Source: an uncultured SAR86 cluster bacterium (GTDB lineage: Bacteria; Pseudomonadota; Gammaproteobacteria; Magnimaribacterales; D2472). From it: a stretch of 64,000 nucleotides of DNA. Both the position numbers and the translations under genes were made by a program. Location of the stretch: assembly GCA_902558395.1 (NCBI GenBank), contig CACEDS010000002.1, forward strand, positions 9,662-73,661. Direction: 5' to 3'. Shown one piece after another: positions 1 through 64,000 of this stretch. Below the pieces are notes generated by a model. The model worked only from the letters and a program-made list of their open reading frames with translations. It was not told the DNA's origin and ran no database searches. The first letter of the stretch is position 1; each line of letters opens with the position of its first letter.

Positions 1-780
1 ATCAGATGCATAACCTAAAATAACTGCAATAATGTATGGAATCCTTATTATTGGTTTTACTGATCTGTTCATTTTAGTTCTTGAAAAATGAACTAATTCA
101 TTCATTGTCATATCAGGCTTATCAATGTAGTTATATAAATGGTATCCCTCTTTAAAATCAAGAGAATGCTTTATAAAACCTGCAACATTAGAGACATAAG
201 CCATTGACTTTTTATTTTTTCCATCTCCGATCATTGGAAAATATTTTTTATTGATTTGATTTAAAAAATTAAAAACATTACCTCTATTATTTTCTCCAAA
301 AACAACCGTAGGTCTTATTATTGTTAAGCTACCATCATTCGCTTTCTGCCATTTTTTATAAATATCTTCTGCCTCAAGTTTAGTTCTTCCATAATCATTA
401 AATGGTTTAGTAATACCATGTTCATCGGTGTTTCTTGGTGCAAAGCCATAGACAGCCACTGAACTAATAAAGATAATTTTTTTTATGCCTTTTGATAAAG
501 CTACGTTACATACATTTCTTGAGCCTTCTACATTTACTTGATCATATAGTGACTTTGGTCTTACATCATCTCTATGCACTGCAGCTAGATTAATGATAAC
601 GTCACCTGATATTTTTGTTTGAAGCTGTTCTAAATTAGTTACATCACAATATTCAGTTTTAGATTTATATTTGGGATTAATATTGACATCAAGTATTTTG
701 AATTCAATAGCCTCATCTTCTAATAGTTTGCATAATGCATTACCTATAAATCCAGAGCCACCAATAATATCTATATTCAT
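1..780 (-). CDS. gnu: NAD-dependent epimerase, Gnu-like (GlcNAc-PP-undecaprenol 4-epimerase family); 3' end outside window
   Basis: Not in ORF track. Manual translation from ATG at 780 is open to position 1: MNIDIIGGSGFIG (Rossmann), LAAVHRDDVRPKSLY, FISSVAVYG, YGRTK (YxxxK), IIRPTVVFGENNRGNV, KSMAYVSN, YNYIDKPD. Confidence 0.8.
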   Translation of the reverse strand, partial: MNIDIIGGSGFIGNALCKLLEDEAIEFKILDVNINPKYKSKTEYCDVTNLEQLQTKISGDVIINLAAVHRDDVRPKSLYDQVNVEGSRNVCNVALSKGIKKIIFISSVAVYGFAPRNTDEHGITKPFNDYGRTKLEAEDIYKKWQKANDGSLTIIRPTVVFGENNRGNVFNFLNQINKKYFPMIGDGKNKKSMAYVSNVAGFIKHSLDFKEGYHLYNYIDKPDMTMNELVHFSRTKMNRSVKPIIRIPYIIAVILGYASD

Positions 781-785
781 ATATA

Positions 786-1334
786 TTAAATACTAAGAAG
801 TTTAATTATCTTTGCAGGGGCACCTGCAATTATAACGTTGTTTGGAAACGATTTTGTTACCACTGAGCCAGCTGCTACAACTGTATTGTCGCCAATATTT
901 ACACCTTTTAAAATTACAACCCTACTTCCTATCCAAACATTGTTACCAATGATTATTGGACTTGTTAAGTTTTCTTGTTTATTGAAACTTTTTTCCGGGC
1001 TCGTGCCATGATCACTGTCAACAAAATGTGCATTAGGTGCGATCATTGTATTTTTACCAATTTTAATTCTTTCTGAAGAAATAATAATAGAGTTGTTTCC
1101 TATTGTAACGTTTTCACCTATTTCTATATGTGCATTTGGGTTTGCACATCCAACTATAGAGTTCCTTTTAAAATATATATTATTTTTGAGTAAAATATTT
1201 TTCTTATATCTATATAAATAAGCTCCAAACTCAAAGTAAATATTTTTTTTAAAGTTTTTATAAATTATCAATCTTGTTAAGTTCCATAATCTATCAAGGT
1301 GAGTAGGTTTATTGTGCTTTCTAAATTGGCTCAT
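786..1334 (-). CDS. Hexapeptide-repeat (left-handed beta-helix) O-acyltransferase
   Basis: [60 protein letters not shown]. Confidence 0.88.
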
Positions 1335-1335
1335 T

Positions 1336-2136
1336 TTAAAAAAATTTATTTTTTGAATAATTGGAATGTGTAACTCTAGCTATATATTTTTTCATAAATC
1401 CTTTTCCATGAGGAAAATTTATTCTTTTTGGGATAAGTTCAAAATTAATTAATTGAGAATGTTGCAATGCTTTAATAGATTCATAAGCCCCAATAGATCT
1501 ATAATTTGGATCGTTTAATGTTCTTTTTGTCCATACATCGTCAATGAACATAGCGCCACCTTTAGAAAGACATGCTAGAGAATTCATGATATCCATTGCA
1601 ACTACAGGATATCCATGTGCGCCATCAACCCATATTAAATCAAATTTTTTATTAGAATTAAATTGAAGTTCCAATGAGTTCTTTTGTATAAAATTAACAT
1701 TTTGACATGAACTTAGAAGAGCATCTCTGTCTTTAATAAAAATAGATCTTTTTTCCTTGCTGTTCCTGTCATATGTTTCGGAAAAAATAGGGTCATCATC
1801 GGGTAAATCATATGTTGTAATGTCTGAATTAGGGAATAAAACTGACAATAATTTTGTGCATGAGGCTGTATATGTTCCTATTTCTAATATTGTTTTTGTA
1901 TTATTTAAAAGGCTTATGGCTGCAAATAATCGATGATGTTCGCTTATTAAAACTTTTGTATTTGGGTGGTCAGTATATAGGGTATCTAGAACTTTTTTTG
2001 CTGCTTCTCTATCATATCCAAGCTTTTTATAGAGACTATATTGTTTTTCTTCAATTTTTTTTAAATCATAGGAGCTTTTAAGAAGAGCAAGTTTTAAATT
2101 GTTGTGAAGTCTAGTATAAATCTTTTTTAGCATCAT
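1336..2136 (-). CDS. Class I SAM-dependent methyltransferase (Methyltransf_24-like)
   Basis: ILEIGTYTA motif I; [12 protein letters not shown]; GGAMFIDD. Confidence 0.82.
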
Positions 2137-2169
2137 TATATTTAAAAACCTATTTTTATGATTTATGCC

Positions 2170-2847
2170 TCATACCAACGCACGCAATTTTGAGATATGT
2201 GAGACGGCTGTTGAGTGATTGAAACGATATGGAGAATCAAGCAAAGCAAGTGCCTTATTGTAATCTTCTTTAGTATCTATAGCTAAAGCTGAAAGCTTTT
2301 CTTCATTGCTTAACCAATGAATATTATATTCATTTAAATTCTGATAAAAAAATTTTGTTATATGCTCTTTTTGAAATAGGCTCATTTTTTTATAAGCATC
2401 ATTTATTGAGGCATATGAAACAAGTTCTACGCTAAATCCTGGAATATGACTTTTATTTACATTAGAAATTAAATCTATTTCTGGCATTTTTTTAATAAGT
2501 CTACTTGCATAATTAATTTTTTCATAATCAAAAAAGACATTATCTCCATTAACTCTATTTATCCATTTAGCGCCTTGAATATTTGCTGCTCCTATAAATC
2601 TTCCAGCAACATCTTCAACACTACCTCTATAAGTTCGGATATTATGACTTGCAGCAATTTTTTCTAATTCATCATCTTCATCTAGATCGGTCGTTGCTAA
2701 AATTATATTTGGCCAATTATCTAAATTTCTTGCACGATTTAAAATAAAATCTAAAACCGTCTTGTCTCCAAATCTTTTAATTGCTTTATGCGGCAATCTG
2801 CTACTTCCCAAACGGGCCAAAATAACTGAACAAATAGTATGTTGCAT
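2170..2847 (-). CDS. Cytidylyltransferase, SpsF/PseF/KdsB-like
   Basis: ILARLGSSRLPHKAI, IILATT..EDDEL, YRGSVEDVAGRF, RVNGDN, LAIDTKEDY. Confidence 0.85.
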   Translation of the reverse strand: MQHTICSVILARLGSSRLPHKAIKRFGDKTVLDFILNRARNLDNWPNIILATTDLDEDDELEKIAASHNIRTYRGSVEDVAGRFIGAANIQGAKWINRVNGDNVFFDYEKINYASRLIKKMPEIDLISNVNKSHIPGFSVELVSYASINDAYKKMSLFQKEHITKFFYQNLNEYNIHWLSNEEKLSALAIDTKEDYNKALALLDSPYRFNHSTAVSHISKLRALV

Positions 2848-2848
2848 T

Positions 2849-3655
2849 TTAATTAATAGTATCCAAATATAAATTGATCTTATTCTGAAATTCTTCTCTT
2901 TTTTTATTATTAATTTTCATGCTGAAATGATGTTTAGATTTTGTATAAAGTTTGTGTAATAAAAATCTAATAATATAAAAAGGATTTACACCAAATTCTC
3001 TAAGTGATTGTATATTGCCTTTAAAGATATTTATAAAATTTTTAGAACTTTGTCCTCCGGATGTCATGCACACTACTGGTGAATTAATAATAAGATTTTT
3101 TCTATTCTTTTTTAGAAGATTTTTAAAAAATCCATAATCAGCAGAAATGTATGATTCTAGATTAAATCTAGTATCGTCAATAAGATTACGACTCATGAAT
3201 GTTGAAAAATGAGGCAATTGAAAATGAGCAGGTATCGAATACAAATTCGATGGCATGGACCAATATCGTTCAATTTCATTGTTTTGATTTACATAAAATA
3301 GCTCAAAAACTATTAGCTCATAGTTATTCTCCATAAAGCTTTTATATGCAATGCTAAATACATCATTTGATATCAAGAAATCGTCTGATCCAATCATAAA
3401 TATTAGATCGCCATTAGCTAAATCTATGCCTTTATTGAGAGCATCAAAAATCCCATTATCTTTTTCATGAATAACTAAATTGCATTTATCACGAAGGTAT
3501 TCAAGAGTATCTTCAAAAAAAATTTTATCTGAACCTCCATCCATAACAATAATTTCATATTTATCTCTGTCAAAATTTTGTGATAGGATGCTTTTGACGG
3601 TTCGTACTATTCTTTTATCATTATACGAGGGAATAATTATGGAAATTTGTATCAT
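2849..3655 (-). CDS. Glycosyltransferase family 2 (WcaE-like)
   Basis: ISIIIPSYN, IIVMDGGS, HEKDNGIFDALNKGI, FMIGSDD, YISADY, MTSGGQS. Confidence 0.88.
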   Translation of the reverse strand: MIQISIIIPSYNDKRIVRTVKSILSQNFDRDKYEIIVMDGGSDKIFFEDTLEYLRDKCNLVIHEKDNGIFDALNKGIDLANGDLIFMIGSDDFLISNDVFSIAYKSFMENNYELIVFELFYVNQNNEIERYWSMPSNLYSIPAHFQLPHFSTFMSRNLIDDTRFNLESYISADYGFFKNLLKKNRKNLIINSPVVCMTSGGQSSKNFINIFKGNIQSLREFGVNPFYIIRFLLHKLYTKSKHHFSMKINNKKREEFQNKINLYLDTIN

Positions 3656-4596
3656 AATTTGCTCATTTTATAATGATTATACTGCTCTTCTAGGCTGCAA
3701 AGATGCTCATAAGATCTTTTTTTTATTTTTTTATAATATCCCTTTAAATCTTTAGTATAACTGTCCTCATCGAATACTCTTGGTACATTCATTAATTCAA
3801 ACATTTGTTTATAGTTACTTTTAATCTTGTAATTAAAATGGTTAGCAACTTTCATGACTTCGGGTAAAGGGTCTTGAACTAGGTCTTCAAAGAAAATATT
3901 TATTGCATTAGATTGGTCATTGCTAAAAAAATCTTCATAGTATTTACTCACTACTAAATAGCATCTCTCTTCTGGGCAACTATCAAACCATTTCTCCTTG
4001 TAGCTATAAGCAAAGCCAGGGATATTCATACCTTTATAGTTAAAATAATATTTGCCCATCCTGTCTAATTCGTCATACCTTGAACCTCTTCCAGTCTCGC
4101 ACCATTCAAGGAAAACCCTTTTTGGATTCCTGATTGTGTTGATATTTATAAAATTGAAACCTTTTTTATTTAGCTCTTTTTGAATATTAAGTTTTAGATC
4201 TGTTGTAAAACAAGGTATAAATTTTGAAGATGACCATGAATAAGTAAAATCTTGCCAAGATTGTGAGTTATCATTTCGTTTATTTCTTATATCTAATTCT
4301 TTTTGTGAAGAGAGTTTTAAAAATGAACTTTGGTCTAATTCTTTTAAATTGATACCCCTCCCTATATAGCTGTACCATGAATAAATTTTAAAATAGTTTG
4401 CTAAAAGTGTGGCTGTTGCTTGTAAATTAATATCACCAGAGTCATGTGCATCCAATATCCAATCTGGGAAAGGCTCATTTGATGGCACATCAATATTTTC
4501 AACACTTGAGACAACATACCAGGTAATTGCTTTTCCAGATCTTGATATACCATTTAACAATATAATTGGACTATTTAAATTATTTATATTAGTCAT
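3652..4596 (-). CDS. Putative sulfotransferase (P-loop NTPase fold)
   Basis: N-terminal LNGISRSGK resembles the 5'-PSB loop; TIRNPKRV resembles the 3'-PB motif; FFEDLVQDP near the C-terminus. Confidence 0.6.
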   Translation of the reverse strand: MTNINNLNSPIILLNGISRSGKAITWYVVSSVENIDVPSNEPFPDWILDAHDSGDINLQATATLLANYFKIYSWYSYIGRGINLKELDQSSFLKLSSQKELDIRNKRNDNSQSWQDFTYSWSSSKFIPCFTTDLKLNIQKELNKKGFNFININTIRNPKRVFLEWCETGRGSRYDELDRMGKYYFNYKGMNIPGFAYSYKEKWFDSCPEERCYLVVSKYYEDFFSNDQSNAINIFFEDLVQDPLPEVMKVANHFNYKIKSNYKQMFELMNVPRVFDEDSYTKDLKGYYKKIKKRSYEHLCSLEEQYNHYKMSKL

Positions 4597-4603
4597 TTAA
4601 GAG

Positions 4604-5305
4604 TTAATATAATATGTAAGAAATCAGGGAACTAATCAAATAAATTATACCCCCAAGCGTACCAACTAAATATATGAAGTTTCTAATAAAACTACTCTGT
4701 TTATGATTATTTTCTTTATGATTTTCTTGAGTACTATTGAAATCTTCTTTTGCTATAACTGCAACTGCAATAGCCAAATTATCTGAATGGGAGATGCTAA
4801 TCGAAAAATTTTTAAACGACGGAATATCATTTTCATATTTTATTTCAATACTATTCCAGTTTCTAATACTTATATTTTTAGCTTTATAAATGGCTTCTTT
4901 TGCTGCAAATATTCCAGTTAAGGTTTCTTTTGGATTATCTTTTGATTCAGCATAGCTAATCTCCCTAACCGTAAAAATATTAAGCAAATCATCATCGTTC
5001 TTTGAAAAATTAGTTTTGTCTTTTAGAAATTCATTAACACTTTGTATATCAATCCCAATTAATAAGTTAGATTTTGATTTATCTGATGTAAAAAAATATG
5101 GATTAATATTTGAATTTATTCCTGCTTGCCAAAATGAATTATTCGATAAATCAGGTACTTCAATATTATTTTCATCACACCATGCAGCAATTCTAGATTT
5201 TTGAGCTGAGGTCAAGGAAATTGAATTAACTTCATAAATATCAACATCTGTGAGTTTTAAAATAAAACTTCTTAATAAATCTATATTTTCTATTCTAGTA
5301 TCCAT
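4604..5305 (-). CDS. acpS: Holo-ACP synthase (AcpS-type PPTase) with N-terminal ACP-like domain and C-terminal hydrophobic helix
   Basis: LIGIDIQ, FTVREISY, GIFAAKEAIYKA, SISISHS; start placed at ATG 5305, overlapping the upstream stop (track start 5344). Confidence 0.8.
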   Translation of the reverse strand: MDTRIENIDLLRSFILKLTDVDIYEVNSISLTSAQKSRIAAWCDENNIEVPDLSNNSFWQAGINSNINPYFFTSDKSKSNLLIGIDIQSVNEFLKDKTNFSKNDDDLLNIFTVREISYAESKDNPKETLTGIFAAKEAIYKAKNISIRNWNSIEIKYENDIPSFKNFSISISHSDNLAIAVAVIAKEDFNSTQENHKENNHKQSSFIRNFIYLVGTLGGIIYLISSLISYILY

Positions 5306-6569
5306 TAAAACAGTTCTCACAAATATTGGACTCTCCACCATCAAATTTAGTTATCTTTATAAAACCTATGCTGCCATGAGCCTTTAATTCACTTGCACTT
5401 ATTTCGCATTTATCACACTTCATATATTTAATCCTGTCCTCATTAAAAAAATGAGATTCAACATTTGTTTTTAATTTTTGTAAAAACTTTGAAACGTACA
5501 GCCCTGAAGAAATTTTATGATCAAATCCAACATATATATCATATGTAAATGAATTTCTTTTAATTATGCCAATTATAGAAGATTGGTTGCTACTTACTAA
5601 AGGTAACATGTAGGTTGCACCCACATTTGAAAGATCAGATATAGTAAAAGTTGTTGAAGTTAATAACTTTTCGTTAATTGTTTGATTAGATTCGAATAGA
5701 TCAAGCAATTCAATTATTTTATTTTGAACTTCTTTTAGTGTTAATTTGTCCGAATTCTCTATGGATAGTACTTTTAAATTTGAATCATTATCAAAACTAA
5801 AACCAGCATTGACTTGGTCATAAGCACCATATTGTTTTTCGTTAAGATAAAATGAGTTTAACTCTGGAAAATCAACTAATAGCTTTGATGCCTCAAATGT
5901 CACTATGTCAGAAATAGACTCTTTAAACATATATGGCACTGAGTAAGATCTAGTTGGAAGACATTTTATCTCTATACCAATTACTGATTGAGTTGATATA
6001 TTTCCATTAGATGTAAGATTATTTATTTCAGCCCTTTTTCTTAATGTGAAATTTTTTTCATCATAGCTAACTGTTGGTAAGTCTGAAATATTTTTGTTAT
6101 GTGGAGGTTTATATAACTTTTTTGAAGATATCGAAATTGCATCTTCGTGATTTTGGCTATCTTTAGAAATAAATTTTTTTACATCCTCTAAAGTTACCAT
6201 TTTTTTCTCTGAATAAAAGTTTGTTATTTGTTTTTTATCTAACAAAGCTTTTGCATCTTTATTAATAATGTATTTATCTAAATTAGAAAGATTATCATTT
6301 GTATCTTCTGAATTATTTATTTCGGATTCTTTAGCTCCTATTTTGTCTAATACTTCAAATAGGCAACTTCCAATAGATATTTCATCCCCTTCTTGAACAT
6401 GTAGATTAATATATCCACTTTTAGGTGTTTCAATAGCGATTGCTGTTTTTGATGTTTCTAGGTCCAGAATTAACTTGTTTTTTTCAGCTTTTTCATTGTT
6501 AGTTACATAAATTTTTTCAACTATAACAAATTCATCATTAACATTATCTTTTGGCACATAAACTTTCAT
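5295..6569 (-). CDS. 2-oxoacid dehydrogenase E2-like protein (lipoyl domain + acyltransferase domain + C-terminal 4-Cys tail)
   Basis: Lipoyl motif LETSK41TAIAIETPKSG; TFTISDLS and GFDHKISSG match the E2 catalytic domain; tail CDKC...CENC. Confidence 0.82.
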   Translation of the reverse strand: MKVYVPKDNVNDEFVIVEKIYVTNNEKAEKNKLILDLETSKTAIAIETPKSGYINLHVQEGDEISIGSCLFEVLDKIGAKESEINNSEDTNDNLSNLDKYIINKDAKALLDKKQITNFYSEKKMVTLEDVKKFISKDSQNHEDAISISSKKLYKPPHNKNISDLPTVSYDEKNFTLRKRAEINNLTSNGNISTQSVIGIEIKCLPTRSYSVPYMFKESISDIVTFEASKLLVDFPELNSFYLNEKQYGAYDQVNAGFSFDNDSNLKVLSIENSDKLTLKEVQNKIIELLDLFESNQTINEKLLTSTTFTISDLSNVGATYMLPLVSSNQSSIIGIIKRNSFTYDIYVGFDHKISSGLYVSKFLQKLKTNVESHFFNEDRIKYMKCDKCEISASELKAHGSIGFIKITKFDGGESNICENCFNGY

Positions 6570-6574
6570 TTTTT

Positions 6575-8572
6575 CTAGATTGATTCAGATTTGAGCTTAT
6601 TTAAATTTTCTATTATATACTCAATTGTTGGCAGTGAATTATCCTCTAATGATCTTATTGATGGAATTGGATAAGGCATTGCTCCAATTTTTATAAAATT
6701 TATGTCGTTATAATAAGCTATGATTTCGGAAATAAGCTCAGACCCTAAGCCAAAGCTAGTTGATCCATCTTCGATAATCGCTAGATTTCTGGTTTTATTA
6801 AAAAGTCTCAAAATTGGATTGAGGTTGTATGGGTTTATACAAGTTAAACATGCCACTTGAATTATAAAACCTGTTTCTTGAAAAATTTCAACAAATCCGT
6901 CAACAACTTCTCTAGCAGTTCCCCCATAGGTTATGACAGTTAAGTTTGGATCCATTTCTTTGGGTTTAAGTATTATAGGTCCATAGCTTCCTCCAATTTG
7001 TTGAATTGATAAAAAGTCATTTTCTTGAAACAGTTTTTTTCCATAATCGACTTTGTTTTCTAAAATAATTGCTGGGCAATCTAATGTTCTTAAATCCTTC
7101 ATCATTTTTGATGGGTCAATTAATGAAGTAACAGCAAACATAGCGACATTATCTATACCGGCAAAAAACTTTTCCAGTGATTGAGAATGAGTTGGACCAT
7201 AACCTCTTTTACCACCCATTGGGGTTCTAATTCTAACTGGAGCAGAGCATTGAAAAGCATACATATGGTAAAACTTTGAAGCATTACTTAATATCTGATC
7301 GAATGAATAAGACAAAAAATCTCCAAACATAATTTCTACAAAACTTTTATTACCCATCATCGACAGTCCTATTCCTAGTCCAGTTATTGCAGCTTCACTA
7401 ATAGGTGTCCCGATAACTTTTTTAGGGTAAAGTTCAGACAATCCTTTTGAAACTTTAAAAGCACCACCATATGGATCTAATATATCTTCACCAATAAAAT
7501 ATGAACCATTTTCAATTTCATTTTTGTAAGCATCGTTCAGGACATTTATTAATCTTAGGTCTGGATTATGCACATCTTTAGATTTTGCAGAAATTTTTCG
7601 TGGGAGCTGGTCATGGAAATATTCATCTTTTTGAAGATAAGATGGCTGCGAATTATTGATATACCTAGCTACCTTGGTCTTAATATTTTCAAAATTTTTA
7701 TTAAGCAAATTAGTTTTCTTTAAAATATTCAATGAATCATATTCTTTAAAAAATTCTATTTCTTTTTTATCTCTATCGTCATCAGATTTAGAATGAGCAT
7801 TAAGTCTATATGTTTTAATATCTATAAAGCATGGTTTCTGCTTATGTTTTGAGTACTCAATTGCTTCTTGGCATGTTTTGAAGAGATGGTCTAAATCCCA
7901 TGTGTTTGTTGAATAAAACTCTAGATCGAATGCTTTTGCTCTAAGCTCAATTGATCCAGATAATGCGCGAAATTGTTCAGTTGATTGTGAGTAAAGATTA
8001 TTTTCCAGTACAAAAATATGGGGTAAGGAAAATATGCTTGCAAGATTCATAGATTCATAAACAAGACCTTCTCCTAGCGTGCCTTCACCCAGAAAGGATA
8101 CACACACATTATTGCTATAGTTATCTTTTAAGTGCTTAGCAATTCCACATCCAACGGGTACAAGTGCTGCTTGAGGACCATTGGAGAGAAAACCTTCAGC
8201 AAATAAATGTTGGCTGCTTCCAATACCTTTACACACCCCTGACTTAAATCCTCTTAATTCATCTATAAGAGCCTCCCACTTCATAGTTTTTGAGATAAAA
8301 TGCCCATGACATCTATGATTGGATGTTACCCAATCATTTTTATCTAAAGCTCTTGAAATAGCCACCCCAGTAAATTCCTGTCCAACACATGTGTGCACAG
8401 TTCCATTCATGTCACCCTGATTGAAAAGATTTAAAAAAGAATTTTCAACCTCTCTTATTAAAATTGCAGTCTCAATATCAGATAAATAGTTCTTTATAAT
8501 TGAATTATTATCATAGCTTTGAGAAGCCAATGACTTAAAATGCTCAAGATGTTGAGTGTTTTTCATGAACAT
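6575..8572 (-). CDS. ThDP-dependent 2-oxoacid dehydrogenase E1, alpha/beta fusion
   Basis: Alpha: GTVHTCVGQE, SNHRCHGH, GEGTLGEG...ENN, TYRLNAHS. Beta: IGEDI.DPYGGAFKVSKGL, TPISEAAI, EIMFGDF, YGPTHSQS. Confidence 0.9.
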   Translation of the reverse strand: MFMKNTQHLEHFKSLASQSYDNNSIIKNYLSDIETAILIREVENSFLNLFNQGDMNGTVHTCVGQEFTGVAISRALDKNDWVTSNHRCHGHFISKTMKWEALIDELRGFKSGVCKGIGSSQHLFAEGFLSNGPQAALVPVGCGIAKHLKDNYSNNVCVSFLGEGTLGEGLVYESMNLASIFSLPHIFVLENNLYSQSTEQFRALSGSIELRAKAFDLEFYSTNTWDLDHLFKTCQEAIEYSKHKQKPCFIDIKTYRLNAHSKSDDDRDKKEIEFFKEYDSLNILKKTNLLNKNFENIKTKVARYINNSQPSYLQKDEYFHDQLPRKISAKSKDVHNPDLRLINVLNDAYKNEIENGSYFIGEDILDPYGGAFKVSKGLSELYPKKVIGTPISEAAITGLGIGLSMMGNKSFVEIMFGDFLSYSFDQILSNASKFYHMYAFQCSAPVRIRTPMGGKRGYGPTHSQSLEKFFAGIDNVAMFAVTSLIDPSKMMKDLRTLDCPAIILENKVDYGKKLFQENDFLSIQQIGGSYGPIILKPKEMDPNLTVITYGGTAREVVDGFVEIFQETGFIIQVACLTCINPYNLNPILRLFNKTRNLAIIEDGSTSFGLGSELISEIIAYYNDINFIKIGAMPYPIPSIRSLEDNSLPTIEYIIENLNKLKSESI

Positions 8573-8579
8573 ATTTTAG

Positions 8580-9665
8580 TTAATTATCTGAGGTTTGTAA
8601 TGATTTAATTTCACTTATTATCTCTTCAACAGATTCTGGAAAATGAATAGTTTTTGTTGCAGCCCTCTTTAATGTATTTTTAATAGACCTGTTTACTATT
8701 TTTTCAGCACTCTTATTAATTTTTATTGCTTTTGCGAAAGAAATAATTTTAAAGCTGTCATTATACGCCATTCCTGATGAAGTAAAACCTATGCCTGATA
8801 CTAAATTAGGATGATTATAAAAAAATTGTATCGGAATGTGATGAGGTAAAACTTTAAAGCCATATCTAATATACTTTTTTTCTAATGATTTTTTATAATT
8901 TCTAGGCTTAAATTTAAGATAAACCTCAAGATTGATTGAGTTGGCTTTACGAACTAAATTTCTTATGAAGTTCCAATATTCATCTCTTGATACAATGTCA
9001 TTACCAAATAAATCCTTCTCAATAAATATAATTCCAGCATCCCTTATTTCATAGATGTTTTGATAATTTTCAATAATTGCATTATCAATCTCTATTTTTC
9101 CTAAGGTTTGGGTTTTGAAATTATTATTTCTATAAAACTTATCGGAGATACCAATAAGTGGAGATTTTCTATTTATAATTGGATTTGTGTATTTAAGAGA
9201 TAAATTTTTTCCAATTAATAATCTGTGGAAAAAATAATATATAAAATCTTGAAATGAAGATGGTTTTTTATCTTTAATGATAAATTGTTGTTCTTCATAG
9301 CTAACCAAATGTATTTTGTTTAGCGACTTAATTTTTTTTAATTGAATTAGGCCTATATCCCCCCAATCTTTAAAAGTAACAATTAAATTTTTGCATGAAA
9401 AATTTTTTACAAGCAATCTTAAAAAAAATAAATGAAAAGGATAATAAAGCTTCTTAACACTCGAATATAAAAGATTATAGTTGCCGAATCTTAAAACTTT
9501 TATATTAACTTTTTTATGAAACAATTCTTTTAAAAAATTTTCAAGCGACTTGTTACCAATTACAATTATTAGGGACATCGCATCCTCAGCATATATCCTA
9601 TTAATAATAGAATTAACTGCTGGATAAGACTGCACAAGATATATATTTTCGTATTTAATTTTCAT
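8580..9665 (-). CDS. Hypothetical protein, possible ulosonate (sialyl/Kdo-type) glycosyltransferase
   Basis: Soluble, Lys-rich, directly after wzx; C-terminal YLKFKPR and GIGFTSSG loosely resemble nucleotide-binding loops of bacterial sialyltransferase-like GT-B proteins. Confidence 0.4.
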   Translation of the reverse strand: MKIKYENIYLVQSYPAVNSIINRIYAEDAMSLIIVIGNKSLENFLKELFHKKVNIKVLRFGNYNLLYSSVKKLYYPFHLFFLRLLVKNFSCKNLIVTFKDWGDIGLIQLKKIKSLNKIHLVSYEEQQFIIKDKKPSSFQDFIYYFFHRLLIGKNLSLKYTNPIINRKSPLIGISDKFYRNNNFKTQTLGKIEIDNAIIENYQNIYEIRDAGIIFIEKDLFGNDIVSRDEYWNFIRNLVRKANSINLEVYLKFKPRNYKKSLEKKYIRYGFKVLPHHIPIQFFYNHPNLVSGIGFTSSGMAYNDSFKIISFAKAIKINKSAEKIVNRSIKNTLKRAATKTIHFPESVEEIISEIKSLQTSDN

Positions 9666-10839
9666 AGACTTTATATCTGTAAAATCTAATGTAGGTAGCT
9701 ATATATAAAAGGGAAGCACAAATAACAAAAAATAAAATTAATAAAATTAAAGAGGCTATATCAACAGAGTAAAACAGGCCTACTGGCGTAAATATTAATA
9801 TTAGAAAAATATTTAATATTAATATTGTTTTTTCTTTTTTGTGTCTCATAAATACGCCCATTAAGATTAATTGAGGTAACTGAAATAATAAAATTAAAGG
9901 GGTCATAAAAATTATGTCTGATGCCCCTACTAAATCTTTACCAAAAATATAATTTAGAATGGGTCCACCAAGATAATATAATATCAAAGATGAAGCTATA
10001 ATTGACGTCATTAATATGATAAATGAGAAGCTGTAATTATTTCTTAATTCAGCAAATTTTATATTTATGTCGTATAAATCTCTTGTCAATGAAAGGGAGA
10101 TGCCTGAGTATATCATTGTAAAAATTGTAAGAAATTGCAGAGCTATATTAAGGTAAGCTGCGTCTGTATAAGACAAAGTATATGCAGATATAATTATTGA
10201 GCCTCTTCTTATGGCAATTGCAATTAAACCATTGCCTGATGCATAAACAGAATTTATAAAATCTTGAAATGATGGTTTTTCTATATTTATAGAAAATGAT
10301 GCTAGTCTTTTTGCCAAGTAAATATTTAATAGCAAAGTAAAAAATGAAAGAAGGAAGTATGTTACGGCAAGAAATGTAATTGATAAATTTGTTTCTATAA
10401 ATGTTAAATACAGCAGAATGCATAATATTAAAAGCAACGGTTTTAAACATTCCAGTAAATTAAAGACAAAATACTGTTTATGTTGATTTAGTCTTACTCT
10501 AGCAAATGATGATATTTGATCTGACACTACAGCTAATAGAATAAATATTGCAAGACCGCTTTGAACTATTATTAAACCTAAAAAAATTACAGGTAAACAT
10601 ATAAGCTTTAAAGTAAATAAATTATCAAATCTTTTATCGTCAGCTAATGCTGATCTCAAAGCAATTTTAACAACTCCCGGTATTGATAAAATAGCAGCTA
10701 ATTCAAAAGTAGAAATTGCAGATATATACCAACCATAATCAGATAAATTGATATTTCTAACTATTAAAATCATACTAAAAAATTGAGCGATTCCTTTAAT
10801 GAACCTCCACCCAACATTCTGAAGAATAGTTGTAAGCAT
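9655..10839 (-). CDS. wzx: O-unit flippase
   Basis: 394 aa, roughly 12 hydrophobic segments; RFIKGIAQFFSMILIVRNINLSDYGWY opening typical of Wzx. Confidence 0.8.
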   Translation of the reverse strand: MLTTILQNVGWRFIKGIAQFFSMILIVRNINLSDYGWYISAISTFELAAILSIPGVVKIALRSALADDKRFDNLFTLKLICLPVIFLGLIIVQSGLAIFILLAVVSDQISSFARVRLNQHKQYFVFNLLECLKPLLLILCILLYLTFIETNLSITFLAVTYFLLSFFTLLLNIYLAKRLASFSINIEKPSFQDFINSVYASGNGLIAIAIRRGSIIISAYTLSYTDAAYLNIALQFLTIFTMIYSGISLSLTRDLYDINIKFAELRNNYSFSFIILMTSIIASSLILYYLGGPILNYIFGKDLVGASDIIFMTPLILLFQLPQLILMGVFMRHKKEKTILILNIFLILIFTPVGLFYSVDIASLILLILFFVICASLLYIATYIRFYRYKVYEN

Positions 10840-10844
10840 TTTAT

Positions 10845-12131
10845 TTATATTGAATTGATTTCCATCTTAAGAAAATTATTAGAAACTTGTCCAATTGGTT
10901 CAGGAAAACTGTCTTTGATATGAACAAAATGATTTGTATCTAATAGTACAAATCCAGGCAACCTAAAAAATAAAAATTTACTTGTAAATACAGTATTTAA
11001 ATTAGAAAAGTTTACGGATTTTAGTTGTCCCTGTTCCTCATTAAAAACCGTGCCTTTGATTAATTTACAAGCAATAACTGTATTAAAAGAATGAACATAT
11101 TTGCTATACAAAGCAATACTCATAAAGTCACTAGTCCATATTTTTTTGTTAGGATTAAGCAGAAATACATCATCATGCAAAGTTAGAACACTCCTAACAT
11201 TAGGGCATTTTTGTAAACTGCTTATTAATGTTTCTGATGACTCTTCTCTTGGTAAAATTTTTAACTTTTTAAATCTATTAAGTTCAAGATTTTGTAAAAT
11301 TTTACTACTTGTTGATATGTAAACAGTCTTTATGGGTTTACATTTTTCTATATATTCTAATTGCATCTCAATACTCTGTAGGTGATTAGCACTCTCATCA
11401 ATATAATCATTGGTTAAATTATGTTCGCCATATCCAATAATTACACACGAGTTAGATTTATAGTTTTTCTCATGAAAAAAACACTCATAGGCCCTTCTCC
11501 TTCCTAAGAAGAGTTTGTCTTCGTGATTTGAAAGATTACCTTCGTGTCTCCTGTAATGGAATATAAATTCTTCTATTGTAGGACTTTTCCATTTTTCTGA
11601 AATTTTAAGCCAAGTATATAGGCCGTCTTGTGAAAAAATTTTATTTTCTTTAAATCTGATTTTTTTAATAGCATCGGTTCTAAATAATGTGCAGGCACCG
11701 TGAAATGCAGACTTAGCATATGATTCCTCTAGGATCATCTTATTTAAAATTTTATTCTTGCGGTCAATCTCTATCCAACTTCCCGAAACCGAGCCATAAC
11801 TTTCATCTTGATTTATTTTCGTCTTAAGGAGATTAATTGCTTTTTGAGTTAGCACATCATCAGCATCTACCCTCATAATATACTTATACTTACTACAAAA
11901 TTTTATATACACCCAGTCAATGATTTCTGTGAGAATTAATTTTTTATTATAAAAATGAATTTTTTTTTCTTTAGAGTAATTTTTTAAGTATTCATATGAA
12001 CCATCTGTTGACCCTGAGTCAATAAGGATAACATCTGTTTCATTGTCTAGTTGACTAAAAATACTGTTCAAACAATCTTTTAAAAATTTTCTATGATTGT
12101 GAGCAACTACGTAGATTAATGTATCTTTCAT
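10845..12131 (-). CDS. GT2 glycosyltransferase fused to a degenerate NeuA-like C-terminal domain
   Basis: N-terminal ILIDSGSTDGS and MRVDADD (DxD); C-terminal VYISTSS...ILPREE resembles the NeuA VSTD...RP scaffold. Confidence 0.75.
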   Translation of the reverse strand: MKDTLIYVVAHNHRKFLKDCLNSIFSQLDNETDVILIDSGSTDGSYEYLKNYSKEKKIHFYNKKLILTEIIDWVYIKFCSKYKYIMRVDADDVLTQKAINLLKTKINQDESYGSVSGSWIEIDRKNKILNKMILEESYAKSAFHGACTLFRTDAIKKIRFKENKIFSQDGLYTWLKISEKWKSPTIEEFIFHYRRHEGNLSNHEDKLFLGRRRAYECFFHEKNYKSNSCVIIGYGEHNLTNDYIDESANHLQSIEMQLEYIEKCKPIKTVYISTSSKILQNLELNRFKKLKILPREESSETLISSLQKCPNVRSVLTLHDDVFLLNPNKKIWTSDFMSIALYSKYVHSFNTVIACKLIKGTVFNEEQGQLKSVNFSNLNTVFTSKFLFFRLPGFVLLDTNHFVHIKDSFPEPIGQVSNNFLKMEINSI

Positions 12132-12155
12132 GATAATTTTAAAGGTTGTAAATAC

Positions 12156-13385
12156 CTAAGAGTGATAACTTTTTTTACCTCTTTCATTAACATATCTAAT
12201 TGAAATAGTTTGGATAATTATACATAAAGTCCATGCAGTTAAATTAAAAAATCCAGATTGTAGGCATATATAAGTAAGACTTAGGATTAAAATAACACAA
12301 AAGCAATTTCTACTGTTTTTATCTTGAATTAAAAAAAGCTTATTAAAAATATTTAAAAAATAATAATAAATTAATAAAATTATAATTGGGCTAAATAATC
12401 CATATTCTGCAAGAACTTTAGTTATCCCAGTTCCTCCAAATAAATTATCAACATCAAACATATATGGTGAATAACTAAGCATACCCATTCCAATTGGAAC
12501 TGTTAAAAAATTATCCACAAGATGATTCATTGATAGTGCCCATGGATATAACCTTACAAACAAAGATGATCCTTCCAAGGTGAAGTCTGTAACAGAACGT
12601 AATGATAATAAATTCAAAAATGAGAAATAGTCTAAGAAAAAACCAACAATAGGTGTTATTAATATAATTGAAAAAATATATATTTTTAATAATCTTAGAT
12701 TATTTAAATATAAGATTACCAGCATGGCGATAATCGAGATTGCAAATGGATAAAAAGCATTTGATTTAGATGCAAAATAAATAAAAATAAGGGCTATGCT
12801 TAGTTTAATTAAAGTAAGTTTTTTATAAAAAGAATATATAAAAAACCCGACTAATACAGTGTAAGTAAAATTCACTAGTTCGAAATGGAACCCTCCAAAC
12901 CTTGATCCGCCGTCATAAATTACGAACTCAGGTATGGGATTAAAAGGATATAAGAGCAGACTTATAAATAATGATGCAAATAAAATAATAGTAAATCTGC
13001 TCAAAAGTTTTAATGATTGTTCAATACTGATTCTTTCTGCCAAAACGATGATTAAATAAATAAAAATTAGTTTAGGTAAGCTATAGGAGAAAATAACCAT
13101 TATTCCATCAGTTGCATTAATTGTGCCGGTCAAAATAGATGTAATATTTAAAACTATCCCAAAAGCAATTAACAACAAAAGAGCTTTGTTAAAAAAAATT
13201 CTTGGTATATATAATTTTTTCTCTTGCCATAGCCATAAAAAAAATATGGCACTAACTAGTAATGATAAATAAATGCTTCCCGTATCTTCCCCTAAATTAA
13301 ATAATTGAGGGAAGTTTCCAAAAGGAAGCATTAATAAAAAAAACAATAGTAGATTTTCTAACTTAAATTTCTTTATTTGTTCCAT
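12156..13385 (-). CDS. wzy: O-antigen polymerase
   Basis: 409 aa, about 11 hydrophobic segments, RFGGFHFE loop and late periplasmic loop EGSSLFVRL...GMG; located among GTs with wzx and wzz. Confidence 0.75.
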   Translation of the reverse strand: MEQIKKFKLENLLLFFLLMLPFGNFPQLFNLGEDTGSIYLSLLVSAIFFLWLWQEKKLYIPRIFFNKALLLLIAFGIVLNITSILTGTINATDGIMVIFSYSLPKLIFIYLIIVLAERISIEQSLKLLSRFTIILFASLFISLLLYPFNPIPEFVIYDGGSRFGGFHFELVNFTYTVLVGFFIYSFYKKLTLIKLSIALIFIYFASKSNAFYPFAISIIAMLVILYLNNLRLLKIYIFSIILITPIVGFFLDYFSFLNLLSLRSVTDFTLEGSSLFVRLYPWALSMNHLVDNFLTVPIGMGMLSYSPYMFDVDNLFGGTGITKVLAEYGLFSPIIILLIYYYFLNIFNKLFLIQDKNSRNCFCVILILSLTYICLQSGFFNLTAWTLCIIIQTISIRYVNERGKKSYHS

Positions 13386-14236
13386 ATAAATTTTATTAAA
13401 AATGGAAAGTTATATAAGATTGATTTAATCAAGAGTCGAGGATGTTTTATTAGCTTAATTATATTAAATAAATTCTTTCTTAAAAGAACATCGCTATAGT
13501 ATTTTATATTAGCACTAGGTTTGAATTTGAAGGGATGCTCGTTATTGCTAAGATAGTCATAGTAGCTTCTGAATCTGTTGCCCATTCTTATTCTTTTACT
13601 ATGATTGAAGTTCGAGTGTGATCCATAAAATTGATTTGAATGTTGTCTATAAACGTAAAATGATTTATTTTTATACTGCAAATCTTTTGCTTTGCTAGCA
13701 ATAAAATTTATCCATAAATCTTCAAATGGTAAACTTACTGGTATAGGAAAATATTCCTCTATATAAGACCTTTTAAATATAAACATTGCTTTTGGTATTG
13801 AGCGAAAATCATTTCGTATTAGTTCGGGTGTTTTTGCTAACCAATTACCAATTGTTACATATTTCTTTTCCACCTTTTTAAGTTCATGATAATCATGATA
13901 CAAGCACTCAAATTTTTCTGGAAGAATTGAGAAATCGCCGCAAATCATATCATCTCCATCAATAAACTTTACATAATTTTTTGTACAAAGTTTAAGAGCT
14001 TCGTTAGTTCCAGAAACTTTTCCAGGAAATGGATTTCTTATAATGTTGATATTGGGATTTTTGTCTTTATAGCTTTTTAGAAGCTCAAAAGTATTATCTT
14101 TAGAAAAATCATCAACAAAAATCAGTTCATAATCTTTAAGAGAGGTTGAGATCTTTTCTACTGAATTAATTAATTCATTAATATATTCTTCTTCATCCTT
14201 TAAAACACAGCAAAAACTTATAGAACTGAGCGTCAT
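13373..14236 (-). CDS. Glycosyltransferase family 2
   Basis: LIFVDDFSKDNT, YVKFIDGDD (DxD), FEDLW, YRQHSNQ. Confidence 0.88.
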   Translation of the reverse strand: MTLSSISFCCVLKDEEEYINELINSVEKISTSLKDYELIFVDDFSKDNTFELLKSYKDKNPNINIIRNPFPGKVSGTNEALKLCTKNYVKFIDGDDMICGDFSILPEKFECLYHDYHELKKVEKKYVTIGNWLAKTPELIRNDFRSIPKAMFIFKRSYIEEYFPIPVSLPFEDLWINFIASKAKDLQYKNKSFYVYRQHSNQFYGSHSNFNHSKRIRMGNRFRSYYDYLSNNEHPFKFKPSANIKYYSDVLLRKNLFNIIKLIKHPRLLIKSILYNFPFLIKFIWNK

Positions 14237-15393
14237 AAAGAATCTAGTGCAATTAATTCTTTGTTTGTATCAAACTTTGTACTAAATTTTGTGAAGATTA
14301 CATCTGTATTTTCAATTAAGTCATTTAGACTCTCTTCTATGTGAAACTTACTTTCTAAAACTTTACTCAATTCTTCATTGGTAATACTGTCATCAAATAT
14401 GTGAATTTCTTTTCCATTAATTCTTTTAATTAATCGTATAAGGTAACTATTTCTAATATCCCCAGATCCTTCCTTAAATTCAAGTCCATAAAAACCGATA
14501 GTTGAGTATTTTGAGTTTTCAATTTTTTTTATTATTAAATCTATTTGTTTTTCATTACTTATATCAATTTGTTTAAGGATTGAAGACTCTCTAATGTCTT
14601 CTGACAACATAGAGCTTAAAGCCAAAGTATCTTTCTTTAAACATGGTCCGCTGTATGGCTCACCTGGGAATAAATATTTTGATGAGATATTTAGTTTTGT
14701 ATCTGAGCAAAAAATTTTCATAACTTTTTTAATATCTATCTGGTCTTTATATTTCAAATACTGCAATTCATTAGCAAAAGTTACTTTAAGTGCATGAAAA
14801 GCATTGCTAGAAATCTTAACTGTAATTGCTTCAGCGTAATTACATTGATGAACATTAAAGTGTTTAACAAGTTCATTGTAAAAATTAGTGTTTTCAACAT
14901 CATTTCCAGCAAGAATAGTAAACGCAGGATTTAAAAAATCTTTCCAACAATTGGCTTCTCTCATAAATTCTGGAAAAAGAAATAACTTATTATTTGAATT
15001 GATAACAATCTTATTTAATTTGTTAATCTCATTTGGATCATCGAGTGTTGACCGCAGCCATATGTTCATGCCCTTTCTAGTTTCGCAGATTTCATATAAC
15101 GCTTTTTTTACAACACTTAAGTCTAAGCTTGATTTGATTAATGGTGTCTCAACACATACCAATATGTCTCTGATATCACTATCAATTTCTGAAATGCTAG
15201 ATAAAAAATCTAAGTTGTCACTTTTAGAAAATTTTTCTTGGAGATCTTTGTCAAAAAAAGGGATTTTACCTTTTTTAAACCCAGTTAATTTTTTATCATT
15301 TTTTTCGACACCTATAACATCCATACCCAAGTGAGCAAAACCTAACAATGATGTTGTGCCAACAAAGCCCAAACCTACCACAGCAATTTTCAT
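14233..15393 (-). CDS. UDP-glucose/GDP-mannose 6-dehydrogenase family protein
   Basis: MKIAVVGLGFVG, CVETP, PEFMRE, KISSNAFHALKVTFANE, catalytic YSGPCLKKD, GLEFKEGSGDIRNS. Confidence 0.88.
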   Translation of the reverse strand: MKIAVVGLGFVGTTSLLGFAHLGMDVIGVEKNDKKLTGFKKGKIPFFDKDLQEKFSKSDNLDFLSSISEIDSDIRDILVCVETPLIKSSLDLSVVKKALYEICETRKGMNIWLRSTLDDPNEINKLNKIVINSNNKLFLFPEFMREANCWKDFLNPAFTILAGNDVENTNFYNELVKHFNVHQCNYAEAITVKISSNAFHALKVTFANELQYLKYKDQIDIKKVMKIFCSDTKLNISSKYLFPGEPYSGPCLKKDTLALSSMLSEDIRESSILKQIDISNEKQIDLIIKKIENSKYSTIGFYGLEFKEGSGDIRNSYLIRLIKRINGKEIHIFDDSITNEELSKVLESKFHIEESLNDLIENTDVIFTKFSTKFDTNKELIALDSL

Positions 15394-17438
15394 ATTTTTT
15401 CTCTTAAAAGAATCTTAGTCACTTGAAGATCTAAATTTGTCATATATCTTAATAAACTCTCATTATTATCTTTTATGATCTGATTTATTTCATTCCACAT
15501 TGACTCAAAACCTTTATCGAATTCATTGATCAATGTTTGCCTTTTTGAGTTAGATATTATGTCAGTCTTAATAAAATCAAATGTTTCTATTGTTTTATTT
15601 CCAAAACTAATTTTAATTTTTTCCTTACTTCCCTCAGCATCACCAATGGAAGTGTATCTTATAAAACAACTTGAACCATTTTTAAAAGAAATTAATATAC
15701 TTGAATTCTCTCGATTAAAAAAATTATTTGAAGTTTCATTGTCAGAATAAGTAATTGAGTAAGGTTCACCAAAAAGAAAAAGTGATAGATCAACATGATG
15801 ACACATTTCACCTATCAGTCTTCCTCCCTCTTTATAAATCGGTGTATTTTTATCTTTTTTTGGAACTTGAAATAGAAAATCAGCATGAACTGGTCCATCA
15901 TGATTAAGTAAATACTTCTTTATAGTCTTAATATGTTTTGAATACCTTCTACTCATAAAGCAAAAGAAGTCTGAATTTGATGAATCTTTTTTGGATATGA
16001 TTTGTTCCAACTCTGAAGTATTTATACATAATGGCTTGTCAACAATGCATAACTTATTGTGTTCCATCATTTCTAGTAAATCTGATGCATGAGAGCCATG
16101 ATTAGAAGATATTACAACCGTTCCAACTATATTGGTTGAAAGTTCTGATTTTGAAATAGTTTTAATTGAATCAGTAATAATTGGTGTTCTATTACAAACA
16201 CCAATAAAATTTAGTTCATTGTTTTTATGTATATTGGGTATGTGAGCCTCTTTACTAAAGTCTGAGTAACCTATCAGAGCGATATTTTCTCTTTCAGCTT
16301 CTTCAAATATTTTATTTTCTGTCCTGTCTAGCCCTATTTTTTCATTCTCATAATTATCCATAGACCAGTCCAATATAGTGCTATAAGACCTTTTGTTTTC
16401 AAGAGCTTCAAGTAACAAATCATTTGTGGTATCAGAAACTTTAAAACAATCAATAAAATCTGTTGAAACTTTTTTAGATTGGAGTAATTCTATAAAAGTA
16501 GCTATATTAGACCTGATATCCCATGTTTTTGAGATAACCGGAAAATCTTGATGCATAACTTCAAAATCATACAGACCTCTTCCAGGGCCATAGCTATGTG
16601 GCGATCTAAAATTTAAATGTTTTTTATAAAAAATATCGCGAGGACAATTTAAATCCGCAGCACCTATCATTAAGACATCAGCGTTAGTTTTAGCAGCATC
16701 ACCTATAGATGTCCATAAGTCTTCATCAATATGAGGTATAGCAATGTAGATAGAATCAAATTTTTCACTTAAATCATTATTTTTGAATTCTGTGGAATTC
16801 ATACAAGCTTTAGCTCCATGTATTTTTGATGCTTTAAATCTCCATTCTTCTATATCTACACAAGTAATTTTTGAACCTGATGCGGCTAAAAACTGAATCA
16901 AAAATTGTCCAAGTAAGCCACAACCAATGACCAAGGCATTGGAACCAAGTAAAGGATTGGCTATTTGAACACTATTAAGAGCAATGCAAGCTATTGCAGA
17001 GCAGCTTGCATAAAGTGGATTTACATCATGTTTTATTGGCACACAAAGACCTTTTGGAACTACAGAAAATTGACCATGATTTGCCGATTGACCAACTATA
17101 ACAACAGTGTCGTTGACCTTAACATTATCTACATTCTTACCCACTGCAATTACTTCACCTGATGCAGAATAACCCATATTAATTACAGAAGATTTTTGTG
17201 AATTAAATTTCTTTAGCAGCTGTGAGAAATCACCTTGTAGGAATAATTCCGAAATCTTATCTTTATTGTCTATCACTTTTTTAATCAAAGATTTCTGATG
17301 ATTCTGTGATGTGCTTGATTCTGTACCTTTTGAGTAGCAGCTAGCAATAGTTCTGATAATAACATCGTCTTTACCCAAATTTGGTAAAGAATGTTCTGCT
17401 AGTTTTAGACCATCTGATTTAGAAATTAGTTTAAGCAT
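15390..17438 (-). CDS. Bi-domain oxidoreductase (MDR/ADH-like + Gfo/Idh/MocA)
   Basis: SKGTE, GYSASGEV, VIGCGLLG, SYGPGR in domain 1; DKPLC and GGRLIGEMCHHVD in domain 2; start set at the second ATG (track start 17453). Confidence 0.85.
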   Translation of the reverse strand: MLKLISKSDGLKLAEHSLPNLGKDDVIIRTIASCYSKGTESSTSQNHQKSLIKKVIDNKDKISELFLQGDFSQLLKKFNSQKSSVINMGYSASGEVIAVGKNVDNVKVNDTVVIVGQSANHGQFSVVPKGLCVPIKHDVNPLYASCSAIACIALNSVQIANPLLGSNALVIGCGLLGQFLIQFLAASGSKITCVDIEEWRFKASKIHGAKACMNSTEFKNNDLSEKFDSIYIAIPHIDEDLWTSIGDAAKTNADVLMIGAADLNCPRDIFYKKHLNFRSPHSYGPGRGLYDFEVMHQDFPVISKTWDIRSNIATFIELLQSKKVSTDFIDCFKVSDTTNDLLLEALENKRSYSTILDWSMDNYENEKIGLDRTENKIFEEAERENIALIGYSDFSKEAHIPNIHKNNELNFIGVCNRTPIITDSIKTISKSELSTNIVGTVVISSNHGSHASDLLEMMEHNKLCIVDKPLCINTSELEQIISKKDSSNSDFFCFMSRRYSKHIKTIKKYLLNHDGPVHADFLFQVPKKDKNTPIYKEGGRLIGEMCHHVDLSLFLFGEPYSITYSDNETSNNFFNRENSSILISFKNGSSCFIRYTSIGDAEGSKEKIKISFGNKTIETFDFIKTDIISNSKRQTLINEFDKGFESMWNEINQIIKDNNESLLRYMTNLDLQVTKILLREKI

Positions 17439-18952
17439 TTTTCTATTTCCCAACTTAAATTTATTTTATCAAAGCTATTAAAATGTAAATGTAAAGAATG
17501 AGTGTCCATTGAGTTTGAATATGATTTTGCAGCAATGCTTTTGTCTATATTATAAATGAAATCATGATTAGATGATAAGCTCAATAAGATACCATTTGAC
17601 TCAAAAATTTTTAGCCTAGGCATGTCTTGTTTTATATTTAAATTCGATTTAAAAAATAATGTAATTTTTGAATCTCCTTTAAATTTAAATTCATCACAAA
17701 TTTGCAGAGTATCAGAGGATACTGACCTTTTCCAATATATATCATTGTAGCTATAGGATAAAGTGACAACATTATTGTCAGTTTTATGAACAAAAGATCC
17801 TTTAAATGATTTTACAAAGTTTTCATGCTTAACCATAGAATTGGCGGATTGTGCAAAAGGAGCATTATGATATTTTGCATCATCATATCTTTTTTCTTTA
17901 TCTGCATAACTTAATGTTCCCGGATCAATAACTATTGGCTGGCCATTATTATAAATATTAAAGTGGCCATAATCATCATGATAGTGACCTAGCGTTCCAT
18001 AGTTATATATCTTTCTGTGATTTAAAACTAAATTAATTGGGCCTTTATGAAAAGAGGATATATTTTCATTCCATAGGCTTTCTGATACTGCTAGAGGTTC
18101 AGTAAATAACTCATTGACATCATTTGTAACTTTTAAATTTGGTAGATATCTAGTTCCATCAATATCTCCAAAATTTAAGTTTGTTATATTTGATTGGTTT
18201 GAGTTTATTGCTTGCAGTGACCTATAAAGATTTGGATAACTTTTTATTATTCTATTATCACCTATTAAAAAAGAAACCTTACTTAATCCCTCAGATACTG
18301 AAAAGGAATAAAAAGATGAACCTTCCATCAAAAAACCATCTTTCGAAAATTTTGAATTTATGTATTTATAAAAACTATTTAAGGTTGATGGTTTTAATTT
18401 TTTATAAAAAAATTTGAATAAAGTTTGAAAAAATAAGCAAAAAATAAAATGGTTATTGCTCTCATCTCGCAAAAGAAATTTTTTTCTTTTAAAGAACATA
18501 TCAGGACATAATATGTTGAGAAAATATGTTCGTTTAAGAAACTTGAATAGCATGTTTTTGTCTTGTGTTGACAAAAGTGTTTCTTTATCTTGAATAAACA
18601 TTAATATATTAGAAGCCCTTAGAGAACATTCCATCATGTTCTCAAAGAGAATATCATCATAAAAACGTATTTGAGAAAACCAATATCTTAATGAATTTAA
18701 CTGCTCAGATGCACCGATTTTAGAATGATTCAGAAAATCTAACCTATGAAATTCCCATAGTTTTCTTTTATCTTTATCTTTAAGATATTCCTCATAAGCA
18801 TTATCAAGAGTTTGACGTAATGCAGAATCATTAACATCTATTCTGATTTGTCTATGTGAATAAACAAGCTTTATTATCTTTGGTCTTAAATCTATCTTAA
18901 ATAATTTCCTAAAAGAGATATGAAAAAAAAATATTAATTGATATGTAAACAT
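17426..18952 (-). CDS. Heparinase II/III-like protein
   Basis: GFLMEGSSFY, GDIDG, HYHDDYGHF...IVIDPGTLSY, HNAP match the C-terminal heparinase II/III-like domain. Confidence 0.72.
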   Translation of the reverse strand: MFTYQLIFFFHISFRKLFKIDLRPKIIKLVYSHRQIRIDVNDSALRQTLDNAYEEYLKDKDKRKLWEFHRLDFLNHSKIGASEQLNSLRYWFSQIRFYDDILFENMMECSLRASNILMFIQDKETLLSTQDKNMLFKFLKRTYFLNILCPDMFFKRKKFLLRDESNNHFIFCLFFQTLFKFFYKKLKPSTLNSFYKYINSKFSKDGFLMEGSSFYSFSVSEGLSKVSFLIGDNRIIKSYPNLYRSLQAINSNQSNITNLNFGDIDGTRYLPNLKVTNDVNELFTEPLAVSESLWNENISSFHKGPINLVLNHRKIYNYGTLGHYHDDYGHFNIYNNGQPIVIDPGTLSYADKEKRYDDAKYHNAPFAQSANSMVKHENFVKSFKGSFVHKTDNNVVTLSYSYNDIYWKRSVSSDTLQICDEFKFKGDSKITLFFKSNLNIKQDMPRLKIFESNGILLSLSSNHDFIYNIDKSIAAKSYSNSMDTHSLHLHFNSFDKINLSWEIEKCLN

Positions 18953-19896
18953 TTTTTTATATTTTTTATTTCGAAATTTACTTCATTTATTAAATTTTTA
19001 TGCTCAATATCATTAAAAACTGGTGGTTTCTCTGATATCTTTAAAACGTTAGATACTATTGATTCGCTCTTATGTGAGGAATATGTACACAATGAACTGT
19101 AAAATTCTTTATTTTCATTACTATCATTTATAAGACAGATTTTTTTATAAGCTAGTGCTTCTCTTGGTGCAAATAATAGATTGTACTTTCTTGTTGTCAT
19201 TGCAATTATTATTTCAGACTTCATGATGTGTTTAAAATAATCAGTTTTTTTTAGAAAGCCTGTAAAAAAACTTTTACCCTTATAAATTTGTTCATCCGTT
19301 AATTTTGAGAAATTACCTGAAATTTTTATATCAAATCCATGTTTTTCAAGTTCAATTGCAGCATCTAAAAAAGCGTCCACTGGCTCATCTTTATTTAAAC
19401 TTGAAATTATAAAAATTGAATTTGGTTTAATCTTTGTTAAATTTATTGCTTCAACAGGAAATGGTGAAGGACAATAATGTGAGCGATTAATTAGCTTAAC
19501 AGATGCTTTATTATGAACTAATATTTTATACCCTAGTATATTTTTATAGAAATATATTAAAAACAATTTGAAGAATGTTCTAGGACTAAATAAACGGACA
19601 TCAAGATATGAATTCACATGGCAATCAAGAATAATCTTAAATTTTTTTGTTTTAAAGATATTTACGAAAGCGCAGGTTAAAACAGGAATAAAGTTTCCAT
19701 CATATTCTAAAATGAGTTGTGAATTGCTATTTAAATGATTGTAGAATCTATATACTTTTTTTATTGATGTAAATCTTAAACTTTTGTATATGTTCCCTAT
19801 TTCAGGTAATTTAATAGTTTCAATATTTAGTTTCGCTGGCAAAGATTGAGTTCTTGGACTTTCGTGAAGGGCAATATAAGTAGTCTTGACAATCAA
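18934..19896 (-). CDS. Glycosyltransferase, GT-B fold (GT4-like, divergent)
   Basis: IILDCH, ISSLNKDEP, FFTGFL, PREALAY (EA motif); TTG start. Confidence 0.65.
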   Translation of the reverse strand: MIVKTTYIALHESPRTQSLPAKLNIETIKLPEIGNIYKSLRFTSIKKVYRFYNHLNSNSQLILEYDGNFIPVLTCAFVNIFKTKKFKIILDCHVNSYLDVRLFSPRTFFKLFLIYFYKNILGYKILVHNKASVKLINRSHYCPSPFPVEAINLTKIKPNSIFIISSLNKDEPVDAFLDAAIELEKHGFDIKISGNFSKLTDEQIYKGKSFFTGFLKKTDYFKHIMKSEIIIAMTTRKYNLLFAPREALAYKKICLINDSNENKEFYSSLCTYSSHKSESIVSNVLKISEKPPVFNDIEHKNLINEVNFEIKNIKKCLHIN

Positions 19897-19929
19897 TGTA
19901 GTGCCTATGATTTTCTTATTAAAACTTTT

Positions 19930-20913
19930 CTATACGTCTTTATCAAAATCACCGTATTCTTGAACTTGCTTTAGTATCCATGGATAAGTTTTATGTATAC
20001 CATCTTCAAGAGAGTCTGATACTCTCCATCCCAGCTTTTCTTCGAACAAGGAATTTTCTGAATTTCTGCCCCTTACACCTGTTGGACCAGGAATATTTTT
20101 AATTTTAATATCTTTGTTAGATATGTTGATGACCATTTTTGCCAAATCATTTATAGATATCATTTCATCAGAACCAATATTAACTGGTCCAGAAAAGTTA
20201 GACCTCATTAATCTTAAAGTAGCTTCTACACATTCATCTACATAAAGAAAAGATCTAGTCTGAAGACCATCACCCCAGATCTCAATCTCACCTCCGCTCT
20301 CTGCGGAAGCAACTTTTCTACATATTGCAGCTGGAGCTTTTTCCCTTCCATTATTCCAAGAACCCTCTGGTCCAAAAATATTATGATATCTTGCAACACG
20401 CACATCAATTCCTTTGTTTCTTGCAACAGTTAAATAAAGCCTTTCACTAAATAACTTTTCCCAACCATATTCAGAATCTGGTGCAGCTGGATATGCAGAC
20501 TCCTCACTACATTCAGGATTTTCTGGATCGAGCTGATTATATTCTGGATAGATGCAGGCTGAGGATGAATAAAAAATTCTTTTTAAATTTCTCTTTCTGC
20601 AAGCTTCAATAACATTTAAATTTATCTGTGCAGAATTGTGCATGATGTCATAATCATTGGTTCCAACAAAAATAAAACCTGCACCTCCCATATCTGCAGC
20701 TAACTGATAAACTTCATCAAAATTTTGATCAACAGCCATTGAGCAGGTTAAAGGGTCTCTAAGATCACCTATTAAAAAATCGTCTGCATTAGTTTCATTG
20801 TAAGGTGGAAATTTTATATCTACTCCCCTAACCCAAAAACCCTCAGATTTTAGTCTTGTAACCAAATGTGCTCCAATAAATCCACCAGCTCCTAATACTA
20901 AAGCTTTCTTCAT
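19930..20913 (-). CDS. NDP-sugar epimerase, GDP-mannose 3',5'-epimerase-like
   Basis: GAGGFIG, YQLAADMGGAGFI, FYSSSACIYP, YGWEK, RYHNIFGPEG, KAPAAICRK, WGDGLQTRSF, GVRGRNS. Confidence 0.85.
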   Translation of the reverse strand: MKKALVLGAGGFIGAHLVTRLKSEGFWVRGVDIKFPPYNETNADDFLIGDLRDPLTCSMAVDQNFDEVYQLAADMGGAGFIFVGTNDYDIMHNSAQINLNVIEACRKRNLKRIFYSSSACIYPEYNQLDPENPECSEESAYPAAPDSEYGWEKLFSERLYLTVARNKGIDVRVARYHNIFGPEGSWNNGREKAPAAICRKVASAESGGEIEIWGDGLQTRSFLYVDECVEATLRLMRSNFSGPVNIGSDEMISINDLAKMVINISNKDIKIKNIPGPTGVRGRNSENSLFEEKLGWRVSDSLEDGIHKTYPWILKQVQEYGDFDKDV

Positions 20914-20982
20914 ATTCTTAATCCTATACTTATATCTGTAAAAAAATGATTATTATAAATACATATTCCCATGTTTACTAAT

Positions 20983-22239
20983 TTATATTCTCTTATCAGA
21001 AAAATCTTTATTAAAAGATGAGGTTATATCAAGAATAACAGAATTTTTCTTCATAAAGCTCTTAATTTTTTCACCTCCTAATTCAATAAATTCATTATGT
21101 GCAACAGCTATTATCAATCCGTCATATATGTCACTTTCTATAGATGAAACAAATTTCATATGCTCCACTTCTTTGAGGTTTTGATCAACATGAGGGTCAT
21201 ATATGGATATATTAATATTAAGTTTTTCCAAGTCTTTTATTAGATCGAATACTTTAGAATTTCTAATATCCGGGCAATTTTCTTTAAAAGTTAGGCCCAT
21301 GATCAATACATCTGATTTGTTTATTCCTATGGATTTATTTATCATCAACTTGATAAATTTGGAAGCAACAAAGTTTGACATGTTATTGTTAATTCTTCGT
21401 CCTGCTAAAACCATCTCAGGAAAATACCCTTCTATTTCGGCTTTATAACTTAGATAATACGGATCAACTCCAATACAATGACCTCCAACTAAACCTGGTT
21501 TAAATGGCAGAAAATTCCATTTTGTAGAGGCTGCATCTAAAACTTCTTTTGTATCAATATTGAGTTTATCAAATATGATTGCTAACTCATTCATAAGTGC
21601 TATGTTGATGTCTCTTTGAGTATTTTCAATCACTTTGGATGCTTCAGCAACTTTGATTGAGCTAGCTTTATGGACTCCAGCTTTTATTATATTTGAATAG
21701 AGCTCATAAATATCATTACAAGAACTATCGTTAGAACCCGAAACTACTTTTTTAATATCTGGAAGTCTATGTTTTTTGTCACCTGGATTTATTCTTTCTG
21801 GACTATATCCAACATAAAAATCTTTATTTAATTGATAGTTGCTTTGTTGCTCAAGTATTGGAATGCAGACTTCTTCAGTAGCGCCTGGATATACTGTTGA
21901 CTCATATATAACGGTATCACCTTTTTTTAGCATTTCACCAATATCTGCACTTGCTTTTTGTAGGTGACTGACATCAGGCCTATTTGATTTATCAACAGGT
22001 GTGGGAACTGTTACGATAAAATAGTTACAATCACTTAAATCTTTGTAATTATAAGTGAGTAATATTGAATCATTTATATTATCAATTTCTCCAGTAGAAT
22101 CATGATTGTTTTTTAACTCATTGATCCTTTGCTTAGATAGATCAAAACCTTTGACTTCAAATTTTTTTGAAAACTCATTTGCAAGAGGGAAGCCAACATA
22201 TCCTAGACCTATAATTCCAATTTTTATTTCCTTTTTCAT
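20983..22239 (-). CDS. tviB: UDP-N-acetylhexosamine 6-dehydrogenase (TviB/WbpO family)
   Basis: GLGYVG, YESTVYPGATEE, YSPERINPGD, KVIENTQRDINIA, GLVGGHCIGVDPYY, FKENCPDIRNSK. Confidence 0.88.
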   Translation of the reverse strand: MKKEIKIGIIGLGYVGFPLANEFSKKFEVKGFDLSKQRINELKNNHDSTGEIDNINDSILLTYNYKDLSDCNYFIVTVPTPVDKSNRPDVSHLQKASADIGEMLKKGDTVIYESTVYPGATEEVCIPILEQQSNYQLNKDFYVGYSPERINPGDKKHRLPDIKKVVSGSNDSSCNDIYELYSNIIKAGVHKASSIKVAEASKVIENTQRDINIALMNELAIIFDKLNIDTKEVLDAASTKWNFLPFKPGLVGGHCIGVDPYYLSYKAEIEGYFPEMVLAGRRINNNMSNFVASKFIKLMINKSIGINKSDVLIMGLTFKENCPDIRNSKVFDLIKDLEKLNINISIYDPHVDQNLKEVEHMKFVSSIESDIYDGLIIAVAHNEFIELGGEKIKSFMKKNSVILDITSSFNKDFSDKRI

Positions 22240-22243
22240 AATA

Positions 22244-23302
22244 TTAGATTTTTATTTTAAAGTAATCGATATACCATTCAATAAAATTGTTAACCCCTCT
22301 CTGAATATCATAACTTGATTCATATCCCAAATCCTTATGGAAATCATCTATTGATGCGAATGTAGATGGAACGTCACCTAATTGAATATCGACATAATTT
22401 CTTTGAATTTTTTTACCAACTTTTTTTTCTATGCAGTCTATAAAGTCTGTTAACTTTACGGGATTGTTATTACCTATATTATAGATTTTATATGGTGCGG
22501 AAGATGATGATGATATAGGTGATGACCCAGACCAGTCTATATTAGGCTGAGCTGGATTATCGATAACTAGCTTTATACCATTAATAATATCATCTATATA
22601 TGTGAAATCTCTAGCCATGTCCCCATGGTTAAATACATCAATTGGTTTATTTTCTATGGCTGCTTTAGTAAAAAGAAATAGTGCCATATCCGGTCTTCCC
22701 CATGGTCCATATACTGTAAAAAACCTCAAACCAGTTGTTTTTATTTTGTATAGGCTTGCATATGAATGCGCCATTACTTCATTTGATTTTTTTGAAGCAG
22801 CATAAAGACTCATAGGGTGATCTGTTGATGAACTAGTTTTAAATGGATAAGACTCATTCAAACCATAAACTGAGGAACTTGAGGCAAAAGATAAATTTGA
22901 TATATCGTGGTTTCTACATTCTTCTAATATGTTGAAGAAACCAACTATGTTTGATTGGATATATGAATCAGGACTTTCAATGGAATATCTTACTCCAGCT
23001 TGAGCAGCTAAGTTGCAAACTGCATCAAATCTAAATTCCTGAAAAAAATTACTTAAATTATCTTTATCTTCAAGGTCTAACTTAATAAATTTATAGTTTT
23101 GGTGAAGTGTTGATTGCGTAATTTTATTATAACTTAAGTTTGCTGCATCAATTCCTGCTAGCTTCAACCTGTCATATTTTAATTGAATGTCATAATACTC
23201 ATTTATTGAATCAAGACCATAAACATCATAACCATCTTTTATTAATTTATTAGCTAGATGAGAAGCTATAAATCCAGCTGTTCCTGTTACCAATATTTTC
23301 AT
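22244..23302 (-). CDS. UDP-hexuronate 4-epimerase (CapI/LpsL-like SDR)
   Basis: TGTAGFIA, NLAAQAGVRYS, ASSSSVYG, YAASKK, LRFFTVYGPWGRPDMA, RDFTYIDD. Confidence 0.9.
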   Translation of the reverse strand: MKILVTGTAGFIASHLANKLIKDGYDVYGLDSINEYYDIQLKYDRLKLAGIDAANLSYNKITQSTLHQNYKFIKLDLEDKDNLSNFFQEFRFDAVCNLAAQAGVRYSIESPDSYIQSNIVGFFNILEECRNHDISNLSFASSSSVYGLNESYPFKTSSSTDHPMSLYAASKKSNEVMAHSYASLYKIKTTGLRFFTVYGPWGRPDMALFLFTKAAIENKPIDVFNHGDMARDFTYIDDIINGIKLVIDNPAQPNIDWSGSSPISSSSSAPYKIYNIGNNNPVKLTDFIDCIEKKVGKKIQRNYVDIQLGDVPSTFASIDDFHKDLGYESSYDIQRGVNNFIEWYIDYFKIKI

Positions 23303-23306
23303 TTGC

Positions 23307-24212
23307 TTAGTCCTGTCTTTTAACAGGTCTTAATATTACAAAAGCTAGAGATAAAAATAATCCAATTAGCGTCGAAAAGATTACTATTTTTCTTTTATCT
23401 GGATAATCTTTTCTTTCTGGAACGCGCGATGAATCAACTACTGAAAATACAAAATACTCTGATGATTCAGATAACGTAATTGTTTCCAATTCCTTTATTA
23501 AAAGTGAGGATATTGCTTTTTTTAAATCGACTTCTTTCGTCATAGACAACTCATTTTGTAAAAACTCATAAGATTTTTCTGCCTTAGTAAGCTTCATCTC
23601 TTTTACAACTTCATTGAGCATTACAAATATATAATCAAGCCATTTTTTTGCAACATACGGTGAATAGTGAGAGACCGAAATCAATAACGAGCCGCTATCT
23701 AAATCTGTTATCTTTATACTATTTAGAAATTCAACATGAACATCTTCATGAAAAAGAGTTTGAAGGTACTCATCATTGATTGTGTTTTTTTCTTCGTCAT
23801 ATATAGCATTATCATAAATAAGTTTCTTGTTTTTTTTGTCGTAGTCTTCTGCTGCAACAAGTTCAACAAAAAATTCACTATCTTCTATTAAGATATCAAA
23901 AAAGTCTTTTGTATAAATTACTTCTCGTGCGAACTGTGATCTAGTTTTACTAGAGGCGCTGGAAGATGATAGACCGGCTAAAGTTGATAGACCACTAAAT
24001 GCTGTTGATTGATTATAAGAATCATTTGTATTTACCTCTTCGACTATCATCTTTGATGTATATAATTCTTTTAAAGATAAAGAATAAAAAAATGATGCTA
24101 AACAAAATACTGTTGTAATTAACAAAATTAAATATTTTGAAGAACGTACCTTCTTAAATATTTCATACAAATCTATTTCGTCATTCAAGTTTTTATCAAT
24201 GAGGTTGTTCAA
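23307..24212 (-). CDS. wzz: Polysaccharide chain-length determinant
   Basis: DEIDLYEIF, two terminal TM helices, P.KDYPDKRKIV; TTG start with AGGGA RBS. Confidence 0.88.
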   Translation of the reverse strand: MNNLIDKNLNDEIDLYEIFKKVRSSKYLILLITTVFCLASFFYSLSLKELYTSKMIVEEVNTNDSYNQSTAFSGLSTLAGLSSSSASSKTRSQFAREVIYTKDFFDILIEDSEFFVELVAAEDYDKKNKKLIYDNAIYDEEKNTINDEYLQTLFHEDVHVEFLNSIKITDLDSGSLLISVSHYSPYVAKKWLDYIFVMLNEVVKEMKLTKAEKSYEFLQNELSMTKEVDLKKAISSLLIKELETITLSESSEYFVFSVVDSSRVPERKDYPDKRKIVIFSTLIGLFLSLAFVILRPVKRQD

Positions 24213-24230
24213 TATATTCCCTAATTAAAA

Positions 24231-24317
24231 TGGTACCCGGAGCCGGACTTGAACCGGCACGCTATTTCTAGCGAGGGATTTTAAGTCCCTTGTGTCTACC
24301 AATTCCACCACCCGGGC
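24231..24317 (-). tRNA. leuZ: tRNA-Leu (TAA)
   Basis: Reverse complement GCCCGGGTGGTGGAATTGGTAGACAC-AGGGA-CT-TAA-AA-TCCCT...GGTTCAAGTCC...CCGGGTACCA; 87 nt, long variable arm, encoded CCA. Confidence 0.97.
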
Positions 24318-24371
24318 TAGATTTGTATTTTATCATTATAATTTTGACAAGAATATACTTTATAACTAATT

Positions 24372-24445
24372 TGGAGGCTGAGGCCGGAATCGAACCGGCG
24401 TAGACGGCTTTGCAGGCCGCTACATAACCACTCTGTCACCCAGCC
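24372..24445 (-). tRNA. cysT: tRNA-Cys (GCA)
   Basis: Reverse complement GGCTGGGTGACAGAGTGG...GCGGC-CT-GCA-AA-GCCGT...GGTTCGATTCC...CTCAGCCTCCA; 74 nt, U73 discriminator. Confidence 0.97.
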
Positions 24446-24494
24446 AAAAAAATCATTTAAACTCTATTGCTCTATAATCTAGATAAAATAAGGA

Positions 24495-25253
24495 TTATAA
24501 CGTATCAAAAAAATCAACAGCTGTATCATAAAAAGTAATTCCCTCTATAGATGATGGTTCTTTTGTTTCTCCTGTTAAGACAATTATAGTTTTAGCACCT
24601 ATTTTAACTCCAACATCGCCATCAGTATAGATTCTATCTCCAACAACATAAGCATTTGAATTTTTTATATACTTACTTATGAAGTTTGAATAATGATCTC
24701 CAGGCTTACCAAAATGATCTATTGGTTTAATATTCGTTGTTTTAAAAATAAGTTCACCAATAGACCCACAATCAGGAATTGGCCCTTTTGCTGTCGGACA
24801 TGATAAATCAATATGAGTTAAGAAATAAGGAATCCCATCATTAATCCATTCACAAATTTTTTGTAATTCAGCATAAGATAAACCTTTGTTAAAGGTCATC
24901 AATATACAATCAGGAGCACTCTTATCACTAGTGACTTGCAATCCATGAAAGAATTCATCCTTTACAGAATCTGATCCAGAAACATATATGTTCTTATACT
25001 CATATGTTGAGGATTTAAAGTAAGATTTTGCTGTTAAAATTGGGCTGATAATACTATCTTTAGCGCAAGGGAATCCAATTTCGCCTAACTTTTGAGTATA
25101 CTCATTGATGGAAAGACTACTATTGTTAGTCATGTAATAAATATCATTTCCATTTTGTTCCAATTTATTTAAGGATTCTACTATTCCATCAAATGGAACA
25201 CCGTCCTGATATAAAGTTCCATCAAGATCGCATAATATTACATTACGTTCCAT
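24495..25253 (-). CDS. HAD-IIA (NagD-like) phosphatase/phosphotransferase, Gtp3-like
   Basis: CDLDGTLY, MTNNSS, PDCG, GKPG, VGDRIYTD, VLTGET. Confidence 0.85.
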   Translation of the reverse strand: MERNVILCDLDGTLYQDGVPFDGIVESLNKLEQNGNDIYYMTNNSSLSINEYTQKLGEIGFPCAKDSIISPILTAKSYFKSSTYEYKNIYVSGSDSVKDEFFHGLQVTSDKSAPDCILMTFNKGLSYAELQKICEWINDGIPYFLTHIDLSCPTAKGPIPDCGSIGELIFKTTNIKPIDHFGKPGDHYSNFISKYIKNSNAYVVGDRIYTDGDVGVKIGAKTIIVLTGETKEPSSIEGITFYDTAVDFFDTL

Positions 25254-25957
25254 TTATTCCTAGCCTTTCTCAAATCTTCTAGGGTATCTATCTCATACCA
25301 AAAAGATTTTTTGATGTCTTTATTTTTAATCATATTTTTATTTTTGTATGCTAAATCATTAATTGCCACTTCAGTCCATTTAGTTATTTCGCCTTTTTCT
25401 ATATAAGAGTCAAAGATTAAAACAAGTTTGTTGAAATCATTACGAGTAAACATATACATATCCAATGAAACGATTATATCCTCAGCATTTGTGAAAGCTT
25501 TGCTCATACCAACAACATGATTATCTTTTATTTTAGCCTTCATGCTTTCCTCATCAAAAAATGATTTGTCGGTAAGGATTGTAGTCTCTTTAGTTTTTGC
25601 TAAGATCTCAAATATTTTATCTTCAAAAATACAATCTGCATTTACAATAACAACATTATCATCTTCATTTAATTTAGGTACTGCGAGCCATGCTGAATAC
25701 ATATTATTTGTACTTTCATAATCTGAGTTATGTACAAATTTTATGTTATTAAATTTTGACTTCACATGATTTTTTAGATAAACATCTTTGTATCCTGTAA
25801 CTATTATGATGTTAGCTGAATTAAAGTTCTCATTAATTTGTGACAACAGCATTCTTATTATGCTGTTTTGATTAATCTTGATACAGCATTTAGGTCTACC
25901 TTCAGTTAGTGGTCTTAACCTAGAACCAATACCAGCTGCAAGTATTATAAAATTCAT
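25238..25957 (-). CDS. Nucleotidyltransferase (LicC/Gtp2-like cytidylyltransferase)
   Basis: IILAAGIGSRLRPLT..PKC, TNNMYS, NADCIF, WYEIDTLEDL. Confidence 0.85.
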   Translation of the reverse strand: MNFIILAAGIGSRLRPLTEGRPKCCIKINQNSIIRMLLSQINENFNSANIIIVTGYKDVYLKNHVKSKFNNIKFVHNSDYESTNNMYSAWLAVPKLNEDDNVVIVNADCIFEDKIFEILAKTKETTILTDKSFFDEESMKAKIKDNHVVGMSKAFTNAEDIIVSLDMYMFTRNDFNKLVLIFDSYIEKGEITKWTEVAINDLAYKNKNMIKNKDIKKSFWYEIDTLEDLRKARNKWNVM

Positions 25958-25960
25958 TAA

Positions 25961-26995
25961 TTATTCTCCTAAAAAATTAATATATTTTTCGTATAGCTCC
26001 TGCTCATCATATTTATCGAGAATATTCTTCCTTTCTGGCCTCAATATTTTTGATAATCTGAACACTTTTATCATTTCATTTTTAGTCATATTTTCGAAAC
26101 CAGGTATGCCCTTTTTAATTCCTAGATTCCTTAACAACCTTGACACATTTTTATCACTCTTCCCTTGCATAAAAAGAGTAAATTCTGAAATAGATCCGAC
26201 CTTTTCGCCATGAAGCAACTGTTCTGCAACGCCTAACTCATCTAATGCATGAGAGATAATATGCTCACTTCCACTACAAGGTCTTGAAGATCCAGCGATA
26301 GTCATTGCCATGCCCGACAATAACTGGACATCCAAAATAGTGTCGAGGACCCTTTCGTCGTCAAGTAATAAATTTTTTATATTTAATATCATTGATGCAG
26401 CCATTTTTGATAAATTAATAGCCATGCTTTGAGAGGTATTCAAATTTATATTTTCATCAGCATAATACCAATCATTAACAGCACTAATATTTGATAAAGT
26501 ATCTAAAATTGCTGCTTTAATAAATTTTAATGGAGCCTCTTTGATAATTTCTATTGGAACAATAATAATATCCGGCATCTTACCAATAAGACTTTTCTTT
26601 CTATTGTTTTCACTTATTACAGCAATAGGACTAGCCATTCCATCATTTGATACGGTTGTTGGTACTGAAATTAGATCAATACAACTCAGATATGCCAATC
26701 TTTTCGCAAAGTCTGTCGCAACACCTCCGCCAATAGAAACTATATAATTAACGTTCATTGATGATATCTCATATCGAATTGAATCAATTTTATTGTGAGA
26801 ATTAATATTAATCTTGAAAGACGCTTTTGGTTTATTTTTTAAACTCTTTAAAATATCTAATGAAATTAAATTAGATTTTGTTGGGCCTGATACGACTACA
26901 TAAGACTTTTCTGAAGGTAAGAATTTATCAAGCAATTTTCCAGTTTCAATTATATTGCTTGTTTTAACAAAGTTTAATGGGTAGTCTATTTTCAT
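25961..26995 (-). CDS. Glycerol-1-phosphate-dehydrogenase-like polyol dehydrogenase (EgsA/AraM/Gtp1 family)
   Basis: IGGGVATDFAK, PTTVSNDGMASP, GSSRPCSGSEHIISHALD, LHGEKVG. Confidence 0.85.
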   Translation of the reverse strand: MKIDYPLNFVKTSNIIETGKLLDKFLPSEKSYVVVSGPTKSNLISLDILKSLKNKPKASFKININSHNKIDSIRYEISSMNVNYIVSIGGGVATDFAKRLAYLSCIDLISVPTTVSNDGMASPIAVISENNRKKSLIGKMPDIIIVPIEIIKEAPLKFIKAAILDTLSNISAVNDWYYADENINLNTSQSMAINLSKMAASMILNIKNLLLDDERVLDTILDVQLLSGMAMTIAGSSRPCSGSEHIISHALDELGVAEQLLHGEKVGSISEFTLFMQGKSDKNVSRLLRNLGIKKGIPGFENMTKNEMIKVFRLSKILRPERKNILDKYDEQELYEKYINFLGE

Positions 26996-27030
26996 AGTGT
27001 TTGATAAGTTTTGTTAGGGATATGTATTAT

Positions 27031-27138
27031 TTATTTTTCAAACATATCGTAACTTAATATCTGTAATTTAGAAATTTCTGTTTTTGATTTTAGGCCAATT
27101 AATTTATCAATATCCCAAGCACTAATTCCTTTATTTGA
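27031..27138 (-). pseudogene. 3'-terminal relic of an N-acylneuraminate-synthase (NeuB-type) gene, SAF/AFP-like domain fragment
   Basis: 36 codons without a usable start: SNKGISAWDIDKLIGLKSKTEISKLQILSYDMFEK*, matching the GIS...LIG....I....L..D pattern of NeuB C-termini; in frame with and right after the upstream stop codon. Confidence 0.6.
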
Positions 27139-27912
27139 TTATTTAGCTGAGTAATATTCTGTTCTCTCGATATCATCTTCTACACACTCTTCGCCATATT
27201 GAATTTCAATAAGGTGACAAGTTTCTTTAAATGGATTTGTTATTTGATGCCATTCTCCTATAGGCACAAGATAATGATCAAACTTATTAAGTTTTATATT
27301 TTGCTTATTATCAGGATCACCTTTACTGTAATTTACAATACAGGATCCTTTGCTGACCATCCATATTTCACTTCTTTTAAAATGCTTCTGGAAGCTCATT
27401 CCTTTACCCGGATCAACAATAAGCTCTTTAACCTTAACCTGATCATCTTCAAAAAGATTGTAGAAAGATCCCCATAACCGTTCTTCGTGATAATATTGCC
27501 AATTTTTAAGTATCCATGATGATGAATTTTTTTTATCATCTCCGCCAACGCTAAATTCAAAGGATATATTATCTAAAGACATTTCAGGGATATTTTCTTT
27601 ATTTCTGTCCCCTCCATTTGCAAAAATTATGTCGTCATCAGGGTACATTTCTTTTATTTTTATCAAAGCATTTTTTGCGCTGCCTAATTCATCATCTTCA
27701 AATTCAATCACCAAATCAATACATGATAAATTTTCAACTATTGCTCTTCGTTCTTCAAATGGCATAAAAAATTTACCTTTCTTATTTATGAGCCATTCAT
27801 CACTATTCAACGCAACTATGAGTTTTTCACCAAGCTTTTTTGCAGATTTAAAGTAGGCTATATGTCCAGAATGTATGGGGTCAAACCCTCCGCTAACAAC
27901 TATTATTTTCAT
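27139..27912 (-). CDS. HIGH-motif cytidylyltransferase fused to a mannose-6-phosphate-isomerase-type cupin
   Basis: SGGFDPIHSGH, FANGGDR, KKNSSS; cupin ERLWGSF, KVKELIV.PG..MSFQKH.KRSE.W, WHQITN, EIQYG..C.EDDIER. Confidence 0.82.
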   Translation of the reverse strand: MKIIVVSGGFDPIHSGHIAYFKSAKKLGEKLIVALNSDEWLINKKGKFFMPFEERRAIVENLSCIDLVIEFEDDELGSAKNALIKIKEMYPDDDIIFANGGDRNKENIPEMSLDNISFEFSVGGDDKKNSSSWILKNWQYYHEERLWGSFYNLFEDDQVKVKELIVDPGKGMSFQKHFKRSEIWMVSKGSCIVNYSKGDPDNKQNIKLNKFDHYLVPIGEWHQITNPFKETCHLIEIQYGEECVEDDIERTEYYSAK

Positions 27913-27974
27913 ATTTTTTATGATTATTTTTTACACATTTTGTAATTATACATTTTTCAACTCTATTAATGGTT

Positions 27975-28526
27975 TTATTCTAAAGTTTTATTGTTATTAA
28001 AAGAATTGAGAGTATAAATTAAGCCTGTATACAAGGTTATGAAAAGCGAAATAAATAAAAATATATCAGCAATGATTATTATCAACATATTATTTATTAA
28101 CAAACCAAAAAGGTAAACAAATAAGGTCGATAATTGAACTGTGGTTTTAACTTTTGCTAAGAATGTAACCTTGGTTGCATCACTTTTTCCATTTCTTGCA
28201 TTGTAATCTCTTAGAGCACCCACCCAAATTTCTCTTGTGATAATTGCTGCGCCTACAAAACCAATCAAATAACTGGATAAATTTATTGCAAGTCCAAATA
28301 AAATAAAAAGAATCAGAATCTTGTCTGCGATTGGATCAAGTATTTCACCAAGGTGGGATACTGCATTATATTTGCGTGCTAAATACCCATCAAAATAATC
28401 AGTTATTCCTGCTAAAAAAAATAATATAAGCGCCATCAGATATCCATCAGGTGACATTAATAATAAAAATATAAATGCTGCAAGAAATATTCTTGATAAT
28501 GTCAGTATATTTATAAAAATTGACAC
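27975..28526 (-). CDS. pgsA: CDP-diacylglycerol--glycerol-3-phosphate 3-phosphatidyltransferase
   Basis: TDYFDGYLARK...GEILDPIADK CDP-alcohol phosphotransferase motif; follows uvrC. Confidence 0.93.
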   Translation of the reverse strand: MSIFINILTLSRIFLAAFIFLLLMSPDGYLMALILFFLAGITDYFDGYLARKYNAVSHLGEILDPIADKILILFILFGLAINLSSYLIGFVGAAIITREIWVGALRDYNARNGKSDATKVTFLAKVKTTVQLSTLFVYLFGLLINNMLIIIIADIFLFISLFITLYTGLIYTLNSFNNNKTLE

Positions 28527-28528
28527 AG

Positions 28529-30316
28529 TTATAGATTTTGTTTAATTAGTTCTGCTATTTTGGCATTAATACCTTTGACAGTCATTAATTCTTCTATATT
28601 TGCAGCTTTAATATTTTTAATACTTTTGAATCTTGCCAATAATTTTTTCTTTAGCACTTCACCAATTCCCTCAATTTTATCTAACTGAGATTTTCTGTTT
28701 TTTGCATTCTTCTTTCTTCTTTGAGCATTAATGGCGAATCTATGAGATTCATCTCTAATTTCTTGTAATAATAAATAACCCTTAGAATCCTTTTGGAACT
28801 CGATAATTCCATCTTTTGATAAGACTGTTTCTGTTGCTCTAATTCTATTAAGACCCTTAACAATTGATAAAACTTTTATGTCTTTATGTTTTGAATTATG
28901 AATTACGGCATGAGAGAAATTTAATTGATTTTTACCTCCATCAATAAGAATCAAATCAGGCTTTATTTCTTTATTTTCATAATATTTTATTCTTCTATGA
29001 ATTACGTGCTCTAAAGAACCAACATCGTTACCTGATAACTCTTTAGATATATTGAATGTTCTATATTCTTTCTTACTAGGTCCCTCATTTGAATAAACAA
29101 CACATGATGCTACAGCATGATAACCTGAAATATGACTAATATCGTATGCTTCAATTTTTTTTATGCCCCTCTTATATCCAAGATAATTTTTTAAATCATC
29201 AAATGCAAAGTTATATTTATCTGATTTACTTAAGTGATTTTGAATAATCTGTTTTGCATTAAGCTTACATAAGTTATATATAGATCGAATAGATTTACTT
29301 GGGCTATGCGTGATTATAACATTTGCATTAAATTTCTTTTTTAATACCTTAGAAATCAATTCTTTACTTTCAAGTGAATGCGAACATAAGACTTTTTTTG
29401 GAATATCTAACTGTGAATCATAGAAATTGATTATCGCCATTTGATATACGGAGTCGATAGATTCAAAAAAAGCTTTCTTAACCAAATGAGTTTTTGTTCC
29501 TCTAATTTTCCCCTTTCTAATCACTATTATTGAAATGCCTATATAGTGATTTTCTGAATGTATAGAGAATACATCTATATCTCTTGAAACAGTAACAACG
29601 GACTGTTCTTCGCGAATAAGTTCAATTCTTTTTAATCTATCTCTTATATCCGCTGCCTTTTCAAAATCTAAATTATTGGATGCTTTTTGAATATCATCTT
29701 TTAGGCGTTCAATAGTTTGAGAATCAGATGATGATAAATATGATTTTGCTGATTCTACGTCTTCAAAGTAATCAATTTTTCTTATATTTTTTATACATGG
29801 CGCAGAACACCTCTTCATTTGAAACTCTATACAAGGTCTAGACCTATTTGAAAAAGTAGAGTCATTACAGTTTCTAAGTTTGAAAATCTTTTGAATTTCC
29901 TTAATAGATTTTTTAACAGCCCCCGAGCTAACAAAGGGACCATAATAATTTGAATTAACTGCTTTTTTTGTTCTTTTTAAATAAATGCCTGGATAATCGT
30001 GATCAAGAGAAAAATATATGTAGGGATACGTTTTATCATCTCTTAGAAGGATATTAAACTTCGGTTTGTTTTCTTTGATTAATGTTTGTTCCAAAAGTAA
30101 TGCTTCAACTTCATTTTTAGTGGTAAAGGTTTCAATGCTATCTGTTAATGATTTTATTTGTGAAGTTTTTCTATCTTTAACAGAGTTACCAAAATAACTT
30201 GAAACTCTTTTTTTTAAATTTTTAGCTTTTCCAATATAAATAATTTCAGTTTTGTTAAAAAATTTATATACGCCCGGTGTTGATGGAACCTTTTTAAGAT
30301 CAACCGCCATGCTCAT
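28529..30316 (-). CDS. uvrC: Excinuclease ABC subunit C
   Basis: PGVYKF, YIGKAKNLKKRVSSY, PKFNILLRDDKTYPY, IEAYDISH, PDLILIDGG, RDESHRFA, C-terminal HhH. Confidence 0.97.
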   Translation of the reverse strand: MSMAVDLKKVPSTPGVYKFFNKTEIIYIGKAKNLKKRVSSYFGNSVKDRKTSQIKSLTDSIETFTTKNEVEALLLEQTLIKENKPKFNILLRDDKTYPYIYFSLDHDYPGIYLKRTKKAVNSNYYGPFVSSGAVKKSIKEIQKIFKLRNCNDSTFSNRSRPCIEFQMKRCSAPCIKNIRKIDYFEDVESAKSYLSSSDSQTIERLKDDIQKASNNLDFEKAADIRDRLKRIELIREEQSVVTVSRDIDVFSIHSENHYIGISIIVIRKGKIRGTKTHLVKKAFFESIDSVYQMAIINFYDSQLDIPKKVLCSHSLESKELISKVLKKKFNANVIITHSPSKSIRSIYNLCKLNAKQIIQNHLSKSDKYNFAFDDLKNYLGYKRGIKKIEAYDISHISGYHAVASCVVYSNEGPSKKEYRTFNISKELSGNDVGSLEHVIHRRIKYYENKEIKPDLILIDGGKNQLNFSHAVIHNSKHKDIKVLSIVKGLNRIRATETVLSKDGIIEFQKDSKGYLLLQEIRDESHRFAINAQRRKKNAKNRKSQLDKIEGIGEVLKKKLLARFKSIKNIKAANIEELMTVKGINAKIAELIKQNL

Positions 30317-31718
30317 CTAAATACTTTTTAGCAAAAATTTTTCCAGCACTAACACCATATTGATCAAAAGGATTAATCTGAAGCATTTTTGCAGTCACAT
30401 AAGTTCTATGTTCCCAAGTTGCAATTAAAAACCCTAGAGTTTTTGGATTTAATTCTTTGAGTGTGAATAGATTTGTAGGAATATTTCCATTTACTTGCTC
30501 AAATGATTCTAGTTCTTCATGAGGTCCATTCGATAAAAGGCCTGCTTGTGCTTGTGATTGAGCATATAACAATTTATTAGTGCCTTTATTAGACTTAATT
30601 GTAAAAATATCTACACATGCAGAAGCTGTGCCTTGATGTAGTAATTGAAAGTAACTATGTTGGGCAGTGGAACCAAAACCCCCAAAAATAACCTGACCAG
30701 TATTTTTAAATATTGAATTAGGATTTGCTTGCTTTCCAATAGACTCCATTTCAAGTTGCTGAGCATAATCAGAAAAAAATCTCATTTTCCAGCTATATAA
30801 GAGAAGAACTCTAGTGTGCTTATTATCAAAATTGTTATACCAAATATCACTAAAAGATAGTAAATTTATAAATTCATTATAATCATCATCATTGAGCAGA
30901 AGATTGTCTGCTTCATGTCCTCCAAGCAAGAAATCTTTAAAATTTTCACCAAGTTCTAATATTGCCGGAAGTGATATTGGAGACCACATTGAATATCTTC
31001 CTCCAATTTCATTTGGAAATTCAATTATGTTTTCTTTGAAACCAAATTTTTGAGCTTTATCTGGCTGGGAGGTAATAGCTATAAAGTGATCTTCAAATTT
31101 ACATTTGGCTTCCAGCCATGCTTTAGATAAAGCCATACTTTGCAGAGTTTCATCAGTGCTGAATGACTTAGAGGAAACAATAAAAAAAGTATCCTCTTGA
31201 TTTAATGGTTTAACTGTTTCATTAAATTCAACTGTATCTGGTCCGGTTAAGAAAATGTGCTTAAAGTTTCTATCATTCTCACTTGTTAGTGTTTCAATTA
31301 ACAATTTAGGTCCTTCAAAAGAACCACCAATACCAATAGTAACAATGTTTTTAATACCTTTTTTAATTAAGCTCTGTTTAAGTCTTATACATTTATCAAT
31401 ATTTAATCGACAAGATTCTATTAATTCTGCAGAAGCAAAATTGTTTGAAGAGAAAGCATGCATATCTCTGTAAACATGATGCAATGCTGACTGATTTTCA
31501 GTTTCGTTAACAATATCACCCTTAAATAAAGACTGAATTGACTGAGCAACCTTTAGATCATCATAATGAGATTTAAACAAAGAAAAAAGCTTACTATTAA
31601 ATCCCCTTAATGAGGATTTATATTCTAGATTGTCGTTTGTGTATACATGCTGAAAAACCTCATCTTTGCATTGAGAAGTCTCATCCATAATTTTATTGAA
31701 TATGTTCATCTCTACCAT
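30300..31718 (-). CDS. pgi: Glucose-6-phosphate isomerase
   Basis: IGIGGSFEGP, SSKSFSTDET, GGRYSMWS, QQLEMESIGK, QHSYFQLLHQG, NPFDQYGV. Confidence 0.95.
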   Translation of the reverse strand: MVEMNIFNKIMDETSQCKDEVFQHVYTNDNLEYKSSLRGFNSKLFSLFKSHYDDLKVAQSIQSLFKGDIVNETENQSALHHVYRDMHAFSSNNFASAELIESCRLNIDKCIRLKQSLIKKGIKNIVTIGIGGSFEGPKLLIETLTSENDRNFKHIFLTGPDTVEFNETVKPLNQEDTFFIVSSKSFSTDETLQSMALSKAWLEAKCKFEDHFIAITSQPDKAQKFGFKENIIEFPNEIGGRYSMWSPISLPAILELGENFKDFLLGGHEADNLLLNDDDYNEFINLLSFSDIWYNNFDNKHTRVLLLYSWKMRFFSDYAQQLEMESIGKQANPNSIFKNTGQVIFGGFGSTAQHSYFQLLHQGTASACVDIFTIKSNKGTNKLLYAQSQAQAGLLSNGPHEELESFEQVNGNIPTNLFTLKELNPKTLGFLIATWEHRTYVTAKMLQINPFDQYGVSAGKIFAKKYLDEHGG

Positions 31719-32383
31719 ATTGAATTATGAATTTCTTGAAGTGCATCACTAATGTTTGGTGCATTAGTGATAGGTCTACCTATCACAATATAGTCTGCAC
31801 CTTTTGAAATAGCATCTTTTGGGGTCATCACCCTGCTTTGATCATCCGCAGATTCAGAAAGTCTTATTCCTGGAGTTATAGACAGCAATGATTTTCTTTC
31901 AAGAACCAAATCAAGTTCATGAGGTGAACATACAACTCCGTCAATTTGTGCTTCTTGAGCTAAATCTAGCATTGCTTTTACCTGATTGGATGCAGTTCTT
32001 TGAAAGATAGTAGTAGTGTCTTCATCTGATAAACTGGTTAAAGCTGTAACACCAAATATTTTAATATTAGTGTCTGAAACCGCTTTTTTTGCAGCTTTCA
32101 TCATCTCTAGACCTCCAGAAGTGTGAATAGTCATCATACTTATTGGCAAAGAAACTAGTCCCTCAATAGATTTTTTTACAGTATTTGGTATGTCATGTAA
32201 TTTGAGATCTAAAAAAATTTCAAACCCCTGAGAGGCAACATATGATAAAGCCTCATGCCCTATAGCATTAAAACTTACACTTCCTACCTTTATCATACAT
32301 AAGTCACTATCAAGAGAGTCAACAGTTTGCTTGAAAGAGCTTAGTTGAGTCTCATCGATCGCTACGATGATTGATTTTGACAT
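31712..32383 (-). CDS. pyrF: Orotidine-5'-phosphate decarboxylase
   Basis: FLDLKLHDIPNTV, DGVVCS, TPGIR, DQSRVMTP, IVIGRPIT. Confidence 0.97.
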   Translation of the reverse strand: MSKSIIVAIDETQLSSFKQTVDSLDSDLCMIKVGSVSFNAIGHEALSYVASQGFEIFLDLKLHDIPNTVKKSIEGLVSLPISMMTIHTSGGLEMMKAAKKAVSDTNIKIFGVTALTSLSDEDTTTIFQRTASNQVKAMLDLAQEAQIDGVVCSPHELDLVLERKSLLSITPGIRLSESADDQSRVMTPKDAISKGADYIVIGRPITNAPNISDALQEIHNSIW

Positions 32384-32406
32384 AGTTTCTAAATGTTAAA
32401 CTTAAC

Positions 32407-32700
32407 TTACTTTTCTATCAATGATTTTGATGGCTTGAAGTGCATTGTTGCAGTTTCGCCTAAATATGATACTTCTTTAGTTTTAGGATTAATAAACTTT
32501 CTAGGCCTTATATATTTCTTTGAAAAGGTACCAAATCCTCTTATTTCAACCTTTTCATCTAGCGCAACAGCATCAACAATTGATTCTAAAATGGAATCAA
32601 TTGCTAATGAAATTTGTGATTTATTAAGATTTGGAAACTCTTGACTTAAAGCTAACTCAATATCTGAACGATTGAAAGTCTGTTGTTTCTTGTTACTCAC
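32407..32700 (-). CDS. ihfB: Integration host factor beta subunit
   Basis: [27 protein letters not shown]; immediately after rpsA; GTG start. Confidence 0.88.
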
Positions 32701-34000
32701 TCAGCTTTAAAGATATTCTTTCTCTCTCTGCGTCAACGGCAAAAACTATACAATCTAGTTTATCACCTTTCTTGTATTGCTCCAGTGCTTCTTTTGGATC
32801 TTCGTCTTCAGAAATATCAGACAAATGTATTAATCCATCAATATCACCTTCAAGTCCAACGAATATACCAAAATCAGTAATAGATTTTATTTGACCATCA
32901 ACCTTATCACCGATGCCATATTTATTAGCAAATTCAGTCCAAGGGTTTGCTTTAGTTTGTTTTAGGCCAAGTGAAATTCTTCTTTTATCATGATCAATTT
33001 CCAAGATCATAACTTTAATTTTTTGATCCATTTCAACAACCTTTGAAGGATGGATATTTTTGCTTGTCCAGTCGAGTTCAGATAAATGTATTAATCCTTC
33101 AATACCCTCTTCTAATTGTGCGAAACATCCATAATCAGTAATGTTGGAAACAGATGCTTCGTATACACCACCAACCGCATAGTTGCTTTCAACATTTTCC
33201 CATGGATCATTTTGAATCTGTTTTAATCCTAGAGATACTCTTAATTTTTCTTTATCAAAGCTGAGAATTTTTACATCTATTTCATCGCCAAGATTAAGAA
33301 ATTCTGCAGGATTCGTTACTCTTGACCAAGAGATATCGGTAATGTGAAGCAAGCCATCTAAACCACCTAAGTCTACAAAAGCTCCATAATCAGTAATATT
33401 CTTGACAACACCCTTAACTATTTGACCTTCTTCAAGATTCTTCAACAGCTCAACTTTTACAGCAGAGTTGTTTTTCTCAAGAACAGCTTTTCTTGAAAGA
33501 ACTACATTATTTCTTTTGTAATCAAGTTTGATTACTTTAAATTCTTGTACTGTATTTTCAATATCTGGAGCTTCTTTTACAGGCCTGACATCAACAAGAG
33601 ATCCTGGTAAAAATGCTTTTACAACCTCTACCTCAACAGCAAACCCACCTTTAACTCTATTATGAATTTTACCAGTAACAAACTCTCCGGTTTCTAAAGC
33701 TTCTTCAAGCATTTTCCAAGTTGTTATTTTTCTTGCTTTTTCACGAGAAATTCTTGTTTCTCCATATCCATCTTCAACAGCTTCTAAGGCAACTTCAACC
33801 TCATCACCAACAGATATGTTAACTTCTCCTTCGTTATTTCTGAATTCATCAAGAGGTACAACCCCTTCTGATTTTAAACCTACATGGACTGTTACCCAGT
33901 CGTTATCTACATCCAATACAACTCCAGATACTATTGATCCAGGTTGCATATCTAAAGTGCTTAAACTTTCATCAAGTAAAGCGGCAAATGATTCTGTCAT
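32693..34000 (-). CDS. rpsA: 30S ribosomal protein S1 (five S1 domains)
   Basis: [68 protein letters not shown]; follows cmk. Confidence 0.97.
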
Positions 34001-34656
34001 TTATTAAATTCCTTTTTTGTGAGCTTTTTAGTAAAACTCAGTACTTCTTCAGGGGTCATTTCAGATGAATCAATTACTATTGAATCTTCTGCTGGAATTA
34101 AAGGCGATAACTTTCTAGTTTTATCCTTTAAGTCTCTTTGCTTAATGTCCTCAATCAGAGCGAGCATATTAACTTCTTGACCTCGATTCTGCAACTCTAA
34201 TTGTCTTCTTTTTGCTCTTATTTCAGGTGAAGCATTTAGAAAGATTTTCAACTTAGCGTTAGGGAATACTACTGTGCCCATATCTCTTCCATCAGCTACC
34301 AGTCCTTTTGGTAAATAAAAACCTCGTTGAAGTAACAGCAGGTTTTCTCTAGTCTCAGGAAGTGCGCTAATCTTAGACGCAGCTTTAGCTGTAGATTCTT
34401 TTCTTAATTCATCGGTAATATTATTTTTTTCTTTTAAAACAACGATTCCACTCTCATCAGACTTGAAAATTATATCCTTATTGATAGTTTTTGTTATTTG
34501 AGCATGCTCAATCCCGCAGTCATATAAATAAGCATAAACTCTATATAACAAACCACTATCGAGTATTTCAAAACCTAAATATTTTGCAATATTTCTTGCA
34601 AGAGTCCCTTTTCCTGAAGCAGAGGGCCCATCAATGGTAACGATATTATCTTTCAT
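33997..34656 (-). CDS. cmk: Cytidylate kinase
   Basis: [44 protein letters not shown]. Confidence 0.97.
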
Positions 34657-35956
34657 TTATTGCAATACCCAGTGAGCTCATTACTTCAATAAAATTAGGA
34701 AACGAAGTTAAGATATTTTTACAGTCCTCAACATAAATTCCCTTTTTAGATCTTAAACTAGCAATAAGAAAACTCATTGCAATTCTATGATCACCATGAG
34801 AGTCAATTTCAGCCATTACAGATATATCTTCAGAGGAACCAATAATTTTGATTCCATCATGAAATAACTCGTGTTGTATATTTATTTTTTGCAATCCGTC
34901 AGATATTGCTTGAAGTCTATCAGATTCCTTAACTCTCAACTCTTCTGCCTCAGTAATTAATGTTTCTCCTTTGGCGAAAGATGCAGCAATACTTAAAATT
35001 GGAATTTCATCAATTATATTTGGAATAATATCTCCACTTATAGCAATACCATGCAGCTCTGATGAGACAACATGAACATCTCCAACCTCTTCATTGGATA
35101 TAAGACGTTCATTTTTTATTTCTATTTTTGCTCCCATCGACCTTAAGACACTTATTAACCCGCATCTTGTTGGATTAAGTCCAACATTTTTTATCAGTAA
35201 ATTTGATTCTTTCGCTATTAAACCAGCAACTATTAAAAATGATGCTGATGAAAAGTCACCAGCAACTTCATATTTTTTTGTTGGAATTAATTTTGAAGGC
35301 TTGAGTGTAATTTTATTACCCAAGTCATGTGATTCAGTACAAATATCTCCATTAAAGTAGCTTATCATTCTTTCTGTATGATTTCTGGTTGGATGTTTTT
35401 CAATAACAGTTACTTTTTTATTTGCAGCTAGAGCTGCGAGAATAATACTAGATTTAACTTGCGCACTTGCAATAGGCATCTCGTAAGAAAAATCATCTTT
35501 AATTAATCCATCTAAGATTTTTACAGGGGGCTTACCCTCATTACAAGTTACTGTTGCACCCATATCATTTAGGGGATTGGCAACCCTTAACATTGGGCGC
35601 TTTGTTAATGATTCATCTCCAACAAGAGTTGCTTTTATGCCAATACTGGAAATTAAACCCATCATTAATCTCATGCCAGTGCCTGAGTTTCCAAGATCAA
35701 CATTTACAGCAGGATCTTTGAACGGGATATCTCTTTTTTTTATTGAGACTGATGTGCCATTAATTTTGATACTAGAGCCTATTGCATTTAAAGCATTCGC
35801 TGTAGATATTGGATCTTCTCCGTTTAAGAAGCCACTAATTTCAATATCTTCATTTAGAAGCGAACCTATTATTACCGCTCTTTGGGAGATAGATTTATCA
35901 CCTGGACACAAAACTTCGCCTGAAATTGAAGGGGTATATTGTGCAACTAAATTCAA
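34646..35956 (-). CDS. aroA: EPSP synthase
   Basis: PGDKSISQRA, GNSGTGMRL, SAQVKSS, RNHTERM, ELRVKESDR, DHRIAMSF. Confidence 0.97.
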   Translation of the reverse strand: MNLVAQYTPSISGEVLCPGDKSISQRAVIIGSLLNEDIEISGFLNGEDPISTANALNAIGSSIKINGTSVSIKKRDIPFKDPAVNVDLGNSGTGMRLMMGLISSIGIKATLVGDESLTKRPMLRVANPLNDMGATVTCNEGKPPVKILDGLIKDDFSYEMPIASAQVKSSIILAALAANKKVTVIEKHPTRNHTERMISYFNGDICTESHDLGNKITLKPSKLIPTKKYEVAGDFSSASFLIVAGLIAKESNLLIKNVGLNPTRCGLISVLRSMGAKIEIKNERLISNEEVGDVHVVSSELHGIAISGDIIPNIIDEIPILSIAASFAKGETLITEAEELRVKESDRLQAISDGLQKINIQHELFHDGIKIIGSSEDISVMAEIDSHGDHRIAMSFLIASLRSKKGIYVEDCKNILTSFPNFIEVMSSLGIAINER

Positions 35957-36828
35957 AACGTATCTTCTTTATATTTTTTGATTTCTTCTAGTTCGTTTTT
36001 AAGAATATCTGAATGAGAGAATGAGCTTGGTATCTCTTTAATTTTTGTTATTAACTCTAATAAATTATTTATTGATAATTGAAAGCTGGCTAATGATTTA
36101 ATAATATTTTTTTCATTAAGCTCAAATATATCTTTCCACATCTCAGGGTTTGATCCGCTCAGCCTTATAAATTCTCTAAGTCCTCCACCTGCATTGTCAC
36201 CTACGTCTTTTTCAGCCAATCTAATAGAATCGATAAGTGCATATGAAATCAAATGAGGTAAGTGACTTGTCATAGCAAATAAAAGATCATGTTCTTTAAC
36301 AGACATTTCGCTTACTCTCATTGAAAGCGCATGCTGCCAGAAATTTTTTATCTTGGTCATATGTGCTTCATTTACATTATACGGATTACAAATGATTGTC
36401 TTTTTATTGAGAAATAGTTCTTCATCTATACCGCCAATACCAGACTTATCTGAACCTGCTATAGGATGAGAGAAGATTATGTTATTGGGTGAGTCAAAGT
36501 TAAGTTGATTTTTAACACTTGATGTTTCGGTTATTGTTATTTCTGTGTTCCATAAATTCTTTAATTCAGAAATCACAACCTGGGTTGCTCTAGGAGAAAC
36601 AGCAACTATTAATATATCTATCTTTCCTACTAAACTTTTATCATTTATATCTTTTAAAGATTCAAATGAGCTATCTATGATATTTTTATTTAATGCTTCC
36701 TTAAGGCTATTTTTATCCTCATCAAAACCATGAACTATTAACCCTTTATTTTTTGCAGCCTTTGCAAGAGAAGAACCTATTAAGCCTAGACCAATTACTA
36801 ATATTTCCTTAGCTGGGCTGCTCATCAA
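35953..36828 (-). CDS. tyrA: Prephenate/cyclohexadienyl dehydrogenase
   Basis: IGLGLIGSS, ETSSVK, HPIAGSDKSG, EHDLLFAMTSHLPH, PEMWKDI. Confidence 0.94.
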   Translation of the reverse strand: MMSSPAKEILVIGLGLIGSSLAKAAKNKGLIVHGFDEDKNSLKEALNKNIIDSSFESLKDINDKSLVGKIDILIVAVSPRATQVVISELKNLWNTEITITETSSVKNQLNFDSPNNIIFSHPIAGSDKSGIGGIDEELFLNKKTIICNPYNVNEAHMTKIKNFWQHALSMRVSEMSVKEHDLLFAMTSHLPHLISYALIDSIRLAEKDVGDNAGGGLREFIRLSGSNPEMWKDIFELNEKNIIKSLASFQLSINNLLELITKIKEIPSSFSHSDILKNELEEIKKYKEDTF

Positions 36829-37916
36829 GTAAGCTCCCTTAATTTTGTTAGAAAATATAAGTTTTCATCTTCAGTTCCAACTGTTACACGGATGTATTCA
36901 GGCATATCATATAATGCTACAGGTCTTACAATTACTCCTTGCTTCATCAATTCAGTAAATAACTCTTGAGCGTTAAAATTCCCTTTAAAAGATATAAAAT
37001 TTCCTTGTGATGGAATGCACTGCATTCCTAAATCAGTAAGTTCTTTAAATAAAAATTCTCGTTGAGAATGATTTAATTCAATACTTTTTGTAATATGTTC
37101 TTTATCCAAAATAGCATTGCATGCTGCCTCCTGAGCAATAGCATTAGAATTAAAAGGTTGTCTAATTTTATTTAAAACACCAATCAAGTCCTGACATGCA
37201 AGACCATAACCAATTCTTAGACTTGCAAGACCTTGTATTTTTGAGAATGTTTTTGTAATTAATAAATTTTGATATTTATCTAGCAGTTCATTAATTTTTA
37301 TATAGTCATCAGCCTTAACGTATTCAAAATATGCTAAATCAAGAATTACTAATATTGAAGGCGATATCTTTTCCATCAATGATTCAAATTCTGAATGTGA
37401 GTTATATGTTCCTGTTGGATTATTTGGATTAGCAATAAAACATACTCTAGTATTTTCTTTAATAGCTGAAGGAAATTCATCTAGATCATGCTTCCAGTCT
37501 TTTGCTGGGACTTCAATTATTTCTGATCCGCATGCTTTGGTTACTATTTTATATACTGCAAAAGCATGCTTAGACATAACTGCACTTACATCTTTATTAA
37601 GAAATGCTCTTGCTGCAAGTTCTAATATTTCATTAGATCCGTTACCAACAATAATATTTTCTGTGCCAACTGATTCATGATCTGCAATTAAAGATTTAAG
37701 TTTTTTAGAATCGCCATCAGGATATAAATGCAAATCATTACTCAAGGCTAGTGTTTCAATAGCTTTTGGAGATGGTCCTAGTGGATTTTCATTACTGGCT
37801 AGTTTTACAACTTTATCAGGCTTATATTCTGCAACGACCTCATCTATCGAGCGGCCCGGCTCGTAAGGGTGAAGATCAGATATTCCTTCATTGAGAAAAT
37901 TTAAAAGTTTACTCAT
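36825..37916 (-). CDS. hisC: Histidinol-phosphate aminotransferase
   Basis: KLASNENPLG, GNGSNEIL, ANPNNPTG, KTFSKIQGLASLRIGY. Confidence 0.95.
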   Translation of the reverse strand: MSKLLNFLNEGISDLHPYEPGRSIDEVVAEYKPDKVVKLASNENPLGPSPKAIETLALSNDLHLYPDGDSKKLKSLIADHESVGTENIIVGNGSNEILELAARAFLNKDVSAVMSKHAFAVYKIVTKACGSEIIEVPAKDWKHDLDEFPSAIKENTRVCFIANPNNPTGTYNSHSEFESLMEKISPSILVILDLAYFEYVKADDYIKINELLDKYQNLLITKTFSKIQGLASLRIGYGLACQDLIGVLNKIRQPFNSNAIAQEAACNAILDKEHITKSIELNHSQREFLFKELTDLGMQCIPSQGNFISFKGNFNAQELFTELMKQGVIVRPVALYDMPEYIRVTVGTEDENLYFLTKLRELT

Positions 37917-39001
37917 ACATGTTGTGGATACGATCCTAATATTCGTACCAAAGAACCGGTTGTTTTAACTTCTTTTATTGCCAGTCTAAGCTTTTGATCA
38001 TTTTGATGACCCTCACAGTCAATGAAAAAATCATGAGAATTAATATTTCCTCTCGATGGTCGTGTTTCAATCTTACTTAAATTAATTTTTCTTTTTTCAA
38101 AAGGTCTAAGAATATTTATTAAAGCTCCTGGAGTATTTGTGGTCTGAATTAAAAATGAAGTTTTATCTTTTCCAGTTGAAGCTAAATCATTTTGACCAAT
38201 AACTAGAAATCTAGTTTTGTTATCTGAATAGTCTTGAATATCTTTTTTCTGCAATCTTAGCTTATATTTTTCAACAGCAAGAGAATTGACTATACATAAA
38301 ATATTCTTGTTTTCTTTTGCGTATTTAGCAGCAACTGCAGAGCTTGGCATTTCTAACCGTTTGATTGAACCAATATTTTTTTCTATCCACTTGTTACATT
38401 GACCTAAGGCTTGAGGGTGGGATGCGATTGCAAAAGCATCTTTAATATCAAATTTATTACCAGATGCTAGCTGATGATTAATATCTAGATATATTTCTCC
38501 GATTATAGAAAGAGAATCATTGTCTGCTAAACAATTTAATGTCGTATTAATAACTCCTTCAGAAGAATTCTCTACAGGCACAACACCTATATCCGCTTCC
38601 CCTTTTAAAACTTGATGGAAAACATCATCAATAGTTGGTGATGGGATTCTGGAAACTAAAGATCCAAAGTGACCATGAACTGCAGCTTCTGAATGAGTTC
38701 CCTCAGGACCCAAATAGGAAATTCTTAAAGCCTCTTCTAATGAGAGACATCCTGAAATAAGTTCTTTATAGATAGTTCTCACTTTCTCATTAGAAAGGGC
38801 CCCTTTTTCATTTGCTTTAAGTATGTTCCTAAGAATAGTAGCTTCTCTGTCTGGCTTGTAAAAATAAGTGTTGGGACTAATTTTTGATTTAATTTTTCCT
38901 ATGCTAACTGCAAGAGCTGCTCTTTTTTGTATAAGTTTTAAAAGGTCTTTATCGATTTTATCTATTTTTGACCTTAAAGATTTTAAATTTTCCTTAGACA
39001 T
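37913..39001 (-). CDS. pheA: Chorismate mutase/prephenate dehydratase
   Basis: LRSKIDKID, YLGPEGTHSE, PVENSSEG, SHPQALGQC, NKTRFLVIG, KIETRPS. Confidence 0.96.
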   Translation of the reverse strand: MSKENLKSLRSKIDKIDKDLLKLIQKRAALAVSIGKIKSKISPNTYFYKPDREATILRNILKANEKGALSNEKVRTIYKELISGCLSLEEALRISYLGPEGTHSEAAVHGHFGSLVSRIPSPTIDDVFHQVLKGEADIGVVPVENSSEGVINTTLNCLADNDSLSIIGEIYLDINHQLASGNKFDIKDAFAIASHPQALGQCNKWIEKNIGSIKRLEMPSSAVAAKYAKENKNILCIVNSLAVEKYKLRLQKKDIQDYSDNKTRFLVIGQNDLASTGKDKTSFLIQTTNTPGALINILRPFEKRKINLSKIETRPSRGNINSHDFFIDCEGHQNDQKLRLAIKEVKTTGSLVRILGSYPQHV

Positions 39002-39007
39002 TTTTAG

Positions 39008-40081
39008 TTAGCCATATTTAGCTTCAAAGACTTTCATAAAGTCTACAAGCTCGTTAATTCCCTCCAAAGGCATTGCATTATATATACTTGCTCTCATTCC
39101 GCCAACAGATCTATGGCCTTTGAGGTTTAATAATCCATTATCTTCAGATTCTTTCAAGAATACGCTATCTAGATCATTATCAGCAAGCATAAAAGGAACG
39201 TTCATAATAGATCTATTTTCAATCTTAACTGGATTTGAATAAAAATCTGAGTTGTCTATGTAGTTATAAAGAGTTGATGCTTTTAAATGATTTTGTTCTT
39301 TAAAAAACTCTAAACCACCTGACTGCTTTATCCATTTGAAAACTTTTCCTGCCATATACCATGCAAAGGTTGGTGGCGTATTTAACATAGAATCAGATTC
39401 TGAGTGTTTGGAGTATCTTAATATATTCGGCAAATTTTCATTTTCTAGTTCCATTAAGTCTTTTTTAATAATGACCATAGTCAAGCCTGCTGGTCCAATA
39501 TTTTTTTGAGCTCCTGCATAAATTAATGAAAATTTAGATACATCTAGAGGCTCACTTAATATAACTGACGACATGTCAGCAATTAAGTGATTGTTTATAT
39601 CTGGAGCTTTATGTATTGCAACTCCTTGAATGGTTTCATTAGGGCAATAATGAACATATGCAGAGTCCTTTGAATATTTCCAATCATCTTCAGATGGGGC
39701 ATATGAAAAGCCATGATTTTCAGAAGAGGCAATAGTATTTACCTTAGTTAATTTTGATGCTTCTGCAATTGCTTTTTTAGACCAAGAGCCTGATAAAACA
39801 TAATCAGCATTATTGTTCTGAGCAAAATTTAATGGAACCATGGAAAATTGATGCGTTGCTCCTCCCTGAAGAAAAAGAACTTCATGTGATGATGGAATAT
39901 TTAAGATATCTATGAAATCTTGTTTTGCGTCTACAGCAACACCGTCATAAATTTTTGATCTATGACTCATTTCCATAATAGACATGCCCGAGTCACCCCA
40001 TTCTAGTAGCTCATCTTTTACTTCAGACAATACTTGTTCAGATATGACAGCAGGCCCAGCGCAAAAATTCCACTTGCGCAT
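39008..40081 (-). CDS. serC: Phosphoserine aminotransferase
   Basis: NFCAGPA, MEMSHRS, FLQGGA, DMSS, YAGAQKNIGPAG, GHRSVGGMRASIYNA. Confidence 0.97.
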   Translation of the reverse strand: MRKWNFCAGPAVISEQVLSEVKDELLEWGDSGMSIMEMSHRSKIYDGVAVDAKQDFIDILNIPSSHEVLFLQGGATHQFSMVPLNFAQNNNADYVLSGSWSKKAIAEASKLTKVNTIASSENHGFSYAPSEDDWKYSKDSAYVHYCPNETIQGVAIHKAPDINNHLIADMSSVILSEPLDVSKFSLIYAGAQKNIGPAGLTMVIIKKDLMELENENLPNILRYSKHSESDSMLNTPPTFAWYMAGKVFKWIKQSGGLEFFKEQNHLKASTLYNYIDNSDFYSNPVKIENRSIMNVPFMLADNDLDSVFLKESEDNGLLNLKGHRSVGGMRASIYNAMPLEGINELVDFMKVFEAKYG

Positions 40082-42627
40082 TACTCGTCCTCTTCGTTAT
40101 CTTCGTTTGGAATTGTCACACATTCGATGAGTTTTTCTCCTTCCTTTGGAGTAATAACTTTAACACCTTGTGTATTTCTGCTTAATGTAGGTACTTGTGA
40201 AACACTTGTTCTAATCATGGTTCCTTTGTCACTAATTAACATTATTCCATCTTCATCTTCTACCAATGCCGCCGAAACCATTGATCCATTTCTTTCACTG
40301 GTTTTCATTGAAATAACTCCTTGCCCGCCTCTATTGTGTGAAGGAAAATCATCCAAAGCAGTTTTTTTACCATATCCATTTTCTGAAACACACAATATAG
40401 TTTTTTCTGGATCAGCTATCATCAGAGAAATTAGTTTTTCATCTTTTTTAAGTCTAATACCTCTAACACCTCTTGCAGTTCTGCCCATTGGTCTAACATG
40501 TGACTCATTAAATCTAATTAATTTTCCTGATGATGATGCTAATAAAATTTCATTATCTCCTGAAGTAATTGCTGTACCAACAAGCTTGTCATCTTCGTCT
40601 AAATTTATTGCTTTAATACCTGATTTATATTTCTTGGAAAACAAACTTAGGTTTGTCTTTTTAGTAGTACCATTTCTAGTAGCCATGAAAATAAACTGAT
40701 CATCTGAAAACTCACTTACCGGAAGAATATCACTTACCGATTCATCATCGTCAAGATTTAACATGTTTACTAAAGGTCTTCCTTTCGATGTTCTAGAGGC
40801 CACAGGAATTTCATAAACTTTTAACCAAAAAACTTTACCTTTAGTTGTAAAGCATAAAATTTGCATATGACTGCTAAGCACATAAAGATTCTGAATTAAA
40901 TCCTCTTCTTTTACAGCAGCTGCAGCTTTACCTTGTCCTCCTCTTCTTTGCTCTCTGTATTCGTCGAGAGGCTGAGTTTTTGCATATCCACTTCTTGATA
41001 CAGTTAAAACTCTCATCTCCTCAGGAATAAGATCCTCGTTAGTTATCCCTCTTCTTGTATCATTAATTAAAGTTCTTCTTTCGTCTCCAAAATTAGCTTT
41101 TACCTCTTCAAGCTCTTCTATCATCAAATTCTTTAGAGTCTCTTTGTCATCTAATATCTTTTGAAGATCTATAATTTTTGCAACTATGTCAGAAAACTCA
41201 TTACTTAAATTATCTTGCTCTAAGCCAGTTAGTCTTCCTAATCTTAGTTCTAAAATTGCTTTTGCTTGATCAGGAGAAAGTTTATATTTTTTGCCATTTA
41301 TACCAAGATCTTTGCTTAAGCCTTTTGGTTTGCATGCATCTTTACCAACTTTTTTAAGAATAGCCTCAACCGGTCCCGCTTTCCAAACTTTTTTACACAG
41401 AGCATCAGCAGCTAATTTTGGATCTTTTGACTTCTTAATGATTGTTATAACTTCATCGATATTAGCTATAGCGACCATAAGCCCTTCAACAATGTGGCCT
41501 CTATCCTTAGCCTTTTTTAAATCGTATTTTGTACGTTTAGTTATGATGTCCTTACGATGCTTGATGAAAGCTTCGAGCATTTCTTTTAGATTTACTTCCT
41601 TTGGCTGCCCATCAACTAAAACGGTAAAATTGATACCAAATGATTGTTCTAATTGAGTTTGTGCAAAAAGATTATTTTCTAAAACCTCTACAGAATCTCC
41701 TTTTCTTACTTCAATGACGACTCGCAACCCATCCTTATCAGACTCATCTCTTATTTCTGTAATTCCTTCTATCTTTTTCTCTTTGACTAATTCAGCAATT
41801 TTTTCAAGCATCTTAGCTTTATTTACCATAAAGGGAATTTCATTGACTATGAGGGATTGTTTGCCTGATTTCTCATCTTCTTCAATGGAAGTATTAGATC
41901 TGATATGAATAATACCTCTTCCAGTCTTGTAGGCTTCATATATGCCAGCCTTTCCATCAATTGTTCCACCTGTTGGAAAATCCGGACCAGAGATGTCTTT
42001 AATAAGATCATCAATCGAAAGTTTGGGATCATTGATTAAGTTAACGCTTGCATTAAGAACTTCAGTAAGATTATGCGGTGGAATATTTGTAGCCATACCC
42101 ACAGCGATACCAGATGAACCATTTACTAAAAGATTTGGAATTTTTGTAGGTAAAACATCTGGAATGAATTCACTACCATCATAGTTTGGTGAATACGAGA
42201 CTGTTTCTTTTTCAATATCTCCATACATCTGATCAGTGATCTTCGCCATCCTTACTTCTGTATATCTCATTGCAGCAGGCGGATCACCATCTATAGAACC
42301 AAAATTCCCCTGGCCCTCAACAATTGGATATCTCATTGAAAAATCTTGTGCCATTCTTACCATTGCGTCATATACAGCGCTATCTCCATGAGGATGATAT
42401 TTACCAATAACATCACCAACTACTCTTGCTGATTTTTTATAAGGTTTGTTATATGAATTTTTAAGGTCATACATCGCATATAAAATACGTCTGTGGACTG
42501 GTTTAAGACCATCTCTTATATCTGGTAGAGCTCTTCCATGAATAACGCTAAGAGCATAACTTAGATAAGATTGCTTAAGCTCATCCTCAATATTTACTGA
42601 AATTATTTCTTTTGCGAAGTCACTCAT
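40081..42627 (-). CDS. gyrA: DNA gyrase subunit A
   Basis: [33 protein letters not shown], GyrA box QRRGGQG. Confidence 0.98.
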
Positions 42628-42673
42628 ATGCTATGTATTTTTGATGTAAAAAAAGGTCCCTAATTTAGGGTAT

Positions 42674-42682
42674 ATTTTAGCA
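42674..42682 (-). promoter_or_regulatory. Candidate extended -10 promoter element for gyrA
   Basis: Minus strand reads TGCTAAAAT (TGn-TAAAAT) about 46 nt upstream of the gyrA ATG; AT-rich context lowers significance. Confidence 0.3.
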
Positions 42683-42697
42683 TATTTTATGTAGTAA

Positions 42698-44077
42698 TTA
42701 GTCTTTAAATTCCGAAACTAAGCCACCAATTGACTCTTTTGCATCACCGAATAACATTCTAGTATTTTGTTTAAAAAATAATGGATTTTGAACACCTGCA
42801 AAGCCTGAAGACATTGATCTTTTTAGAACAAAAACTGTCTTTGCGTTATGCACTTCAATGATTGGCATTCCATATATTGGGCTACCTGGCTCCTCGGTGG
42901 CAGAGGGGTTAACAACATCATTGGCACCAATAACTACAGCTACATCGACTGAGTCCATAATTGGATTAACATCATCAGGTTCAGCTAAAACATCATAAGG
43001 AACATTTGCTTCTGCTAATAAGACATTCATATGGCCTGGCATTCTACCTGCGACAGGATGTATGCCATATTTTACTTCTGTACCATTTTCTTCAAGTAAC
43101 TCACCCAGCTCTCTAACTACATGCTGAGCTTGAGCAACAGCCATGCCGTAACCAGGAATAATTAATACTGAGCTTGCGCTTTCTAAAATTAAAAATGCAT
43201 CAGCAACATTAATTGGGCTTACTTCACCCTGCTCCTCTGAAGATGAGCCTTTAGATGCGCTAGCGTAACCAACGAATAAAATATTATTGATAGATCTATT
43301 CATTGCTTTTGCCATTATCACTGTAAGAATAAGTCCACTTGCACCGACAAGTGACCCAGCAACAATTAAAACATTATTTAATAAAAGAAGACCGGCAAAT
43401 GCAGCAGCAATTCCTGAAAATGAATTTAACAGAGATATAACTACTGGCATATCGCCGCCTCCAATAGGCAAAACGAAACCTATACCACCAAGAAGAGTAA
43501 TCGCTAGCAGCACTGTAAAGAAATTAAAACCTAATGCAGGCAAAAATGGCAGCAAGATACTAAAAATTAAAAATAATATTGATCCATAAAAAATAGTAGT
43601 AAAAATTTTTGTAACAATAGAAGTTTTAGCTATTTTTAATTTTTCAGACAACTTTCCGTAAGCTATCAAACTCCCTGTAAAAGTAACGCCTCCAATATAT
43701 ATTGTGACCATGACCAATAAATACTGGAAATAATTATCTGGAATTGAATTATATTCAGACCATGCAATTAAGAATGTTGCCAATCCACCAAAGCCATTAA
43801 ATAAAGCTACCATTTCAGGTATAGAAGTCATCTTCACTTTTAAGGCTATTGTTGAACCAATAATAGCGCCAAGTAAAATACCACCAAGTAATATAACTGG
43901 ATCAACTATAAAGATAATAGTTGCTAAAACAGCAATAAACATTGCAAAAGCTGACAAGAAATTACCTTTTACAGCTGTATCTTCTTTACCAAGCATTTTA
44001 ATACCTGATATAAAAAGAATAGAAGCAACGATATAAATGATATTTTGTATTGCAGTTATGTCTTCAAAAATACTCAT
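42698..44077 (-). CDS. pntB: NAD(P) transhydrogenase beta subunit
   Basis: PEMVALFNGFGG, GGDMPVVISLLNS, PGYGMAVAQAQ, HPVAGRMPGHMNVLLAEA, IGANDVVNP. Confidence 0.97.
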   Translation of the reverse strand: MSIFEDITAIQNIIYIVASILFISGIKMLGKEDTAVKGNFLSAFAMFIAVLATIIFIVDPVILLGGILLGAIIGSTIALKVKMTSIPEMVALFNGFGGLATFLIAWSEYNSIPDNYFQYLLVMVTIYIGGVTFTGSLIAYGKLSEKLKIAKTSIVTKIFTTIFYGSILFLIFSILLPFLPALGFNFFTVLLAITLLGGIGFVLPIGGGDMPVVISLLNSFSGIAAAFAGLLLLNNVLIVAGSLVGASGLILTVIMAKAMNRSINNILFVGYASASKGSSSEEQGEVSPINVADAFLILESASSVLIIPGYGMAVAQAQHVVRELGELLEENGTEVKYGIHPVAGRMPGHMNVLLAEANVPYDVLAEPDDVNPIMDSVDVAVVIGANDVVNPSATEEPGSPIYGMPIIEVHNAKTVFVLKRSMSSGFAGVQNPLFFKQNTRMLFGDAKESIGGLVSEFKD

Positions 44078-44079
44078 GA

Positions 44080-44352
44080 CTACTTCTTCTTAAACATTTT
44101 CAGCATTCTATTAGTAACAAGATATCCACCAAATACATTAATTGAAGCGAAAAGGACGGCTAAAAAAGCTATTGCGCTTTGAAGATTTGAATCTGTTGAC
44201 AAGACTAAAGCTCCCACCAATGCAATACCTGAAATAGCGTTTGCTCCTGACATTAAAGGAGTGTGAAGAGTGCTTGGCACTTTTGATATTAGCTCTAAAC
44301 CTAAGTAAATAGAAAGGATAAGAACGAAACCTAATAAAGCATATATTTCCAT
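44080..44352 (-). CDS. pntAB: NAD(P) transhydrogenase alpha subunit, membrane part (split alpha)
   Basis: VPSTLHTPLMSGANAISG, INVFGGYLVTNRML.MF; start set at ATG 44352, 1 nt after the upstream stop. Confidence 0.93.
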   Translation of the reverse strand: MEIYALLGFVLILSIYLGLELISKVPSTLHTPLMSGANAISGIALVGALVLSTDSNLQSAIAFLAVLFASINVFGGYLVTNRMLKMFKKK

Positions 44353-44353
44353 G

Positions 44354-45472
44354 TTACTGGAACCTCTCATTTAAAATTTTACTATTAAATACAATGACAC
44401 TGCTTTTTATGATCTCGTCATCGAAATCAAAGTTGATTGAGCTATCTTCATTGTTAAAAAAATCTGTAATCCAATGGTTAAAATTATTTGATAGTGCTAG
44501 AGATGCGTGATTTGAAACCGAAGATGCTAAATTGGAAATACCAATAATTTTTACACCATTTTTAATTACTACTTCATCGGCTAAAGACCCCTCAACATTA
44601 CCACCGGATTCAACAGCCATATCAAAAATTACACTACCAGGTTTCATTTTTTCTATAGTAGCAGTATCGATCAATTTTGGTGCCGGTCTTCCAAATAATT
44701 GTGCGGTTGTAATAACAATGTCAGACCTAGCACAAACATCAGCTTGTAGATCTTTTTGTTTTTGAACCTGTTCTGGTGTTAACTCTTTTGCGTAGCCTTG
44801 ATCTGTCTGACCTGTTTCTCCAAGATCAATTTTTACAAATTTAGCTCCTAAAGATTGGACCTGTTCTTCTACAACATCTCTTGTATCAAAAGCATCTACT
44901 CTAGCGCCAAGCCTTTTTGCTGTTGCAATAGCTTGTAGGCCAGCAACTCCAACACCAATTACAAAAACTCTTGCGGGCTTTAAAGTACCAGCAGCGGTCA
45001 TCATCATTGGAAGAGCAGTTGATAAATGTTTAGCTGATTCAATAACTGCAGCATAACCTGCAAGATTAGCTTGAGAGCTGAGTACGTCCATTTTCTGAGC
45101 TCTGGTAATTCTTGGAATAAATTCCATGCTAACTAAATTAATGTTATTTGCTGCACAAGCATTTATTAGCTCTTGATTAGAAAATGGACTGACCATTCCT
45201 ATTAATGTTGAGCCTTTTTTCATAGATGATACTTCTTCTGCTGAAATTGGTTGATTGGTAATTAGCAAGTCTGATTTTTCAAGACACTCGGACCTTGAAG
45301 AACTTTTGAGGCCTAGGTTTTCGAAAACGCTATCGTCTGAATTAATACCCTCTCCAATGCCACGTTCGAAATTTATTTCAGCTTTTAGGCTTGTTAAAGC
45401 ACTTATGGTATCTGGATGGATTGGTGACCTGTGATCTTTTGGGTCATTAGATTTTAATGCTGAAATAATCAC
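44354..45472 (-). CDS. pntAA: NAD(P) transhydrogenase alpha subunit, NAD(H)-binding part
   Basis: PRITRAQKMDVLSSQANLAGY, IGVGVAGLQAIATAKRLGA, DMAVESGGNVEG; GTG start. Confidence 0.95.
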   Translation of the reverse strand: MIISALKSNDPKDHRSPIHPDTISALTSLKAEINFERGIGEGINSDDSVFENLGLKSSSRSECLEKSDLLITNQPISAEEVSSMKKGSTLIGMVSPFSNQELINACAANNINLVSMEFIPRITRAQKMDVLSSQANLAGYAAVIESAKHLSTALPMMMTAAGTLKPARVFVIGVGVAGLQAIATAKRLGARVDAFDTRDVVEEQVQSLGAKFVKIDLGETGQTDQGYAKELTPEQVQKQKDLQADVCARSDIVITTAQLFGRPAPKLIDTATIEKMKPGSVIFDMAVESGGNVEGSLADEVVIKNGVKIIGISNLASSVSNHASLALSNNFNHWITDFFNNEDSSINFDFDDEIIKSSVIVFNSKILNERFQ

Positions 45473-45579
45473 TATTATTTTTTTAAACTGTGTATGTAGT
45501 GAAGTAAAACGTAATAAAAATAAAAAGTCAATTTAATTAAAATATACCGAATTTTAAATGATTAAAGCACTTTTCAAAT

Positions 45580-45594
45580 TGTAGTTTTACTACA
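45580..45594. promoter_or_regulatory. Perfect inverted repeat TGTAGT-TTT-ACTACA, candidate transcription-factor operator (HexR-like)
   Basis: 15-bp palindrome in the divergent pntAA/ubiG intergenic region. Confidence 0.45.
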
Positions 45595-45650
45595 CATATT
45601 TAATTTATTGCCCTATGTCTAAATAGTTCTATTAAGGGTAAAATTCTCTC

Positions 45651-46343
45651 ATGAACATAGACCAACAAGAAGTTCAAAAATTCGCAGATCTTGCAGAGAA
45701 ATGGTGGGATACAGCTGGAGACTTTAAACCTCTTCATGTAATCAACCCTCTTAGAGCTGAATATATATCATCAAAAGTTGAATTAGAAGGTAAAACATTA
45801 CTAGATGTGGGCTGTGGTGGAGGTATATTGGCAGAAGCTTTGCATGATAAGGGGGCAATCGTTACAGGTATTGATGCTGCTGGTCCTGGTATTGAAATTG
45901 CAAAACATCATGCAAAAAAAAATAATAAATCAATAAACTATCAAGAAAGCACGGCTGAAGATTTAATTCAGAAAAGCACAGAAAAATATGATGTTGTAAC
46001 ATGCCTTGAGGTTTTAGAGCATGTTCCTGATCCTAAATTATTGGTAAAAACGTGTATTAACCTTTTAAAACCAAATGGAGATCTATTTTTATCTACCATA
46101 AATAAAAATCCTAGATCCTGGATTACTGCAATAGTTGGAGCTGAATATATATTCAACATATTACCTAAAGGCACTCATGAATTTGATAAATTCATAAAAC
46201 CTTCATCACTTGGATCATACATTAGAGAGAGTTCTGCAGAGTTAGTTGAAACCAAAGGAATGTTTTACAATCCAATAACTCATAAAGCTAATCTTAATAA
46301 TGATTTAGGTGTTAATTACTTAATGTATGCAAAAAAGCCTTAG
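45651..46343 (+). CDS. ubiG: Ubiquinone biosynthesis O-methyltransferase
   Basis: EVQKFADLAEKWWD..G.FKPLHVINPLR, LDVGCGGGIL, CLEVLEHVPDP, LPKGTH. Confidence 0.96.
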   Translation: MNIDQQEVQKFADLAEKWWDTAGDFKPLHVINPLRAEYISSKVELEGKTLLDVGCGGGILAEALHDKGAIVTGIDAAGPGIEIAKHHAKKNNKSINYQESTAEDLIQKSTEKYDVVTCLEVLEHVPDPKLLVKTCINLLKPNGDLFLSTINKNPRSWITAIVGAEYIFNILPKGTHEFDKFIKPSSLGSYIRESSAELVETKGMFYNPITHKANLNNDLGVNYLMYAKKP

Positions 46344-46992
46344 TTCAAAATTAGTTTTATTTGATCTTGATGGAACGGTTATTGATACTGCTCCTGATTT
46401 TGTTCTATCTATAAATAATATTTTAAAAAGACATGGAAGAGCTACTTTAGAGTTTGACCATATAAGATCTTTTGTTTCAGAAGGTTCTGTAAAATTTACT
46501 GAAATTGGATTTGAGATCACAAGAGATCATCCAGACTTTAATAAATACAGGAATGAGTTTCTTATAGAATATAAAAATAACCTAACTAATAAATCAAAGC
46601 TATTTGCCGGTATATCATCATTATTAAATCAATTAGATGAAAATAGCATTCCTTATGGAATAGTAACTAATAAACCTTTCGATTATGCCGAACCTCTTAT
46701 TAATTATTTCAATGAGCTTGAAAATTGCAAAGCACTTGTATGTCCAGATCATCTTCAAAATAGCAAACCCAGTCCAGAAGGTATACTTTTAGCATGCAAA
46801 AAAATAGGAGTTGATCCTAAAGAAAGCGTTTATGTCGGAGATCACCCAAACGATCTAATCGCTGGTAAAAATGCAGGAACAAAAACTATTGGTTGTCTTT
46901 ATGGCTATAGTTTAGATAAAGATGAGACATATCCGGAATCAATAATAGTTAACAAGGCAGATGAAATAATCAACGCTCTAAAATTGTTATGA
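46327..46992 (+). CDS. gph: HAD phosphatase, phosphoglycolate phosphatase/MupP-like
   Basis: LFDLDGTVIDTAPDF, VTNKP, SKPSPEG, YVGDHPNDL; ubiG-HAD-yciK synteny. Confidence 0.82.
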   Translation: MQKSLSSKLVLFDLDGTVIDTAPDFVLSINNILKRHGRATLEFDHIRSFVSEGSVKFTEIGFEITRDHPDFNKYRNEFLIEYKNNLTNKSKLFAGISSLLNQLDENSIPYGIVTNKPFDYAEPLINYFNELENCKALVCPDHLQNSKPSPEGILLACKKIGVDPKESVYVGDHPNDLIAGKNAGTKTIGCLYGYSLDKDETYPESIIVNKADEIINALKLL

Positions 46993-47735
46993 AAATAAAA
47001 AATACATTTGAAAAAAATTTTCTCAACAATAAAAATATTTTAGTCACAGGTGCATCTAAAGGAATAGGTAGAGAATTAGCAGTAACATTAAGCTCCTATG
47101 GGGCAAATATTATTCTACATGGCCGCGATGAAAAGGCTTTGGATAAGATCTATGATGAAATTATAGATACAACAGAAACCTCTCCCCTAATTATTCAATG
47201 CGATTTGAATGATTTAGATGAAAATAAATCACAGAACATTGCAAATGTTATCTCTGAAAATGTAAATATATTAGATGGCATTATTCATAATGCAGCAATA
47301 ATTGGAAAAATGTCATCAATTCATGACTTTGATTTAAAGACCTGGAACAAAGTTATAAATACAAACTTAACTAGTACATATTTGTTAACAAAATATCTCA
47401 CTCCTTTAATGGCTGATTCTAAAAATCCGAGAGTAATATTTACCTCCTCTGGCGTTGTAAGGAAAGGTAGAGCATTTTGGGGAGCGTATGCAATCTCTAA
47501 GACTGCTGTGAAATCTTTAGCTGAGATATTAAATGATGAGCTTGAGCCCATAACAAATATAAAAGTGTTTAATTTTGATCCAGGAGCAACCAGAACTTCA
47601 ATGAGAGCATTTGCTTACCCAGCAGAAAATGCTTCAACTCTTAAAGAGCCATCATCGCTTATGAAATATTACTTATGGATGCTATCAAAAGAAAGTTCAA
47701 AATCAGATACAAGATACATAGAATTTACAAATTAA
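46989..47735 (+). CDS. yciK: YciK-family short-chain oxidoreductase
   Basis: VTGASKGIG, HNAA, FTSSGV...GRAFWGAYAISK, PGATRTSMRAFAYP. Confidence 0.88.
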   Translation: MKIKNTFEKNFLNNKNILVTGASKGIGRELAVTLSSYGANIILHGRDEKALDKIYDEIIDTTETSPLIIQCDLNDLDENKSQNIANVISENVNILDGIIHNAAIIGKMSSIHDFDLKTWNKVINTNLTSTYLLTKYLTPLMADSKNPRVIFTSSGVVRKGRAFWGAYAISKTAVKSLAEILNDELEPITNIKVFNFDPGATRTSMRAFAYPAENASTLKEPSSLMKYYLWMLSKESSKSDTRYIEFTN

Positions 47736-48325
47736 TTATCAAGACTTCTCCATAGATACATGCACAAATATGTCCTGTATGGCGAGTAGTCTATGGCGTC
47801 ATAATTATCTGATTTAAAAAAATCTAACCCTGCTTTTTTTATTCCCAAGTCACCAGTCAAGTAAATGTCTTCTTGTCCAATATAAAACATCTGAATTATT
47901 CCTAAAGTCCATGGCCCTATTCCTTTAATTTTTAAAAATAAATCTGAAATATCAGCCTGATTCATTTTTTTCAGATCTTTTTTTGTAAAACAGTCTAAAT
48001 ATTGATTGCTTAAAACCTCATTAACGTAACTGGCTTTTGGTCTTGATAATCCACAATCACTAAGATCTCCTAATGAAATTCTTTTTTTATTATTAAGCAG
48101 TATTTGAGTTTTTTTCCATATTGATGCAGCTGCCCCTATAGAGACTTGTTGGCCTATGATTGTCTTAATGATAAAAAACTTTAGTGATAAGTTTTTATTC
48201 TGCCTGGAATCTATAGATATTATTTCTGTTTCTTTTAAGAATTTATTAAGTCGATGATGTTTTTTATTTTTTGAAGTTTTTAATAAAAATTTGTAAGCAG
48301 CTTCTGATTTAACATCACTTGCCAT
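47732..48325 (-). CDS. DNA-3-methyladenine glycosylase (AlkA-like HhH-GPD, short form)
   Basis: IIGQQVSI.AA..I, GLSRPKA, IKGIGPWT, DLGIKK, WRS. Confidence 0.82.
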   Translation of the reverse strand: MASDVKSEAAYKFLLKTSKNKKHHRLNKFLKETEIISIDSRQNKNLSLKFFIIKTIIGQQVSIGAAASIWKKTQILLNNKKRISLGDLSDCGLSRPKASYVNEVLSNQYLDCFTKKDLKKMNQADISDLFLKIKGIGPWTLGIIQMFYIGQEDIYLTGDLGIKKAGLDFFKSDNYDAIDYSPYRTYLCMYLWRSLDN

Positions 48326-49040
48326 AATTCTTTAATTCGTTAATTTCTTTTTCACTTAATTCCAGAGTTTTACCCTTTTTTAAAGTTGAGGGTAAGAAGA
48401 TTGGTCCGAATCTAGTTCTTTTTAATCTGCTTACCTCCATATCTAAAGATTGAAATAATTTTCTTACTTCTCTATTTTTTCCACTTATTAAACATACTGA
48501 AAACCACTGGTTGCTTCCGTTTCTTTCTCCTTCAACAACATCAGTAAATTGATGGATTTCACCATCGATTGTTATGCCTTCAATCATTGATTTTTTTTTA
48601 TCTTGAGAAAATTCACCTCTGGCACGAACTAAATATTCTCTATCAATGGTATTTGATGGATGCATACAATAATTTGCAAAATTACCATCATTAGTAAATA
48701 ACATTAATCCTGAAGTATTAATATCAAGCCTACCGATAGAAATCCAGTTTCTTTGATTTCTTGAATTTGGTAAATAATCATAAACAATAGGAATCTTTTT
48801 TTCTCTTGCAGAAGATGAGAGCACTCCCTCAGGCTTATTTAACGCAATAAGTTTTATTTCACTTTGTTTAACTTGTATTATTTTGTTATCAAACTCAACA
48901 ATATCTTTTTCTGAGACAGTAGTTCCAAGTTCTGCAACTTTGCCATTTACAATAACTTTCCCATCCTTAATTAACTGCTCACAGCCTCTTCTCGATCCAA
49001 TACCAGCACTGGCAAGAAACTTTTGCAATCTTTCAGACAT
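48315..49040 (-). CDS. rluB: 23S rRNA pseudouridine synthase B
   Basis: ERLQKFLA..G.GSRR (S4 domain), LNKPEG, GRLDINTSGL; downstream of scpAB. Confidence 0.9.
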   Translation of the reverse strand: MSERLQKFLASAGIGSRRGCEQLIKDGKVIVNGKVAELGTTVSEKDIVEFDNKIIQVKQSEIKLIALNKPEGVLSSSAREKKIPIVYDYLPNSRNQRNWISIGRLDINTSGLMLFTNDGNFANYCMHPSNTIDREYLVRARGEFSQDKKKSMIEGITIDGEIHQFTDVVEGERNGSNQWFSVCLISGKNREVRKLFQSLDMEVSRLKRTRFGPIFLPSTLKKGKTLELSEKEINELKNYGK

Positions 49041-49049
49041 TAAAGATTT

Positions 49050-49619
49050 TTATACCGCTTGTGGTATAGTCTGATGATTCTCATCCTGAATAATATTATC
49101 TACAGGATCAGGTAACTCGGGTAAGTCAGATAATCTTTTTAAATTTAAGTCGTCTAAGAACTCTTTAGTAGTCGAATACAACGCTGGTCTACCAGGGGCA
49201 TCTTTAAATCCTGATACTTTAATCCAATTCCTTTCAAGAAGAGATCTGATGCTTTGTGTGCTGACACTCACCCCTCTAATGTCTTCAATATCGCCGCGAG
49301 TTACAGGTTGCTTGTATGCGATAATCGAAATTGTTTCCATTAATGCTTTTGAAATTCTTGGAGCACGTTCATTCCAAAGATGTGATAATGCAGGACTAAA
49401 CTCTTGCCTTATTTGAAGTCTATATCCTGAAGCTATTTCAACAACCTCAAGAGATGAATCTATATATCTAGTTTCTAACTCATTAAGACACTGTTTTATC
49501 TCAGATAGCTCGGCTGTAACGCCATCAAATTCTAACAAGCTTCTAATTTCAGATATTCTTAAGGGTCTTCCAGAGCCAAATAATAAGGCTTCAACAGTAT
49601 TAATCATTTTAATGTTCAA
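49050..49619 (-). CDS. scpB: SMC-Scp complex subunit ScpB
   Basis: VEALLF, ASGYRLQ, SKALMETISIIAYKQPVTRGDIEDIRGV, PGRPALYSTT. Confidence 0.96.
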   Translation of the reverse strand: MNIKMINTVEALLFGSGRPLRISEIRSLLEFDGVTAELSEIKQCLNELETRYIDSSLEVVEIASGYRLQIRQEFSPALSHLWNERAPRISKALMETISIIAYKQPVTRGDIEDIRGVSVSTQSIRSLLERNWIKVSGFKDAPGRPALYSTTKEFLDDLNLKRLSDLPELPDPVDNIIQDENHQTIPQAV

Positions 49620-50419
49620 CTTATCGCTCCTTTTGATTTTAAAAAAATCTCTTCAGTTTCGTTTTGTATTAATTCAAGATGCCCATCTTTGGCTAGTTCT
49701 AAAGATGCGAGGAAGGTCACTACCACCCCTTGCCTGCCTTCAGTTTTTCTAAGAGTTTTAGAAAAACTAATAACATTTCTTTTTGAAAGTATCTCAAGAA
49801 TAATCTGTATTCTCTCTTGAGTTGATAGTTCTTCAAAGTCTATTTGGTGATTAGATTTTAAGTCAGGCCTATTTTTAACTTCATGAAAAATAGCAACAAG
49901 TTCATCTTTGGTAATTTGTATATCTTTTTTTTCTACTTCGATTTTCGGAAGCGAAGCCGACGCAAGAAAAAAATCTCTATCAACTCTTGGTAGAATTGCT
50001 ATTTTTTCTGAGACAGTCTTATACCTTTGATATTCTTGAAGTCTTTTTATAAGAGCGGACTTAGGATCATCTTCCTCTTCTTCATGCACATCTTGAGGCA
50101 ACATCATTCTTGATTTAATTTCAGCTAATGTTGCTGCCATTACTAAATATTCAGCAGCTAGCTCAAACTGCAAAGCATCCATCAAGTCTATATATTCAAT
50201 ATATTGATCAGTGATTTTAGATACATCTAAATCAAGAATATTAATATTTTCTTTCTTTATTAAATATAGCAATAAATCCATTGGTCCAGAAAAAGTTTCT
50301 AGACAAAGTTCTAATGCATTTGGCGGTATAAAAAGATCGTCAGGAATAGTCTCGTATGGCTGACCCATTACGGTTGGAAACTCTAACTGTGTATGAGTGT
50401 TATTTTGCATGATAAACAC
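49616..50419 (-). CDS. scpA: Kleisin ScpA
   Basis: LETFSGPMDLLLYLI, AAEYLVMAATLAEIKSR, VVTFLASLEL; true start may be ATG 50410. Confidence 0.95.
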   Translation of the reverse strand: MFIMQNNTHTQLEFPTVMGQPYETIPDDLFIPPNALELCLETFSGPMDLLLYLIKKENINILDLDVSKITDQYIEYIDLMDALQFELAAEYLVMAATLAEIKSRMMLPQDVHEEEEDDPKSALIKRLQEYQRYKTVSEKIAILPRVDRDFFLASASLPKIEVEKKDIQITKDELVAIFHEVKNRPDLKSNHQIDFEELSTQERIQIILEILSKRNVISFSKTLRKTEGRQGVVVTFLASLELAKDGHLELIQNETEEIFLKSKGAIS

Positions 50420-50593
50420 TACATAGTGTAAGGTTTAGAGCTTATTAATACAACATATTGTGTCTTTTAACTTTTTTTAATTTTCTAGAGAAAATGATGA
50501 AAAAATTATTCTTATATAAAAATTCATATAACCTCTACTAATTTTATTTCATTCATTTAATATTAATGCGCAATTTAGAAAAAATAATTAAAA

Positions 50594-51643
50594 ATGAATT
50601 ATTCAACAGACAATACCAGGATTATTGATAGGCAAAAAGTTCCTGCTCCATATGAGTTGGTGAATAAGCACCCTATAAATGATGACATTTCTAAGCTTGT
50701 ATATGGAACAAGACAAGAAATTAGCCAAATTTTGCATGACAAGGATGATCGCTTATTAGTGGTTGTTGGCCCATGTTCTATTCATGATCCTGAGAGTGCG
50801 ATTGAATATGGAAAAAAATTAATCGAACAAAATATTAAATTCAAAGAAGAGCTGTTAATAGTGATGAGGGTTTATTTTGAAAAACCCAGAACAACAGTTG
50901 GATGGAAAGGTCTTATAAACGATCCTGACCTCAATGAAAGCTTCAAAATTGGTAAAGGTGTTGAGATGGCTAGGAAACTTTTAATAGATCTAGCTAAATT
51001 AAATCTACCTGCAGGTACAGAGTTTCTTGACCCTATTTCTCCCCAATATATTACTGATATTATTTCTTGGGGAGCTATTGGTGCTAGAACGGCTGAAAGT
51101 CAAATTCATAGAGAATTGGCATCAGGACTTTCTTGCCCTATTGGTATAAAAAATGCAACAAATGGTGGTCTCAAAGCAGCTATAGATGGAATTCAAGCAG
51201 CAAATCACTCTCACGTTTTCCTTGGTGCTACCAAAGAATCTGATATAGCTATGTTAAAAACAGCAGGTAATAATGATGCTCACATTATTCTTAGAGGTGG
51301 TAAAGAGCCAAATTATGATAGTGATTCTATTAATGAAACTTTAATTGCGCTTAGAGAAGCTGAAGTTAATGAGTCAATTATGATTGATGCTAGTCATGGT
51401 AATAGTCAAAAACAATTTAAACAACAACTGCCTGTAATTGAAAATATCTCTAGTCAAATTTCAAATGGCAATAAAAACATCAAAGGTGTAATGATAGAAA
51501 GTCACCTTGTTGAGGGTAATCAAAAAATTTCTGACTCTCTTGTATATGGTCAAAGCATTACTGATGCATGTATTGGTTGGGATGATACTGTTTCATGTCT
51601 GCAAAGTTTGAGCGATGCAGTGACTAAAAGAAGGAGCTCATAG
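50594..51643 (+). CDS. aroG: Class I DAHP synthase
   Basis: VVGPCSIHD, RVYFEKPRTTVGWKG, IGARTAESQIHRE, DASHGNS, SITDACIGW; feedback specificity (aroG/F/H) not resolvable. Confidence 0.93.
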   Translation: MNYSTDNTRIIDRQKVPAPYELVNKHPINDDISKLVYGTRQEISQILHDKDDRLLVVVGPCSIHDPESAIEYGKKLIEQNIKFKEELLIVMRVYFEKPRTTVGWKGLINDPDLNESFKIGKGVEMARKLLIDLAKLNLPAGTEFLDPISPQYITDIISWGAIGARTAESQIHRELASGLSCPIGIKNATNGGLKAAIDGIQAANHSHVFLGATKESDIAMLKTAGNNDAHIILRGGKEPNYDSDSINETLIALREAEVNESIMIDASHGNSQKQFKQQLPVIENISSQISNGNKNIKGVMIESHLVEGNQKISDSLVYGQSITDACIGWDDTVSCLQSLSDAVTKRRSS

Positions 51644-51647
51644 GCTA

Positions 51648-52451
51648 TTGAAAGACTTTGATAGAATTTCCTTTTCAAAAGATGTTGCTGAAACCTTAGG
51701 AATCGAAGCTGCAATAATACTTGAACTATACCAACAAAATAAAATCACCTATTCCGGTGATTCTGAGCTCTTTAAAACTTTGGTAAAGCAAGAATTACCT
51801 TTCATTGAGCATGCGCTTATTGAGGCATGTCTAAAAAAACTATTAAATTACAAGCTGATATCAAATTCACAAGAAATAACAAACAAAAAAAATTACAATT
51901 TAAAAGCTGCTCAAGCAAATAATACAAAAAAATTAAAAATCGATTCAAATTGGTCACCATCCAATGAAGCTTTGGAAATTCTAAATATGGGTGAAATCCC
52001 AAAAACTTTCATTTCAAGCAAAGTAAAAGAATTTGTTTTATATTGGACAGAAAGAGGACAAGAACGAAATAACTGGAACACTTCTTTTATAGATTACATT
52101 AGAAGAGAATGGGCAAAGGAACAAAGTTCAACTAAAGGGCTACCACATACTATAGATTTCGAATGGTCTCCAAGTAATGATGCATATGATATCCTTGAAT
52201 TATCTGATATCTCAAAAGAATCAGCTTCAAAATATTTAAGAGAATTTATACTATACTGGAAAGAGAATGGTTCTGCTTTCACAACATGGAACTCTAAATT
52301 TATTGAACATGTAAAAAGAAGACATATATCAGATAACCAAAATTTAAAAGATGAAGAAAATCAAAAACATACTGAACCAGGAAAATATGGAAAAGACTTT
52401 TCAGCAAGAAAAGGTGACTCCTCTTGGGCGTCAGAAATCAACTTTGAATAA
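51648..52451 (+). CDS. DnaT-like DNA-binding protein with two tandem DnaT domains (lambda O-derived DopC-like)
   Basis: N-terminal FSKDVAETLGIEAAIIL; internal repeat WSPSNEA...EFVLYW...WNTSFIDYIRR and WSPSNDA...EFILYW...WNSKFIEHVKR; TTG start. Confidence 0.72.
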   Translation: MKDFDRISFSKDVAETLGIEAAIILELYQQNKITYSGDSELFKTLVKQELPFIEHALIEACLKKLLNYKLISNSQEITNKKNYNLKAAQANNTKKLKIDSNWSPSNEALEILNMGEIPKTFISSKVKEFVLYWTERGQERNNWNTSFIDYIRREWAKEQSSTKGLPHTIDFEWSPSNDAYDILELSDISKESASKYLREFILYWKENGSAFTTWNSKFIEHVKRRHISDNQNLKDEENQKHTEPGKYGKDFSARKGDSSWASEINFE

Positions 52452-52998
52452 AGAAAAATATATTGAGTGCATTGACAATTTATTCCTTAAACTCGAATTG
52501 GCATATCACTATCAATTTTATAAAGTCTTTGGTACTGATGACAGGCTAAATGAGGGTAAAAAACTTTGGGCAATGAGTTTGAAGTCTTTTTCTCCAGAAA
52601 TAATTACAGAAGCAACTGAAAATGTAATAGGTGCTCAGTCATATTTACCAACACTAACAGATTTTCTTAAGGCTTGTTCTGAAATAAATAGTCATAACGG
52701 TTTTCCTTCAGTAGAAGAGGCATATATTGAAGCAAGAAAATCATATGCACCGAGAGCAGAATTTTCATGGAGCCATCCAATCGTTTATTTCACAGGTAAA
52801 AAAATAGGTTGGAATTTCATAGATGAAAAAGATAGTAGAGAATTGTTTTCTTCTTTTAAAAAGATTTTTAATAAACTTAAAGAAGATGTATTAAATGGTA
52901 AAGAATTTAAAATTCCAACTCCTGACTCAAACAGATCTGAAAATAAACCAATGAACAAGAAACTTTTTGAAAGCCTCAGAAAAAAGCACAACGTATAG
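52444..52998 (+). CDS. Lambda replication protein P-like helicase loader (DopE-like)
   Basis: F.KLELAYHYQF.K.F, KKLW...L, YLPTLTDF...C, PSVEEAY.EA, WSHPIVY..G...GW; start set at TTG 52444 overlapping the upstream stop (track start 52351). Confidence 0.75.
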   Translation: MNKEKYIECIDNLFLKLELAYHYQFYKVFGTDDRLNEGKKLWAMSLKSFSPEIITEATENVIGAQSYLPTLTDFLKACSEINSHNGFPSVEEAYIEARKSYAPRAEFSWSHPIVYFTGKKIGWNFIDEKDSRELFSSFKKIFNKLKEDVLNGKEFKIPTPDSNRSENKPMNKKLFESLRKKHNV

Positions 52999-53059
52999 AA
53001 TTAAACTGAACCATTGGTTTAACACTTTTGTCTAAACTAAAATGATAAAATAATTAAAT

Positions 53060-53929
53060 ATGACTAAGAATATAAGAATATCTTTATATATCCTCATACC
53101 AATAATTCTTTGGATGGTATCTGGTTTTTTTGTAACAGATCAAAAAGAACCAGAAAATATAAAAAATGAGCTCTTTGCTGTGGGTGTAACTACCAGTAAT
53201 GCCGTTGAGTATCAACCCACAATTAAATTAAAAGCTACTTCACAATCTGAAGCTAGAGTTAATGTAAGAGCAAAGACCTCAGGTGAGGTAGTAAAAATAG
53301 GCTCAACTCAGGGACAATTTGTTGAAAAAGATTCTATTCTTTGTAGCTTAGGTGTTGTTGAGTTAAACAGAACAGAGGTTAAAGCACCCTTTTCTGGATT
53401 CATTGAACAAATTGTAAAACCTGGAAATTTTCTTGAAAGAGGACAGGTTTGTGCAACTATAATCCAACTCAACCCTATTATATTTTCTGCTGAAGTCCCA
53501 GAATTTAATATTAATAAAGTTGAAACAGGTCAAGAAGTTCTTATTAGTTTGATTACTGGTGAAGTTATTAAAGGTAATTTAACATTCGTTTCAAAAAGTG
53601 CTTCAACCTCAACAAGAACTTTTAAAGTTGAATCTCAAATTCAAAACAAAGATGGGATGGTAAGAGATGGCATTACTGCAGAGATGATAATAAAAACAAA
53701 ATTTGTAAAAGCACACAAAATCTCACCATCAATTCTAATACTTAACGATAACGGCAAAATTGGAGTTCGATCAGTTATTGATGGTGTTGTTGTTTTTCAT
53801 AATGTCTCAATATTAGAGGACTCTGAATCAGGATTATGGATTACTGACATACCTGATTCGCTTGATCTTATTGTTCAAGGTCAAGGGTTTGTTGAAGATG
53901 GTCAACAAGTGATTACAAACCAAATATGA
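53060..53929 (+). CDS. RND efflux periplasmic adaptor (MFP), lacking the alpha-helical hairpin
   Basis: N-terminal TM, lipoyl halves AKTSGEV...LCSL and EVKAPFSG, beta-barrel ASTSTRTFKVE, GQGFV; 4-nt overlap with the permease. Confidence 0.88.
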   Translation: MTKNIRISLYILIPIILWMVSGFFVTDQKEPENIKNELFAVGVTTSNAVEYQPTIKLKATSQSEARVNVRAKTSGEVVKIGSTQGQFVEKDSILCSLGVVELNRTEVKAPFSGFIEQIVKPGNFLERGQVCATIIQLNPIIFSAEVPEFNINKVETGQEVLISLITGEVIKGNLTFVSKSASTSTRTFKVESQIQNKDGMVRDGITAEMIIKTKFVKAHKISPSILILNDNGKIGVRSVIDGVVVFHNVSILEDSESGLWITDIPDSLDLIVQGQGFVEDGQQVITNQI

Positions 53930-56900
53930 CAAGAATTATAGATTTTGCTTTGTCAAAAGCAAAAACAACTTTAATGATTGCATTTATGATCATTATTGCC
54001 GGATCGTATGCAAGACAAGAAATATCTATTGCTGCTTCTCCTAACGTCCAACTACCCTTTATAAGTGTTTCTGTTTATTTGGATGGAGCATCCCCTAGTG
54101 ATACATCAAGATTAATAGCAAAGCCACTTGAAAATAGACTAATGACAGTTTCTGGAGTGAAAAGTATTAGCTCAAGAAGCACTTTAAGTTTTGCAAGAAT
54201 ATTCCTTGAATTTGAAGTTGGCTACGATATGGATGAGGCCTTAGTAGACATTAAGCAAGCTGTCGAAGAAACTAAATATGAGCTACCAAGAGAAGCTGAA
54301 GATCCTCAAATATCTGAATACTCAGAGGCAAGTTTCCCCGTAATGAATATCAGCATTATTGGCAATAGTTCGATTAGACAAAAAGTCTTTTATGCAAAAG
54401 AGCTAAAAGATAAGGTTGAGAGCCTTGAAGAAATATTGCAAGCCAATCTTTCTGGAGCACCTGAAGAGGTTCTTGAAGGAGTAATAAATAAATCTCGAAT
54501 GGAATCTTATGAGGTTACTCTAAGTGATATTTATTATTCAGTATCAAACAATAATTTAATTATTCCCGGAGGTACACAAGATACTGGTAAAGGTAGTTTT
54601 AATATCGAAGTGCCTAGCGTTATTGAAACTGCTCAAGATGTTTACTCTATTCCGATTAAAGTTACCAAAGATGCCATAGTAACCCTAGGTGATATTGCAG
54701 ATATTAAAAGAACTTTTAAAGATTTTACATCCTATGCAAGAATTAACGGTCAAGATGCAGTCACTTTAGAGGTTCAACTAAGAGACGGGGCTAATTCAAT
54801 AGATGCATCTTATGCCATAAAAGATATATTGAATGACTATGAAAAAACCCTTCCAGAAAATTTAGAAATATTAATTACCCAAGATGATACTTTGTACTCC
54901 ATTGATATGGTTAAAGAGCTCAATGGAAATATTATTGCTGCAGTTGTTTTAATAATGGTTCTCGTGATTGCAAGTATGGGATTTAGAGTATCAATGCTAG
55001 TAGGTCTATCCATACCCTTTTGTTTTTTATTTACTTATCTAATTTTCTTTTCTCTTGGTATGGAAATAAATTTCCTTGTCATGATGGGGTTACTTCTTGG
55101 GATGGGGATGTTAATTGACGGAGCCATTGTGATTACTGAATATGCTGATAAAAAAATTGGAGAAGGTCTTTCAAGATCAGAAGGCTATAAAATGGCATCA
55201 AAAAGGATGTTTTATCCAATAGTGGCTTCGACAGGAACTACTATGGCTGCCTTCATACCAGTAATGTTGTGGCCAGGTTTTACTGGTCAGTTTATGCGAT
55301 ATCTTCCAATAACAGTTTTTACAGTATTAGCTGGCTCCCTTATTTATTCATTGATCATGATTCCTGTTTTAGGGTCATATCTTGGACAACAGGATTCAGC
55401 ACTCAATAAAGACGAAGGTAGAGACTCTATATTTAAAAAATTAACTGAACTATATGGAAAAAGAATTGCAAAATTTGTAAAGAATCCAATTGAAACATGT
55501 ATAGCGGTTGCTTCAGTATTATTAATAATAATTATGAGTTATTCCTATTTTGGAAAAGGAACAATTTATTTTGCCCTGGTTGATCCTGTAGAAGCAAATG
55601 TAACTATTAAAGCTAGAGGCAATTATTCTGCATTAGAGACAAAAGAAATTGTTCAACAAGTCGAAGAAAAATTCTTAGAAGTTCCAGGATTAGGTAGTGT
55701 TTATTTAAGAGCTGGTAGTGAATGGTGGAATAGAGAAGCAGATAAAATTGGTGGTGGGTTTGTAGAAGTGGCACCTGCTGCAGAAAGAGAAATATCTGGG
55801 TTAAAAATAATGGAGCTTTTAAGTGAATCAGTGAATGATATGCCAGGTATATTTGTAGAAATTTCTCCTGATTTAGGAGGTCCATCTTTTGATAATCCAA
55901 TTGAATTAGACTTGTATGGCAATAGTGAAGATGATGTTAATACTGCAGCAGATATCATTGAAGCTCATATGAGAAATAATATTAAAGGCCTAAAAAATAT
56001 TACTTCATCAAAATCATATCCATCAGTTGAATGGAGTGTTGAAGTAGATAAGCAAAAAGCAGCTCAATTAGGTGTGAGTGTTGCTGATGTAGGTGCATTA
56101 GTACAAATGCTAACTAATGGATTTAAGGTTGGTGAATATAGGCCAGATGACTCAAGAGATGAAGTAGAAATCAGAGCTAGATTCCCTCAGTCTGATAGAA
56201 CTATCACCGGAATACAAAATTTAAACGTAATAACTCTTGAAGGCCTAGTTCCTGTGAGTTCTTTTATATCAGTGGTGCCAAAAGAAAATAGACAATCTGT
56301 TAATAGAAGAGATGGAAAATTTACACAACAAATTGGTGCAGCAACAATAGATGAATCTAAAGTTGCAGAGAAAGTTGAAGAAATTGATTTATGGCTAAAG
56401 TCTGCTGATTTAAGCAAAGGAGTAACTTACAAATTTACTGGCATGGCAGAAGAAACTGAAGATGTAAATAATTTTATGATAGCTGCAGGTATTATGGCTG
56501 TATTTATAATGCTGCTTATGCTTTTAACCCAATTTAACAGCTTTTATCAGTCATTCATAATTCTTACATCCGTAACAATTTCTTTTGTTGGTGTCTTGCT
56601 GGGTTTATTAATAACAGGAAAGCCATTTAGTACAACAATGACAGGATTATCGATTGTTACCCTAGCTGGGATTGTAGTTAATAACAATATTGTACTAATC
56701 GATACCTTTAATAAACTAAGAGAAGAATCTCCACATGTTGAAAACTCAACTCATATAATCAATGCATGCAAGCAAAGACTAAGACCTATCCTACTTACAT
56801 CCCTTACAACCATTTTTGGTCTTTTGCCCTTGGCAATGGGAGTTAGTTTGGACATTATTGCAAGAGATATTGCCCTTGGTAGCCCAATTGTAGATTGGTG

Positions 56901-57036
56901 GTCAAATCTAGCAGTATCTATTGTATTTGGTTTGGCATTCAGTACTTTTATTACTTTGATATTAACTCCAGCTGTTTTATCTCTGCCATATGCTTTAAGA
57001 AATGATTTCAAAAAGTTTTTTAAAACAGCTAATTAA
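53926..57036 (+). CDS. RND efflux permease (AcrB/AcrD/AcrF family)
   Basis: 1036 aa, 12-TM pattern, GMLIDGAIVITE, GIVVNNNIVLID, RLRPILLTSLTT. Confidence 0.95.
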   Translation: MTRIIDFALSKAKTTLMIAFMIIIAGSYARQEISIAASPNVQLPFISVSVYLDGASPSDTSRLIAKPLENRLMTVSGVKSISSRSTLSFARIFLEFEVGYDMDEALVDIKQAVEETKYELPREAEDPQISEYSEASFPVMNISIIGNSSIRQKVFYAKELKDKVESLEEILQANLSGAPEEVLEGVINKSRMESYEVTLSDIYYSVSNNNLIIPGGTQDTGKGSFNIEVPSVIETAQDVYSIPIKVTKDAIVTLGDIADIKRTFKDFTSYARINGQDAVTLEVQLRDGANSIDASYAIKDILNDYEKTLPENLEILITQDDTLYSIDMVKELNGNIIAAVVLIMVLVIASMGFRVSMLVGLSIPFCFLFTYLIFFSLGMEINFLVMMGLLLGMGMLIDGAIVITEYADKKIGEGLSRSEGYKMASKRMFYPIVASTGTTMAAFIPVMLWPGFTGQFMRYLPITVFTVLAGSLIYSLIMIPVLGSYLGQQDSALNKDEGRDSIFKKLTELYGKRIAKFVKNPIETCIAVASVLLIIIMSYSYFGKGTIYFALVDPVEANVTIKARGNYSALETKEIVQQVEEKFLEVPGLGSVYLRAGSEWWNREADKIGGGFVEVAPAAEREISGLKIMELLSESVNDMPGIFVEISPDLGGPSFDNPIELDLYGNSEDDVNTAADIIEAHMRNNIKGLKNITSSKSYPSVEWSVEVDKQKAAQLGVSVADVGALVQMLTNGFKVGEYRPDDSRDEVEIRARFPQSDRTITGIQNLNVITLEGLVPVSSFISVVPKENRQSVNRRDGKFTQQIGAATIDESKVAEKVEEIDLWLKSADLSKGVTYKFTGMAEETEDVNNFMIAAGIMAVFIMLLMLLTQFNSFYQSFIILTSVTISFVGVLLGLLITGKPFSTTMTGLSIVTLAGIVVNNNIVLIDTFNKLREESPHVENSTHIINACKQRLRPILLTSLTTIFGLLPLAMGVSLDIIARDIALGSPIVDWWSNLAVSIVFGLAFSTFITLILTPAVLSLPYALRNDFKKFFKTAN

Positions 57037-57052
57037 TAAATTACAATAAGAT

Positions 57053-57277
57053 ATGTCTAGTTCAAATAAAAAAATTGATTTTGAGTCCTCATTAAAAGAG
57101 CTTGAATCAATAGTGAAAAAACTTGAGGATGAAAATATTAATTTAGAAGATTCTGTAAAATCATTTGAAGCAGGAATTAATCTAGTCAAAGAATGCCAAA
57201 AGCAACTTGAAGATGCTGAGTTAAAGGTTAAAGAGTTATTAGATGATGGAACTTCACAAGAATTAGATAATTCATAA
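57053..57277 (+). CDS. xseB: Exodeoxyribonuclease VII small subunit
   Basis: FESSLKELESIVKKLE....LEDSVKSFEAGI.L...C...L..AE.KV; xseB-ispA-dxs order. Confidence 0.95.
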   Translation: MSSSNKKIDFESSLKELESIVKKLEDENINLEDSVKSFEAGINLVKECQKQLEDAELKVKELLDDGTSQELDNS

Positions 57278-57284
57278 AACTTTA

Positions 57285-58160
57285 ATGCTTCCTGAATACT
57301 TATCTCAAGTAAAAAAACTTGTAAAAGATAAGATGCTTAAATCGATAAGCAATAACAATAAAATAGAAGAAGCTATGGCCTATTCTGCACTTGCTGATAG
57401 CAAAATGATAAGAGCGGGATTAGTGTTTGCCTCATCAGAGACAAATAAAAATATATCTAAAGAAAGTATCATCACATTATCTTCAGCTGTTGAGTTAATG
57501 CATACCTACTCACTCATTCATGATGACCTGCCATGTATGGATGATGATAATTTAAGAAGAAATCAGCCATCAAACCACATTCAATATGGAGAAGCTAATG
57601 CCGTTTTGGCGGGAGATGCCCTCCAGGCATTAGCGTATGAAATTATAGTAAATGATAATTTTTTAAGCTCAGATGATAAGGTAAATGCTATCAATCTTCT
57701 GTCAAAAGCATGCGGTAAAAATGGAATGGTCTTTGGTCAATATCTAGACATTGAAAATGAAAATAATCAAAGCATAGACATAAAGAAACTTGATGATATT
57801 CATAACTTAAAAACAGGAAAATTAATTGAGTGTGCTGTAATGCTGGGTCAAATTGGATCAAGTTTAGAATCAGAATCCTTAAATGCCTTAAGAGATTTTA
57901 GTTCCAAAATAGGTTTAGCATTTCAAATTACAGACGACATCTTAGACGTTACTCAAATAGAAAGCATATTAGGTAAAAATAAAAACTCTGATGCAAAAAA
58001 TAATAAACTTACTTACATAGACATTATTGGTTTGGGTGAAGCAAAATTAAAAGCAAACAAATTAACTGATTTAGCTTTAAATTCTTTAAATCAATCAAAT
58101 ATAAATAATATTGATAAATTAATCGAAATGGCTAAATATTTGATTGGCAGAGAGAGTTAA
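57285..58160 (+). CDS. ispA: Farnesyl-diphosphate synthase
   Basis: ELMHTYSLIHDDLPCMDDDNLRR, LAGDALQ, KTGKLI, GLAFQITDDILD. Confidence 0.95.
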   Translation: MLPEYLSQVKKLVKDKMLKSISNNNKIEEAMAYSALADSKMIRAGLVFASSETNKNISKESIITLSSAVELMHTYSLIHDDLPCMDDDNLRRNQPSNHIQYGEANAVLAGDALQALAYEIIVNDNFLSSDDKVNAINLLSKACGKNGMVFGQYLDIENENNQSIDIKKLDDIHNLKTGKLIECAVMLGQIGSSLESESLNALRDFSSKIGLAFQITDDILDVTQIESILGKNKNSDAKNNKLTYIDIIGLGEAKLKANKLTDLALNSLNQSNINNIDKLIEMAKYLIGRES

Positions 58161-60034
58161 TGAAAATTTTTAATAAAATTCCTGAAACTAAGCCAAAAAC
58201 TCCTTTGCTGGATAAAGTTTCAGTACCGTCTGATATCAGATCATTCTCTGTTAGTGAGCTTGAAATTTTGTCTGATGAATTAAGAGAATTTTTATTATTT
58301 TCTGTTGGACAAACCGGTGGTCATCTTGGAGGCGGGCTTGGTGTTATTGAATTAACTGTAGTTCTTCATCATTTATACAATACTCCATATGATAATTTGG
58401 TTTGGGATGTCGGGCATCAAGCATATCCTCATAAAATCTTAACTGGAAGAAAAAATAAAATTCATACAGTACGCCAAAAAGAAGGATTAGCTCCCTTTCC
58501 GGCAATTAGTGAAAGTGAATATGATGCTTTCGGTGTTGGTCACTCAAGTACTTCTATAAGCGCAATATTAGGTATGGCTATGGGTGCTCAAAAAAATGAT
58601 TCCAATAAAAAACATGTTGCAGTAATTGGAGACGGAGCAATGACTGCAGGCATGGCATTTGAAGCTTTAAGCCACAGCGGTCATTTAAAGCCTAATATTC
58701 TTGTGATTTTAAATGATAATGATATGTCCATTTCAGAAAATATTGGTGGCCTTTCTAATTATTTTTCAAGAATTTGGGCATCAAAAATCTATAAAGGTAT
58801 TAAGAAAAGTGGTGCAAGTGCATTAAAGCCATTACCCCAAGCCTATCATTTAGCAAGAAAGGTTGAGACACAAATGAAGGCAATGGTAGCTCCTGGAACA
58901 ATATTTGAAGAACTTGGATTTAACTATGTTGGTCCTATTGATGGTCACAATATAAAAGAAATGACAGATATGATTAGTAATCTTAAAGATTTTGAGGGCC
59001 CTCAATTCCTTCATGTAATTACAAAAAAAGGTGCTGGCCTTGATCCTGCTGAATCAGATAGAATAGGGTTTCATGCCATAGGTAAAATTAACAGCATAAA
59101 ATCAGATTCAAGTCCAAAGCCAAAATATCAAGATATTTTTAGTGATTGGATAGTTGGTATGGCTGAAAAGGATGAGAGCTTGGTCGCGATTACTCCAGCC
59201 ATGCGTGAAGGTTCTGGGCTTGTTGATTTTAGTAAAAAATATCCCGATAGATATTTTGATGTTGCAATAGCAGAACAGCACTCAGTTACATTTGCAGCCG
59301 GCCTATCTTTAGAAAATAAAAAACCTGTTGTTGCAATTTACTCAACATTTCTTCAAAGAGCATACGATCAATTTATTCATGATGTAGCAGTTCAAAATTT
59401 AGATGTTACCTTTGCTCTTGATAGAGCTGGATTAGTTGGAGAAGACGGGCCAACACATTCTGGCAATTATGATATTGCTTATCTAAGGTGTATACCAAAT
59501 ATAATCCTGATGACTCCTTCAGATGAAAATGAAACAAGATTGCTTTTAACTACAGCCTTCAAACATAAAGGACCTGCAGCTGTAAGATATCCAAGAGGAA
59601 CTGGTCCAAATGCATCTGTTAATTCTGATCTTGAGGCTGTAGAAATTGGTAAAGCTAAAGTAGTAAAAGAAAGTGAGTCTAATGTTGTTTTCTTAAATTT
59701 TGGAGCTTTATTAGATAAAGCACTAGAAGTTTCAGAAAAAATGGATTTCACATTAATTGATATGAGATTTGTTAAGCCTCTTGACCAAGAAATACTAAAA
59801 AAATATTTATCTAAAGCAGACTATTTCGTATCTTTAGAAGATGGATCAATTGCTGGAGGTGCTGGAAGTGCAGTACAGGAGTTTTGTTCAATTGAATCTA
59901 TAGATATTAAATCAATTCTCTTAGGAATACCCGATAGGTTTGTTGAACATTCATCAAGAGAGGAAATGCTTGAATCTGCTGGTCTTTCAGTTGCTAAAAT
60001 ATTAGATAGATTAAGGCCATTGCTGGGAAAATAG
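58160..60034 (+). CDS. dxs: 1-deoxy-D-xylulose-5-phosphate synthase
   Basis: GGHLGGGLG, WDVGHQAYPHK, GHSSTSIS, IGDGAMTAG, YVGPIDGH, DVAIAEQH, DGPTHSG. Confidence 0.97.
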   Translation: MKIFNKIPETKPKTPLLDKVSVPSDIRSFSVSELEILSDELREFLLFSVGQTGGHLGGGLGVIELTVVLHHLYNTPYDNLVWDVGHQAYPHKILTGRKNKIHTVRQKEGLAPFPAISESEYDAFGVGHSSTSISAILGMAMGAQKNDSNKKHVAVIGDGAMTAGMAFEALSHSGHLKPNILVILNDNDMSISENIGGLSNYFSRIWASKIYKGIKKSGASALKPLPQAYHLARKVETQMKAMVAPGTIFEELGFNYVGPIDGHNIKEMTDMISNLKDFEGPQFLHVITKKGAGLDPAESDRIGFHAIGKINSIKSDSSPKPKYQDIFSDWIVGMAEKDESLVAITPAMREGSGLVDFSKKYPDRYFDVAIAEQHSVTFAAGLSLENKKPVVAIYSTFLQRAYDQFIHDVAVQNLDVTFALDRAGLVGEDGPTHSGNYDIAYLRCIPNIILMTPSDENETRLLLTTAFKHKGPAAVRYPRGTGPNASVNSDLEAVEIGKAKVVKESESNVVFLNFGALLDKALEVSEKMDFTLIDMRFVKPLDQEILKKYLSKADYFVSLEDGSIAGGAGSAVQEFCSIESIDIKSILLGIPDRFVEHSSREEMLESAGLSVAKILDRLRPLLGK

Positions 60035-60476
60035 CCATAATCCCGGCTATTAAGTCATCAAGAACTATTCCTAGCCCGTTTTTAAAATTTTTATCAAAAT
60101 AAGACACCGGATAGGGTTTCAAAATATCAAATAGTCTAAAAAAAATAAGAGCTAAAACTGCATAATATGTTCTTGAAGTTTGTGTTGATAGATATAAAGC
60201 AGGAACTAGCGCGATCCAGATACCAACTAATTCATCTATTACGATTGATTTATGATCTTTTTCTATTAGATTGATTGATGCTTTTTCACATATCCATATT
60301 GAAAATGGTATTGATAAAATAACAACTATAAACATATCTACATAATGAGAAATGTATATAAAAATTAAAAATGCAAATATAGATCCCCATGTGCCCGGAG
60401 CAATAGGGATTTTTCCAATACCCCCTAGTGTAGCTATAAAATGAATAGGATTTTTTAGGTCTGGAAACTTGCTCAT
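59994..60476 (-). CDS. pgpA: Phosphatidylglycerophosphatase A
   Basis: APGTWGS, DHKSIVIDELVG, FRLFDILKPYP, GIVLDDLIAG. Confidence 0.95.
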   Translation of the reverse strand: MSKFPDLKNPIHFIATLGGIGKIPIAPGTWGSIFAFLIFIYISHYVDMFIVVILSIPFSIWICEKASINLIEKDHKSIVIDELVGIWIALVPALYLSTQTSRTYYAVLALIFFRLFDILKPYPVSYFDKNFKNGLGIVLDDLIAGIMAIFPAMALIYLIF

Positions 60477-61352
60477 TTAATAATGCTCATACCCTTTTAT
60501 ATCAATATCATAACCTTTATTAGAACAAAGGTTTATTTTCTTGTCCTCTTTTACGATTCCAATTTTTATAAAATTATCGCACACCATTTCTTCTGGCAAA
60601 GTAAAACACAAATCATAGTCATCTCCAGCATTTAAATCATTTATGTCTGAAGTTATGGGTATATCATCTATATAAACATCTGCCCCACATCTAGATGCAT
60701 TAAGCATCTTTTTTAAATCTGCAAGTAAGCCATCAGAAGTATCAATGCATGCATTTGCAATCAGAGAAATTTCTTTACCAAGTTCAATTTTAGCTTTTGG
60801 TCTTAAATAACTATCAATAAATGAAGAGTCTATGTTGTTCTTCCAGTCTTTTAGTCCTTTTGATGCTTTGCCAACTTGAGCACTTATACAAATTATATCT
60901 CCAGGCTTTGCTCCACTTCTTGTAAGAATTTTTTCAGAAAACGGTGAACCATATACAACAACATTTATATTTAGAGGTCCTGAAGTTAAATCCCCTCCAA
61001 TTAATGAAATTCTATACTCATCAGATATTTTTTTAGTTCCTTCTAGAAAACTTTCGAACCAATCATGTTCATTATGAGGCACTGTTACTGACAGACTAAA
61101 TGCAAGAGGTCTGCATGCCATAGCAGCAATATCACTCAAAGCTACCGCAATCGATCTATAAGCAATATCAGAGGGATTAGCATTTTTTGGAAAATGAACA
61201 CCCTCAACAGAAGCATCTATGGATGTGACAATAGGTTTGTTAGATTTAAACACAGCACAATCATCTCCAGGAGAGATGATTATGCCATTATCTTTGTAAT
61301 ATTCTGAGCCAATATTTTTGAATAAATCTATTAGCTCAAATTCAGAATTCAA
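60477..61352 (-). CDS. thiL: Thiamine-monophosphate kinase
   Basis: EFELI, PGDDCAV, EGVHF, SDIAAM, LIGGDLT, RSGAKPGD, CIDTSDGL, GDDYDLCFT. Confidence 0.95.
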   Translation of the reverse strand: MNSEFELIDLFKNIGSEYYKDNGIIISPGDDCAVFKSNKPIVTSIDASVEGVHFPKNANPSDIAYRSIAVALSDIAAMACRPLAFSLSVTVPHNEHDWFESFLEGTKKISDEYRISLIGGDLTSGPLNINVVVYGSPFSEKILTRSGAKPGDIICISAQVGKASKGLKDWKNNIDSSFIDSYLRPKAKIELGKEISLIANACIDTSDGLLADLKKMLNASRCGADVYIDDIPITSDINDLNAGDDYDLCFTLPEEMVCDNFIKIGIVKEDKKINLCSNKGYDIDIKGYEHY

Positions 61353-61360
61353 GAACGTCC

Positions 61361-62548
61361 TTAACTGGGATATCTTTCAAATAAACCAGATGCGCCCATT
61401 CCGCCACCAACGCACATTGTTACAACCCCAAATTGTTTGTCGCTTCTTACTAGCTCTCTAGTTAGATGCCCTACACATCTTGAACCTGTCATTCCAAAAG
61501 GATGTCCAATTGATATAGAACCACCGTTAACATTCAACTTATCCATAGGTATACCCAAAGTATCTCTACAATGAGCAACTTGAACAGCAAAAGCTTCATT
61601 AAGCTCCCATAAATCAATGTCTTCAACTGCCATGTTGTAGTTCTTTAATAACTTCGGAACTGAATAAACAGGCCCTATTCCCATCTCATCTGGCTCACAT
61701 CCCATAGTGGTAAAGCCTCTAAAGTAAGCAATAGGTTTTAATCCAAGTTCCAGAGCTTTTTCTTCTGACATAACTAAATTAATTGAGGCGCCATCAGACA
61801 ATTGAGAAGAATTGCCAGCAGTCACCGTTCCATTTTCAGGATCAAAAACAGGTTTTAACCCGCTTAAACCCTCCATAGTAGTTTCGGGTCTATTACACTC
61901 ATCTTTTTCAACTGTAACTTCAACCTCTTTAGAATCACCAGTCTCTTTATTAACAAGTAACATTTTTGTATTCATTGGAACAATTTCATCCAAGAATAAA
62001 CCGGCTTCTTGTGCAGCAGCTGTTCTCTTTTGGCTTTCAAGTGCCAATTCATCCTGAGTTTCTCTTGAAACATTGTATCTTTTTGCAACCACTTCAGCTG
62101 TCATACCCATGGGATAATAGATACCAGGAGATTGTTCTGCTAACCTTTCATTAACAAAATTGTCCATGTTCATTTTCATCATAGATATAGTTTCTGCTCC
62201 TCCAGCTATCACTGTGTCATAACAACCAGCCATAATTTGACCTGCTGCCATGGAAACAGATTGAAGACCAGAAGAACAATACCTGTTAATTGTTGTTCCA
62301 CCTACAGTAATTGGAAGGTTTGATAATACTGCTGCATTTCTAGCAACATTGTGACCTTGAGCACCCTCAGGATTGCCGCATCCCATTATGATATCTTCAA
62401 CAACTTCTGGATTAAGATTTGGGTTTCTTTCAAGTAATGCATTAATTAGATGAGCTAACATTTCATCAGGTCTTGTCATATTAAAGCCACCTCTATGTGA
62501 CTTTGCCAAGCCAGTTCTAACGCTATCAACAATAACTACGTTTTTCAT
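61361..62548 (-). CDS. Acetyl-CoA C-acyltransferase (thiolase)
   Basis: INRYCSSGLQ, NSSQLSDGA, WELNEAFA, NGGSISIGHPFGMTG, MCVGGGMG. Confidence 0.95.
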   Translation of the reverse strand: MKNVVIVDSVRTGLAKSHRGGFNMTRPDEMLAHLINALLERNPNLNPEVVEDIIMGCGNPEGAQGHNVARNAAVLSNLPITVGGTTINRYCSSGLQSVSMAAGQIMAGCYDTVIAGGAETISMMKMNMDNFVNERLAEQSPGIYYPMGMTAEVVAKRYNVSRETQDELALESQKRTAAAQEAGLFLDEIVPMNTKMLLVNKETGDSKEVEVTVEKDECNRPETTMEGLSGLKPVFDPENGTVTAGNSSQLSDGASINLVMSEEKALELGLKPIAYFRGFTTMGCEPDEMGIGPVYSVPKLLKNYNMAVEDIDLWELNEAFAVQVAHCRDTLGIPMDKLNVNGGSISIGHPFGMTGSRCVGHLTRELVRSDKQFGVVTMCVGGGMGASGLFERYPS

Positions 62549-62606
62549 AATTTCTCCGATTGGGTAAAAAATTTACAAACTCATTCTAATCTATAGATAG
62601 ACTTAC

Positions 62607-62894
62607 TTAAAGCTTCTTATACCATTTTGGTATAACGTCAATGCCCAACTCTTGTGCTTTCTTTATCACATAAGGAATAGTAATAGGACTAAAAGGTAAG
62701 ATTGTTAATACACCCAAGCCTAAACTTTTAAATATTTCATTTAATTGCTCGTTGGCATAATCAATTTCATCTTCAGATGCAGTGCCTTCAATTTGTTTAA
62801 CAAAAATATCTAGCATTTTTTTATTTTCTTCTGACTCTTCTAAAAAGCTATCTTTGAGTTTAAGAATAAATTTTTGTATTTTTTTGGTATTCAT
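62607..62894 (-). CDS. Small hypothetical protein with a hydrophobic Pro-rich segment
   Basis: 95-aa ORF filling the gap between thiolase and nth; SLGLGVLTILPFSPITIP segment. Confidence 0.7.
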   Translation of the reverse strand: MNTKKIQKFILKLKDSFLEESEENKKMLDIFVKQIEGTASEDEIDYANEQLNEIFKSLGLGVLTILPFSPITIPYVIKKAQELGIDVIPKWYKKL

Positions 62895-62926
62895 TTTTAA
62901 GATAATATTATGCTACATTTGTCAGC

Positions 62927-63580
62927 ATGAGAAAATCTGAAAGAGCGCAGATAGTTTTAAAAATTCTTAATAAAACTTACCCCAAGACCCCAATACCTCT
63001 AGATCATAAAGATAATTATACTTTGCTGGTGGCTGTTCTCTTATCTGCGCAATGTACTGATGAAAGAGTAAATCAGGTTACCCCTAAATTATTTGCGATT
63101 GCCTCCGATCCTGAAGCAATGTCAAAATTATCTCAAAATCAAATATATAAAATTATTAAACCATGTGGCTTAGGTCCAAAAAAATCAAAGGCTATCAAGG
63201 AACTATCTTTTATTTTGATAAAAAAGTTTAATGGAGTTGTGCCAAATAATTTTAAAGATCTTGAAGCATTACCAGGAGTTGGTCATAAAACAGCTTCCGT
63301 TGTGATGAGTCAAGGTTTTGGAGTGCCAGCTTTTGCAGTTGATACTCATATACATAGATTAGCTCAAAGATGGGGTTTAACTAATGGTAAAAATGTTCAA
63401 AAGACTGAAGCGGATCTTAAAAAATTATTTGATAAATCATTATGGAATAAGCTTCATCTTCAAATAATTTTTTGGGGTCGTGAGTTTTGTCAGGCTAAGG
63501 CTTGTTACGGCTTAGAGTGTGATATCTGTAAGACATGTTTTCCTAAGAGAATTAAACCATTTGCACACAAAAAGCCTTAG
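62927..63580 (+). CDS. nth: Endonuclease III
   Basis: LLVAVLLSAQCTDERVN, HhH LPGVGHKTA, AVDTHIHR. Confidence 0.94.
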   Translation: MRKSERAQIVLKILNKTYPKTPIPLDHKDNYTLLVAVLLSAQCTDERVNQVTPKLFAIASDPEAMSKLSQNQIYKIIKPCGLGPKKSKAIKELSFILIKKFNGVVPNNFKDLEALPGVGHKTASVVMSQGFGVPAFAVDTHIHRLAQRWGLTNGKNVQKTEADLKKLFDKSLWNKLHLQIIFWGREFCQAKACYGLECDICKTCFPKRIKPFAHKKP

Positions 63581-63634
63581 ATAGATTAAAATATCGTTTC
63601 TTTTTCATATTTATAACACATTAGGATTTTTTTA

Positions 63635-64000
63635 ATGGAATCTAACATCAAAGATAAAAATCTTTCACAGAGTGATGCTGTTTTTAGTAATTCGGAATCT
63701 ATAAAAGATTATGATCAAGAATTATGGCAGTCTTTTGAACAAGAAGCTATAAGGCAAGAGGATCATATAGAATTAATCGCTTCAGAAAATTATGCCAGTC
63801 ATAGAGTACTTGAAGCTCAAGGCTCATTATTAACAAATAAATATGCTGAAGGATATCCATCTAAAAGGTACTATGGTGGTTGCGAATATGTGGATATTGC
63901 AGAAGATATAGCTATATCAAGAGCTAAAGAGCTTTTTAAAGCGGATTATGCTAATGTTCAGCCTCATTCGGGCTCCTCAGCAAATGCTGCTGCCTTCTTA
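63635..64000 (+). CDS. glyA: Serine hydroxymethyltransferase, 5' part (truncated by window edge)
   Basis: Not in ORF track. From ATG 63635: [43 protein letters not shown]; open to the window end. Confidence 0.95.

What the first reader, a model, noticed from the sequence alone, without database searches (positions are those of the whole stretch)
4604..8572. PDH-like E1(ab)-E2-ACP/AcpS module embedded in an O-antigen locus: candidate carrier-dependent acyl or C2-unit supply line for a surface glycan
Seen: three translationally coupled genes in the middle of a wzx/wzy/wzz cluster encode a fused ThDP E1 alpha/beta, an E2-like protein with an intact lipoyl lysine, and an ACP-like domain fused to its own PPTase; there is no E3 gene in the window. 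Known: stand-alone PDH-like E1s build C2-branched sugars (AviB1/B2-type), and E1 + lipoyl/acyltransferase + ACP sets (QncN/QncL/QncM-type) move a glycolyl unit from a ketose onto an ACP in antibiotic pathways. Inference: this is not a housekeeping PDH. It may decarboxylate or cleave a keto donor, relay the acyl unit via lipoyl to a dedicated ACP, and use it to acylate or branch a sugar of the O-unit. I know of no characterisation of such a module in polysaccharide biosynthesis.
Basis: partly seen in the sequence, partly recalled or inferred. Interest (0 to 1): 0.9.

Follow-up and report, generated by a model that had tools for sequence, protein, structure and literature searches.

The report
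PDH-like acyl-supply module in glycan locus
Three tightly packed genes inside a surface-polysaccharide locus of a low-GC marine bacterium encode a pyruvate-dehydrogenase-like enzyme pair plus a membrane-anchored phosphopantetheinyl transferase; the set is conserved in many bacteria, belongs to the same clade as the enzymes that make the glycolyl unit of certain antibiotics, and most likely makes a short acyl group for decorating the cell-surface sugar chain, a role nobody seems to have tested.

Summary
The three genes exist as described. They are a fused ThDP E1 alpha/beta (6575-8572, -), an E2 with lipoyl Lys41, a subunit-binding domain, a catalytic domain and a C-terminal zinc ribbon (5295-6569, -), and an AcpS-type PPTase with a 60-aa N-terminal domain and a C-terminal membrane helix (4604-5305, -). 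The gaps are 5 nt and an 11-nt overlap. No E3 is in the window.

All three score far below NCBI's cut-offs for housekeeping PDH proteins. The set recurs in 16 independent loci, 11 of them in polysaccharide loci. The PPTase fusion has about 180 representatives at 50% identity.

- The E1 is 42% identical over its full length to RenH. RenH/RenI are the renieramycin counterparts of the quinocarcin enzymes that make a glycolyl unit.
- In sister loci the same E1 pairs with a lipoyl-PSBD-PglD/NeuD sugar N-acyltransferase fusion, next to DegT aminotransferases and PglC-like transferases.

Both point to sugar acylation. The 'ACP-like' domain is not proven. It has an invariant Ser at the start of helix 2 and weak fold matches to ACPs, but no sequence match to carrier proteins. 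The acyl group (glycolyl is my first guess) and its acceptor are inferred. I found no published characterisation.

The parts
6575..8572 (-). Fused ThDP-dependent E1 alpha/beta (665 aa). ThDP motif G162-E-G-T-L-G-E-G ... E190-N-N, Y255-R-L-N-A-H-S (His260), P390-I-S-E, T461-H-S-Q-S.
   Evidence: Pfam E1_dh, Transket_pyr and Transketolase_C. Motifs and invariant columns. Closest solved structures are PDH E1 alpha and beta, E 1e-33 and 1e-30. 42% identical to RenH. Below all NCBIfam equivalog cut-offs.
5295..6569 (-). E2-like acyltransferase (424 aa): lipoyl domain (Lys41, codon 6447-6449), peripheral-subunit-binding domain (about aa 100-135), catalytic domain (D349-H350-K) and a C-terminal zinc ribbon (C385xxC ... 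C417xxC, nt 5310-5417).
   Evidence: Pfam Biotin_lipoyl and 2-oxoacid_dh. Alignment of 15 homologues. A profile of the linker region hits solved PSBDs 1w4i and 1w4j, E 4e-5. The catalytic domain matches solved E2 cores. The zinc ribbon occurs only in loci that also have the PPTase fusion.
4604..5305 (-). Three-part protein (233 aa): N-terminal two-helix domain with invariant Ser33 (putative minimal carrier; nt 5120-5305, Ser codon 5207-5209), AcpS-type PPTase domain (about aa 80-190; G84-I-D-I-Q, A134-A-K-E-A), a low-complexity linker and a C-terminal transmembrane helix (about aa 206-232).
   Evidence: Pfam ACPS. AF2 models. Foldseek hits to AcpS and FAS PPT, E 6e-7, and weak ACP hits for the N-domain. 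Invariant L18, L31, S33, Q35, R38, W42. Hydrophobic segment at aa 206. 182 family representatives at E<=1e-30 with the same architecture.
786..1334 (-). WbbJ-like left-handed beta-helix O-acyltransferase (182 aa). It is the candidate user of the module's acyl product in this locus (inferred).
   Evidence: Pfam Hexapep. NCBIfam WbbJ, 108 bits, below cut-off. A hexapeptide acyltransferase lies within a few genes of the module in 8 of 16 loci.
8580..24212 (-). Upstream part of the polysaccharide locus in which the module sits. It runs from the 361-aa gene just upstream of the E1 to Wzz at 23307-24212. It holds GT2 enzymes, two multi-span membrane proteins (possible Wzx/Wzy), two UDP-sugar dehydrogenases, epimerases, a fused oxidoreductase and a heparinase II/III-like protein.
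   Evidence: GC is 26-31% here against 30-35% in the housekeeping flank. The tRNA-Leu and tRNA-Cys genes at 24231-24445 border it.
1..4596 (-). Downstream part of the same locus: a weakly sulfotransferase-like protein (3652-4596), a GT2 (2849-3655), a CTP_transf_3 cytidylyltransferase (2170-2847), a methyltransferase (1336-2136), the hexapeptide acyltransferase and a truncated epimerase/dehydratase (1-780). The locus runs off the window start.

Best explanation
This is a dedicated acyl-unit generator for decorating a surface glycan. It is derived from the 2-oxoacid dehydrogenase complex and belongs to the same clade as the RenH/RenI (QncN/QncL-type) enzymes that make the glycolyl unit of tetrahydroisoquinoline antibiotics.

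Proposed steps:
1. The fused E1 uses ThDP to take a C2 or short unit from a keto donor. The donor is a ketose phosphate or hydroxypyruvate, giving glycolyl (my first guess), or pyruvate, giving acetyl.
2. The E1 reductively acylates the lipoyl-Lys41 arm of E2, which is held on E1 by its PSBD.
3. The E2 catalytic domain passes the acyl group to a thiol. The most likely acceptor is a phosphopantetheine arm placed on Ser33 of the small N-terminal domain of the third protein by its own AcpS-type domain. That protein is tethered to the inner membrane by a C-terminal helix, and the E2 zinc ribbon may dock to it.
4. A locus-specific acyltransferase (here the WbbJ-like enzyme at 786-1334) moves the acyl group onto a sugar of the repeat unit.
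5. The dihydrolipoyl arm is re-oxidised by the cell's housekeeping E3.

Shown: the domain content, conserved catalytic motifs, conservation of the gene set, homology to RenH/RenI, the prevailing glycan context, and the lipoyl-PglD fusions in sister loci. Inferred: the donor, the identity of the acyl group, carrier loading, the acceptor sugar and the use of E3.
For: - Domains and motifs are intact in all three proteins. These include E1 His260 and the THSQS His, which homologous E1s use for reductive acylation of lipoyl (established PDH/BCKDH knowledge), lipoyl Lys41, the E2 DH motif, and the PPTase GxD...KEA Mg/CoA residues.
- Gene order E1-E2-PPTase fusion is conserved in 16 independent loci of Gamma-, Beta- and Alphaproteobacteria. 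Eleven lie in loci with Wzz, Wzx, glycosyltransferases or export genes.
- The E1 is 42% identical to RenH (E 1e-167), and the E2 aligns with RenI (E 7e-29). RenH falls inside the clade in an NJ tree. The role of RenH/RenI and QncN/L/M is stated in PMC13249901 and PMC6335953; the scl cluster also has its own PPTase and ACP.
- E1s at about 50% identity pair with lipoyl-PSBD-PglD_N-Hexapep fusions in at least 120 protein clusters. These sit next to a PglC-like transferase, a DegT aminotransferase, or inside a Bacillus polysaccharide locus. The two partner types are interleaved in the E1 tree.
- Other variants place E1-E2 next to an MBOAT or next to GNAT and FemAB-like acyltransferases.
- The zinc ribbon of E2 and the PPTase fusion occur together or not at all.
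- The N-domain has an invariant Ser at the helix-2 N-terminus, and its best fold matches are ACPs.
- LbH acyltransferases that use acyl-ACP are established (LpxA, LpxD). A PglD homologue taking its acyl group from an O-antigen-locus ACP has been predicted in F. psychrophilum (PMC6519341).
Against: - The N-domain has no detectable sequence relation to carrier proteins. It has two helices, not four. Its helix 2 is basic, whereas the ACP recognition helix is acidic. The fold matches are not significant (best E 0.9).
- No single acyltransferase is conserved next to the module, so the consumer is not identified.
- About 5 of 16 loci (L005, L007, L008, L034; L013 is mixed) and one PglD-type pair (L032) lie among housekeeping genes.
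- 42% identity to RenH does not fix the substrate, and RenH/RenI themselves are assigned by homology.
- No amino-sugar aminotransferase is visible in the part of this locus that the window shows.
- I know of no bacterial polysaccharide with a proven glycolyl group made this way.
- Whether an E3 exists elsewhere in the genome could not be checked.
Confidence: 0.55

Rival explanations
1. Generator of an unusual acyl-CoA. E1/E2 make a non-standard short acyl-CoA (glycolyl-, propionyl- or similar) by the ordinary E2 reaction with free CoA. Ordinary CoA-dependent LbH or GNAT acyltransferases of the locus then use it. The PPTase fusion would serve another carrier, or act as a membrane scaffold, and its N-domain would be a docking element rather than a carrier.
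For: - The E2 catalytic domain is a normal CAT-fold E2 core with the DH motif.
- The variants L015 and L016 have E1+E2 with no PPTase fusion at all.
- The N-domain has no sequence similarity to ACPs.
- The neighbouring acyltransferases belong to families that usually use acyl-CoA.
- A 4HBT thioesterase lies next to the module in L008.
Against: - The PPTase fusion is kept in strict gene order in 16 loci and co-varies with the E2 zinc ribbon. That is hard to explain if it takes no part.
- An invariant Ser sits at a helix N-terminus beside a PPTase with an intact catalytic site.
- The homologous Qnc and Scl systems deliver to an ACP, not to CoA.
Confidence: 0.2
2. The module targets an envelope molecule other than the O-antigen or capsule, such as LPS core, lipid A, peptidoglycan or a membrane lipid. 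Its frequent position in polysaccharide loci would then reflect co-transfer within variable islands.
For: - Stand-alone modules sit among housekeeping genes in L005, L007, L008 and L034, and so does the PglD-type pair in L032.
- The third protein is membrane-anchored.
- No acceptor-specific enzyme is conserved beside the module.
Against: - 11 of 16 full modules and 4 of 5 PglD-type pairs are in glycan loci or glycan-modification contexts.
- The fusion partner PglD/NeuD is a nucleotide-sugar N-acyltransferase family, and it lies next to DegT and PglC-like genes.
Confidence: 0.12
3. AviB1/AviB2- or YerE-like formation of a two-carbon branch. The E1 would transfer a hydroxyethyl or acetyl unit directly onto a keto-sugar nucleotide to make a branched-chain sugar.
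For: - The E1 is a ThDP enzyme of the PDH E1 type, as AviB1/B2 are (recalled from the literature, not tested here).
- Sugar dehydratases and epimerases that could supply keto-sugars are in the locus.
Against: - Branch formation is non-oxidative and needs no lipoyl arm. Here a lipoyl domain with an invariant Lys and a PSBD accompanies the E1 in every locus, as E2 or as a PglD fusion.
- The residues that E1s use for reductive acylation of lipoyl are invariant.
- The PglD fusion points to N-acylation.
Confidence: 0.05
4. An ordinary catabolic 2-oxoacid or acetoin dehydrogenase that happens to lie in the island.
For: - Metagenome pipelines call homologues '2-oxoisovalerate dehydrogenase E1 component'.
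- The domain content matches E1+E2.
Against: - Scores are far below every NCBIfam equivalog cut-off.
- There is no E3.
- The set is coupled to a PPTase fusion, carries a zinc ribbon, recurs in glycan loci, is homologous to RenH/RenI and has PglD fusion variants.
Confidence: 0.03

Closest known systems
QncN/QncL/QncM (quinocarcin), SclQ1-4+SclP (scleric acid) and RenH/RenI (renieramycin): E1/E2-type systems that put a glycolyl unit on a carrier for NRPS/PKS lines. EtuP1/EtuP2 of ET-743 belong here too, from memory.
   Same: - Both have a ThDP E1, a lipoyl-bearing acyltransferase, a carrier and (in scl) a dedicated PPTase.
- The window E1 is 42% identical to the fused E1 RenH over its full length.
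- The window E2 and RenI share the lipoyl-linker-catalytic layout.
- RenH lies inside the clade.
- These clusters have no E3 either.
   Different: - The context is a polysaccharide locus, not an NRPS/PKS cluster.
- The E2 has an extra C-terminal zinc ribbon.
- The presumed carrier is a 60-aa two-helix domain without a PP-binding signature. It is fused to the PPTase and to a membrane anchor, where Qnc and Scl have a free 76-80-aa ACP.
- Domain fusions differ: in Qnc the E1 beta part is fused to the E2.
- The substrate and product here are untested.
Pyruvate and branched-chain 2-oxoacid dehydrogenase complexes (E1 alpha2beta2, E2, E3)
   Same: - The folds and catalytic motifs of E1 match, as do the lipoyl domain, PSBD and CAT-like core of E2.
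   Different: - Alpha and beta are fused.
- The ThDP motif reads GEG, not GDG.
- Identity is about 30%, and scores are below the equivalog cut-offs.
- There is no E3 gene.
- The set is coupled to a PPTase fusion and lies in glycan loci.
ACP-dependent acyl decoration in O-antigen loci: F. psychrophilum WfpC-G (ACP WfpD plus PglD-like WfpG). V. cholerae O1 RfbK-O is a further example, from memory.
   Same: - A locus-encoded carrier supplies an unusual acyl group to a sugar acyltransferase (PMC6519341).
   Different: - Those systems build the acyl chain with FAS-like or ligase enzymes on a canonical ACP.
- Here the acyl group would come from a ThDP/lipoyl oxidative step.
PglD/NeuD/VioB sugar N-acetyltransferases
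   Same: - The sister loci carry a PglD_N + Hexapep domain of this family, next to DegT and PglC-like genes as in pgl pathways.
   Different: - The domain is fused behind a lipoyl domain and a PSBD and is always paired with the E1. This suggests an acyl-dihydrolipoyl donor instead of acetyl-CoA.
- The architecture is annotated only generically. My searches found no paper on a lipoyl-PglD/NeuD link.
AviB1/AviB2 (avilamycin) stand-alone PDH-like E1 for C2-branched sugars
   Same: - It is a PDH-type ThDP E1 acting in sugar tailoring (recalled, not tested).
   Different: - That system has no lipoyl E2. Here a lipoyl partner is always present.

Membership tests
2-oxoacid dehydrogenase E1, heterotetramer type (here fused) | E1_dh, Transket_pyr and Transketolase_C domains | tested here: met
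   Pfam E 1.2e-43, 1.1e-15 and 6.1e-8, all above gathering scores.
2-oxoacid dehydrogenase E1, heterotetramer type (here fused) | ThDP/Mg motif GDG...NN, the ThDP-activating Glu of the beta part, and the two His used for reductive acylation of lipoyl | tested here: met
   GEG(T)...ENN has Glu for Asp, invariant in the clade. PISE, YRLNAH260S and TH462SQS are invariant. The functional reading of these residues comes from PDH/BCKDH literature.
Housekeeping PDH/BCKDH/acetoin dehydrogenase complex | Scores at or above NCBIfam equivalog cut-offs | tested here: not met
   E1 scores 193.5 against 393.85 and 138.7 against 321. E2 scores 57.6 against 722.
Housekeeping PDH/BCKDH/acetoin dehydrogenase complex | An E3 (lpd) gene in the operon | tested here: not met
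   No Pyr_redox domain and no E3 motif in the 64 kb. No E3 was noted beside the module in the loci with gene tables.
E2 dihydrolipoamide acyltransferase | Lipoyl domain with the modified Lys | tested here: met
   Biotin_lipoyl 26 bits against a cut-off of 22.1. K41 is invariant in 15 sequences. Actual lipoylation is not testable here.
E2 dihydrolipoamide acyltransferase | Peripheral-subunit-binding domain | tested here: met
   A profile of the linker region hits solved PSBDs 1w4i (E 4.1e-5) and 1w4j (E 1.8e-3), and more weakly 2eq9 (E 0.25).
E2 dihydrolipoamide acyltransferase | Catalytic core with the DHRxxDG His | tested here: met
   2-oxoacid_dh 60 bits. The motif reads DH[KR]..[SE]G, and the upstream T-I-S-D-L-S is present.
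Qnc/Ren-type glycolyl-unit system | E1 and E2 homologous to QncN/L or RenH/I | tested here: met
   42% identity with E 1e-167 to RenH, and 25% with E 7e-29 to RenI. RenH lies inside the clade.
Qnc/Ren-type glycolyl-unit system | A dedicated ACP as acyl acceptor | tested here: inconclusive
   There is only the Ser33 two-helix domain. Fold hits to ACPs are weak, and there is no sequence match.
Qnc/Ren-type glycolyl-unit system | A ketose phosphate donor and a glycolyl thioester product | not testable with these tools
   This needs an enzyme assay.
Qnc/Ren-type glycolyl-unit system | Delivery to an NRPS/PKS assembly line | tested here: not met
   No NRPS or PKS genes appear in the window or in the loci with gene tables. 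The neighbours are glycan genes.
Acyl carrier protein (PP-binding, PF00550) | Match to the family profile and the DSL-type motif | tested here: not met
   No hit at E<=10 in 18 N-domains. hhalign probability is 0.25%. The motif is L-[TS]-S-[AG]-Q-[KR].
Acyl carrier protein (PP-binding, PF00550) | Helical bundle with the modified Ser at the N-terminus of helix 2 | tested here: inconclusive
   The model has two helices with invariant Ser33 starting helix 2. The best Foldseek hit is AcpM at TM 0.62 and E 0.9.
AcpS-type phosphopantetheinyl transferase | ACPS fold and Mg/CoA-binding residues | tested here: met
   Pfam ACPS 41 bits against 25. Foldseek E 6e-7 to 2wat and 4dxe. G83/D85 and E136/K140 (numbering; +1 from the ATG at 5305) are invariant.
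AviB1/B2-type branched-sugar E1 | E1 acts without a lipoyl E2 | tested here: not met
   A lipoyl partner is present in every locus examined.
Wzx/Wzy-dependent O-antigen locus | Wzz, Wzx and Wzy | tested here: inconclusive
   Wzz is met. The two 8-9-segment membrane proteins have no HMM hit.

The most novel reading that the evidence does not exclude
This is a widespread, uncharacterised way of acylating bacterial surface sugars, in which a ThDP/lipoyl machine rather than acetyl-CoA supplies the acyl group. It occurs in two forms. In one, the acyl-dihydrolipoyl arm is used directly by a fused PglD/NeuD sugar N-acyltransferase. In the other, the acyl group passes to a new, minimal, membrane-tethered carrier domain that is phosphopantetheinylated in cis. 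The product would be glycolyl (or another short hydroxyacyl) groups on O-antigens and capsules of marine and freshwater bacteria.
Probability: 0.35. Interest if true: 0.85.

Novelty: new variant of a known kind. Interest (0 to 1): 0.75.

Why it matters
- **Open question.** Unusual N- and O-acyl groups on surface sugars shape serotype, phage receptors and immune recognition. The genes behind many of them are unknown; for example, the basis of the N-glyceroyl and possible N-glycolyl groups on nonulosonic acids was called a major challenge in PMC5378307.
- **Testable candidate.** This module is a concrete candidate source for such groups. It is present in cultured strains: Polynucleobacter sp. 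UK-Gri1-W3 (full module), and Bacillus sp. NRRL B-14911 and Pseudomonas sp. CCI3.2 (PglD-type).
- **New biochemistry.** It would extend the Qnc/Ren glycolyl chemistry from antibiotics to cell envelopes. It would also add two items: a lipoyl arm feeding a sugar acyltransferase directly, and a two-helix carrier fused to its own PPTase.
- **Annotation.** It would correct a common mis-annotation. Pipelines call these proteins '2-oxoisovalerate dehydrogenase E1' or plain 'NeuD/PglB/VioB acetyltransferase'.

Tried and rejected
- **ACP by sequence.** Pfam and NCBIfam on the protein and on 18 isolated N-domains gave no PP-binding hit. A profile search against PDB sequences gave only noise.
- **N-domain as a second PSBD.** I considered this because the motifs look superficially alike. 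hhalign against the family's own PSBD region gave probability 0.28%, so I dropped it.
- **Legionella LPS locus.** I recalled that it might hold PDH-like genes. Two literature searches found nothing, and I make no claim.
- **Other literature searches.** Searches for E1, lipoyl or PDH terms in O-antigen or polysaccharide clusters found nothing relevant. 'Lipoyl' in PMC4875605 means fatty acylation, not lipoic acid.
- **A conserved consumer gene.** Clustering the neighbours of 18 loci showed only the module itself as universal. The next most common neighbour is a hexapeptide acyltransferase, found in 6 of those 18 loci, and in 8 of the 16 full-module loci once L029 and L030 are counted.
- **Pyr_redox_2 hits among neighbours.** These looked like a possible E3. 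The one examined (L007) is an FMO-like flavoprotein, and a 449-aa candidate in L006 is an ABC ATPase. The strongest hit (E 2.3e-76) was not located.
- **Extending the locus to the left.** A look-up by the first complete gene failed because the exact protein is not on record. [quoted passage not shown]
- **Papers not held.** The Peng et al. 2012 and Tianero et al. 2019 papers are not in the library. The Qnc and Ren mechanism is cited second-hand.

Full report
**1. What is in the sequence**

Positions 786-24212 of the window form one minus-strand array of closely spaced genes with 26-31% GC. The array is bordered by tRNA-Leu and tRNA-Cys genes at 24231-24445. Beyond them lie housekeeping genes at 30-35% GC. 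By reading of their translations these include uvrC, pgi, pyrF, rpsA, cmk, aroA, serC, gyrA and dxs.

Within the array, three ORFs fill the stated interval:
- 6575-8572 is a 665-aa protein with E1_dh, Transket_pyr and Transketolase_C, so it is a fused E1 alpha/beta.
- 5295-6569 is a 424-aa protein with Biotin_lipoyl and 2-oxoacid_dh.
- 4604-5344 has an ACPS domain.

The E1 stop and the E2 ATG are 5 nt apart. The third gene most likely starts at the ATG at 5305, because its homologues begin MD[ST].. at that point. That ATG overlaps the last 11 nt of E2.

The rest of the array holds four GT2 enzymes, two UDP-sugar dehydrogenases, epimerases, a cytidylyltransferase, a methyltransferase, a WbbJ-like hexapeptide acyltransferase and a Wzz. 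Two membrane proteins with 8-9 hydrophobic segments could be Wzx and Wzy, but they hit no profile. There is no E3. No Pyr_redox domain was found in the locus, and no E3 signature motif occurs in any frame of the 64 kb.

**2. Anatomy of the three proteins**

*E1.* Fifteen homologues at 50-72% identity share 200-odd invariant positions. These include the ThDP motif, the ThDP-activating Glu (PISE) and the two histidines (YRLNAH260S and TH462SQS). In PDH and BCKDH E1s, those histidines serve the reductive acylation of the lipoyl arm (established knowledge of those families). The ThDP motif reads GEGTLGEG...ENN, with Glu where other E1s have the Asp of GDG. Its closest solved relatives are PDH E1 alpha and beta (E 1e-33 and 1e-30), ahead of BCKDH. 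All NCBIfam equivalog models score at about half their cut-offs or less.

*E2.* An alignment of 15 homologues shows four parts:
- a lipoyl domain with invariant Lys41;
- a linker region whose profile finds solved peripheral-subunit-binding domains (1w4i, E 4e-5);
- a CAT-like core with the catalytic DH motif;
- a C-terminal CxxC...CxxC zinc ribbon, which ordinary E2s lack.

*The third protein.* The AF2 model (pLDDT 81) matches fungal FAS PPT domains and bacterial AcpS (E 6e-7). The GxD and KEA...K residues are invariant. A low-complexity linker and one hydrophobic helix follow at the C-terminus in all homologues.

In front sits a 60-aa domain with invariant L18, L31, S33, Q35, R38 and W42 (numbered from the ATG at 5305). 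Modelled alone (pLDDT 90), it is helix 3-19, a 13-residue loop, and helix 33-45 beginning at Ser33. Its best PDB fold match is the mycobacterial ACP AcpM (TM 0.62, E 0.9). Six of the top 16 hits are ACPs, but none is significant. It has no profile similarity to ACPs or to PSBDs. I therefore treat it as a putative minimal carrier, not as an established ACP.

**3. Is the set a unit, and where does it occur?**

A scan of species-representative genomes with an E1 alignment, plus look-ups of metagenome homologues, gave 16 independent loci with the same three genes in the same order. They come from Gamma-, Beta- and Alphaproteobacteria. When the neighbours of 18 loci were clustered, only the module itself was universal.

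- Eleven of the 16 lie in loci with Wzz, flippases, glycosyltransferases, export proteins, NeuB or Wzm/Wzt: the window, L001, L002, L006, L018, L010, L012, L017, L029, L030 and L035.
- L005, L007, L008 and L034 sit among housekeeping genes, and L013 is mixed.
- A hexapeptide acyltransferase lies within a few genes in 8 of 16. GNAT or FemAB-like enzymes, or an MBOAT, occur in others.
- A profile of the PPTase fusion finds 182 representatives at E<=1e-30 in a 50%-identity library. Nearly all are 220-275 aa and match from the N-domain onward.
- The E2 zinc ribbon is present exactly where the PPTase fusion is present.

**4. Two findings that bear on function**

*(a) Homology to the renieramycin enzymes.* The best hit among plasmid records is RenH of the renieramycin gene cluster of Ca. 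Endohaliclona, at 42% identity over 97% of the E1 (E 1e-167). The next gene, RenI, aligns with the window E2 from the lipoyl domain to the end of the catalytic core; it has no zinc ribbon. In an NJ tree, RenH falls inside the clade of glycan-locus E1s, well apart from generic fused E1s.

RenH/RenI are described as the counterparts of the quinocarcin enzymes that turn a ketose into the two-carbon glycolate unit (PMC13249901). The QncN/L/M and SclQ1-4/SclP systems comprise an E1, a lipoyl/acyltransferase, an ACP and, in scl, a PPTase (PMC6335953).

*(b) Lipoyl-PglD fusions.* Some E1s of the same clade (about 50% identity, interleaved in the tree) are not followed by E2 plus PPTase. Instead a single protein follows: lipoyl domain (Lys conserved), PSBD, PglD_N and hexapeptide repeats. 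This is a NeuD/PglB/VioB-type sugar N-acyltransferase fused behind a lipoyl arm. At least 120 protein clusters have this architecture. They include Bacillus sp. NRRL B-14911 and Pseudomonas sp. CCI3.2, and all are annotated generically.

The pair sits in these contexts:
- next to a PglC-like Bac_transf gene;
- directly after a DegT aminotransferase and before a GT4 and a flippase;
- inside a Bacillus polysaccharide locus with DegT, Gfo/Idh/MocA and dehydratase genes;
- once alone, in Pseudomonas.

A third variant lacks both the ribbon and the PPTase. In a SAR86 genome it reads AMP-ligase, E1, E2, MBOAT; in an alphaproteobacterium it reads E1, E2, GNAT, FemAB-like. One E1 clade is thus combined with many kinds of acyltransferase. 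That is what one expects of an acyl-donor generator.

**5. Most likely mechanism**

1. The E1 forms a ThDP-bound C2 or short unit from a keto donor.
2. It reductively acylates lipoyl-Lys41 of E2, which is docked by its PSBD.
3. The E2 core moves the acyl group to a thiol.
4. A locus-specific acyltransferase puts it on a sugar.

For the thiol, I favour a phosphopantetheine arm on Ser33 of the third protein, installed by its own AcpS domain. The reasons are that the fusion is strictly conserved and co-varies with the E2 ribbon, that its Ser is invariant, and that the homologous antibiotic systems deliver to an ACP. LbH enzymes that use acyl-ACP are well known (LpxA, LpxD). A PglD homologue fed by an O-antigen-locus ACP has been predicted in F. 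psychrophilum (PMC6519341).

For the acyl group, I favour glycolyl because of the RenH relationship. Acetyl or another short acyl group is not excluded. Re-oxidation of the lipoyl arm by a housekeeping E3 is assumed. Everything after the domain and context evidence is inference. Overall confidence is 0.55, lower for glycolyl or for the carrier taken singly.

**6. Rivals**

- An unusual acyl-CoA generator whose PPTase fusion is accessory (0.2). This is favoured by the PPTase-free variants and by the lack of an ACP signature. The conserved fusion argues against it.
- A non-polysaccharide envelope target (0.12), suggested by the stand-alone loci.
- AviB-type C2 branching (0.05). This is disfavoured because a lipoyl partner is always present.
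- A stray catabolic dehydrogenase (0.03). This is disfavoured by the scores, the missing E3, the fusions and the context.

**7. Known or new**

Seven literature searches for E1, lipoyl or PDH genes in O-antigen, capsule or PglD/NeuD contexts found no characterisation. The library is incomplete, and two key papers were not held.

The chemistry is a variant of a known kind (Qnc/Ren/Scl). These points are new:
- the polysaccharide context;
- the E2 zinc ribbon;
- the carrier-like domain fused to its PPTase and to a membrane anchor;
- the lipoyl-PglD fusion in sister loci.

I rate it a new variant of a known kind, with interest 0.75.

**8. Limits**

- The organism is unidentified. It is a low-GC marine bacterium, and its gene order fits a gammaproteobacterium.
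- The locus runs off the window start.
- The rest of the genome could not be inspected for aceEF/lpd.
- The context tally rests on 16+7 loci, some annotated only in part.
- The NJ trees have no support values.

Noticed in passing
L009/L028:11967-13031, L011:4253-5350, L019:11946-12992, L031:10001-11125, L032:10001-11071: A lipoyl domain and PSBD are fused to a PglD/NeuD-type sugar N-acyltransferase, always directly after a fused E1 of the same clade. At least 120 protein clusters have this architecture, including Bacillus sp. NRRL B-14911 and Pseudomonas sp. CCI3.2. All are annotated only as 'NeuD/PglB/VioB family sugar acetyltransferase'.
   Followed up: partly
L015:8424-16082 (SAR86 MAG) and L016:7967-14662: These variants have no zinc ribbon and no PPTase. 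One reads AMP-binding ligase, E1, E2, MBOAT, unknown 393-aa protein, which resembles a Dlt/Alg-type acylation set. The other reads B12-radical SAM, E1, E2, GNAT, FemAB-family protein.
   Followed up: partly
L033:11983-15151 (plasmid MK748464.1, Ca. Endohaliclona renieramycinifaciens): RenH and RenI of the renieramycin cluster are the closest annotated relatives of the window E1 (42% identity) and E2 (25% identity).
   Followed up: yes
window 24231-24445: tRNA-Leu(taa) and tRNA-Cys(gca) sit exactly at the border between the low-GC polysaccharide island (26-31% GC) and the housekeeping region (30-35% GC). This is a typical island boundary.
   Followed up: no
window 24495-28526: A second small minus-strand set lies just past the tRNAs. 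By reading of the translations only, it holds a HAD-like protein, a nucleotidyltransferase-like protein, an iron-type alcohol or glycerol-phosphate dehydrogenase-like protein, a cytidylyltransferase-like protein (GGFDPIHSGH) with an extra C-terminal part, and a small multi-span CDP-alcohol phosphatidyltransferase-like protein. It may be a polyol-phosphate or headgroup pathway.
   Followed up: no
window 15390-18952: A 687-aa fusion of a zinc-ADH-like domain with a Gfo/Idh/MocA oxidoreductase overlaps the start of a heparinase II/III-like protein (508 aa). A 320-aa protein without any family hit follows.
   Followed up: no
window 3652-4596 and 8580-9665: The genes that directly flank the module have only faint matches: Sulfotransfer_3 at E 0.017, and alpha-2,8-polysialyltransferase at E 0.0077. 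With the CTP_transf_3 cytidylyltransferase at 2170-2847, they hint at a CMP-activated acidic sugar and at sulfation.
   Followed up: partly
L014:886-2847 (Mameliella sp. CS4): The E1 homologue is split into three ORFs of 94, 369 and 157 aa. It is probably a pseudogene or carries sequencing frameshifts.
   Followed up: no
L012:8494-9894, L004:8208-9758, L008:5395-5892: Enzymes beside the module might hint at the donor or product. They are a GlcD-like FAD 2-hydroxyacid oxidase directly upstream of the E1, an aldehyde dehydrogenase directly upstream, and a 4HBT thioesterase directly downstream.
   Followed up: no
window 6575-8572 and homologues: The ThDP motif reads GEG instead of GDG in the window and in 18 of the 21 clade loci tabulated. 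GDG is kept in L015, L016 and L031 (and in the two outgroup E1s of that table), and in RenH.
   Followed up: partly

Follow-up and report, generated by a model that had tools for sequence, protein, structure and literature searches.

The best described counterpart of the locus presented here is the pneumococcal CDP-2-glycerol pathway, formed by Gtp1, Gtp2 and Gtp3 in serotypes 15A, 15B, 23F and 23B. The corresponding genes lie in the order wchX-gtp1-gtp2-gtp3 and have been genetically tied to capsules containing glycerol-2-phosphate (Gro2P); the gtp products are named 'glycerol-2-phosphate dehydrogenase', 'nucleotidyl transferase' and 'phosphotransferase', and WchX is the transferase. Gro2P is also known from the O-antigen of a Gram-negative bacterium, E. 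coli O33.

As for the enzymes themselves, Wang and coworkers are said to have found in 2010 that pneumococcal Gtp1 turns dihydroxyacetone (DHA) into glycerol in vitro and, reportedly by NMR, that the three Gtp enzymes yield CDP-2-glycerol. The window, meaning the whole 64-kb stretch of DNA analysed here, contains three genes that we read, with a probability of roughly 0.6, as an operon of the gtp1-gtp2-gtp3 type, whose product, a CDP-activated glycerol phosphate and most likely CDP-2-glycerol, would serve to decorate a surface polysaccharide (O-antigen or capsule) through phosphodiester links. Gene order, product names and synteny lend indirect support to the kinship of this trio to pneumococcal gtp1-3. 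Gtp1-3 presumably belong to the same protein families as the window proteins, a placement that we base on the product names and on the name of P0223, a Firmicutes member of the dehydrogenase family called 'putative glycerol-2-phosphate dehydrogenase'. No Streptococcus sequence appeared among the best 120 matches listed for each search with the window dehydrogenase, with a Clostridia/Sarcina dehydrogenase profile or with P0223, and no E. coli O33 homologue emerged when four different trio DNAs served as queries in distant blastn.

The Gene Trio and Its Surroundings

The genes for a dehydrogenase (DH), a nucleotidyltransferase (NT) and a HAD-IIA enzyme (HAD) follow each other in that order as three co-oriented ORFs on the minus strand, spanning 24495-26995 (Table 1). 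Only 3 nt lie between the DH stop and the NT start, and the NT and HAD genes overlap by 16 nt. The coordinates, families, order and coupling claimed in the original prediction were all borne out: the ORF positions proved identical, and the families were recovered in Pfam, NCBIfam and PDB matches. Catalytic motifs are complete in the three proteins, whose clusters at the level of at least 90% hold 10-13 members.

Table 1. Features of the trio locus and its neighbours, in window coordinates
Feature	Position	Strand	Remarks
gtp1-like dehydrogenase (DH)	25961..26995	-	344 aa; G1PDH (EgsA) branch of Fe-ADH_2; predicted DHAP reductase yielding sn-glycerol-1-phosphate
gtp2-like nucleotidyl(cytidylyl)transferase (NT)	25238..25957	-	239 aa; LicC-like in the N-terminal nucleotide-binding half only
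gtp3-like HAD-IIA enzyme	24495..25253	-	252 aa; predicted phosphotransferase, phosphomutase or phosphatase
tRNA-Cys (GCA)	24372..24445	-	directly downstream of the trio; same position in Tara relatives
tRNA-Leu (TAA)	24231..24317	-	boundary between trio and variable glycan island
Wzz-type chain-length determinant	23307..24212	-	opens the glycan island downstream
PF01467 cytidylyltransferase-like + mannose-6-phosphate-isomerase cupin fusion	27139..27912	-	upstream neighbour of the trio
pgsA	27975..28526	-	TIGR00560, 119.7 bits (cutoff 109.1); housekeeping, context only

The glycan island extends leftward to the end of the window and comprises epimerases, UGDH, GT2s and Wzx- and Wzy-like membrane proteins. 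Two tRNA genes part it from the trio, an observation that was counted against the reading as glycan decoration. On the other flank, the PF01467-cupin fusion has 241 members in its cluster at the level of at least 90%, against the far smaller clusters of the trio genes, and probably belongs to the core genes of the lineage; it matches weakly (1e-12) the profile of the TagD-like cytidylyltransferases (CTs) of the HAD-less loci described below, and its connection to the trio is uncertain. A conserved uvrC-pgsA-tRNA arrangement holds around the trio, with pgsA following uvrC, as in E. coli.

The assignment of the DNA to a marine-type gammaproteobacterium stood up as well: the Pgi protein falls in a cluster, at the level of at least 90%, of 'Gammaproteobacteria bacterium' MAG proteins, the nearest relatives of the trio are Tara Oceans contigs, the G+C content of the window is about 30%, and the gene orders uvrC-pgsA and cmk-rpsA-ihfB are gammaproteobacterial.

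Occurrence of the Trio in Other Genomes

Searching genomes with a single protein revealed no relative, whereas a profile search did. Besides the window, the trio was recovered from Vibrio harveyi (strain DSM 19623), Sphingobium, four Bacteroidota, Clostridia/Sarcina and Thermotogota, the carriers being named V. harveyi, Reichenbachiella, Arenibacter, Sphingobium, Sphingobacterium, Segetibacter, Sarcina, Clostridia and Thermotogaceae. The V. harveyi genes occur in the identical order and encode proteins sharing 41% (DH), 40.5% (NT) and 41% (HAD) identity with those of the window. At least four phyla contribute the 10 further loci in which the trio genes lie side by side, so that the arrangement exceeds chance; the module, of an already known kind, is widespread and not rare. 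On plasmids, tblastn returned solo or actinobacterial homologues only, among them a DH homologue adjoining a CDP-alcohol phosphatidyltransferase on a Streptomyces plasmid.

The NT and HAD genes adjoin each other in every one of the 11 trio loci (10 besides the window), with the DH gene before or after the pair. A TagF-like transferase (PF04464) is encoded in 8 of the 11, often abutting the trio, the window being one of the three loci that have none; this association supports the supply of CDP-activated glycerol phosphate. In V. harveyi, the locus additionally contains genes for LicD, Wzx, an EpsG-type protein, Wza and Wzz. The tie to a glycan decorated with glycerol phosphate, which the original prediction had proposed, was strengthened by the TagF-like CDP-glycerol glycerophosphotransferases and the Wzx/Wzy/Wza genes that adjoin the trio in other phyla, together with the pneumococcal gene order and product names.

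A second type of operon emerged from these comparisons, in which a TagD-like CT is combined with a DH and with TagF or LicD, and HAD is missing. Such operons are present in Bacteroidota (for instance in Fluviicola, and as a fusion in Pontibacter). The HAD gene accompanies LicC-like NTs only, and was found in none of the TagD-like CT plus DH operons, which fits an extra, isomer-defining step. LicC-like NT and DH pairs lacking HAD do exist in Solirubrobacterales, WOR-3 and one gut Firmicute.

The polyol-phosphate transferase had been described as absent from the window. In agreement with this, no segment resembling TagF (PF04464) or LicD emerged when all six frames of the 64 kb were searched with profiles built from related loci, no other candidate transferase was detected, and no such gene is present in the 13 kb seen of the Tara relatives. 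Comparison by hhalign with TagF and LicD profiles was negative for five ORFs (three devoid of a Pfam match, one GT2 and one heparinase II/III-like). The ORF at 18934-19896, considered as a transferase candidate, belongs instead to the GT4 glycosyltransferases: Glycos_transf_1 is matched by 37 of 50 relatives, and its AF2 model (pLDDT 95.5) has BshA, PimA and TarM as top folds. The ORF at 8580-9665 matches weakly the GT38 polysialyltransferases (E 0.0077; single-sequence model pLDDT 40).

The Dehydrogenase and the First Step

The window DH matches Fe-ADH_2 in Pfam (6.8e-21), and its best NCBIfam model is NF002022, for NAD(P)-dependent glycerol-1-phosphate (G1P) dehydrogenase (218.3 bits, below the cutoff of 413). 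In the PDB, it matches 3CE9 (2.4e-41) and the archaeal G1P dehydrogenases (G1PDH) 4RGQ and 5FB3 (both about 1e-31), with 30-37% identity to the archaeal enzymes. The metal ligands D165, H245 and H262 are the same as in archaeal G1PDH, and the signature SSRPCSGSEH is identical in 5FB3 and one residue off in 4RGQ. The Arg of this signature is kept in the window DH and lost only in the solo clostridial 3CE9 ('glycerol dehydrogenase') and in a second sequence, L085. Given the full G1PDH signature, including the Arg, the published conversion of DHA to glycerol looks unlikely as the first step for the window enzyme.

Compared by sequence, archaeal EgsA is nearer to the window DH than is 9H4X, the AraM-like PDB chain. 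In an NJ tree, which gives topology only and carries no support values, it is located in a bacterial clade with glycan-linked DHs of Vibrio and Bacteroidota, separate from both the archaeal clade and 9H4X, and the DHs of trio loci interleave with those of the HAD-less operons carrying a cytidylyltransferase and TagF or LicD. The original prediction had regarded a DH that groups with AraM/EgsA and makes only G1P as contrary to its reading. The picture obtained is mixed: the exact G1PDH motif and the proximity to EgsA agree with such a grouping, and the separate bacterial clade speaks against it. As judged from sequence, sn-glycerol-1-phosphate is a possible product of the window DH, and the signature taken together with the interleaving would make it the probable one.

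The HAD Enzyme and the Isomer

HAD matches Hydrolase_6 and Hydrolase_like in Pfam and scores 92.9 bits with TIGR01460 (HAD-IIA), slightly below the cutoff of 100.15. Motifs I-IV are complete (DLDGT, TNNSS, GKP and GDRIYTD), and the cap is of the C2 type. Its closest solved structure is Thermotoga maritima TM1742 (1PW5/1VJR, 4e-35), annotated as 4-nitrophenylphosphatase or NagD-like, which presents the same motifs I-IV and the cap motif CP(S/T)xxGP(I/V)PDxGS; the clade motif CPTAKGPIPDCGS is common to both proteins, and the HAD of the Thermotogaceae trio matches TM1742 at 7e-62. The presence of this enzyme is the sole ground on which the 2-isomer would be assigned.

The preferred reading, the supply of CDP-2-glycerol, can be laid out in four steps, in which the substrates, the phosphate position and the glycan acceptor are inferred. 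Briefly, the G1PDH-family DH would reduce a triose, its signature suggesting the conversion of DHAP to sn-glycerol-1-phosphate. The aspartyl-phosphate chemistry of HAD-IIA could then place the phosphate on C2, by way of a phosphotransferase or a phosphomutase activity, and the LicC-like NT would join glycerol-2-phosphate with CTP. Finally, a glycerophosphotransferase encoded outside the window may move the glycerol phosphate onto the glycan of the adjacent island.

A different product, CDP-sn-glycerol-1-phosphate, the enantiomer of the usual CDP-glycerol, would be expected if the DH were a true G1PDH whose product is activated directly by the NT, leaving HAD as an accessory phosphatase with a house-cleaning or regulatory function. 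The exact archaeal motif and metal ligands are in keeping with this option, as are the interleaving of the trio DHs with those of HAD-less operons, whose product must already be glycerol phosphate, and the HAD-less LicC-like NT and DH pairs; in Bacillus subtilis, moreover, AraL (a HAD-IIA protein) and AraM are neighbours. We nevertheless regard it as unlikely, although deserving consideration, since the translationally coupled NT-HAD pair is invariant across the trio loci, which suggests an obligatory step of the pathway instead of an accessory one, and a plain phosphatase would consume the substrate of the NT. The formation of CDP-2-glycerol by the three Gtp enzymes, as reportedly seen by NMR, is a further point against it.

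A further reading is advanced tentatively and with less than even expectation. Bacterial G1PDH-type enzymes might be widely distributed suppliers of glycerol phosphate for surface glycopolymers, a role largely overlooked, with the HAD-less operons leading to CDP-sn-1-glycerol and the HAD-IIA enzyme of the trio acting as a mutase from glycerol-1- to glycerol-2-phosphate or as a phosphotransferase. The route would in that case run from DHAP through sn-G1P and Gro2P to CDP-2-glycerol, and not from DHA through glycerol to Gro2P.

The Nucleotidyltransferase and Other Head Groups

The NT belongs to NTP_transferase in Pfam and carries the motif LAAGxGSRLxPLTxxxPK, as well as the motifs TNNMYS, NADC, SxDxY and WTEVA, which are common to the NTs of other trio loci. 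It may be asked whether this enzyme activates another phospho-alcohol (phosphocholine, phosphoethanolamine, a different polyol phosphate or a phosphonate), with DH and HAD making the head group. Its best PDB match is indeed pneumococcal LicC (1JYK, 6.5e-14), inositol-1-phosphate and 2-AEP cytidylyltransferases match more weakly, and a fragment in the NT cluster bears the JGI label 'choline kinase'. However, the alignment with LicC comprises residues 3-122 only, so the head-group half differs; besides the lack of LicD mentioned above, neither LicA nor LicB was found among the scanned ORFs (those of 1-28.5 kb and ten of 45-63 kb, about 20 ORFs of 28-64 kb lying outside the Pfam scan). In addition, a DH with the G1PDH signature would be predicted to yield a C3 polyol phosphate, and the TagF enzymes of the other trio loci are of the CDP-glycerol type. 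We therefore hold such a head group to be improbable.

Finally, the provision of sn-glycerol-1-phosphate for lipids of archaeal stereochemistry, or for some other membrane component, is in our view very improbable. In its favour are the membership of the DH in the G1PDH family, the position of pgsA 1 kb upstream and the phosphatidyltransferase neighbour of the Streptomyces plasmid homologue. Against it, pgsA is an ordinary equivalog in a conserved arrangement, the scanned ORFs (with the same 20 or so outside) yielded neither GGGPS/PcrB nor a UbiA-type prenyltransferase, the sole prenyl enzyme seen is a polyprenyl synthetase directly upstream of an unscanned 624-aa ORF (58160-60034), the DH is placed apart from the EgsA clade and scores under the equivalog cutoff, and the trio partners and the TagF association point to glycans. 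From size and position, the polyprenyl synthetase and the 624-aa ORF are taken to be a housekeeping ispA-dxs pair. The low rank given to lipids in the original prediction was consequently appropriate.

Should the preferred reading, CDP-2-glycerol for a surface glycan, be correct, abundant uncultured marine gammaproteobacteria of low G+C content would put glycerol phosphate, probably as the unusual 2-isomer, on a surface glycan, a decoration that would bear on recognition by phages and grazers and on marine organic phosphorus. Since the trio DH has the appearance of a true G1P dehydrogenase, steps one and two of the CDP-2-glycerol pathway as published would be worth re-testing, and the comparative data point to an undescribed CDP-sn-1-glycerol route in Bacteroidota.

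Comparison with Known Systems

Archaeal EgsA (4RGQ/4RGV, 5FB3) and the AraM-like bacterial G1PDH (9H4X) belong, like the window DH, to the Fe-ADH_2 fold family, and have in common with it the motifs GGG and SNDG, the metal ligands D/H/H and the signature SSRP(C/A)SGSEH. The window DH differs from EgsA in scoring under the equivalog cutoff, in its separate bacterial clade and in its genetic linkage, which is to a nucleotidyltransferase and glycan genes and not to GGGP synthase.

In the systems composed of TagD/Gct and TagF, which make teichoic acids and the teichoic-acid-like capsules of Gram-negative bacteria, the logic is the same, in that CDP-activated glycerol phosphate gives rise to a phosphodiester on a glycopolymer, and PF04464 enzymes are also encoded in other trio loci. 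In contrast to these systems, the glycerol phosphate of the trio would come from a G1PDH-type enzyme and not from GpsA or GlpK, the activating enzyme is LicC-like and not TagD-like, an extra HAD-IIA step is predicted, and TagF is absent from the window.

With respect to pneumococcal gtp1-3, the window trio is not adjacent to a wchX/TagF-like gene, it is located between pgsA and two tRNA genes, outside the glycan cluster, and its host belongs to a Gram-negative marine MAG lineage. In both cases, as likened by gene order and product names, three contiguous and co-oriented genes are placed in the order dehydrogenase, nucleotidyltransferase and phosphotransferase, inside or beside a glycan locus of the Wzx/Wzy type.

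The gtp1-3-like module

Three open reading frames on the minus strand of the window, at 24495-26995, had been proposed from the sequence to encode a G1PDH-family dehydrogenase (DH), a LicC-like nucleotidyltransferase (NT) and a HAD-IIA enzyme (HAD); the coordinates proved exact and the three families were borne out by matches. DH and NT are separated by a 3-nt gap and NT and HAD overlap by 16 nt. The top curated model for DH was the NAD(P)-dependent glycerol-1-phosphate dehydrogenase (218 bits versus a cutoff of 413), and its best solved relatives were 3CE9, a 'glycerol dehydrogenase' of Clostridium acetobutylicum (2.4e-41), and the archaeal G1PDHs 4RGQ and 5FB3 (~1e-31). HAD keeps motifs I-IV intact, its closest solved relative is T. 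maritima TM1742, and it carries the clade-specific motif CP(S/T)xxGP(I/V)PD(C/A)GS, common to TM1742 and all trio HADs. NT presents the canonical LAAGxGSRLxPLTxxxPK loop as well as four C-terminal motifs found in the other trio NTs and different in actinobacterial NT+DH pairs. The trio is a real, intact gtp1-3-type module.

Features of the window discussed in the text
Feature	Position	Strand	Description
DH	26995..25961	minus	344 aa; Pfam Fe-ADH_2
NT	25957..25238	minus	239 aa; NTP_transferase
HAD	25253..24495	minus	252 aa; HAD-IIA enzyme
CT-cupin fusion	27139-27912	minus	cytidylyltransferase-like (RfaE-II/TagD type) + mannose-6-phosphate-isomerase-type cupin; immediately upstream of trio
tRNA-Cys(GCA)	24372-24445	minus	between HAD gene and wzz
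tRNA-Leu(TAA)	24231-24317	minus	between HAD gene and wzz
GT4 sugar transferase	18934-19896
Polysialyltransferase-like ORF	8580-9665	minus	weak GT38 likeness, E 0.0077
E1/E2/phosphopantetheinyl transferase set	4604-8572	minus	fused E1 alpha/beta 2-oxoacid dehydrogenase (665 aa); E2 acyltransferase with lipoyl domain (424 aa); 4'-phosphopantetheinyl transferase (246 aa)
Sulfotransferase-like ORF	3652-4596	minus	weak likeness, PF13469, E 0.017
CMP-sugar synthetase-like	2170-2847
DnaT/lambda P-like pair	51648-52998	plus	protein with two DnaT DNA-binding domains, then phage lambda P-like replication protein
Polyprenyl synthetase	57285-58160
624-aa ORF	58160-60034

The best solved relative of NT is pneumococcal LicC, which would fit an enzyme activating phosphocholine. 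This is unlikely, since the likeness is confined to the nucleotide-binding half (NT residues 3-122), a profile search detected no LicD in any frame of the window, and neither LicA nor LicB was found among the ORFs searched against Pfam (those of 1-28.5 kb and ten of 45-63 kb; hereafter, the scanned ORFs).

Genomic setting and the adjacent glycan island

The assignment of the window to a marine-type gammaproteobacterium is reasonable: its G+C content is ~30%, it shows the gammaproteobacterial gene orders cmk-rpsA-ihfB and uvrC-pgsA, the >=90% cluster of its Pgi includes MAG proteins labelled 'Gammaproteobacteria bacterium', and the nearest relatives of the trio (56% identity for DH, 48% for NT and 53% for HAD) lie on Tara Oceans contigs. 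The 282-bp 'gap' between HAD and wzz contains two tRNA genes overlooked in the original prediction, and both stand at the matching place in the Tara relatives; in L081 and L082 they are set apart by an additional ~900 bp that include a UGDH fragment. Taken together with the E. coli order pgsA-glyW-cysT-leuZ, this places the trio and the upstream CT-cupin fusion within a conserved pgsA-tRNA junction, the variable glycan island starting directly after tRNA-Leu. The numbers of near-identical relatives per cluster (241 for the CT-cupin fusion, 10-13 for the trio proteins and 2-4 for the left-island proteins) agree with a conserved junction and a variable island, and its 241 relatives make the CT-cupin fusion a probable core gene of the lineage. 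At its position the Tara relatives have a 129-aa CT-like and a 135-aa APS-kinase-like protein. Elsewhere in the window, the DnaT/lambda P-like pair may be what is left of a prophage or mobile element.

The island, on the strand of the trio, encodes Wzz, two NDP-sugar epimerases, two members of the UDP-glucose-dehydrogenase family, three GT2 enzymes, Wzx-like and Wzy-like membrane proteins, a heparinase II/III-like protein, a 687-aa two-domain oxidoreductase, a CMP-sugar synthetase-like protein, a methyltransferase and an acetyltransferase, and it continues past the left edge of the window. The E1/E2/phosphopantetheinyl transferase set in its middle is not what O-antigen or capsule clusters usually contain and may serve acyl decoration. 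The weak sulfotransferase-like ORF, together with the APS-kinase-like gene upstream of the trio in the Tara relatives (L081, 1186-1593), hints at a sulfated glycan.

As predicted, no polyol-phosphate transferase was recognised in the window: a profile search of all frames of the 64 kb detected no TagF-like (PF04464, CDP-glycerol glycerophosphotransferase) or LicD-like segment. Of the ORFs considered as candidates, the one at 18934-19896, which also accompanies the trio in the Tara relatives, is a GT4 sugar transferase, and those at 3652-4596 and 8580-9665 show weak likeness to a sulfotransferase and to GT38 polysialyltransferase, respectively. The transferase would lie past the left edge, elsewhere in the genome, or belong to an unrecognised family.

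Distribution of the module

A profile scan with one genome per species retrieved more than 590 DH relatives, and six-frame translations of the bacterial loci were searched with DH, NT, HAD, TagF, LicD and TagD-like cytidylyltransferase (CT) profiles. Three patterns emerged: the full trio, a TagD-like CT with DH and no HAD, and a LicC-like NT with DH and no HAD. The trio was found in 11 loci (the window, a Tara relative, Vibrio harveyi, Reichenbachiella, Arenibacter, Sphingobium, Sphingobacterium, Segetibacter, Sarcina, a Clostridia MAG and Thermotogaceae), so that this kind of module, reaching Bacteroidota, Clostridia and Thermotogaceae, is far commoner than would be expected from the word 'rare', used in the original prediction of the glycerol-2-phosphate branch of pneumococcal capsules. 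NT and HAD are always adjacent, with DH either before or after the pair, and a TagF-like gene, often directly abutting the trio, is present in eight of the 11. The V. harveyi locus, for example, comprises Wza, Wzz, the trio, LicD, Wzx, two TagF-like genes and EpsG, and a twelfth locus (L019) reads TagF-DH-NT up to the contig end. In Thermotogaceae (L091, 319-5856), TagF-like, Wzx, DH, NT and HAD genes stand in a row; this HAD matches TM1742 (PDB 1VJR/1PW5) at 7e-62, and the solved TM1742 structure may therefore be that of a Gtp3-type enzyme.

The CT+DH pattern occurs in six Bacteroidota and one alphaproteobacterium (L003, 7441-10936; L004, L007, L008, L012, L011 and L002). The two genes overlap, except in Pontibacter (L011, 7515-9026), where they are fused, and TagF and/or LicD accompany them in five of the seven loci. 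HAD never accompanies the TagD-like CT in the loci profiled, and DH, which carries the G1PDH signature, is within these operons the sole possible source of glycerol phosphate for the CT. The operons imply that Bacteroidota have a CDP-sn-1-glycerol route to glycopolymers, of which no description was found in the literature searched. The third pattern is seen in Solirubrobacterales, WOR-3, a Kerfeldbacteria MAG and a gut Firmicute (L015, L016, L018, L043, L045, L066 and L086); neither TagF nor LicD appeared in any of these loci in the six-frame search, and the pairs may serve a purpose other than glycan synthesis. In the gut Firmicute (L086), large Sel1-repeat proteins follow the pair. On a Streptomyces fungicidicus plasmid (H10), DH adjoins a CDP-alcohol phosphatidyltransferase.

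The dehydrogenase and its likely product

In an alignment of 96 sequences, the window DH combines GGG and SNDG motifs with the D/H/H metal ligands and with SSRPCSGSEH, a motif identical in P. calidifontis G1PDH and essentially all archaeal EgsA, and differing by one residue in M. jannaschii G1PDH. Every archaeal G1PDH and every glycan-linked DH retains its Arg; only the solo clostridial 3CE9 and the C. butyricum homolog (L085, a megaplasmid, 5794-6855) have lost it (SSPASGAEH), and this loss may reflect a change to a non-phosphorylated substrate. By analogy with dehydroquinate synthase, where a phosphate-binding Arg precedes the metal-ligand His, this residue probably binds the substrate phosphate. 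The grouping with AraM/EgsA, named in the original prediction as grounds for refutation, holds for the archaeal G1PDH motif and metal ligands, but not for the topology of the neighbor-joining tree, which puts the archaeal enzymes in a clade apart and the window DH in a Gram-negative one, with trio and CT+DH enzymes interleaved. The simplest reading of these sequences is that this whole clade would reduce DHAP to sn-glycerol-1-phosphate (G1P).

Such a product could also supply archaeal-type lipids, with the nearby pgsA. This reading, already held to be the less likely, remains unlikely: pgsA is an ordinary equivalog in a conserved position, no GGGPS/PcrB was seen among the scanned ORFs, and the polyprenyl synthetase gene and the following 624-aa ORF were taken, from size and position, as housekeeping ispA-dxs.

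Proposed pathway and comparison with pneumococcal gtp1-3

Most likely, then, the module supplies a CDP-activated glycerol phosphate for a surface glycan of this marine gammaproteobacterium. The prediction of a glycan carrying glycerol-2-phosphate (Gro2P) or a related polyol phosphate is supported as regards glycerol phosphate, the 2-isomer being a best guess. DH would convert DHAP to sn-G1P, which fits a CDP-2-glycerol product only if HAD, as a putative mutase or phosphotransferase, shifts the phosphate to C2. An aspartyl-phosphate enzyme could plausibly carry out such chemistry, and the reported 'glycerol-2-phosphotransferase' activity is consistent with it. The interest of the module lies in its G1PDH-like first enzyme, this possible HAD role and the missing transferase.

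In the enzymology reported by Wang et al. 2010, Gtp1 reduces DHA to glycerol, Gtp3 converts glycerol to Gro2P, and Gtp2 forms CDP-2-glycerol from CTP and Gro2P. Gro2P also occurs in the E. coli O33 O-antigen. The pneumococcal genes, ordered wchX-gtp1-gtp2-gtp3, are annotated as 'putative glycerol-2-phosphate dehydrogenase', 'putative nucleotidyl transferase' and 'putative phosphotransferase' (gtp1-3), next to a 'putative glycerol phosphotransferase', and a Firmicutes protein of the DH family (P0223) bears the Gtp1 product name. The putative orthology of the window genes to gtp1-3 is supported indirectly, by composition, order, names and the TagF-like association.

Follow-up and report, generated by a model that had tools for sequence, protein, structure and literature searches.

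A resident DopC/DopE-like gene pair of SAR86 bacteria as a probable phage-derived loader of the replicative helicase

Introduction

One question raised by the SAR86 locus described here is whether two overlapping genes, placed directly behind aroG, serve the replication of their host or are what a phage left behind. The pair lies in a stretch of 64,000 nucleotides from an uncultured SAR86 cluster bacterium (Magnimaribacterales), called the window below, whose coordinates are used throughout. A first-pass annotation of this DNA described the pair as domesticated, lambda O/P-like and DopC/DopE-like, and added that DopC/DopE had been proposed from phylogenomics only. The literature agrees with the last point. 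DopC/DopE is a phage-derived pair that was proposed in 2017, on phylogenomic grounds alone, to load the replicative helicase (Brezellec et al., Genome Biol Evol, PMC5509034). Its hosts in that study are the Cellvibrionales and the dciA-less Oceanospirillales, and in the genome set used there DopE was the sole gene strictly tied to genomes without dciA and dnaC (PMC5509034). Two later papers that cite DopE still present its loader role as a suggestion (PMC11087808, PMC12661323).

In this paper we looked at the gene context, selection, domains and predicted folds of the pair. Our reading, which we hold with good though not full confidence, is that it is the SAR86 ortholog of DopC/DopE, a fixed descendant of a phage replication module whose loader mechanism we infer.

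Gene order and residency of the pair

The genes of the locus are arranged as follows.

50594–51643, forward strand: aroG (DAHP synthase; Pfam DAHP_synth_1, 1e-90), upstream member of the dopC transcription unit
51631–51636, forward strand: Shine-Dalgarno-like AAGGAG, as read from the sequence, in the aroG coding sequence and 11 nt before the dopC TTG
51648–52451, forward strand: dopC, open reading frame of 267 aa with TTG start and two Pfam DnaT domains; AlphaFold2 mean pLDDT 76
52351–52998, forward strand: dopE, 215 aa, probable ATG start, lambda-P-family protein
53060–57036, forward strand: hlyD-type membrane-fusion gene and acrB-type RND pump gene (Pfam), context downstream of dopE

The aroG stop codon TAG occupies 51641–51643 and the dopC TTG at 51648 comes 4 nt later, exactly the distance given in the first-pass annotation. 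Among 19 sampled SAR86 loci the dopC start codon is TTG in 13, ATG in 4 and GTG in 2, and it lies 0–8 nt past the aroG stop, with one ATG overlapping that stop by 8 nt; an AGGAG/AGAGG-like site is found at the same place in the aroG 3' end in most of these loci. Judging from this comparison, the TTG start assigned to the first gene is real and conserved, and the start is always near the aroG stop.

The order rluB-scpB-scpA / aroG-dopC-dopE-hlyD-acrB is common to all 78 SAR86 species loci fetched, which span 41–100% DopE identity. In each of them aroG adjoins dopC if the contig reaches that far, and hlyD/acrB are kept downstream of dopE wherever the contig extends; these two genes are apparently co-transcribed with the pair. 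The pair is transcribed: metatranscriptome contigs, a kind of contig that can contain DNA, cross both the aroG-dopC and the dopE-hlyD junctions, and one of them covers 52449–54326, from dopE into hlyD. In metatranscriptome run X2 the scpA/aroG intergenic region is without coverage, and a promoter and terminator scan of 50300–53200 gave sites no commoner than in shuffled sequence.

A rival explanation gives the pair no role in host replication: it would be the remnant of a prophage, decaying or selfish, or else a device against phages that sequesters DnaB. This explanation has on its side the phage ancestry of the P-like gene and a speculation by Brezellec et al. that a domesticated loader could hinder phages (PMC5509034). 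However, it has to face a pair that is fixed in 78 of 78 species of a genome-streamlined order, where the patchy distribution expected of a remnant is not seen. The dN/dS values are 0.06–0.15 for dopC and, in unsaturated pairs, 0.04–0.08 for dopE (hlyD is similar), and the DopC+DopE distances follow those of the neighbours AroG+HlyD+ScpA, with a Mantel r of 0.95 that none of 999 permutations reached. A Pfam scan of every ORF of at least 110 aa in the 64-kb window found no phage gene and no integrase, and all the ORFs that matched Pfam are housekeeping or glycan-synthesis genes, so the housekeeping context without another phage gene nearby was described correctly. No close relative of the pair was found in IMG/VR, and the closest GenBank phage P proteins are ~24% identical to DopE. 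PADLOC gave no defence-system match for the pair, and membership in such a system was rejected. The remnant or anti-phage explanation is, in our view, very improbable. Since the gene order is fixed in 78 loci, dN/dS is low, the Mantel r is 0.95 and the 64 kb hold no phage gene, the pair is resident and vertically inherited and is no prophage remnant.

The locus was also considered as a replication origin, and this was rejected, as there are neither iterons nor an excess of DnaA boxes. No iteron-like repeat family was found in 50400–53100; the whole window has 3 DnaA boxes where ~4 are expected by chance, all at 7.5–19 kb and none near the pair, and its GC skew merely follows gene orientation. 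Matches to DciA, IstB, DnaC or DnaI are absent from the 64-kb window, the one sequence scanned for them, and neither DciA nor DnaC, DnaT or protein P is named in the supplementary files of the SAR86 isolate paper (PMC11582366).

The start of dopE and the dual-coding overlap

In the first-pass annotation both genes overlapped and both began with TTG. The overlap and the dopC start stand, but the dopE start has to be moved. The TTG at 52444, which would leave an overlap of 8 nt, has an equivalent in just 19 of 77 related loci, whereas an in-frame ATG equivalent to that at 52351 is present in all 77, and the TTG was rejected as the main start for this reason. Comparison of the loci thus makes it most likely that dopE begins at ATG 52351 and overlaps dopC by 101 nt. 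Relative to the last base of the dopC stop codon, this ATG is at -100 in 64 loci, at -97 in 6 and at -73 in 7.

52351–52451, forward strand: predicted dual-coding overlap of 101 nt, comprising the last 33 dopC codons and the stop, and dopE codons 1–33 with the start of codon 34

With dopE starting 101 nt inside dopC, a single stretch of DNA would encode both the tail of DopC and the segment of DopE that corresponds to the N-lasso of lambda P. The dopE frame is one base out of register with dopC in this stretch and is open in 77 of 77 loci. Synonymous differences in the dopC codons fall from 0.45 to 0.24 in the overlap, where 0.40 would be expected from the same amino acids outside it. Long overlaps are also found in relatives (89 nt in OM182, 98 nt in Luminiphilus), in contrast to the 4 nt of lambda O/P.

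DopE as a lambda-P-type protein

The description of the second gene product as lambda-P-like was confirmed by profile searches. DopE matches PF06992 (Phage_lambda_P) with a modest score of 32.4 bits against a cut-off of 26, over profile positions 2–159 of 162, and PHROG 109, 'P-like helicase loader', at 8.8e-14. With hhalign against the single sequence of lambda P the probability is just 39%, with ~19% identity over the aligned stretch, and DopE 35–147 falls on lambda P 34–155. A monomer model from AlphaFold2 (pLDDT 79) has its three best PDB matches in 9OA1, the structure of DnaB with lambda P, and all three are lambda P chains (E 1e-4 to 1e-3, probability 1.0; 184–227 aligned columns). As modelled, DopE has the lambda P fold and its four-domain layout of N-lasso, domains II and III and C-lasso. 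The domain limits were mapped from the lambda P definitions in PMC12661323 together with sequence alignments.

52351–52443, forward strand: DopE domain I equivalent, residues 1–31, MKKIKNILNQEN helix and disordered stretch, counterpart of the lambda P N-lasso
52444–52695, forward strand: DopE domain II equivalent, residues 32–115, with invariant AYHYQFYK and KKLW; pLDDT 88–93
52696–52893, forward strand: DopE domain III equivalent, residues 116–181, WSHPIVYF; alignment to lambda P 119–155
52894–52995, forward strand: DopE C-terminal segment (C-lasso equivalent), model helix 203–212

Domain I is modelled as a helix at 5–11 with low pLDDT in the remainder, and its N-terminal pattern recurs in Cellvibrionaceae (MKKTKAILDQLE), OM182 (MQKINPLLDQAS) and lambda P (MKNIAAQMVNFD). 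At the other end, L209, R210 and K212 do not vary among 19 SAR86 sequences, short forms included, and lambda P, Ab31 P and further DopE proteins have similar basic amphipathic C-terminal ends. The function of the lambda P lassos is described in PMC12661323, where domain II is shown to build the loader oligomer and domain III to sit at the DnaB subunit interfaces with a large share of the DnaB contacts.

Domain III is missing from DopE of loci L070 and L071–L077, which form two SAR86 lineages and whose short proteins measure 144–151 aa. This observation counts against the loader model, as domain III makes many of the lambda P contacts to DnaB.

Domain II leads to another explanation, in which DopE would be a regulator or inhibitor that keeps DnaB inactive until release, like G39P of phage SPP1. 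DopE residues 64–123 resemble the N-terminal domain of G39P (1NO1) by profile and by fold (HMM E 0.01, Foldseek TM to target 0.79), and the UniRef name of an OM182 homolog is 'helicase inhibitor G39P N-terminal domain-containing'. G39P comes from a phage of Firmicutes, and its partner is that phage's own helicase, G40P. Lambda P itself suppresses the DnaB ATPase and forms an auto-inhibited complex (PMC12661323). However, the likeness to G39P spans just ~60–70 residues, while DopE keeps the full four-domain layout of lambda P with both lassos. Moreover, inhibition would be no separate activity, since both G39P and lambda P load a helicase and keep it inhibited until they hand it off. We therefore give a purely inhibitory DopE very little credence and prefer the loader.

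DopC, its DnaT domains and its tail

52371–52448, forward strand: DopC C-terminal tail EPGKY..DSSWASEINFE with the DxSWA motif, proposed from its sequence as a docking peptide for DopE
51648–51863, forward strand: DopC N-terminal four-helix domain, residues 1 to ~72, followed by a disordered linker (75–92)
51933–52133, forward strand: predicted DnaT ssDNA-binding domain, repeat 1, residues 96–162 (PF17948 stretch 98–162)
52146–52340, forward strand: predicted DnaT ssDNA-binding domain, repeat 2, residues 167–231 (second PF17948 stretch)

DopC is the tandem-DnaT-domain protein that had been read from its translation: PF17948 (DnaT) matches it twice, at E 1e-38 and 131 bits against a cut-off of 25. 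The best Foldseek matches of its model are the DnaT-ssDNA structures 4OU6 and 6AEQ (probability 0.9–1.0, TM to target 0.58–0.68), and the repeat-2 helices (177–231) are modelled with pLDDT 79–88. Both repeats keep a Y-W dyad that aligns with Y127/W128 of E. coli DnaT, residues required for ssDNA binding according to mutational data (PMC4132743). The only DnaT-related matches in DopC, by Pfam and by fold, are to repeats of the C-terminal type.

The N-terminal domain is modelled as four helices (11–17, 19–29, 39–49 and 55–67; pLDDT 81–87) and has no Pfam match. It is possibly a winged helix, a reading of the model that is consistent with weak Foldseek matches to the winged-helix regulators Zur and PerR (probability 0.18–0.25). 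A lambda O homology of this domain was sought and could not be demonstrated. Phage_rep_O (PF04492) matched neither 19 SAR86 DopC proteins nor those of Luminiphilus and Cellvibrionaceae at E <= 0.1, whereas lambda O and Ab31 O match it at 5.7e-36 and 3.9e-19, and no HTH family of Pfam matched these DopC proteins. In hhalign comparisons with O proteins of lambda and other phages the probabilities were 0.2–4%. The earlier label of a lambda O/P-like pair therefore holds for the P half, but is weak for the O half, which is linked to phage O proteins by gene order and a short C-terminal motif only.

This motif lies in the DopC tail. The tail with DxSWA is kept across SAR86, OM182, Luminiphilus and Cellvibrionaceae, and DxSWA also occurs near the C-terminus of O-like proteins from the Pseudomonas phages Ab31, PAJU2 and PAE2 (NDTSWAVGLEQDLF); the C-terminal end of lambda O is NTDWIYGVDL. 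A tblastn search of DopC against 50,697 phage records gave no match, and a DopC-profile search meant to pick up fused forms, or forms lacking dopE, has SAR86 DopC of 261–284 aa for all of its best 120 matches. In BFVD we found weak matches (E 0.01–0.4) to replication proteins of phages that have HTH, DUF1376 or DnaT domains, which hints that the HTH+DnaT layout may already have been present in phages.

Family placement

A DopE profile search gave 944 representatives, and 105 proteins were used for a tree. SAR86 DopE forms one clade (SH-aLRT 99) within a group of 80–83 rows (support 82–89) that also includes proteins of OM182/Pseudohongiellaceae, of Cellvibrionaceae and of Luminiphilus (Halieaceae). 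The phage proteins lambda P and Ab31 P are placed outside this group, with modest support for the deep branches. The same relatives (OM182, Luminiphilus, Cellvibrionaceae) have a DnaT-array gene upstream of dopE with a long overlap and the DxSWA tail, and in Luminiphilus (Halieaceae) the pair adjoins dnaB. Taken with the domains, gene order, fold, fixed context and purifying selection, the grouping with Cellvibrionales bears out the DopC/DopE-like assignment. As the SAR86 pair is a fixed copy of DopC/DopE, it adds a lineage to a known system and is no new system. According to PMC11582366, SAR86 is a deep order with the Francisellales outside the Pseudomonadales, and because of this position one domestication in an ancestor of Cellvibrionales and Oceanospirillales fails to cover SAR86.

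Comparison with the published DopC/DopE (PMC5509034) shows the same P-family gene after a DnaT-domain gene, the same non-prophage housekeeping context and the same purifying selection, and in the relatives, too, the overlap is long, the DopC tail has DxSWA and the DopE N-terminus reads MKKxKxILxQ. The surrounding genes are not the same: SAR86 has aroG and an RND pump, Luminiphilus radA/dnaB and OM182 glyA-nrdR-ribD. SAR86 DopC is also the shortest seen, with 2 DnaT domains in 267 aa compared with 3–4 domains in 378–448 aa in relatives, and, unlike the system of PMC5509034, its N-terminal domain gave no HTH match in Pfam and some SAR86 DopE proteins are without domain III.

Similarities and differences are also found with three other systems. 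As in lambda O/P, the partner gene comes first and the loader second, DopE has the four-domain layout and the DopC tail resembles an O-type C-terminal end; yet DopC is without Phage_rep_O, iterons or an in-gene origin and carries DnaT domains in the place of the O C-terminal domain, and the SAR86 pair is cellular and fixed. In E. coli dnaT-dnaC, too, an ssDNA-binding DnaT-domain gene stands directly upstream of the loader, and the DnaT fold and Y-W dyad are kept, but DnaC is an AAA+ protein whereas DopE is of the lambda-P type, and E. coli DnaT has one filamenting CTD and an oligomerising NTD (PMC13377028) in contrast to two DnaT domains in one DopC chain, which begins with an apparently unrelated N-terminal domain. 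VdhL1 and VdhL2 of Vibrionaceae (PMC11087808) are likewise virus-derived loaders that replace dciA in gammaproteobacteria, weakly lambda-P-like and with a possible O-like partner. However, they form a separate family that PF06992 misses and are sporadic, repeatedly acquired and backed by some experimental support, whereas DopCE is fixed order-wide in SAR86.

Proposed mechanism

A mechanism that fits these data is that DopE acts as a compact ring-opening loader of the lambda-P type, several copies of which would attach to a DnaB hexamer on its C-terminal tier. The C-lasso helix of DopE may sit where the docking helix (DH) of one DnaB subunit meets the linker helix (LH) of the neighbouring subunit, with domain III at the subunit interfaces and domain II oligomerising, so that DnaB would be kept open for the entry of ssDNA. 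DopC would be the adaptor. Its two linked DnaT domains may bind ssDNA much as a short DnaT filament would that is already assembled, at an origin opened by DnaA or at abandoned forks, and its DxSWA tail, presumably inherited from an O-type partner in a phage, could dock the DopE-DnaB complex. Such a machine would take the place of DciA.

The DnaT domains can also be read differently, in that DopC/DopE might serve only PriA-type restart, like E. coli dnaT-dnaC, while another loader (DciA or other) works at oriC. The DnaT domain is known solely from the restart primosome, its CTD filaments take over lagging-strand ssDNA (PMC13377028), and a link to fork reactivation was raised together with the DopC/DopE proposal (PMC5509034). 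Yet DopE is strictly tied to genomes without dciA and dnaC in that set, lambda P works at an origin, the E. coli restart loader DnaC also serves oriC, and the pair adjoins dnaB in Halieaceae. We regard a role limited to restart as unlikely, and we keep to DopE and DopC as a probable loader of DnaB.

A wider reading joins these observations, and we offer it tentatively, as less likely than not. In SAR86, which ranks among the most abundant bacterial groups of the surface ocean, DnaB would have no loader besides DopCE, a minimal hard-wired machine in which the overlap encodes two docking peptides, the O-type tail and the N-lasso, and the DnaT array is a covalent mini-filament, while DopE without domain III would work with its oligomerisation domain and lassos. 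As SAR86 lies outside the Pseudomonadales, the pair, once domesticated, might have passed from one marine order of gammaproteobacteria to another and taken the place of DciA repeatedly.

Significance

The first-pass annotation recommended the compact pair as an experimental model. This seems right for biochemistry with synthesised genes, where the SAR86 proteins are the smallest natural versions (DopC of 267 aa; DopE of 215 aa or 144–151 aa), but SAR86 is less suited to genetics because it has only one isolate, whose first report dates from 2024 (PMC11582366). Three features yield testable statements on which parts a lambda-P-type loader needs, namely the conserved dual-coding overlap, the tail of O type and the absence of domain III from some natural DopE proteins. 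Replication depends on the loading of its helicase, and DopCE has been put forward as a third way in which bacteria achieve this, next to DciA and DnaC/DnaI. In SAR86, a clade that is dominant in the ocean and whose genomes are very small, the pair is fixed throughout. The host range of the system is thereby widened beyond the original clade, and such fixation speaks for a core function of the pair rather than for phage debris.

Gene layout and the start of dopE

The pair stands directly behind aroG, and the following features can be read in the window:

50594-51643, + strand: aroG (DAHP synthase), ending in TAG
within aroG, 11 nt ahead of the dopC TTG, + strand: AAGGAG, read from the sequence
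51648-52451, + strand: dopC, TTG start 4 bases past the aroG stop, ORF of 267 aa
52351-52998, + strand: dopE, ATG start, ORF in the next frame relative to dopC

The gap of 4 nt and the TTG start of dopC, both reported in the first-pass annotation, are seen in the sequence. Its family assignments were borne out by profile searches: DopC contains two Pfam DnaT ssDNA-binding domains (E 1e-38) and DopE matches Phage_lambda_P at 32.4 bits (cut-off 26) and PHROG 109, 'P-like helicase loader' (9e-14); neither protein has a model in NCBIfam. TTG is the dopC start in most SAR86 species (19 loci sampled; window 51644-51650), 1-8 nt after the aroG stop, which suggests a low, aroG-coupled translation of the adaptor DopC.

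The annotation described two overlapping genes that both start with TTG; the overlap and the dopC TTG stand, but the dopE start has to be moved upstream. An in-frame ATG for dopE is found at 77/77 loci with both genes, whereas only 19 of them have a counterpart of TTG 52444. The distance from this ATG to the end of the dopC stop codon is 100 nt in 64 loci, 97 nt in 6 and 73 nt in 7, and at these loci the dopE frame stays open over the whole overlap (the window has ~31% G+C). Codon pairs that encode the same DopC residue differ at a frequency of 0.45 outside the overlap but of 0.24 within it, where 0.40 would be expected from the same amino acids outside. Read from ATG 52351, the DopE N-terminus is MKKIKNILNQEN, with the counterparts MKKTKAILDQLE in Cellvibrionaceae and MQKINPLLDQAS in OM182, and is similar to MKNIAAQMVNFD of lambda P. 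ATG 52351 is likely the start of dopE. In OM182 dopC and dopE share 89 nt and in Luminiphilus 98 nt, unlike lambda O and P, whose genes overlap by 4 nt only.

Metatranscriptome runs, marine and aquatic, contain the aroG-dopC-dopE stretch. In run X2 one contig spans 51046-52429 (aroG into dopC) and a second 52449-54326 (dopE into the acrB start), with zero depth across the scpA|aroG intergenic region, and contigs of runs X13 and X10 span the junction of aroG with dopC and the overlap of dopC with dopE. This fits a single transcript from aroG through the pump genes, although the contigs may include carried-over DNA.

Conservation in SAR86

A scan of one genome per species found 78 loci, almost all of which carry the label SAR86; DopE identity ranges between 41% and 100%. 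The order rluB-scpB-scpA | aroG-dopC-dopE-hlyD-acrB is identical at every locus as far as the contigs reach. For dopC, dN/dS is 0.06-0.12 in unsaturated pairs and 0.06-0.15 when further pairs of usable dS are added; for dopE the two ranges are 0.07-0.08 and 0.04-0.08. These values are near those of hlyD (0.07-0.09) and somewhat higher than those of aroG (0.02-0.06). Pairwise DopC+DopE divergence follows that of AroG+HlyD+ScpA (Mantel r 0.95, 0/999 permutations as high) at a rate ~1.5 times faster. A Pfam scan of all window ORFs of at least 110 aa gave gyrA, serC, pheA, hisC, tyrA, aroA, cmk, rpsA, pntAB, scpAB, ispA, dxs, thiL, nth, glyA and a glycan-synthesis island as neighbours; among these ORFs there are no phage genes, as the annotation had claimed, and no DciA, DnaC or DnaI, and PADLOC defence models gave no match. 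The alternative raised there, a prophage remnant with patchy presence among relatives, is excluded within SAR86 by the fixed gene order, the purifying dN/dS, the tracking divergence and the phage-gene-free window.

Window 1-24212 is a low-GC island (26-33%, mostly <30%) and probably a hypervariable region for surface glycans, with genes of the glycosyltransferase, sugar epimerase/dehydrogenase, Wzz and heparinase-like types. Seven very long SAR86 contigs (L008, L011, L012, L029, L042, L056 and L061) end ~6-43 kb from dopCE; an assembly break at the island would explain these ends, and they are not evidence of origin proximity. A 197-aa ORF (47732-48325, - strand) without Pfam match at E 1e-3 carries, by eye, a helix-hairpin-helix GIGPWT motif, as in HhH-GPD DNA glycosylases (AlkA type). 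The ribosomal protein S1 gene (32693-34000, - strand) is short, 434-435 aa, with five S1 stretches (Pfam), where E. coli S1 has six; this may reflect streamlining.

Structural models

In the AlphaFold2 model of DopC (pLDDT 76), residues 11-67 form an N-terminal domain of four helices, for which Pfam and hhalign found no link to lambda O. After it come a disordered linker, DnaT three-helix domains at 96-159 and 167-231, a second disordered stretch and a short conserved tail. The best PDB matches of the DnaT domains are the DnaT-ssDNA structures 4OU6 and 6AEQ, and both repeats keep the Y-W dyad, which in E. coli DnaT is required for ssDNA binding (PMC4132743). As DnaT CTDs work as a filament with two nucleotides per interface (PMC13377028), the tandem array of DopC may be a short, pre-assembled filament. 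The number of DnaT domains is two in SAR86 (window 51648-52451), three in OM182 (L080:4953-6089) and Luminiphilus (L084:3938-5098) and four in a Cellvibrionaceae MAG (L085:3677-5023).

A D-x-S-W-A motif lies at or near the C-terminus in 4/4 DopC lineages. Three phages whose P proteins rank with the nearest phage relatives of DopE (Ab31, PAJU2 and PAE2) carry it in their O-like proteins as well; the last residues of lambda O are NTDWIYGVDL. [quoted passage not shown] In the cryo-EM study of DnaB-lambda P (PMC12661323) this domain (156-299) was in the sample and no density was seen for it.

DopE is modelled by AlphaFold2 as all-helical (pLDDT 79, 38-sequence alignment). Its top three PDB matches are lambda P chains of the DnaB-lambda P complex 9OA1 (E 1e-4 to 1e-3, probability 1.0), and the first informative match after these is the N-terminal domain of G39P. 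In lambda P (PMC12661323), domain I (1-29) is an N-terminal lasso, II (30-119) builds the loader oligomer, III (120-192) contacts DnaB subunit interfaces and IV (193-233) is a C-terminal lasso, bound where the docking helix (DH) of one DnaB subunit meets the linker helix (LH) of the next; by alignment and model the DopE equivalents are 1-31, 32-115, 116-181 and 182-215. L209, R210 and K212 in the C-terminal LRKKH helix do not vary among the 19 SAR86 sequences aligned, short forms included. These short forms, of only 144-151 aa, belong to two SAR86 lineages, L070 (6001-6432) and L071-L077 (e.g. L071:6001-6423); they lack precisely the domain III block (window DopE residues ~117-186) and keep domains I, II and IV. 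Since a fully supported branch separates L070 from L071-L077 on the neighbouring-gene tree and the deletion edges differ, two independent losses are suggested.

Relation to known DopCE and phage proteins

The DopCE proposal was stated in the annotation to be phylogenomic only, and this is true of the case that Brezellec et al. 2017 (PMC5509034) made for Cellvibrionales and dciA-less Oceanospirillales; later papers citing DopE treat the loader role as a suggestion (PMC11087808, PMC12661323). PMC5509034 defines dopC as the gene ahead of dopE whose product has an HTH at the N-terminus and a DnaT motif at the C-terminal end. A profile from 19 SAR86 DopE sequences retrieved 944 cluster representatives, of which 105 were placed in a tree. 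There SAR86 DopE forms a single clade (SH-aLRT 99) on a long stem, nested in a group (82-89) whose members include proteins with the names Luminiphilus (Halieaceae), Cellvibrionaceae, Pseudomonadales, OM182 and Pseudohongiellaceae; neither lambda P nor the P protein of Pseudomonas phage Ab31 belongs to this group. At the OM182, Luminiphilus and Cellvibrionaceae loci a DnaT-array gene is followed by an overlapping P-like gene, as in SAR86. In 50,697 phage records the proteins nearest to DopE are only ~24% identical and DopC has no match, and a search of IMG/VR with the signature AYH[NY]QF[HY] found no relative.

In Luminiphilus sp. CP179213.1 (L084:3938-7145) the pair is flanked by radA on one side and by a convergent dnaB-rplI-rpsR-rpsF block on the other, so that there the putative loader adjoins the helicase gene. 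In SAR86 glyA (SHMT; window 63635-64000) follows dopE at a distance of ~11 kb, and in OM182 (L080:8568-9821, with nrdR and ribD next) at ~2 kb, which may be a trace of an older shared synteny.

We identify the pair as the SAR86 version of DopCE, a known system with a putative loader role. SAR86 (Magnimaribacterales) was placed as a deep order grouping with Francisellales, with Pseudomonadales as outgroup (PMC11582366), and the pair therefore falls beyond the clade in which DopCE was first described. The derived traits in common with other DopCE argue for one origin of the architecture, which would then have been inherited from early on and lost in some lineages, or else passed from one order to another. 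Loading of DnaB is the best-supported reading of the role of the pair, and we consider it probable.
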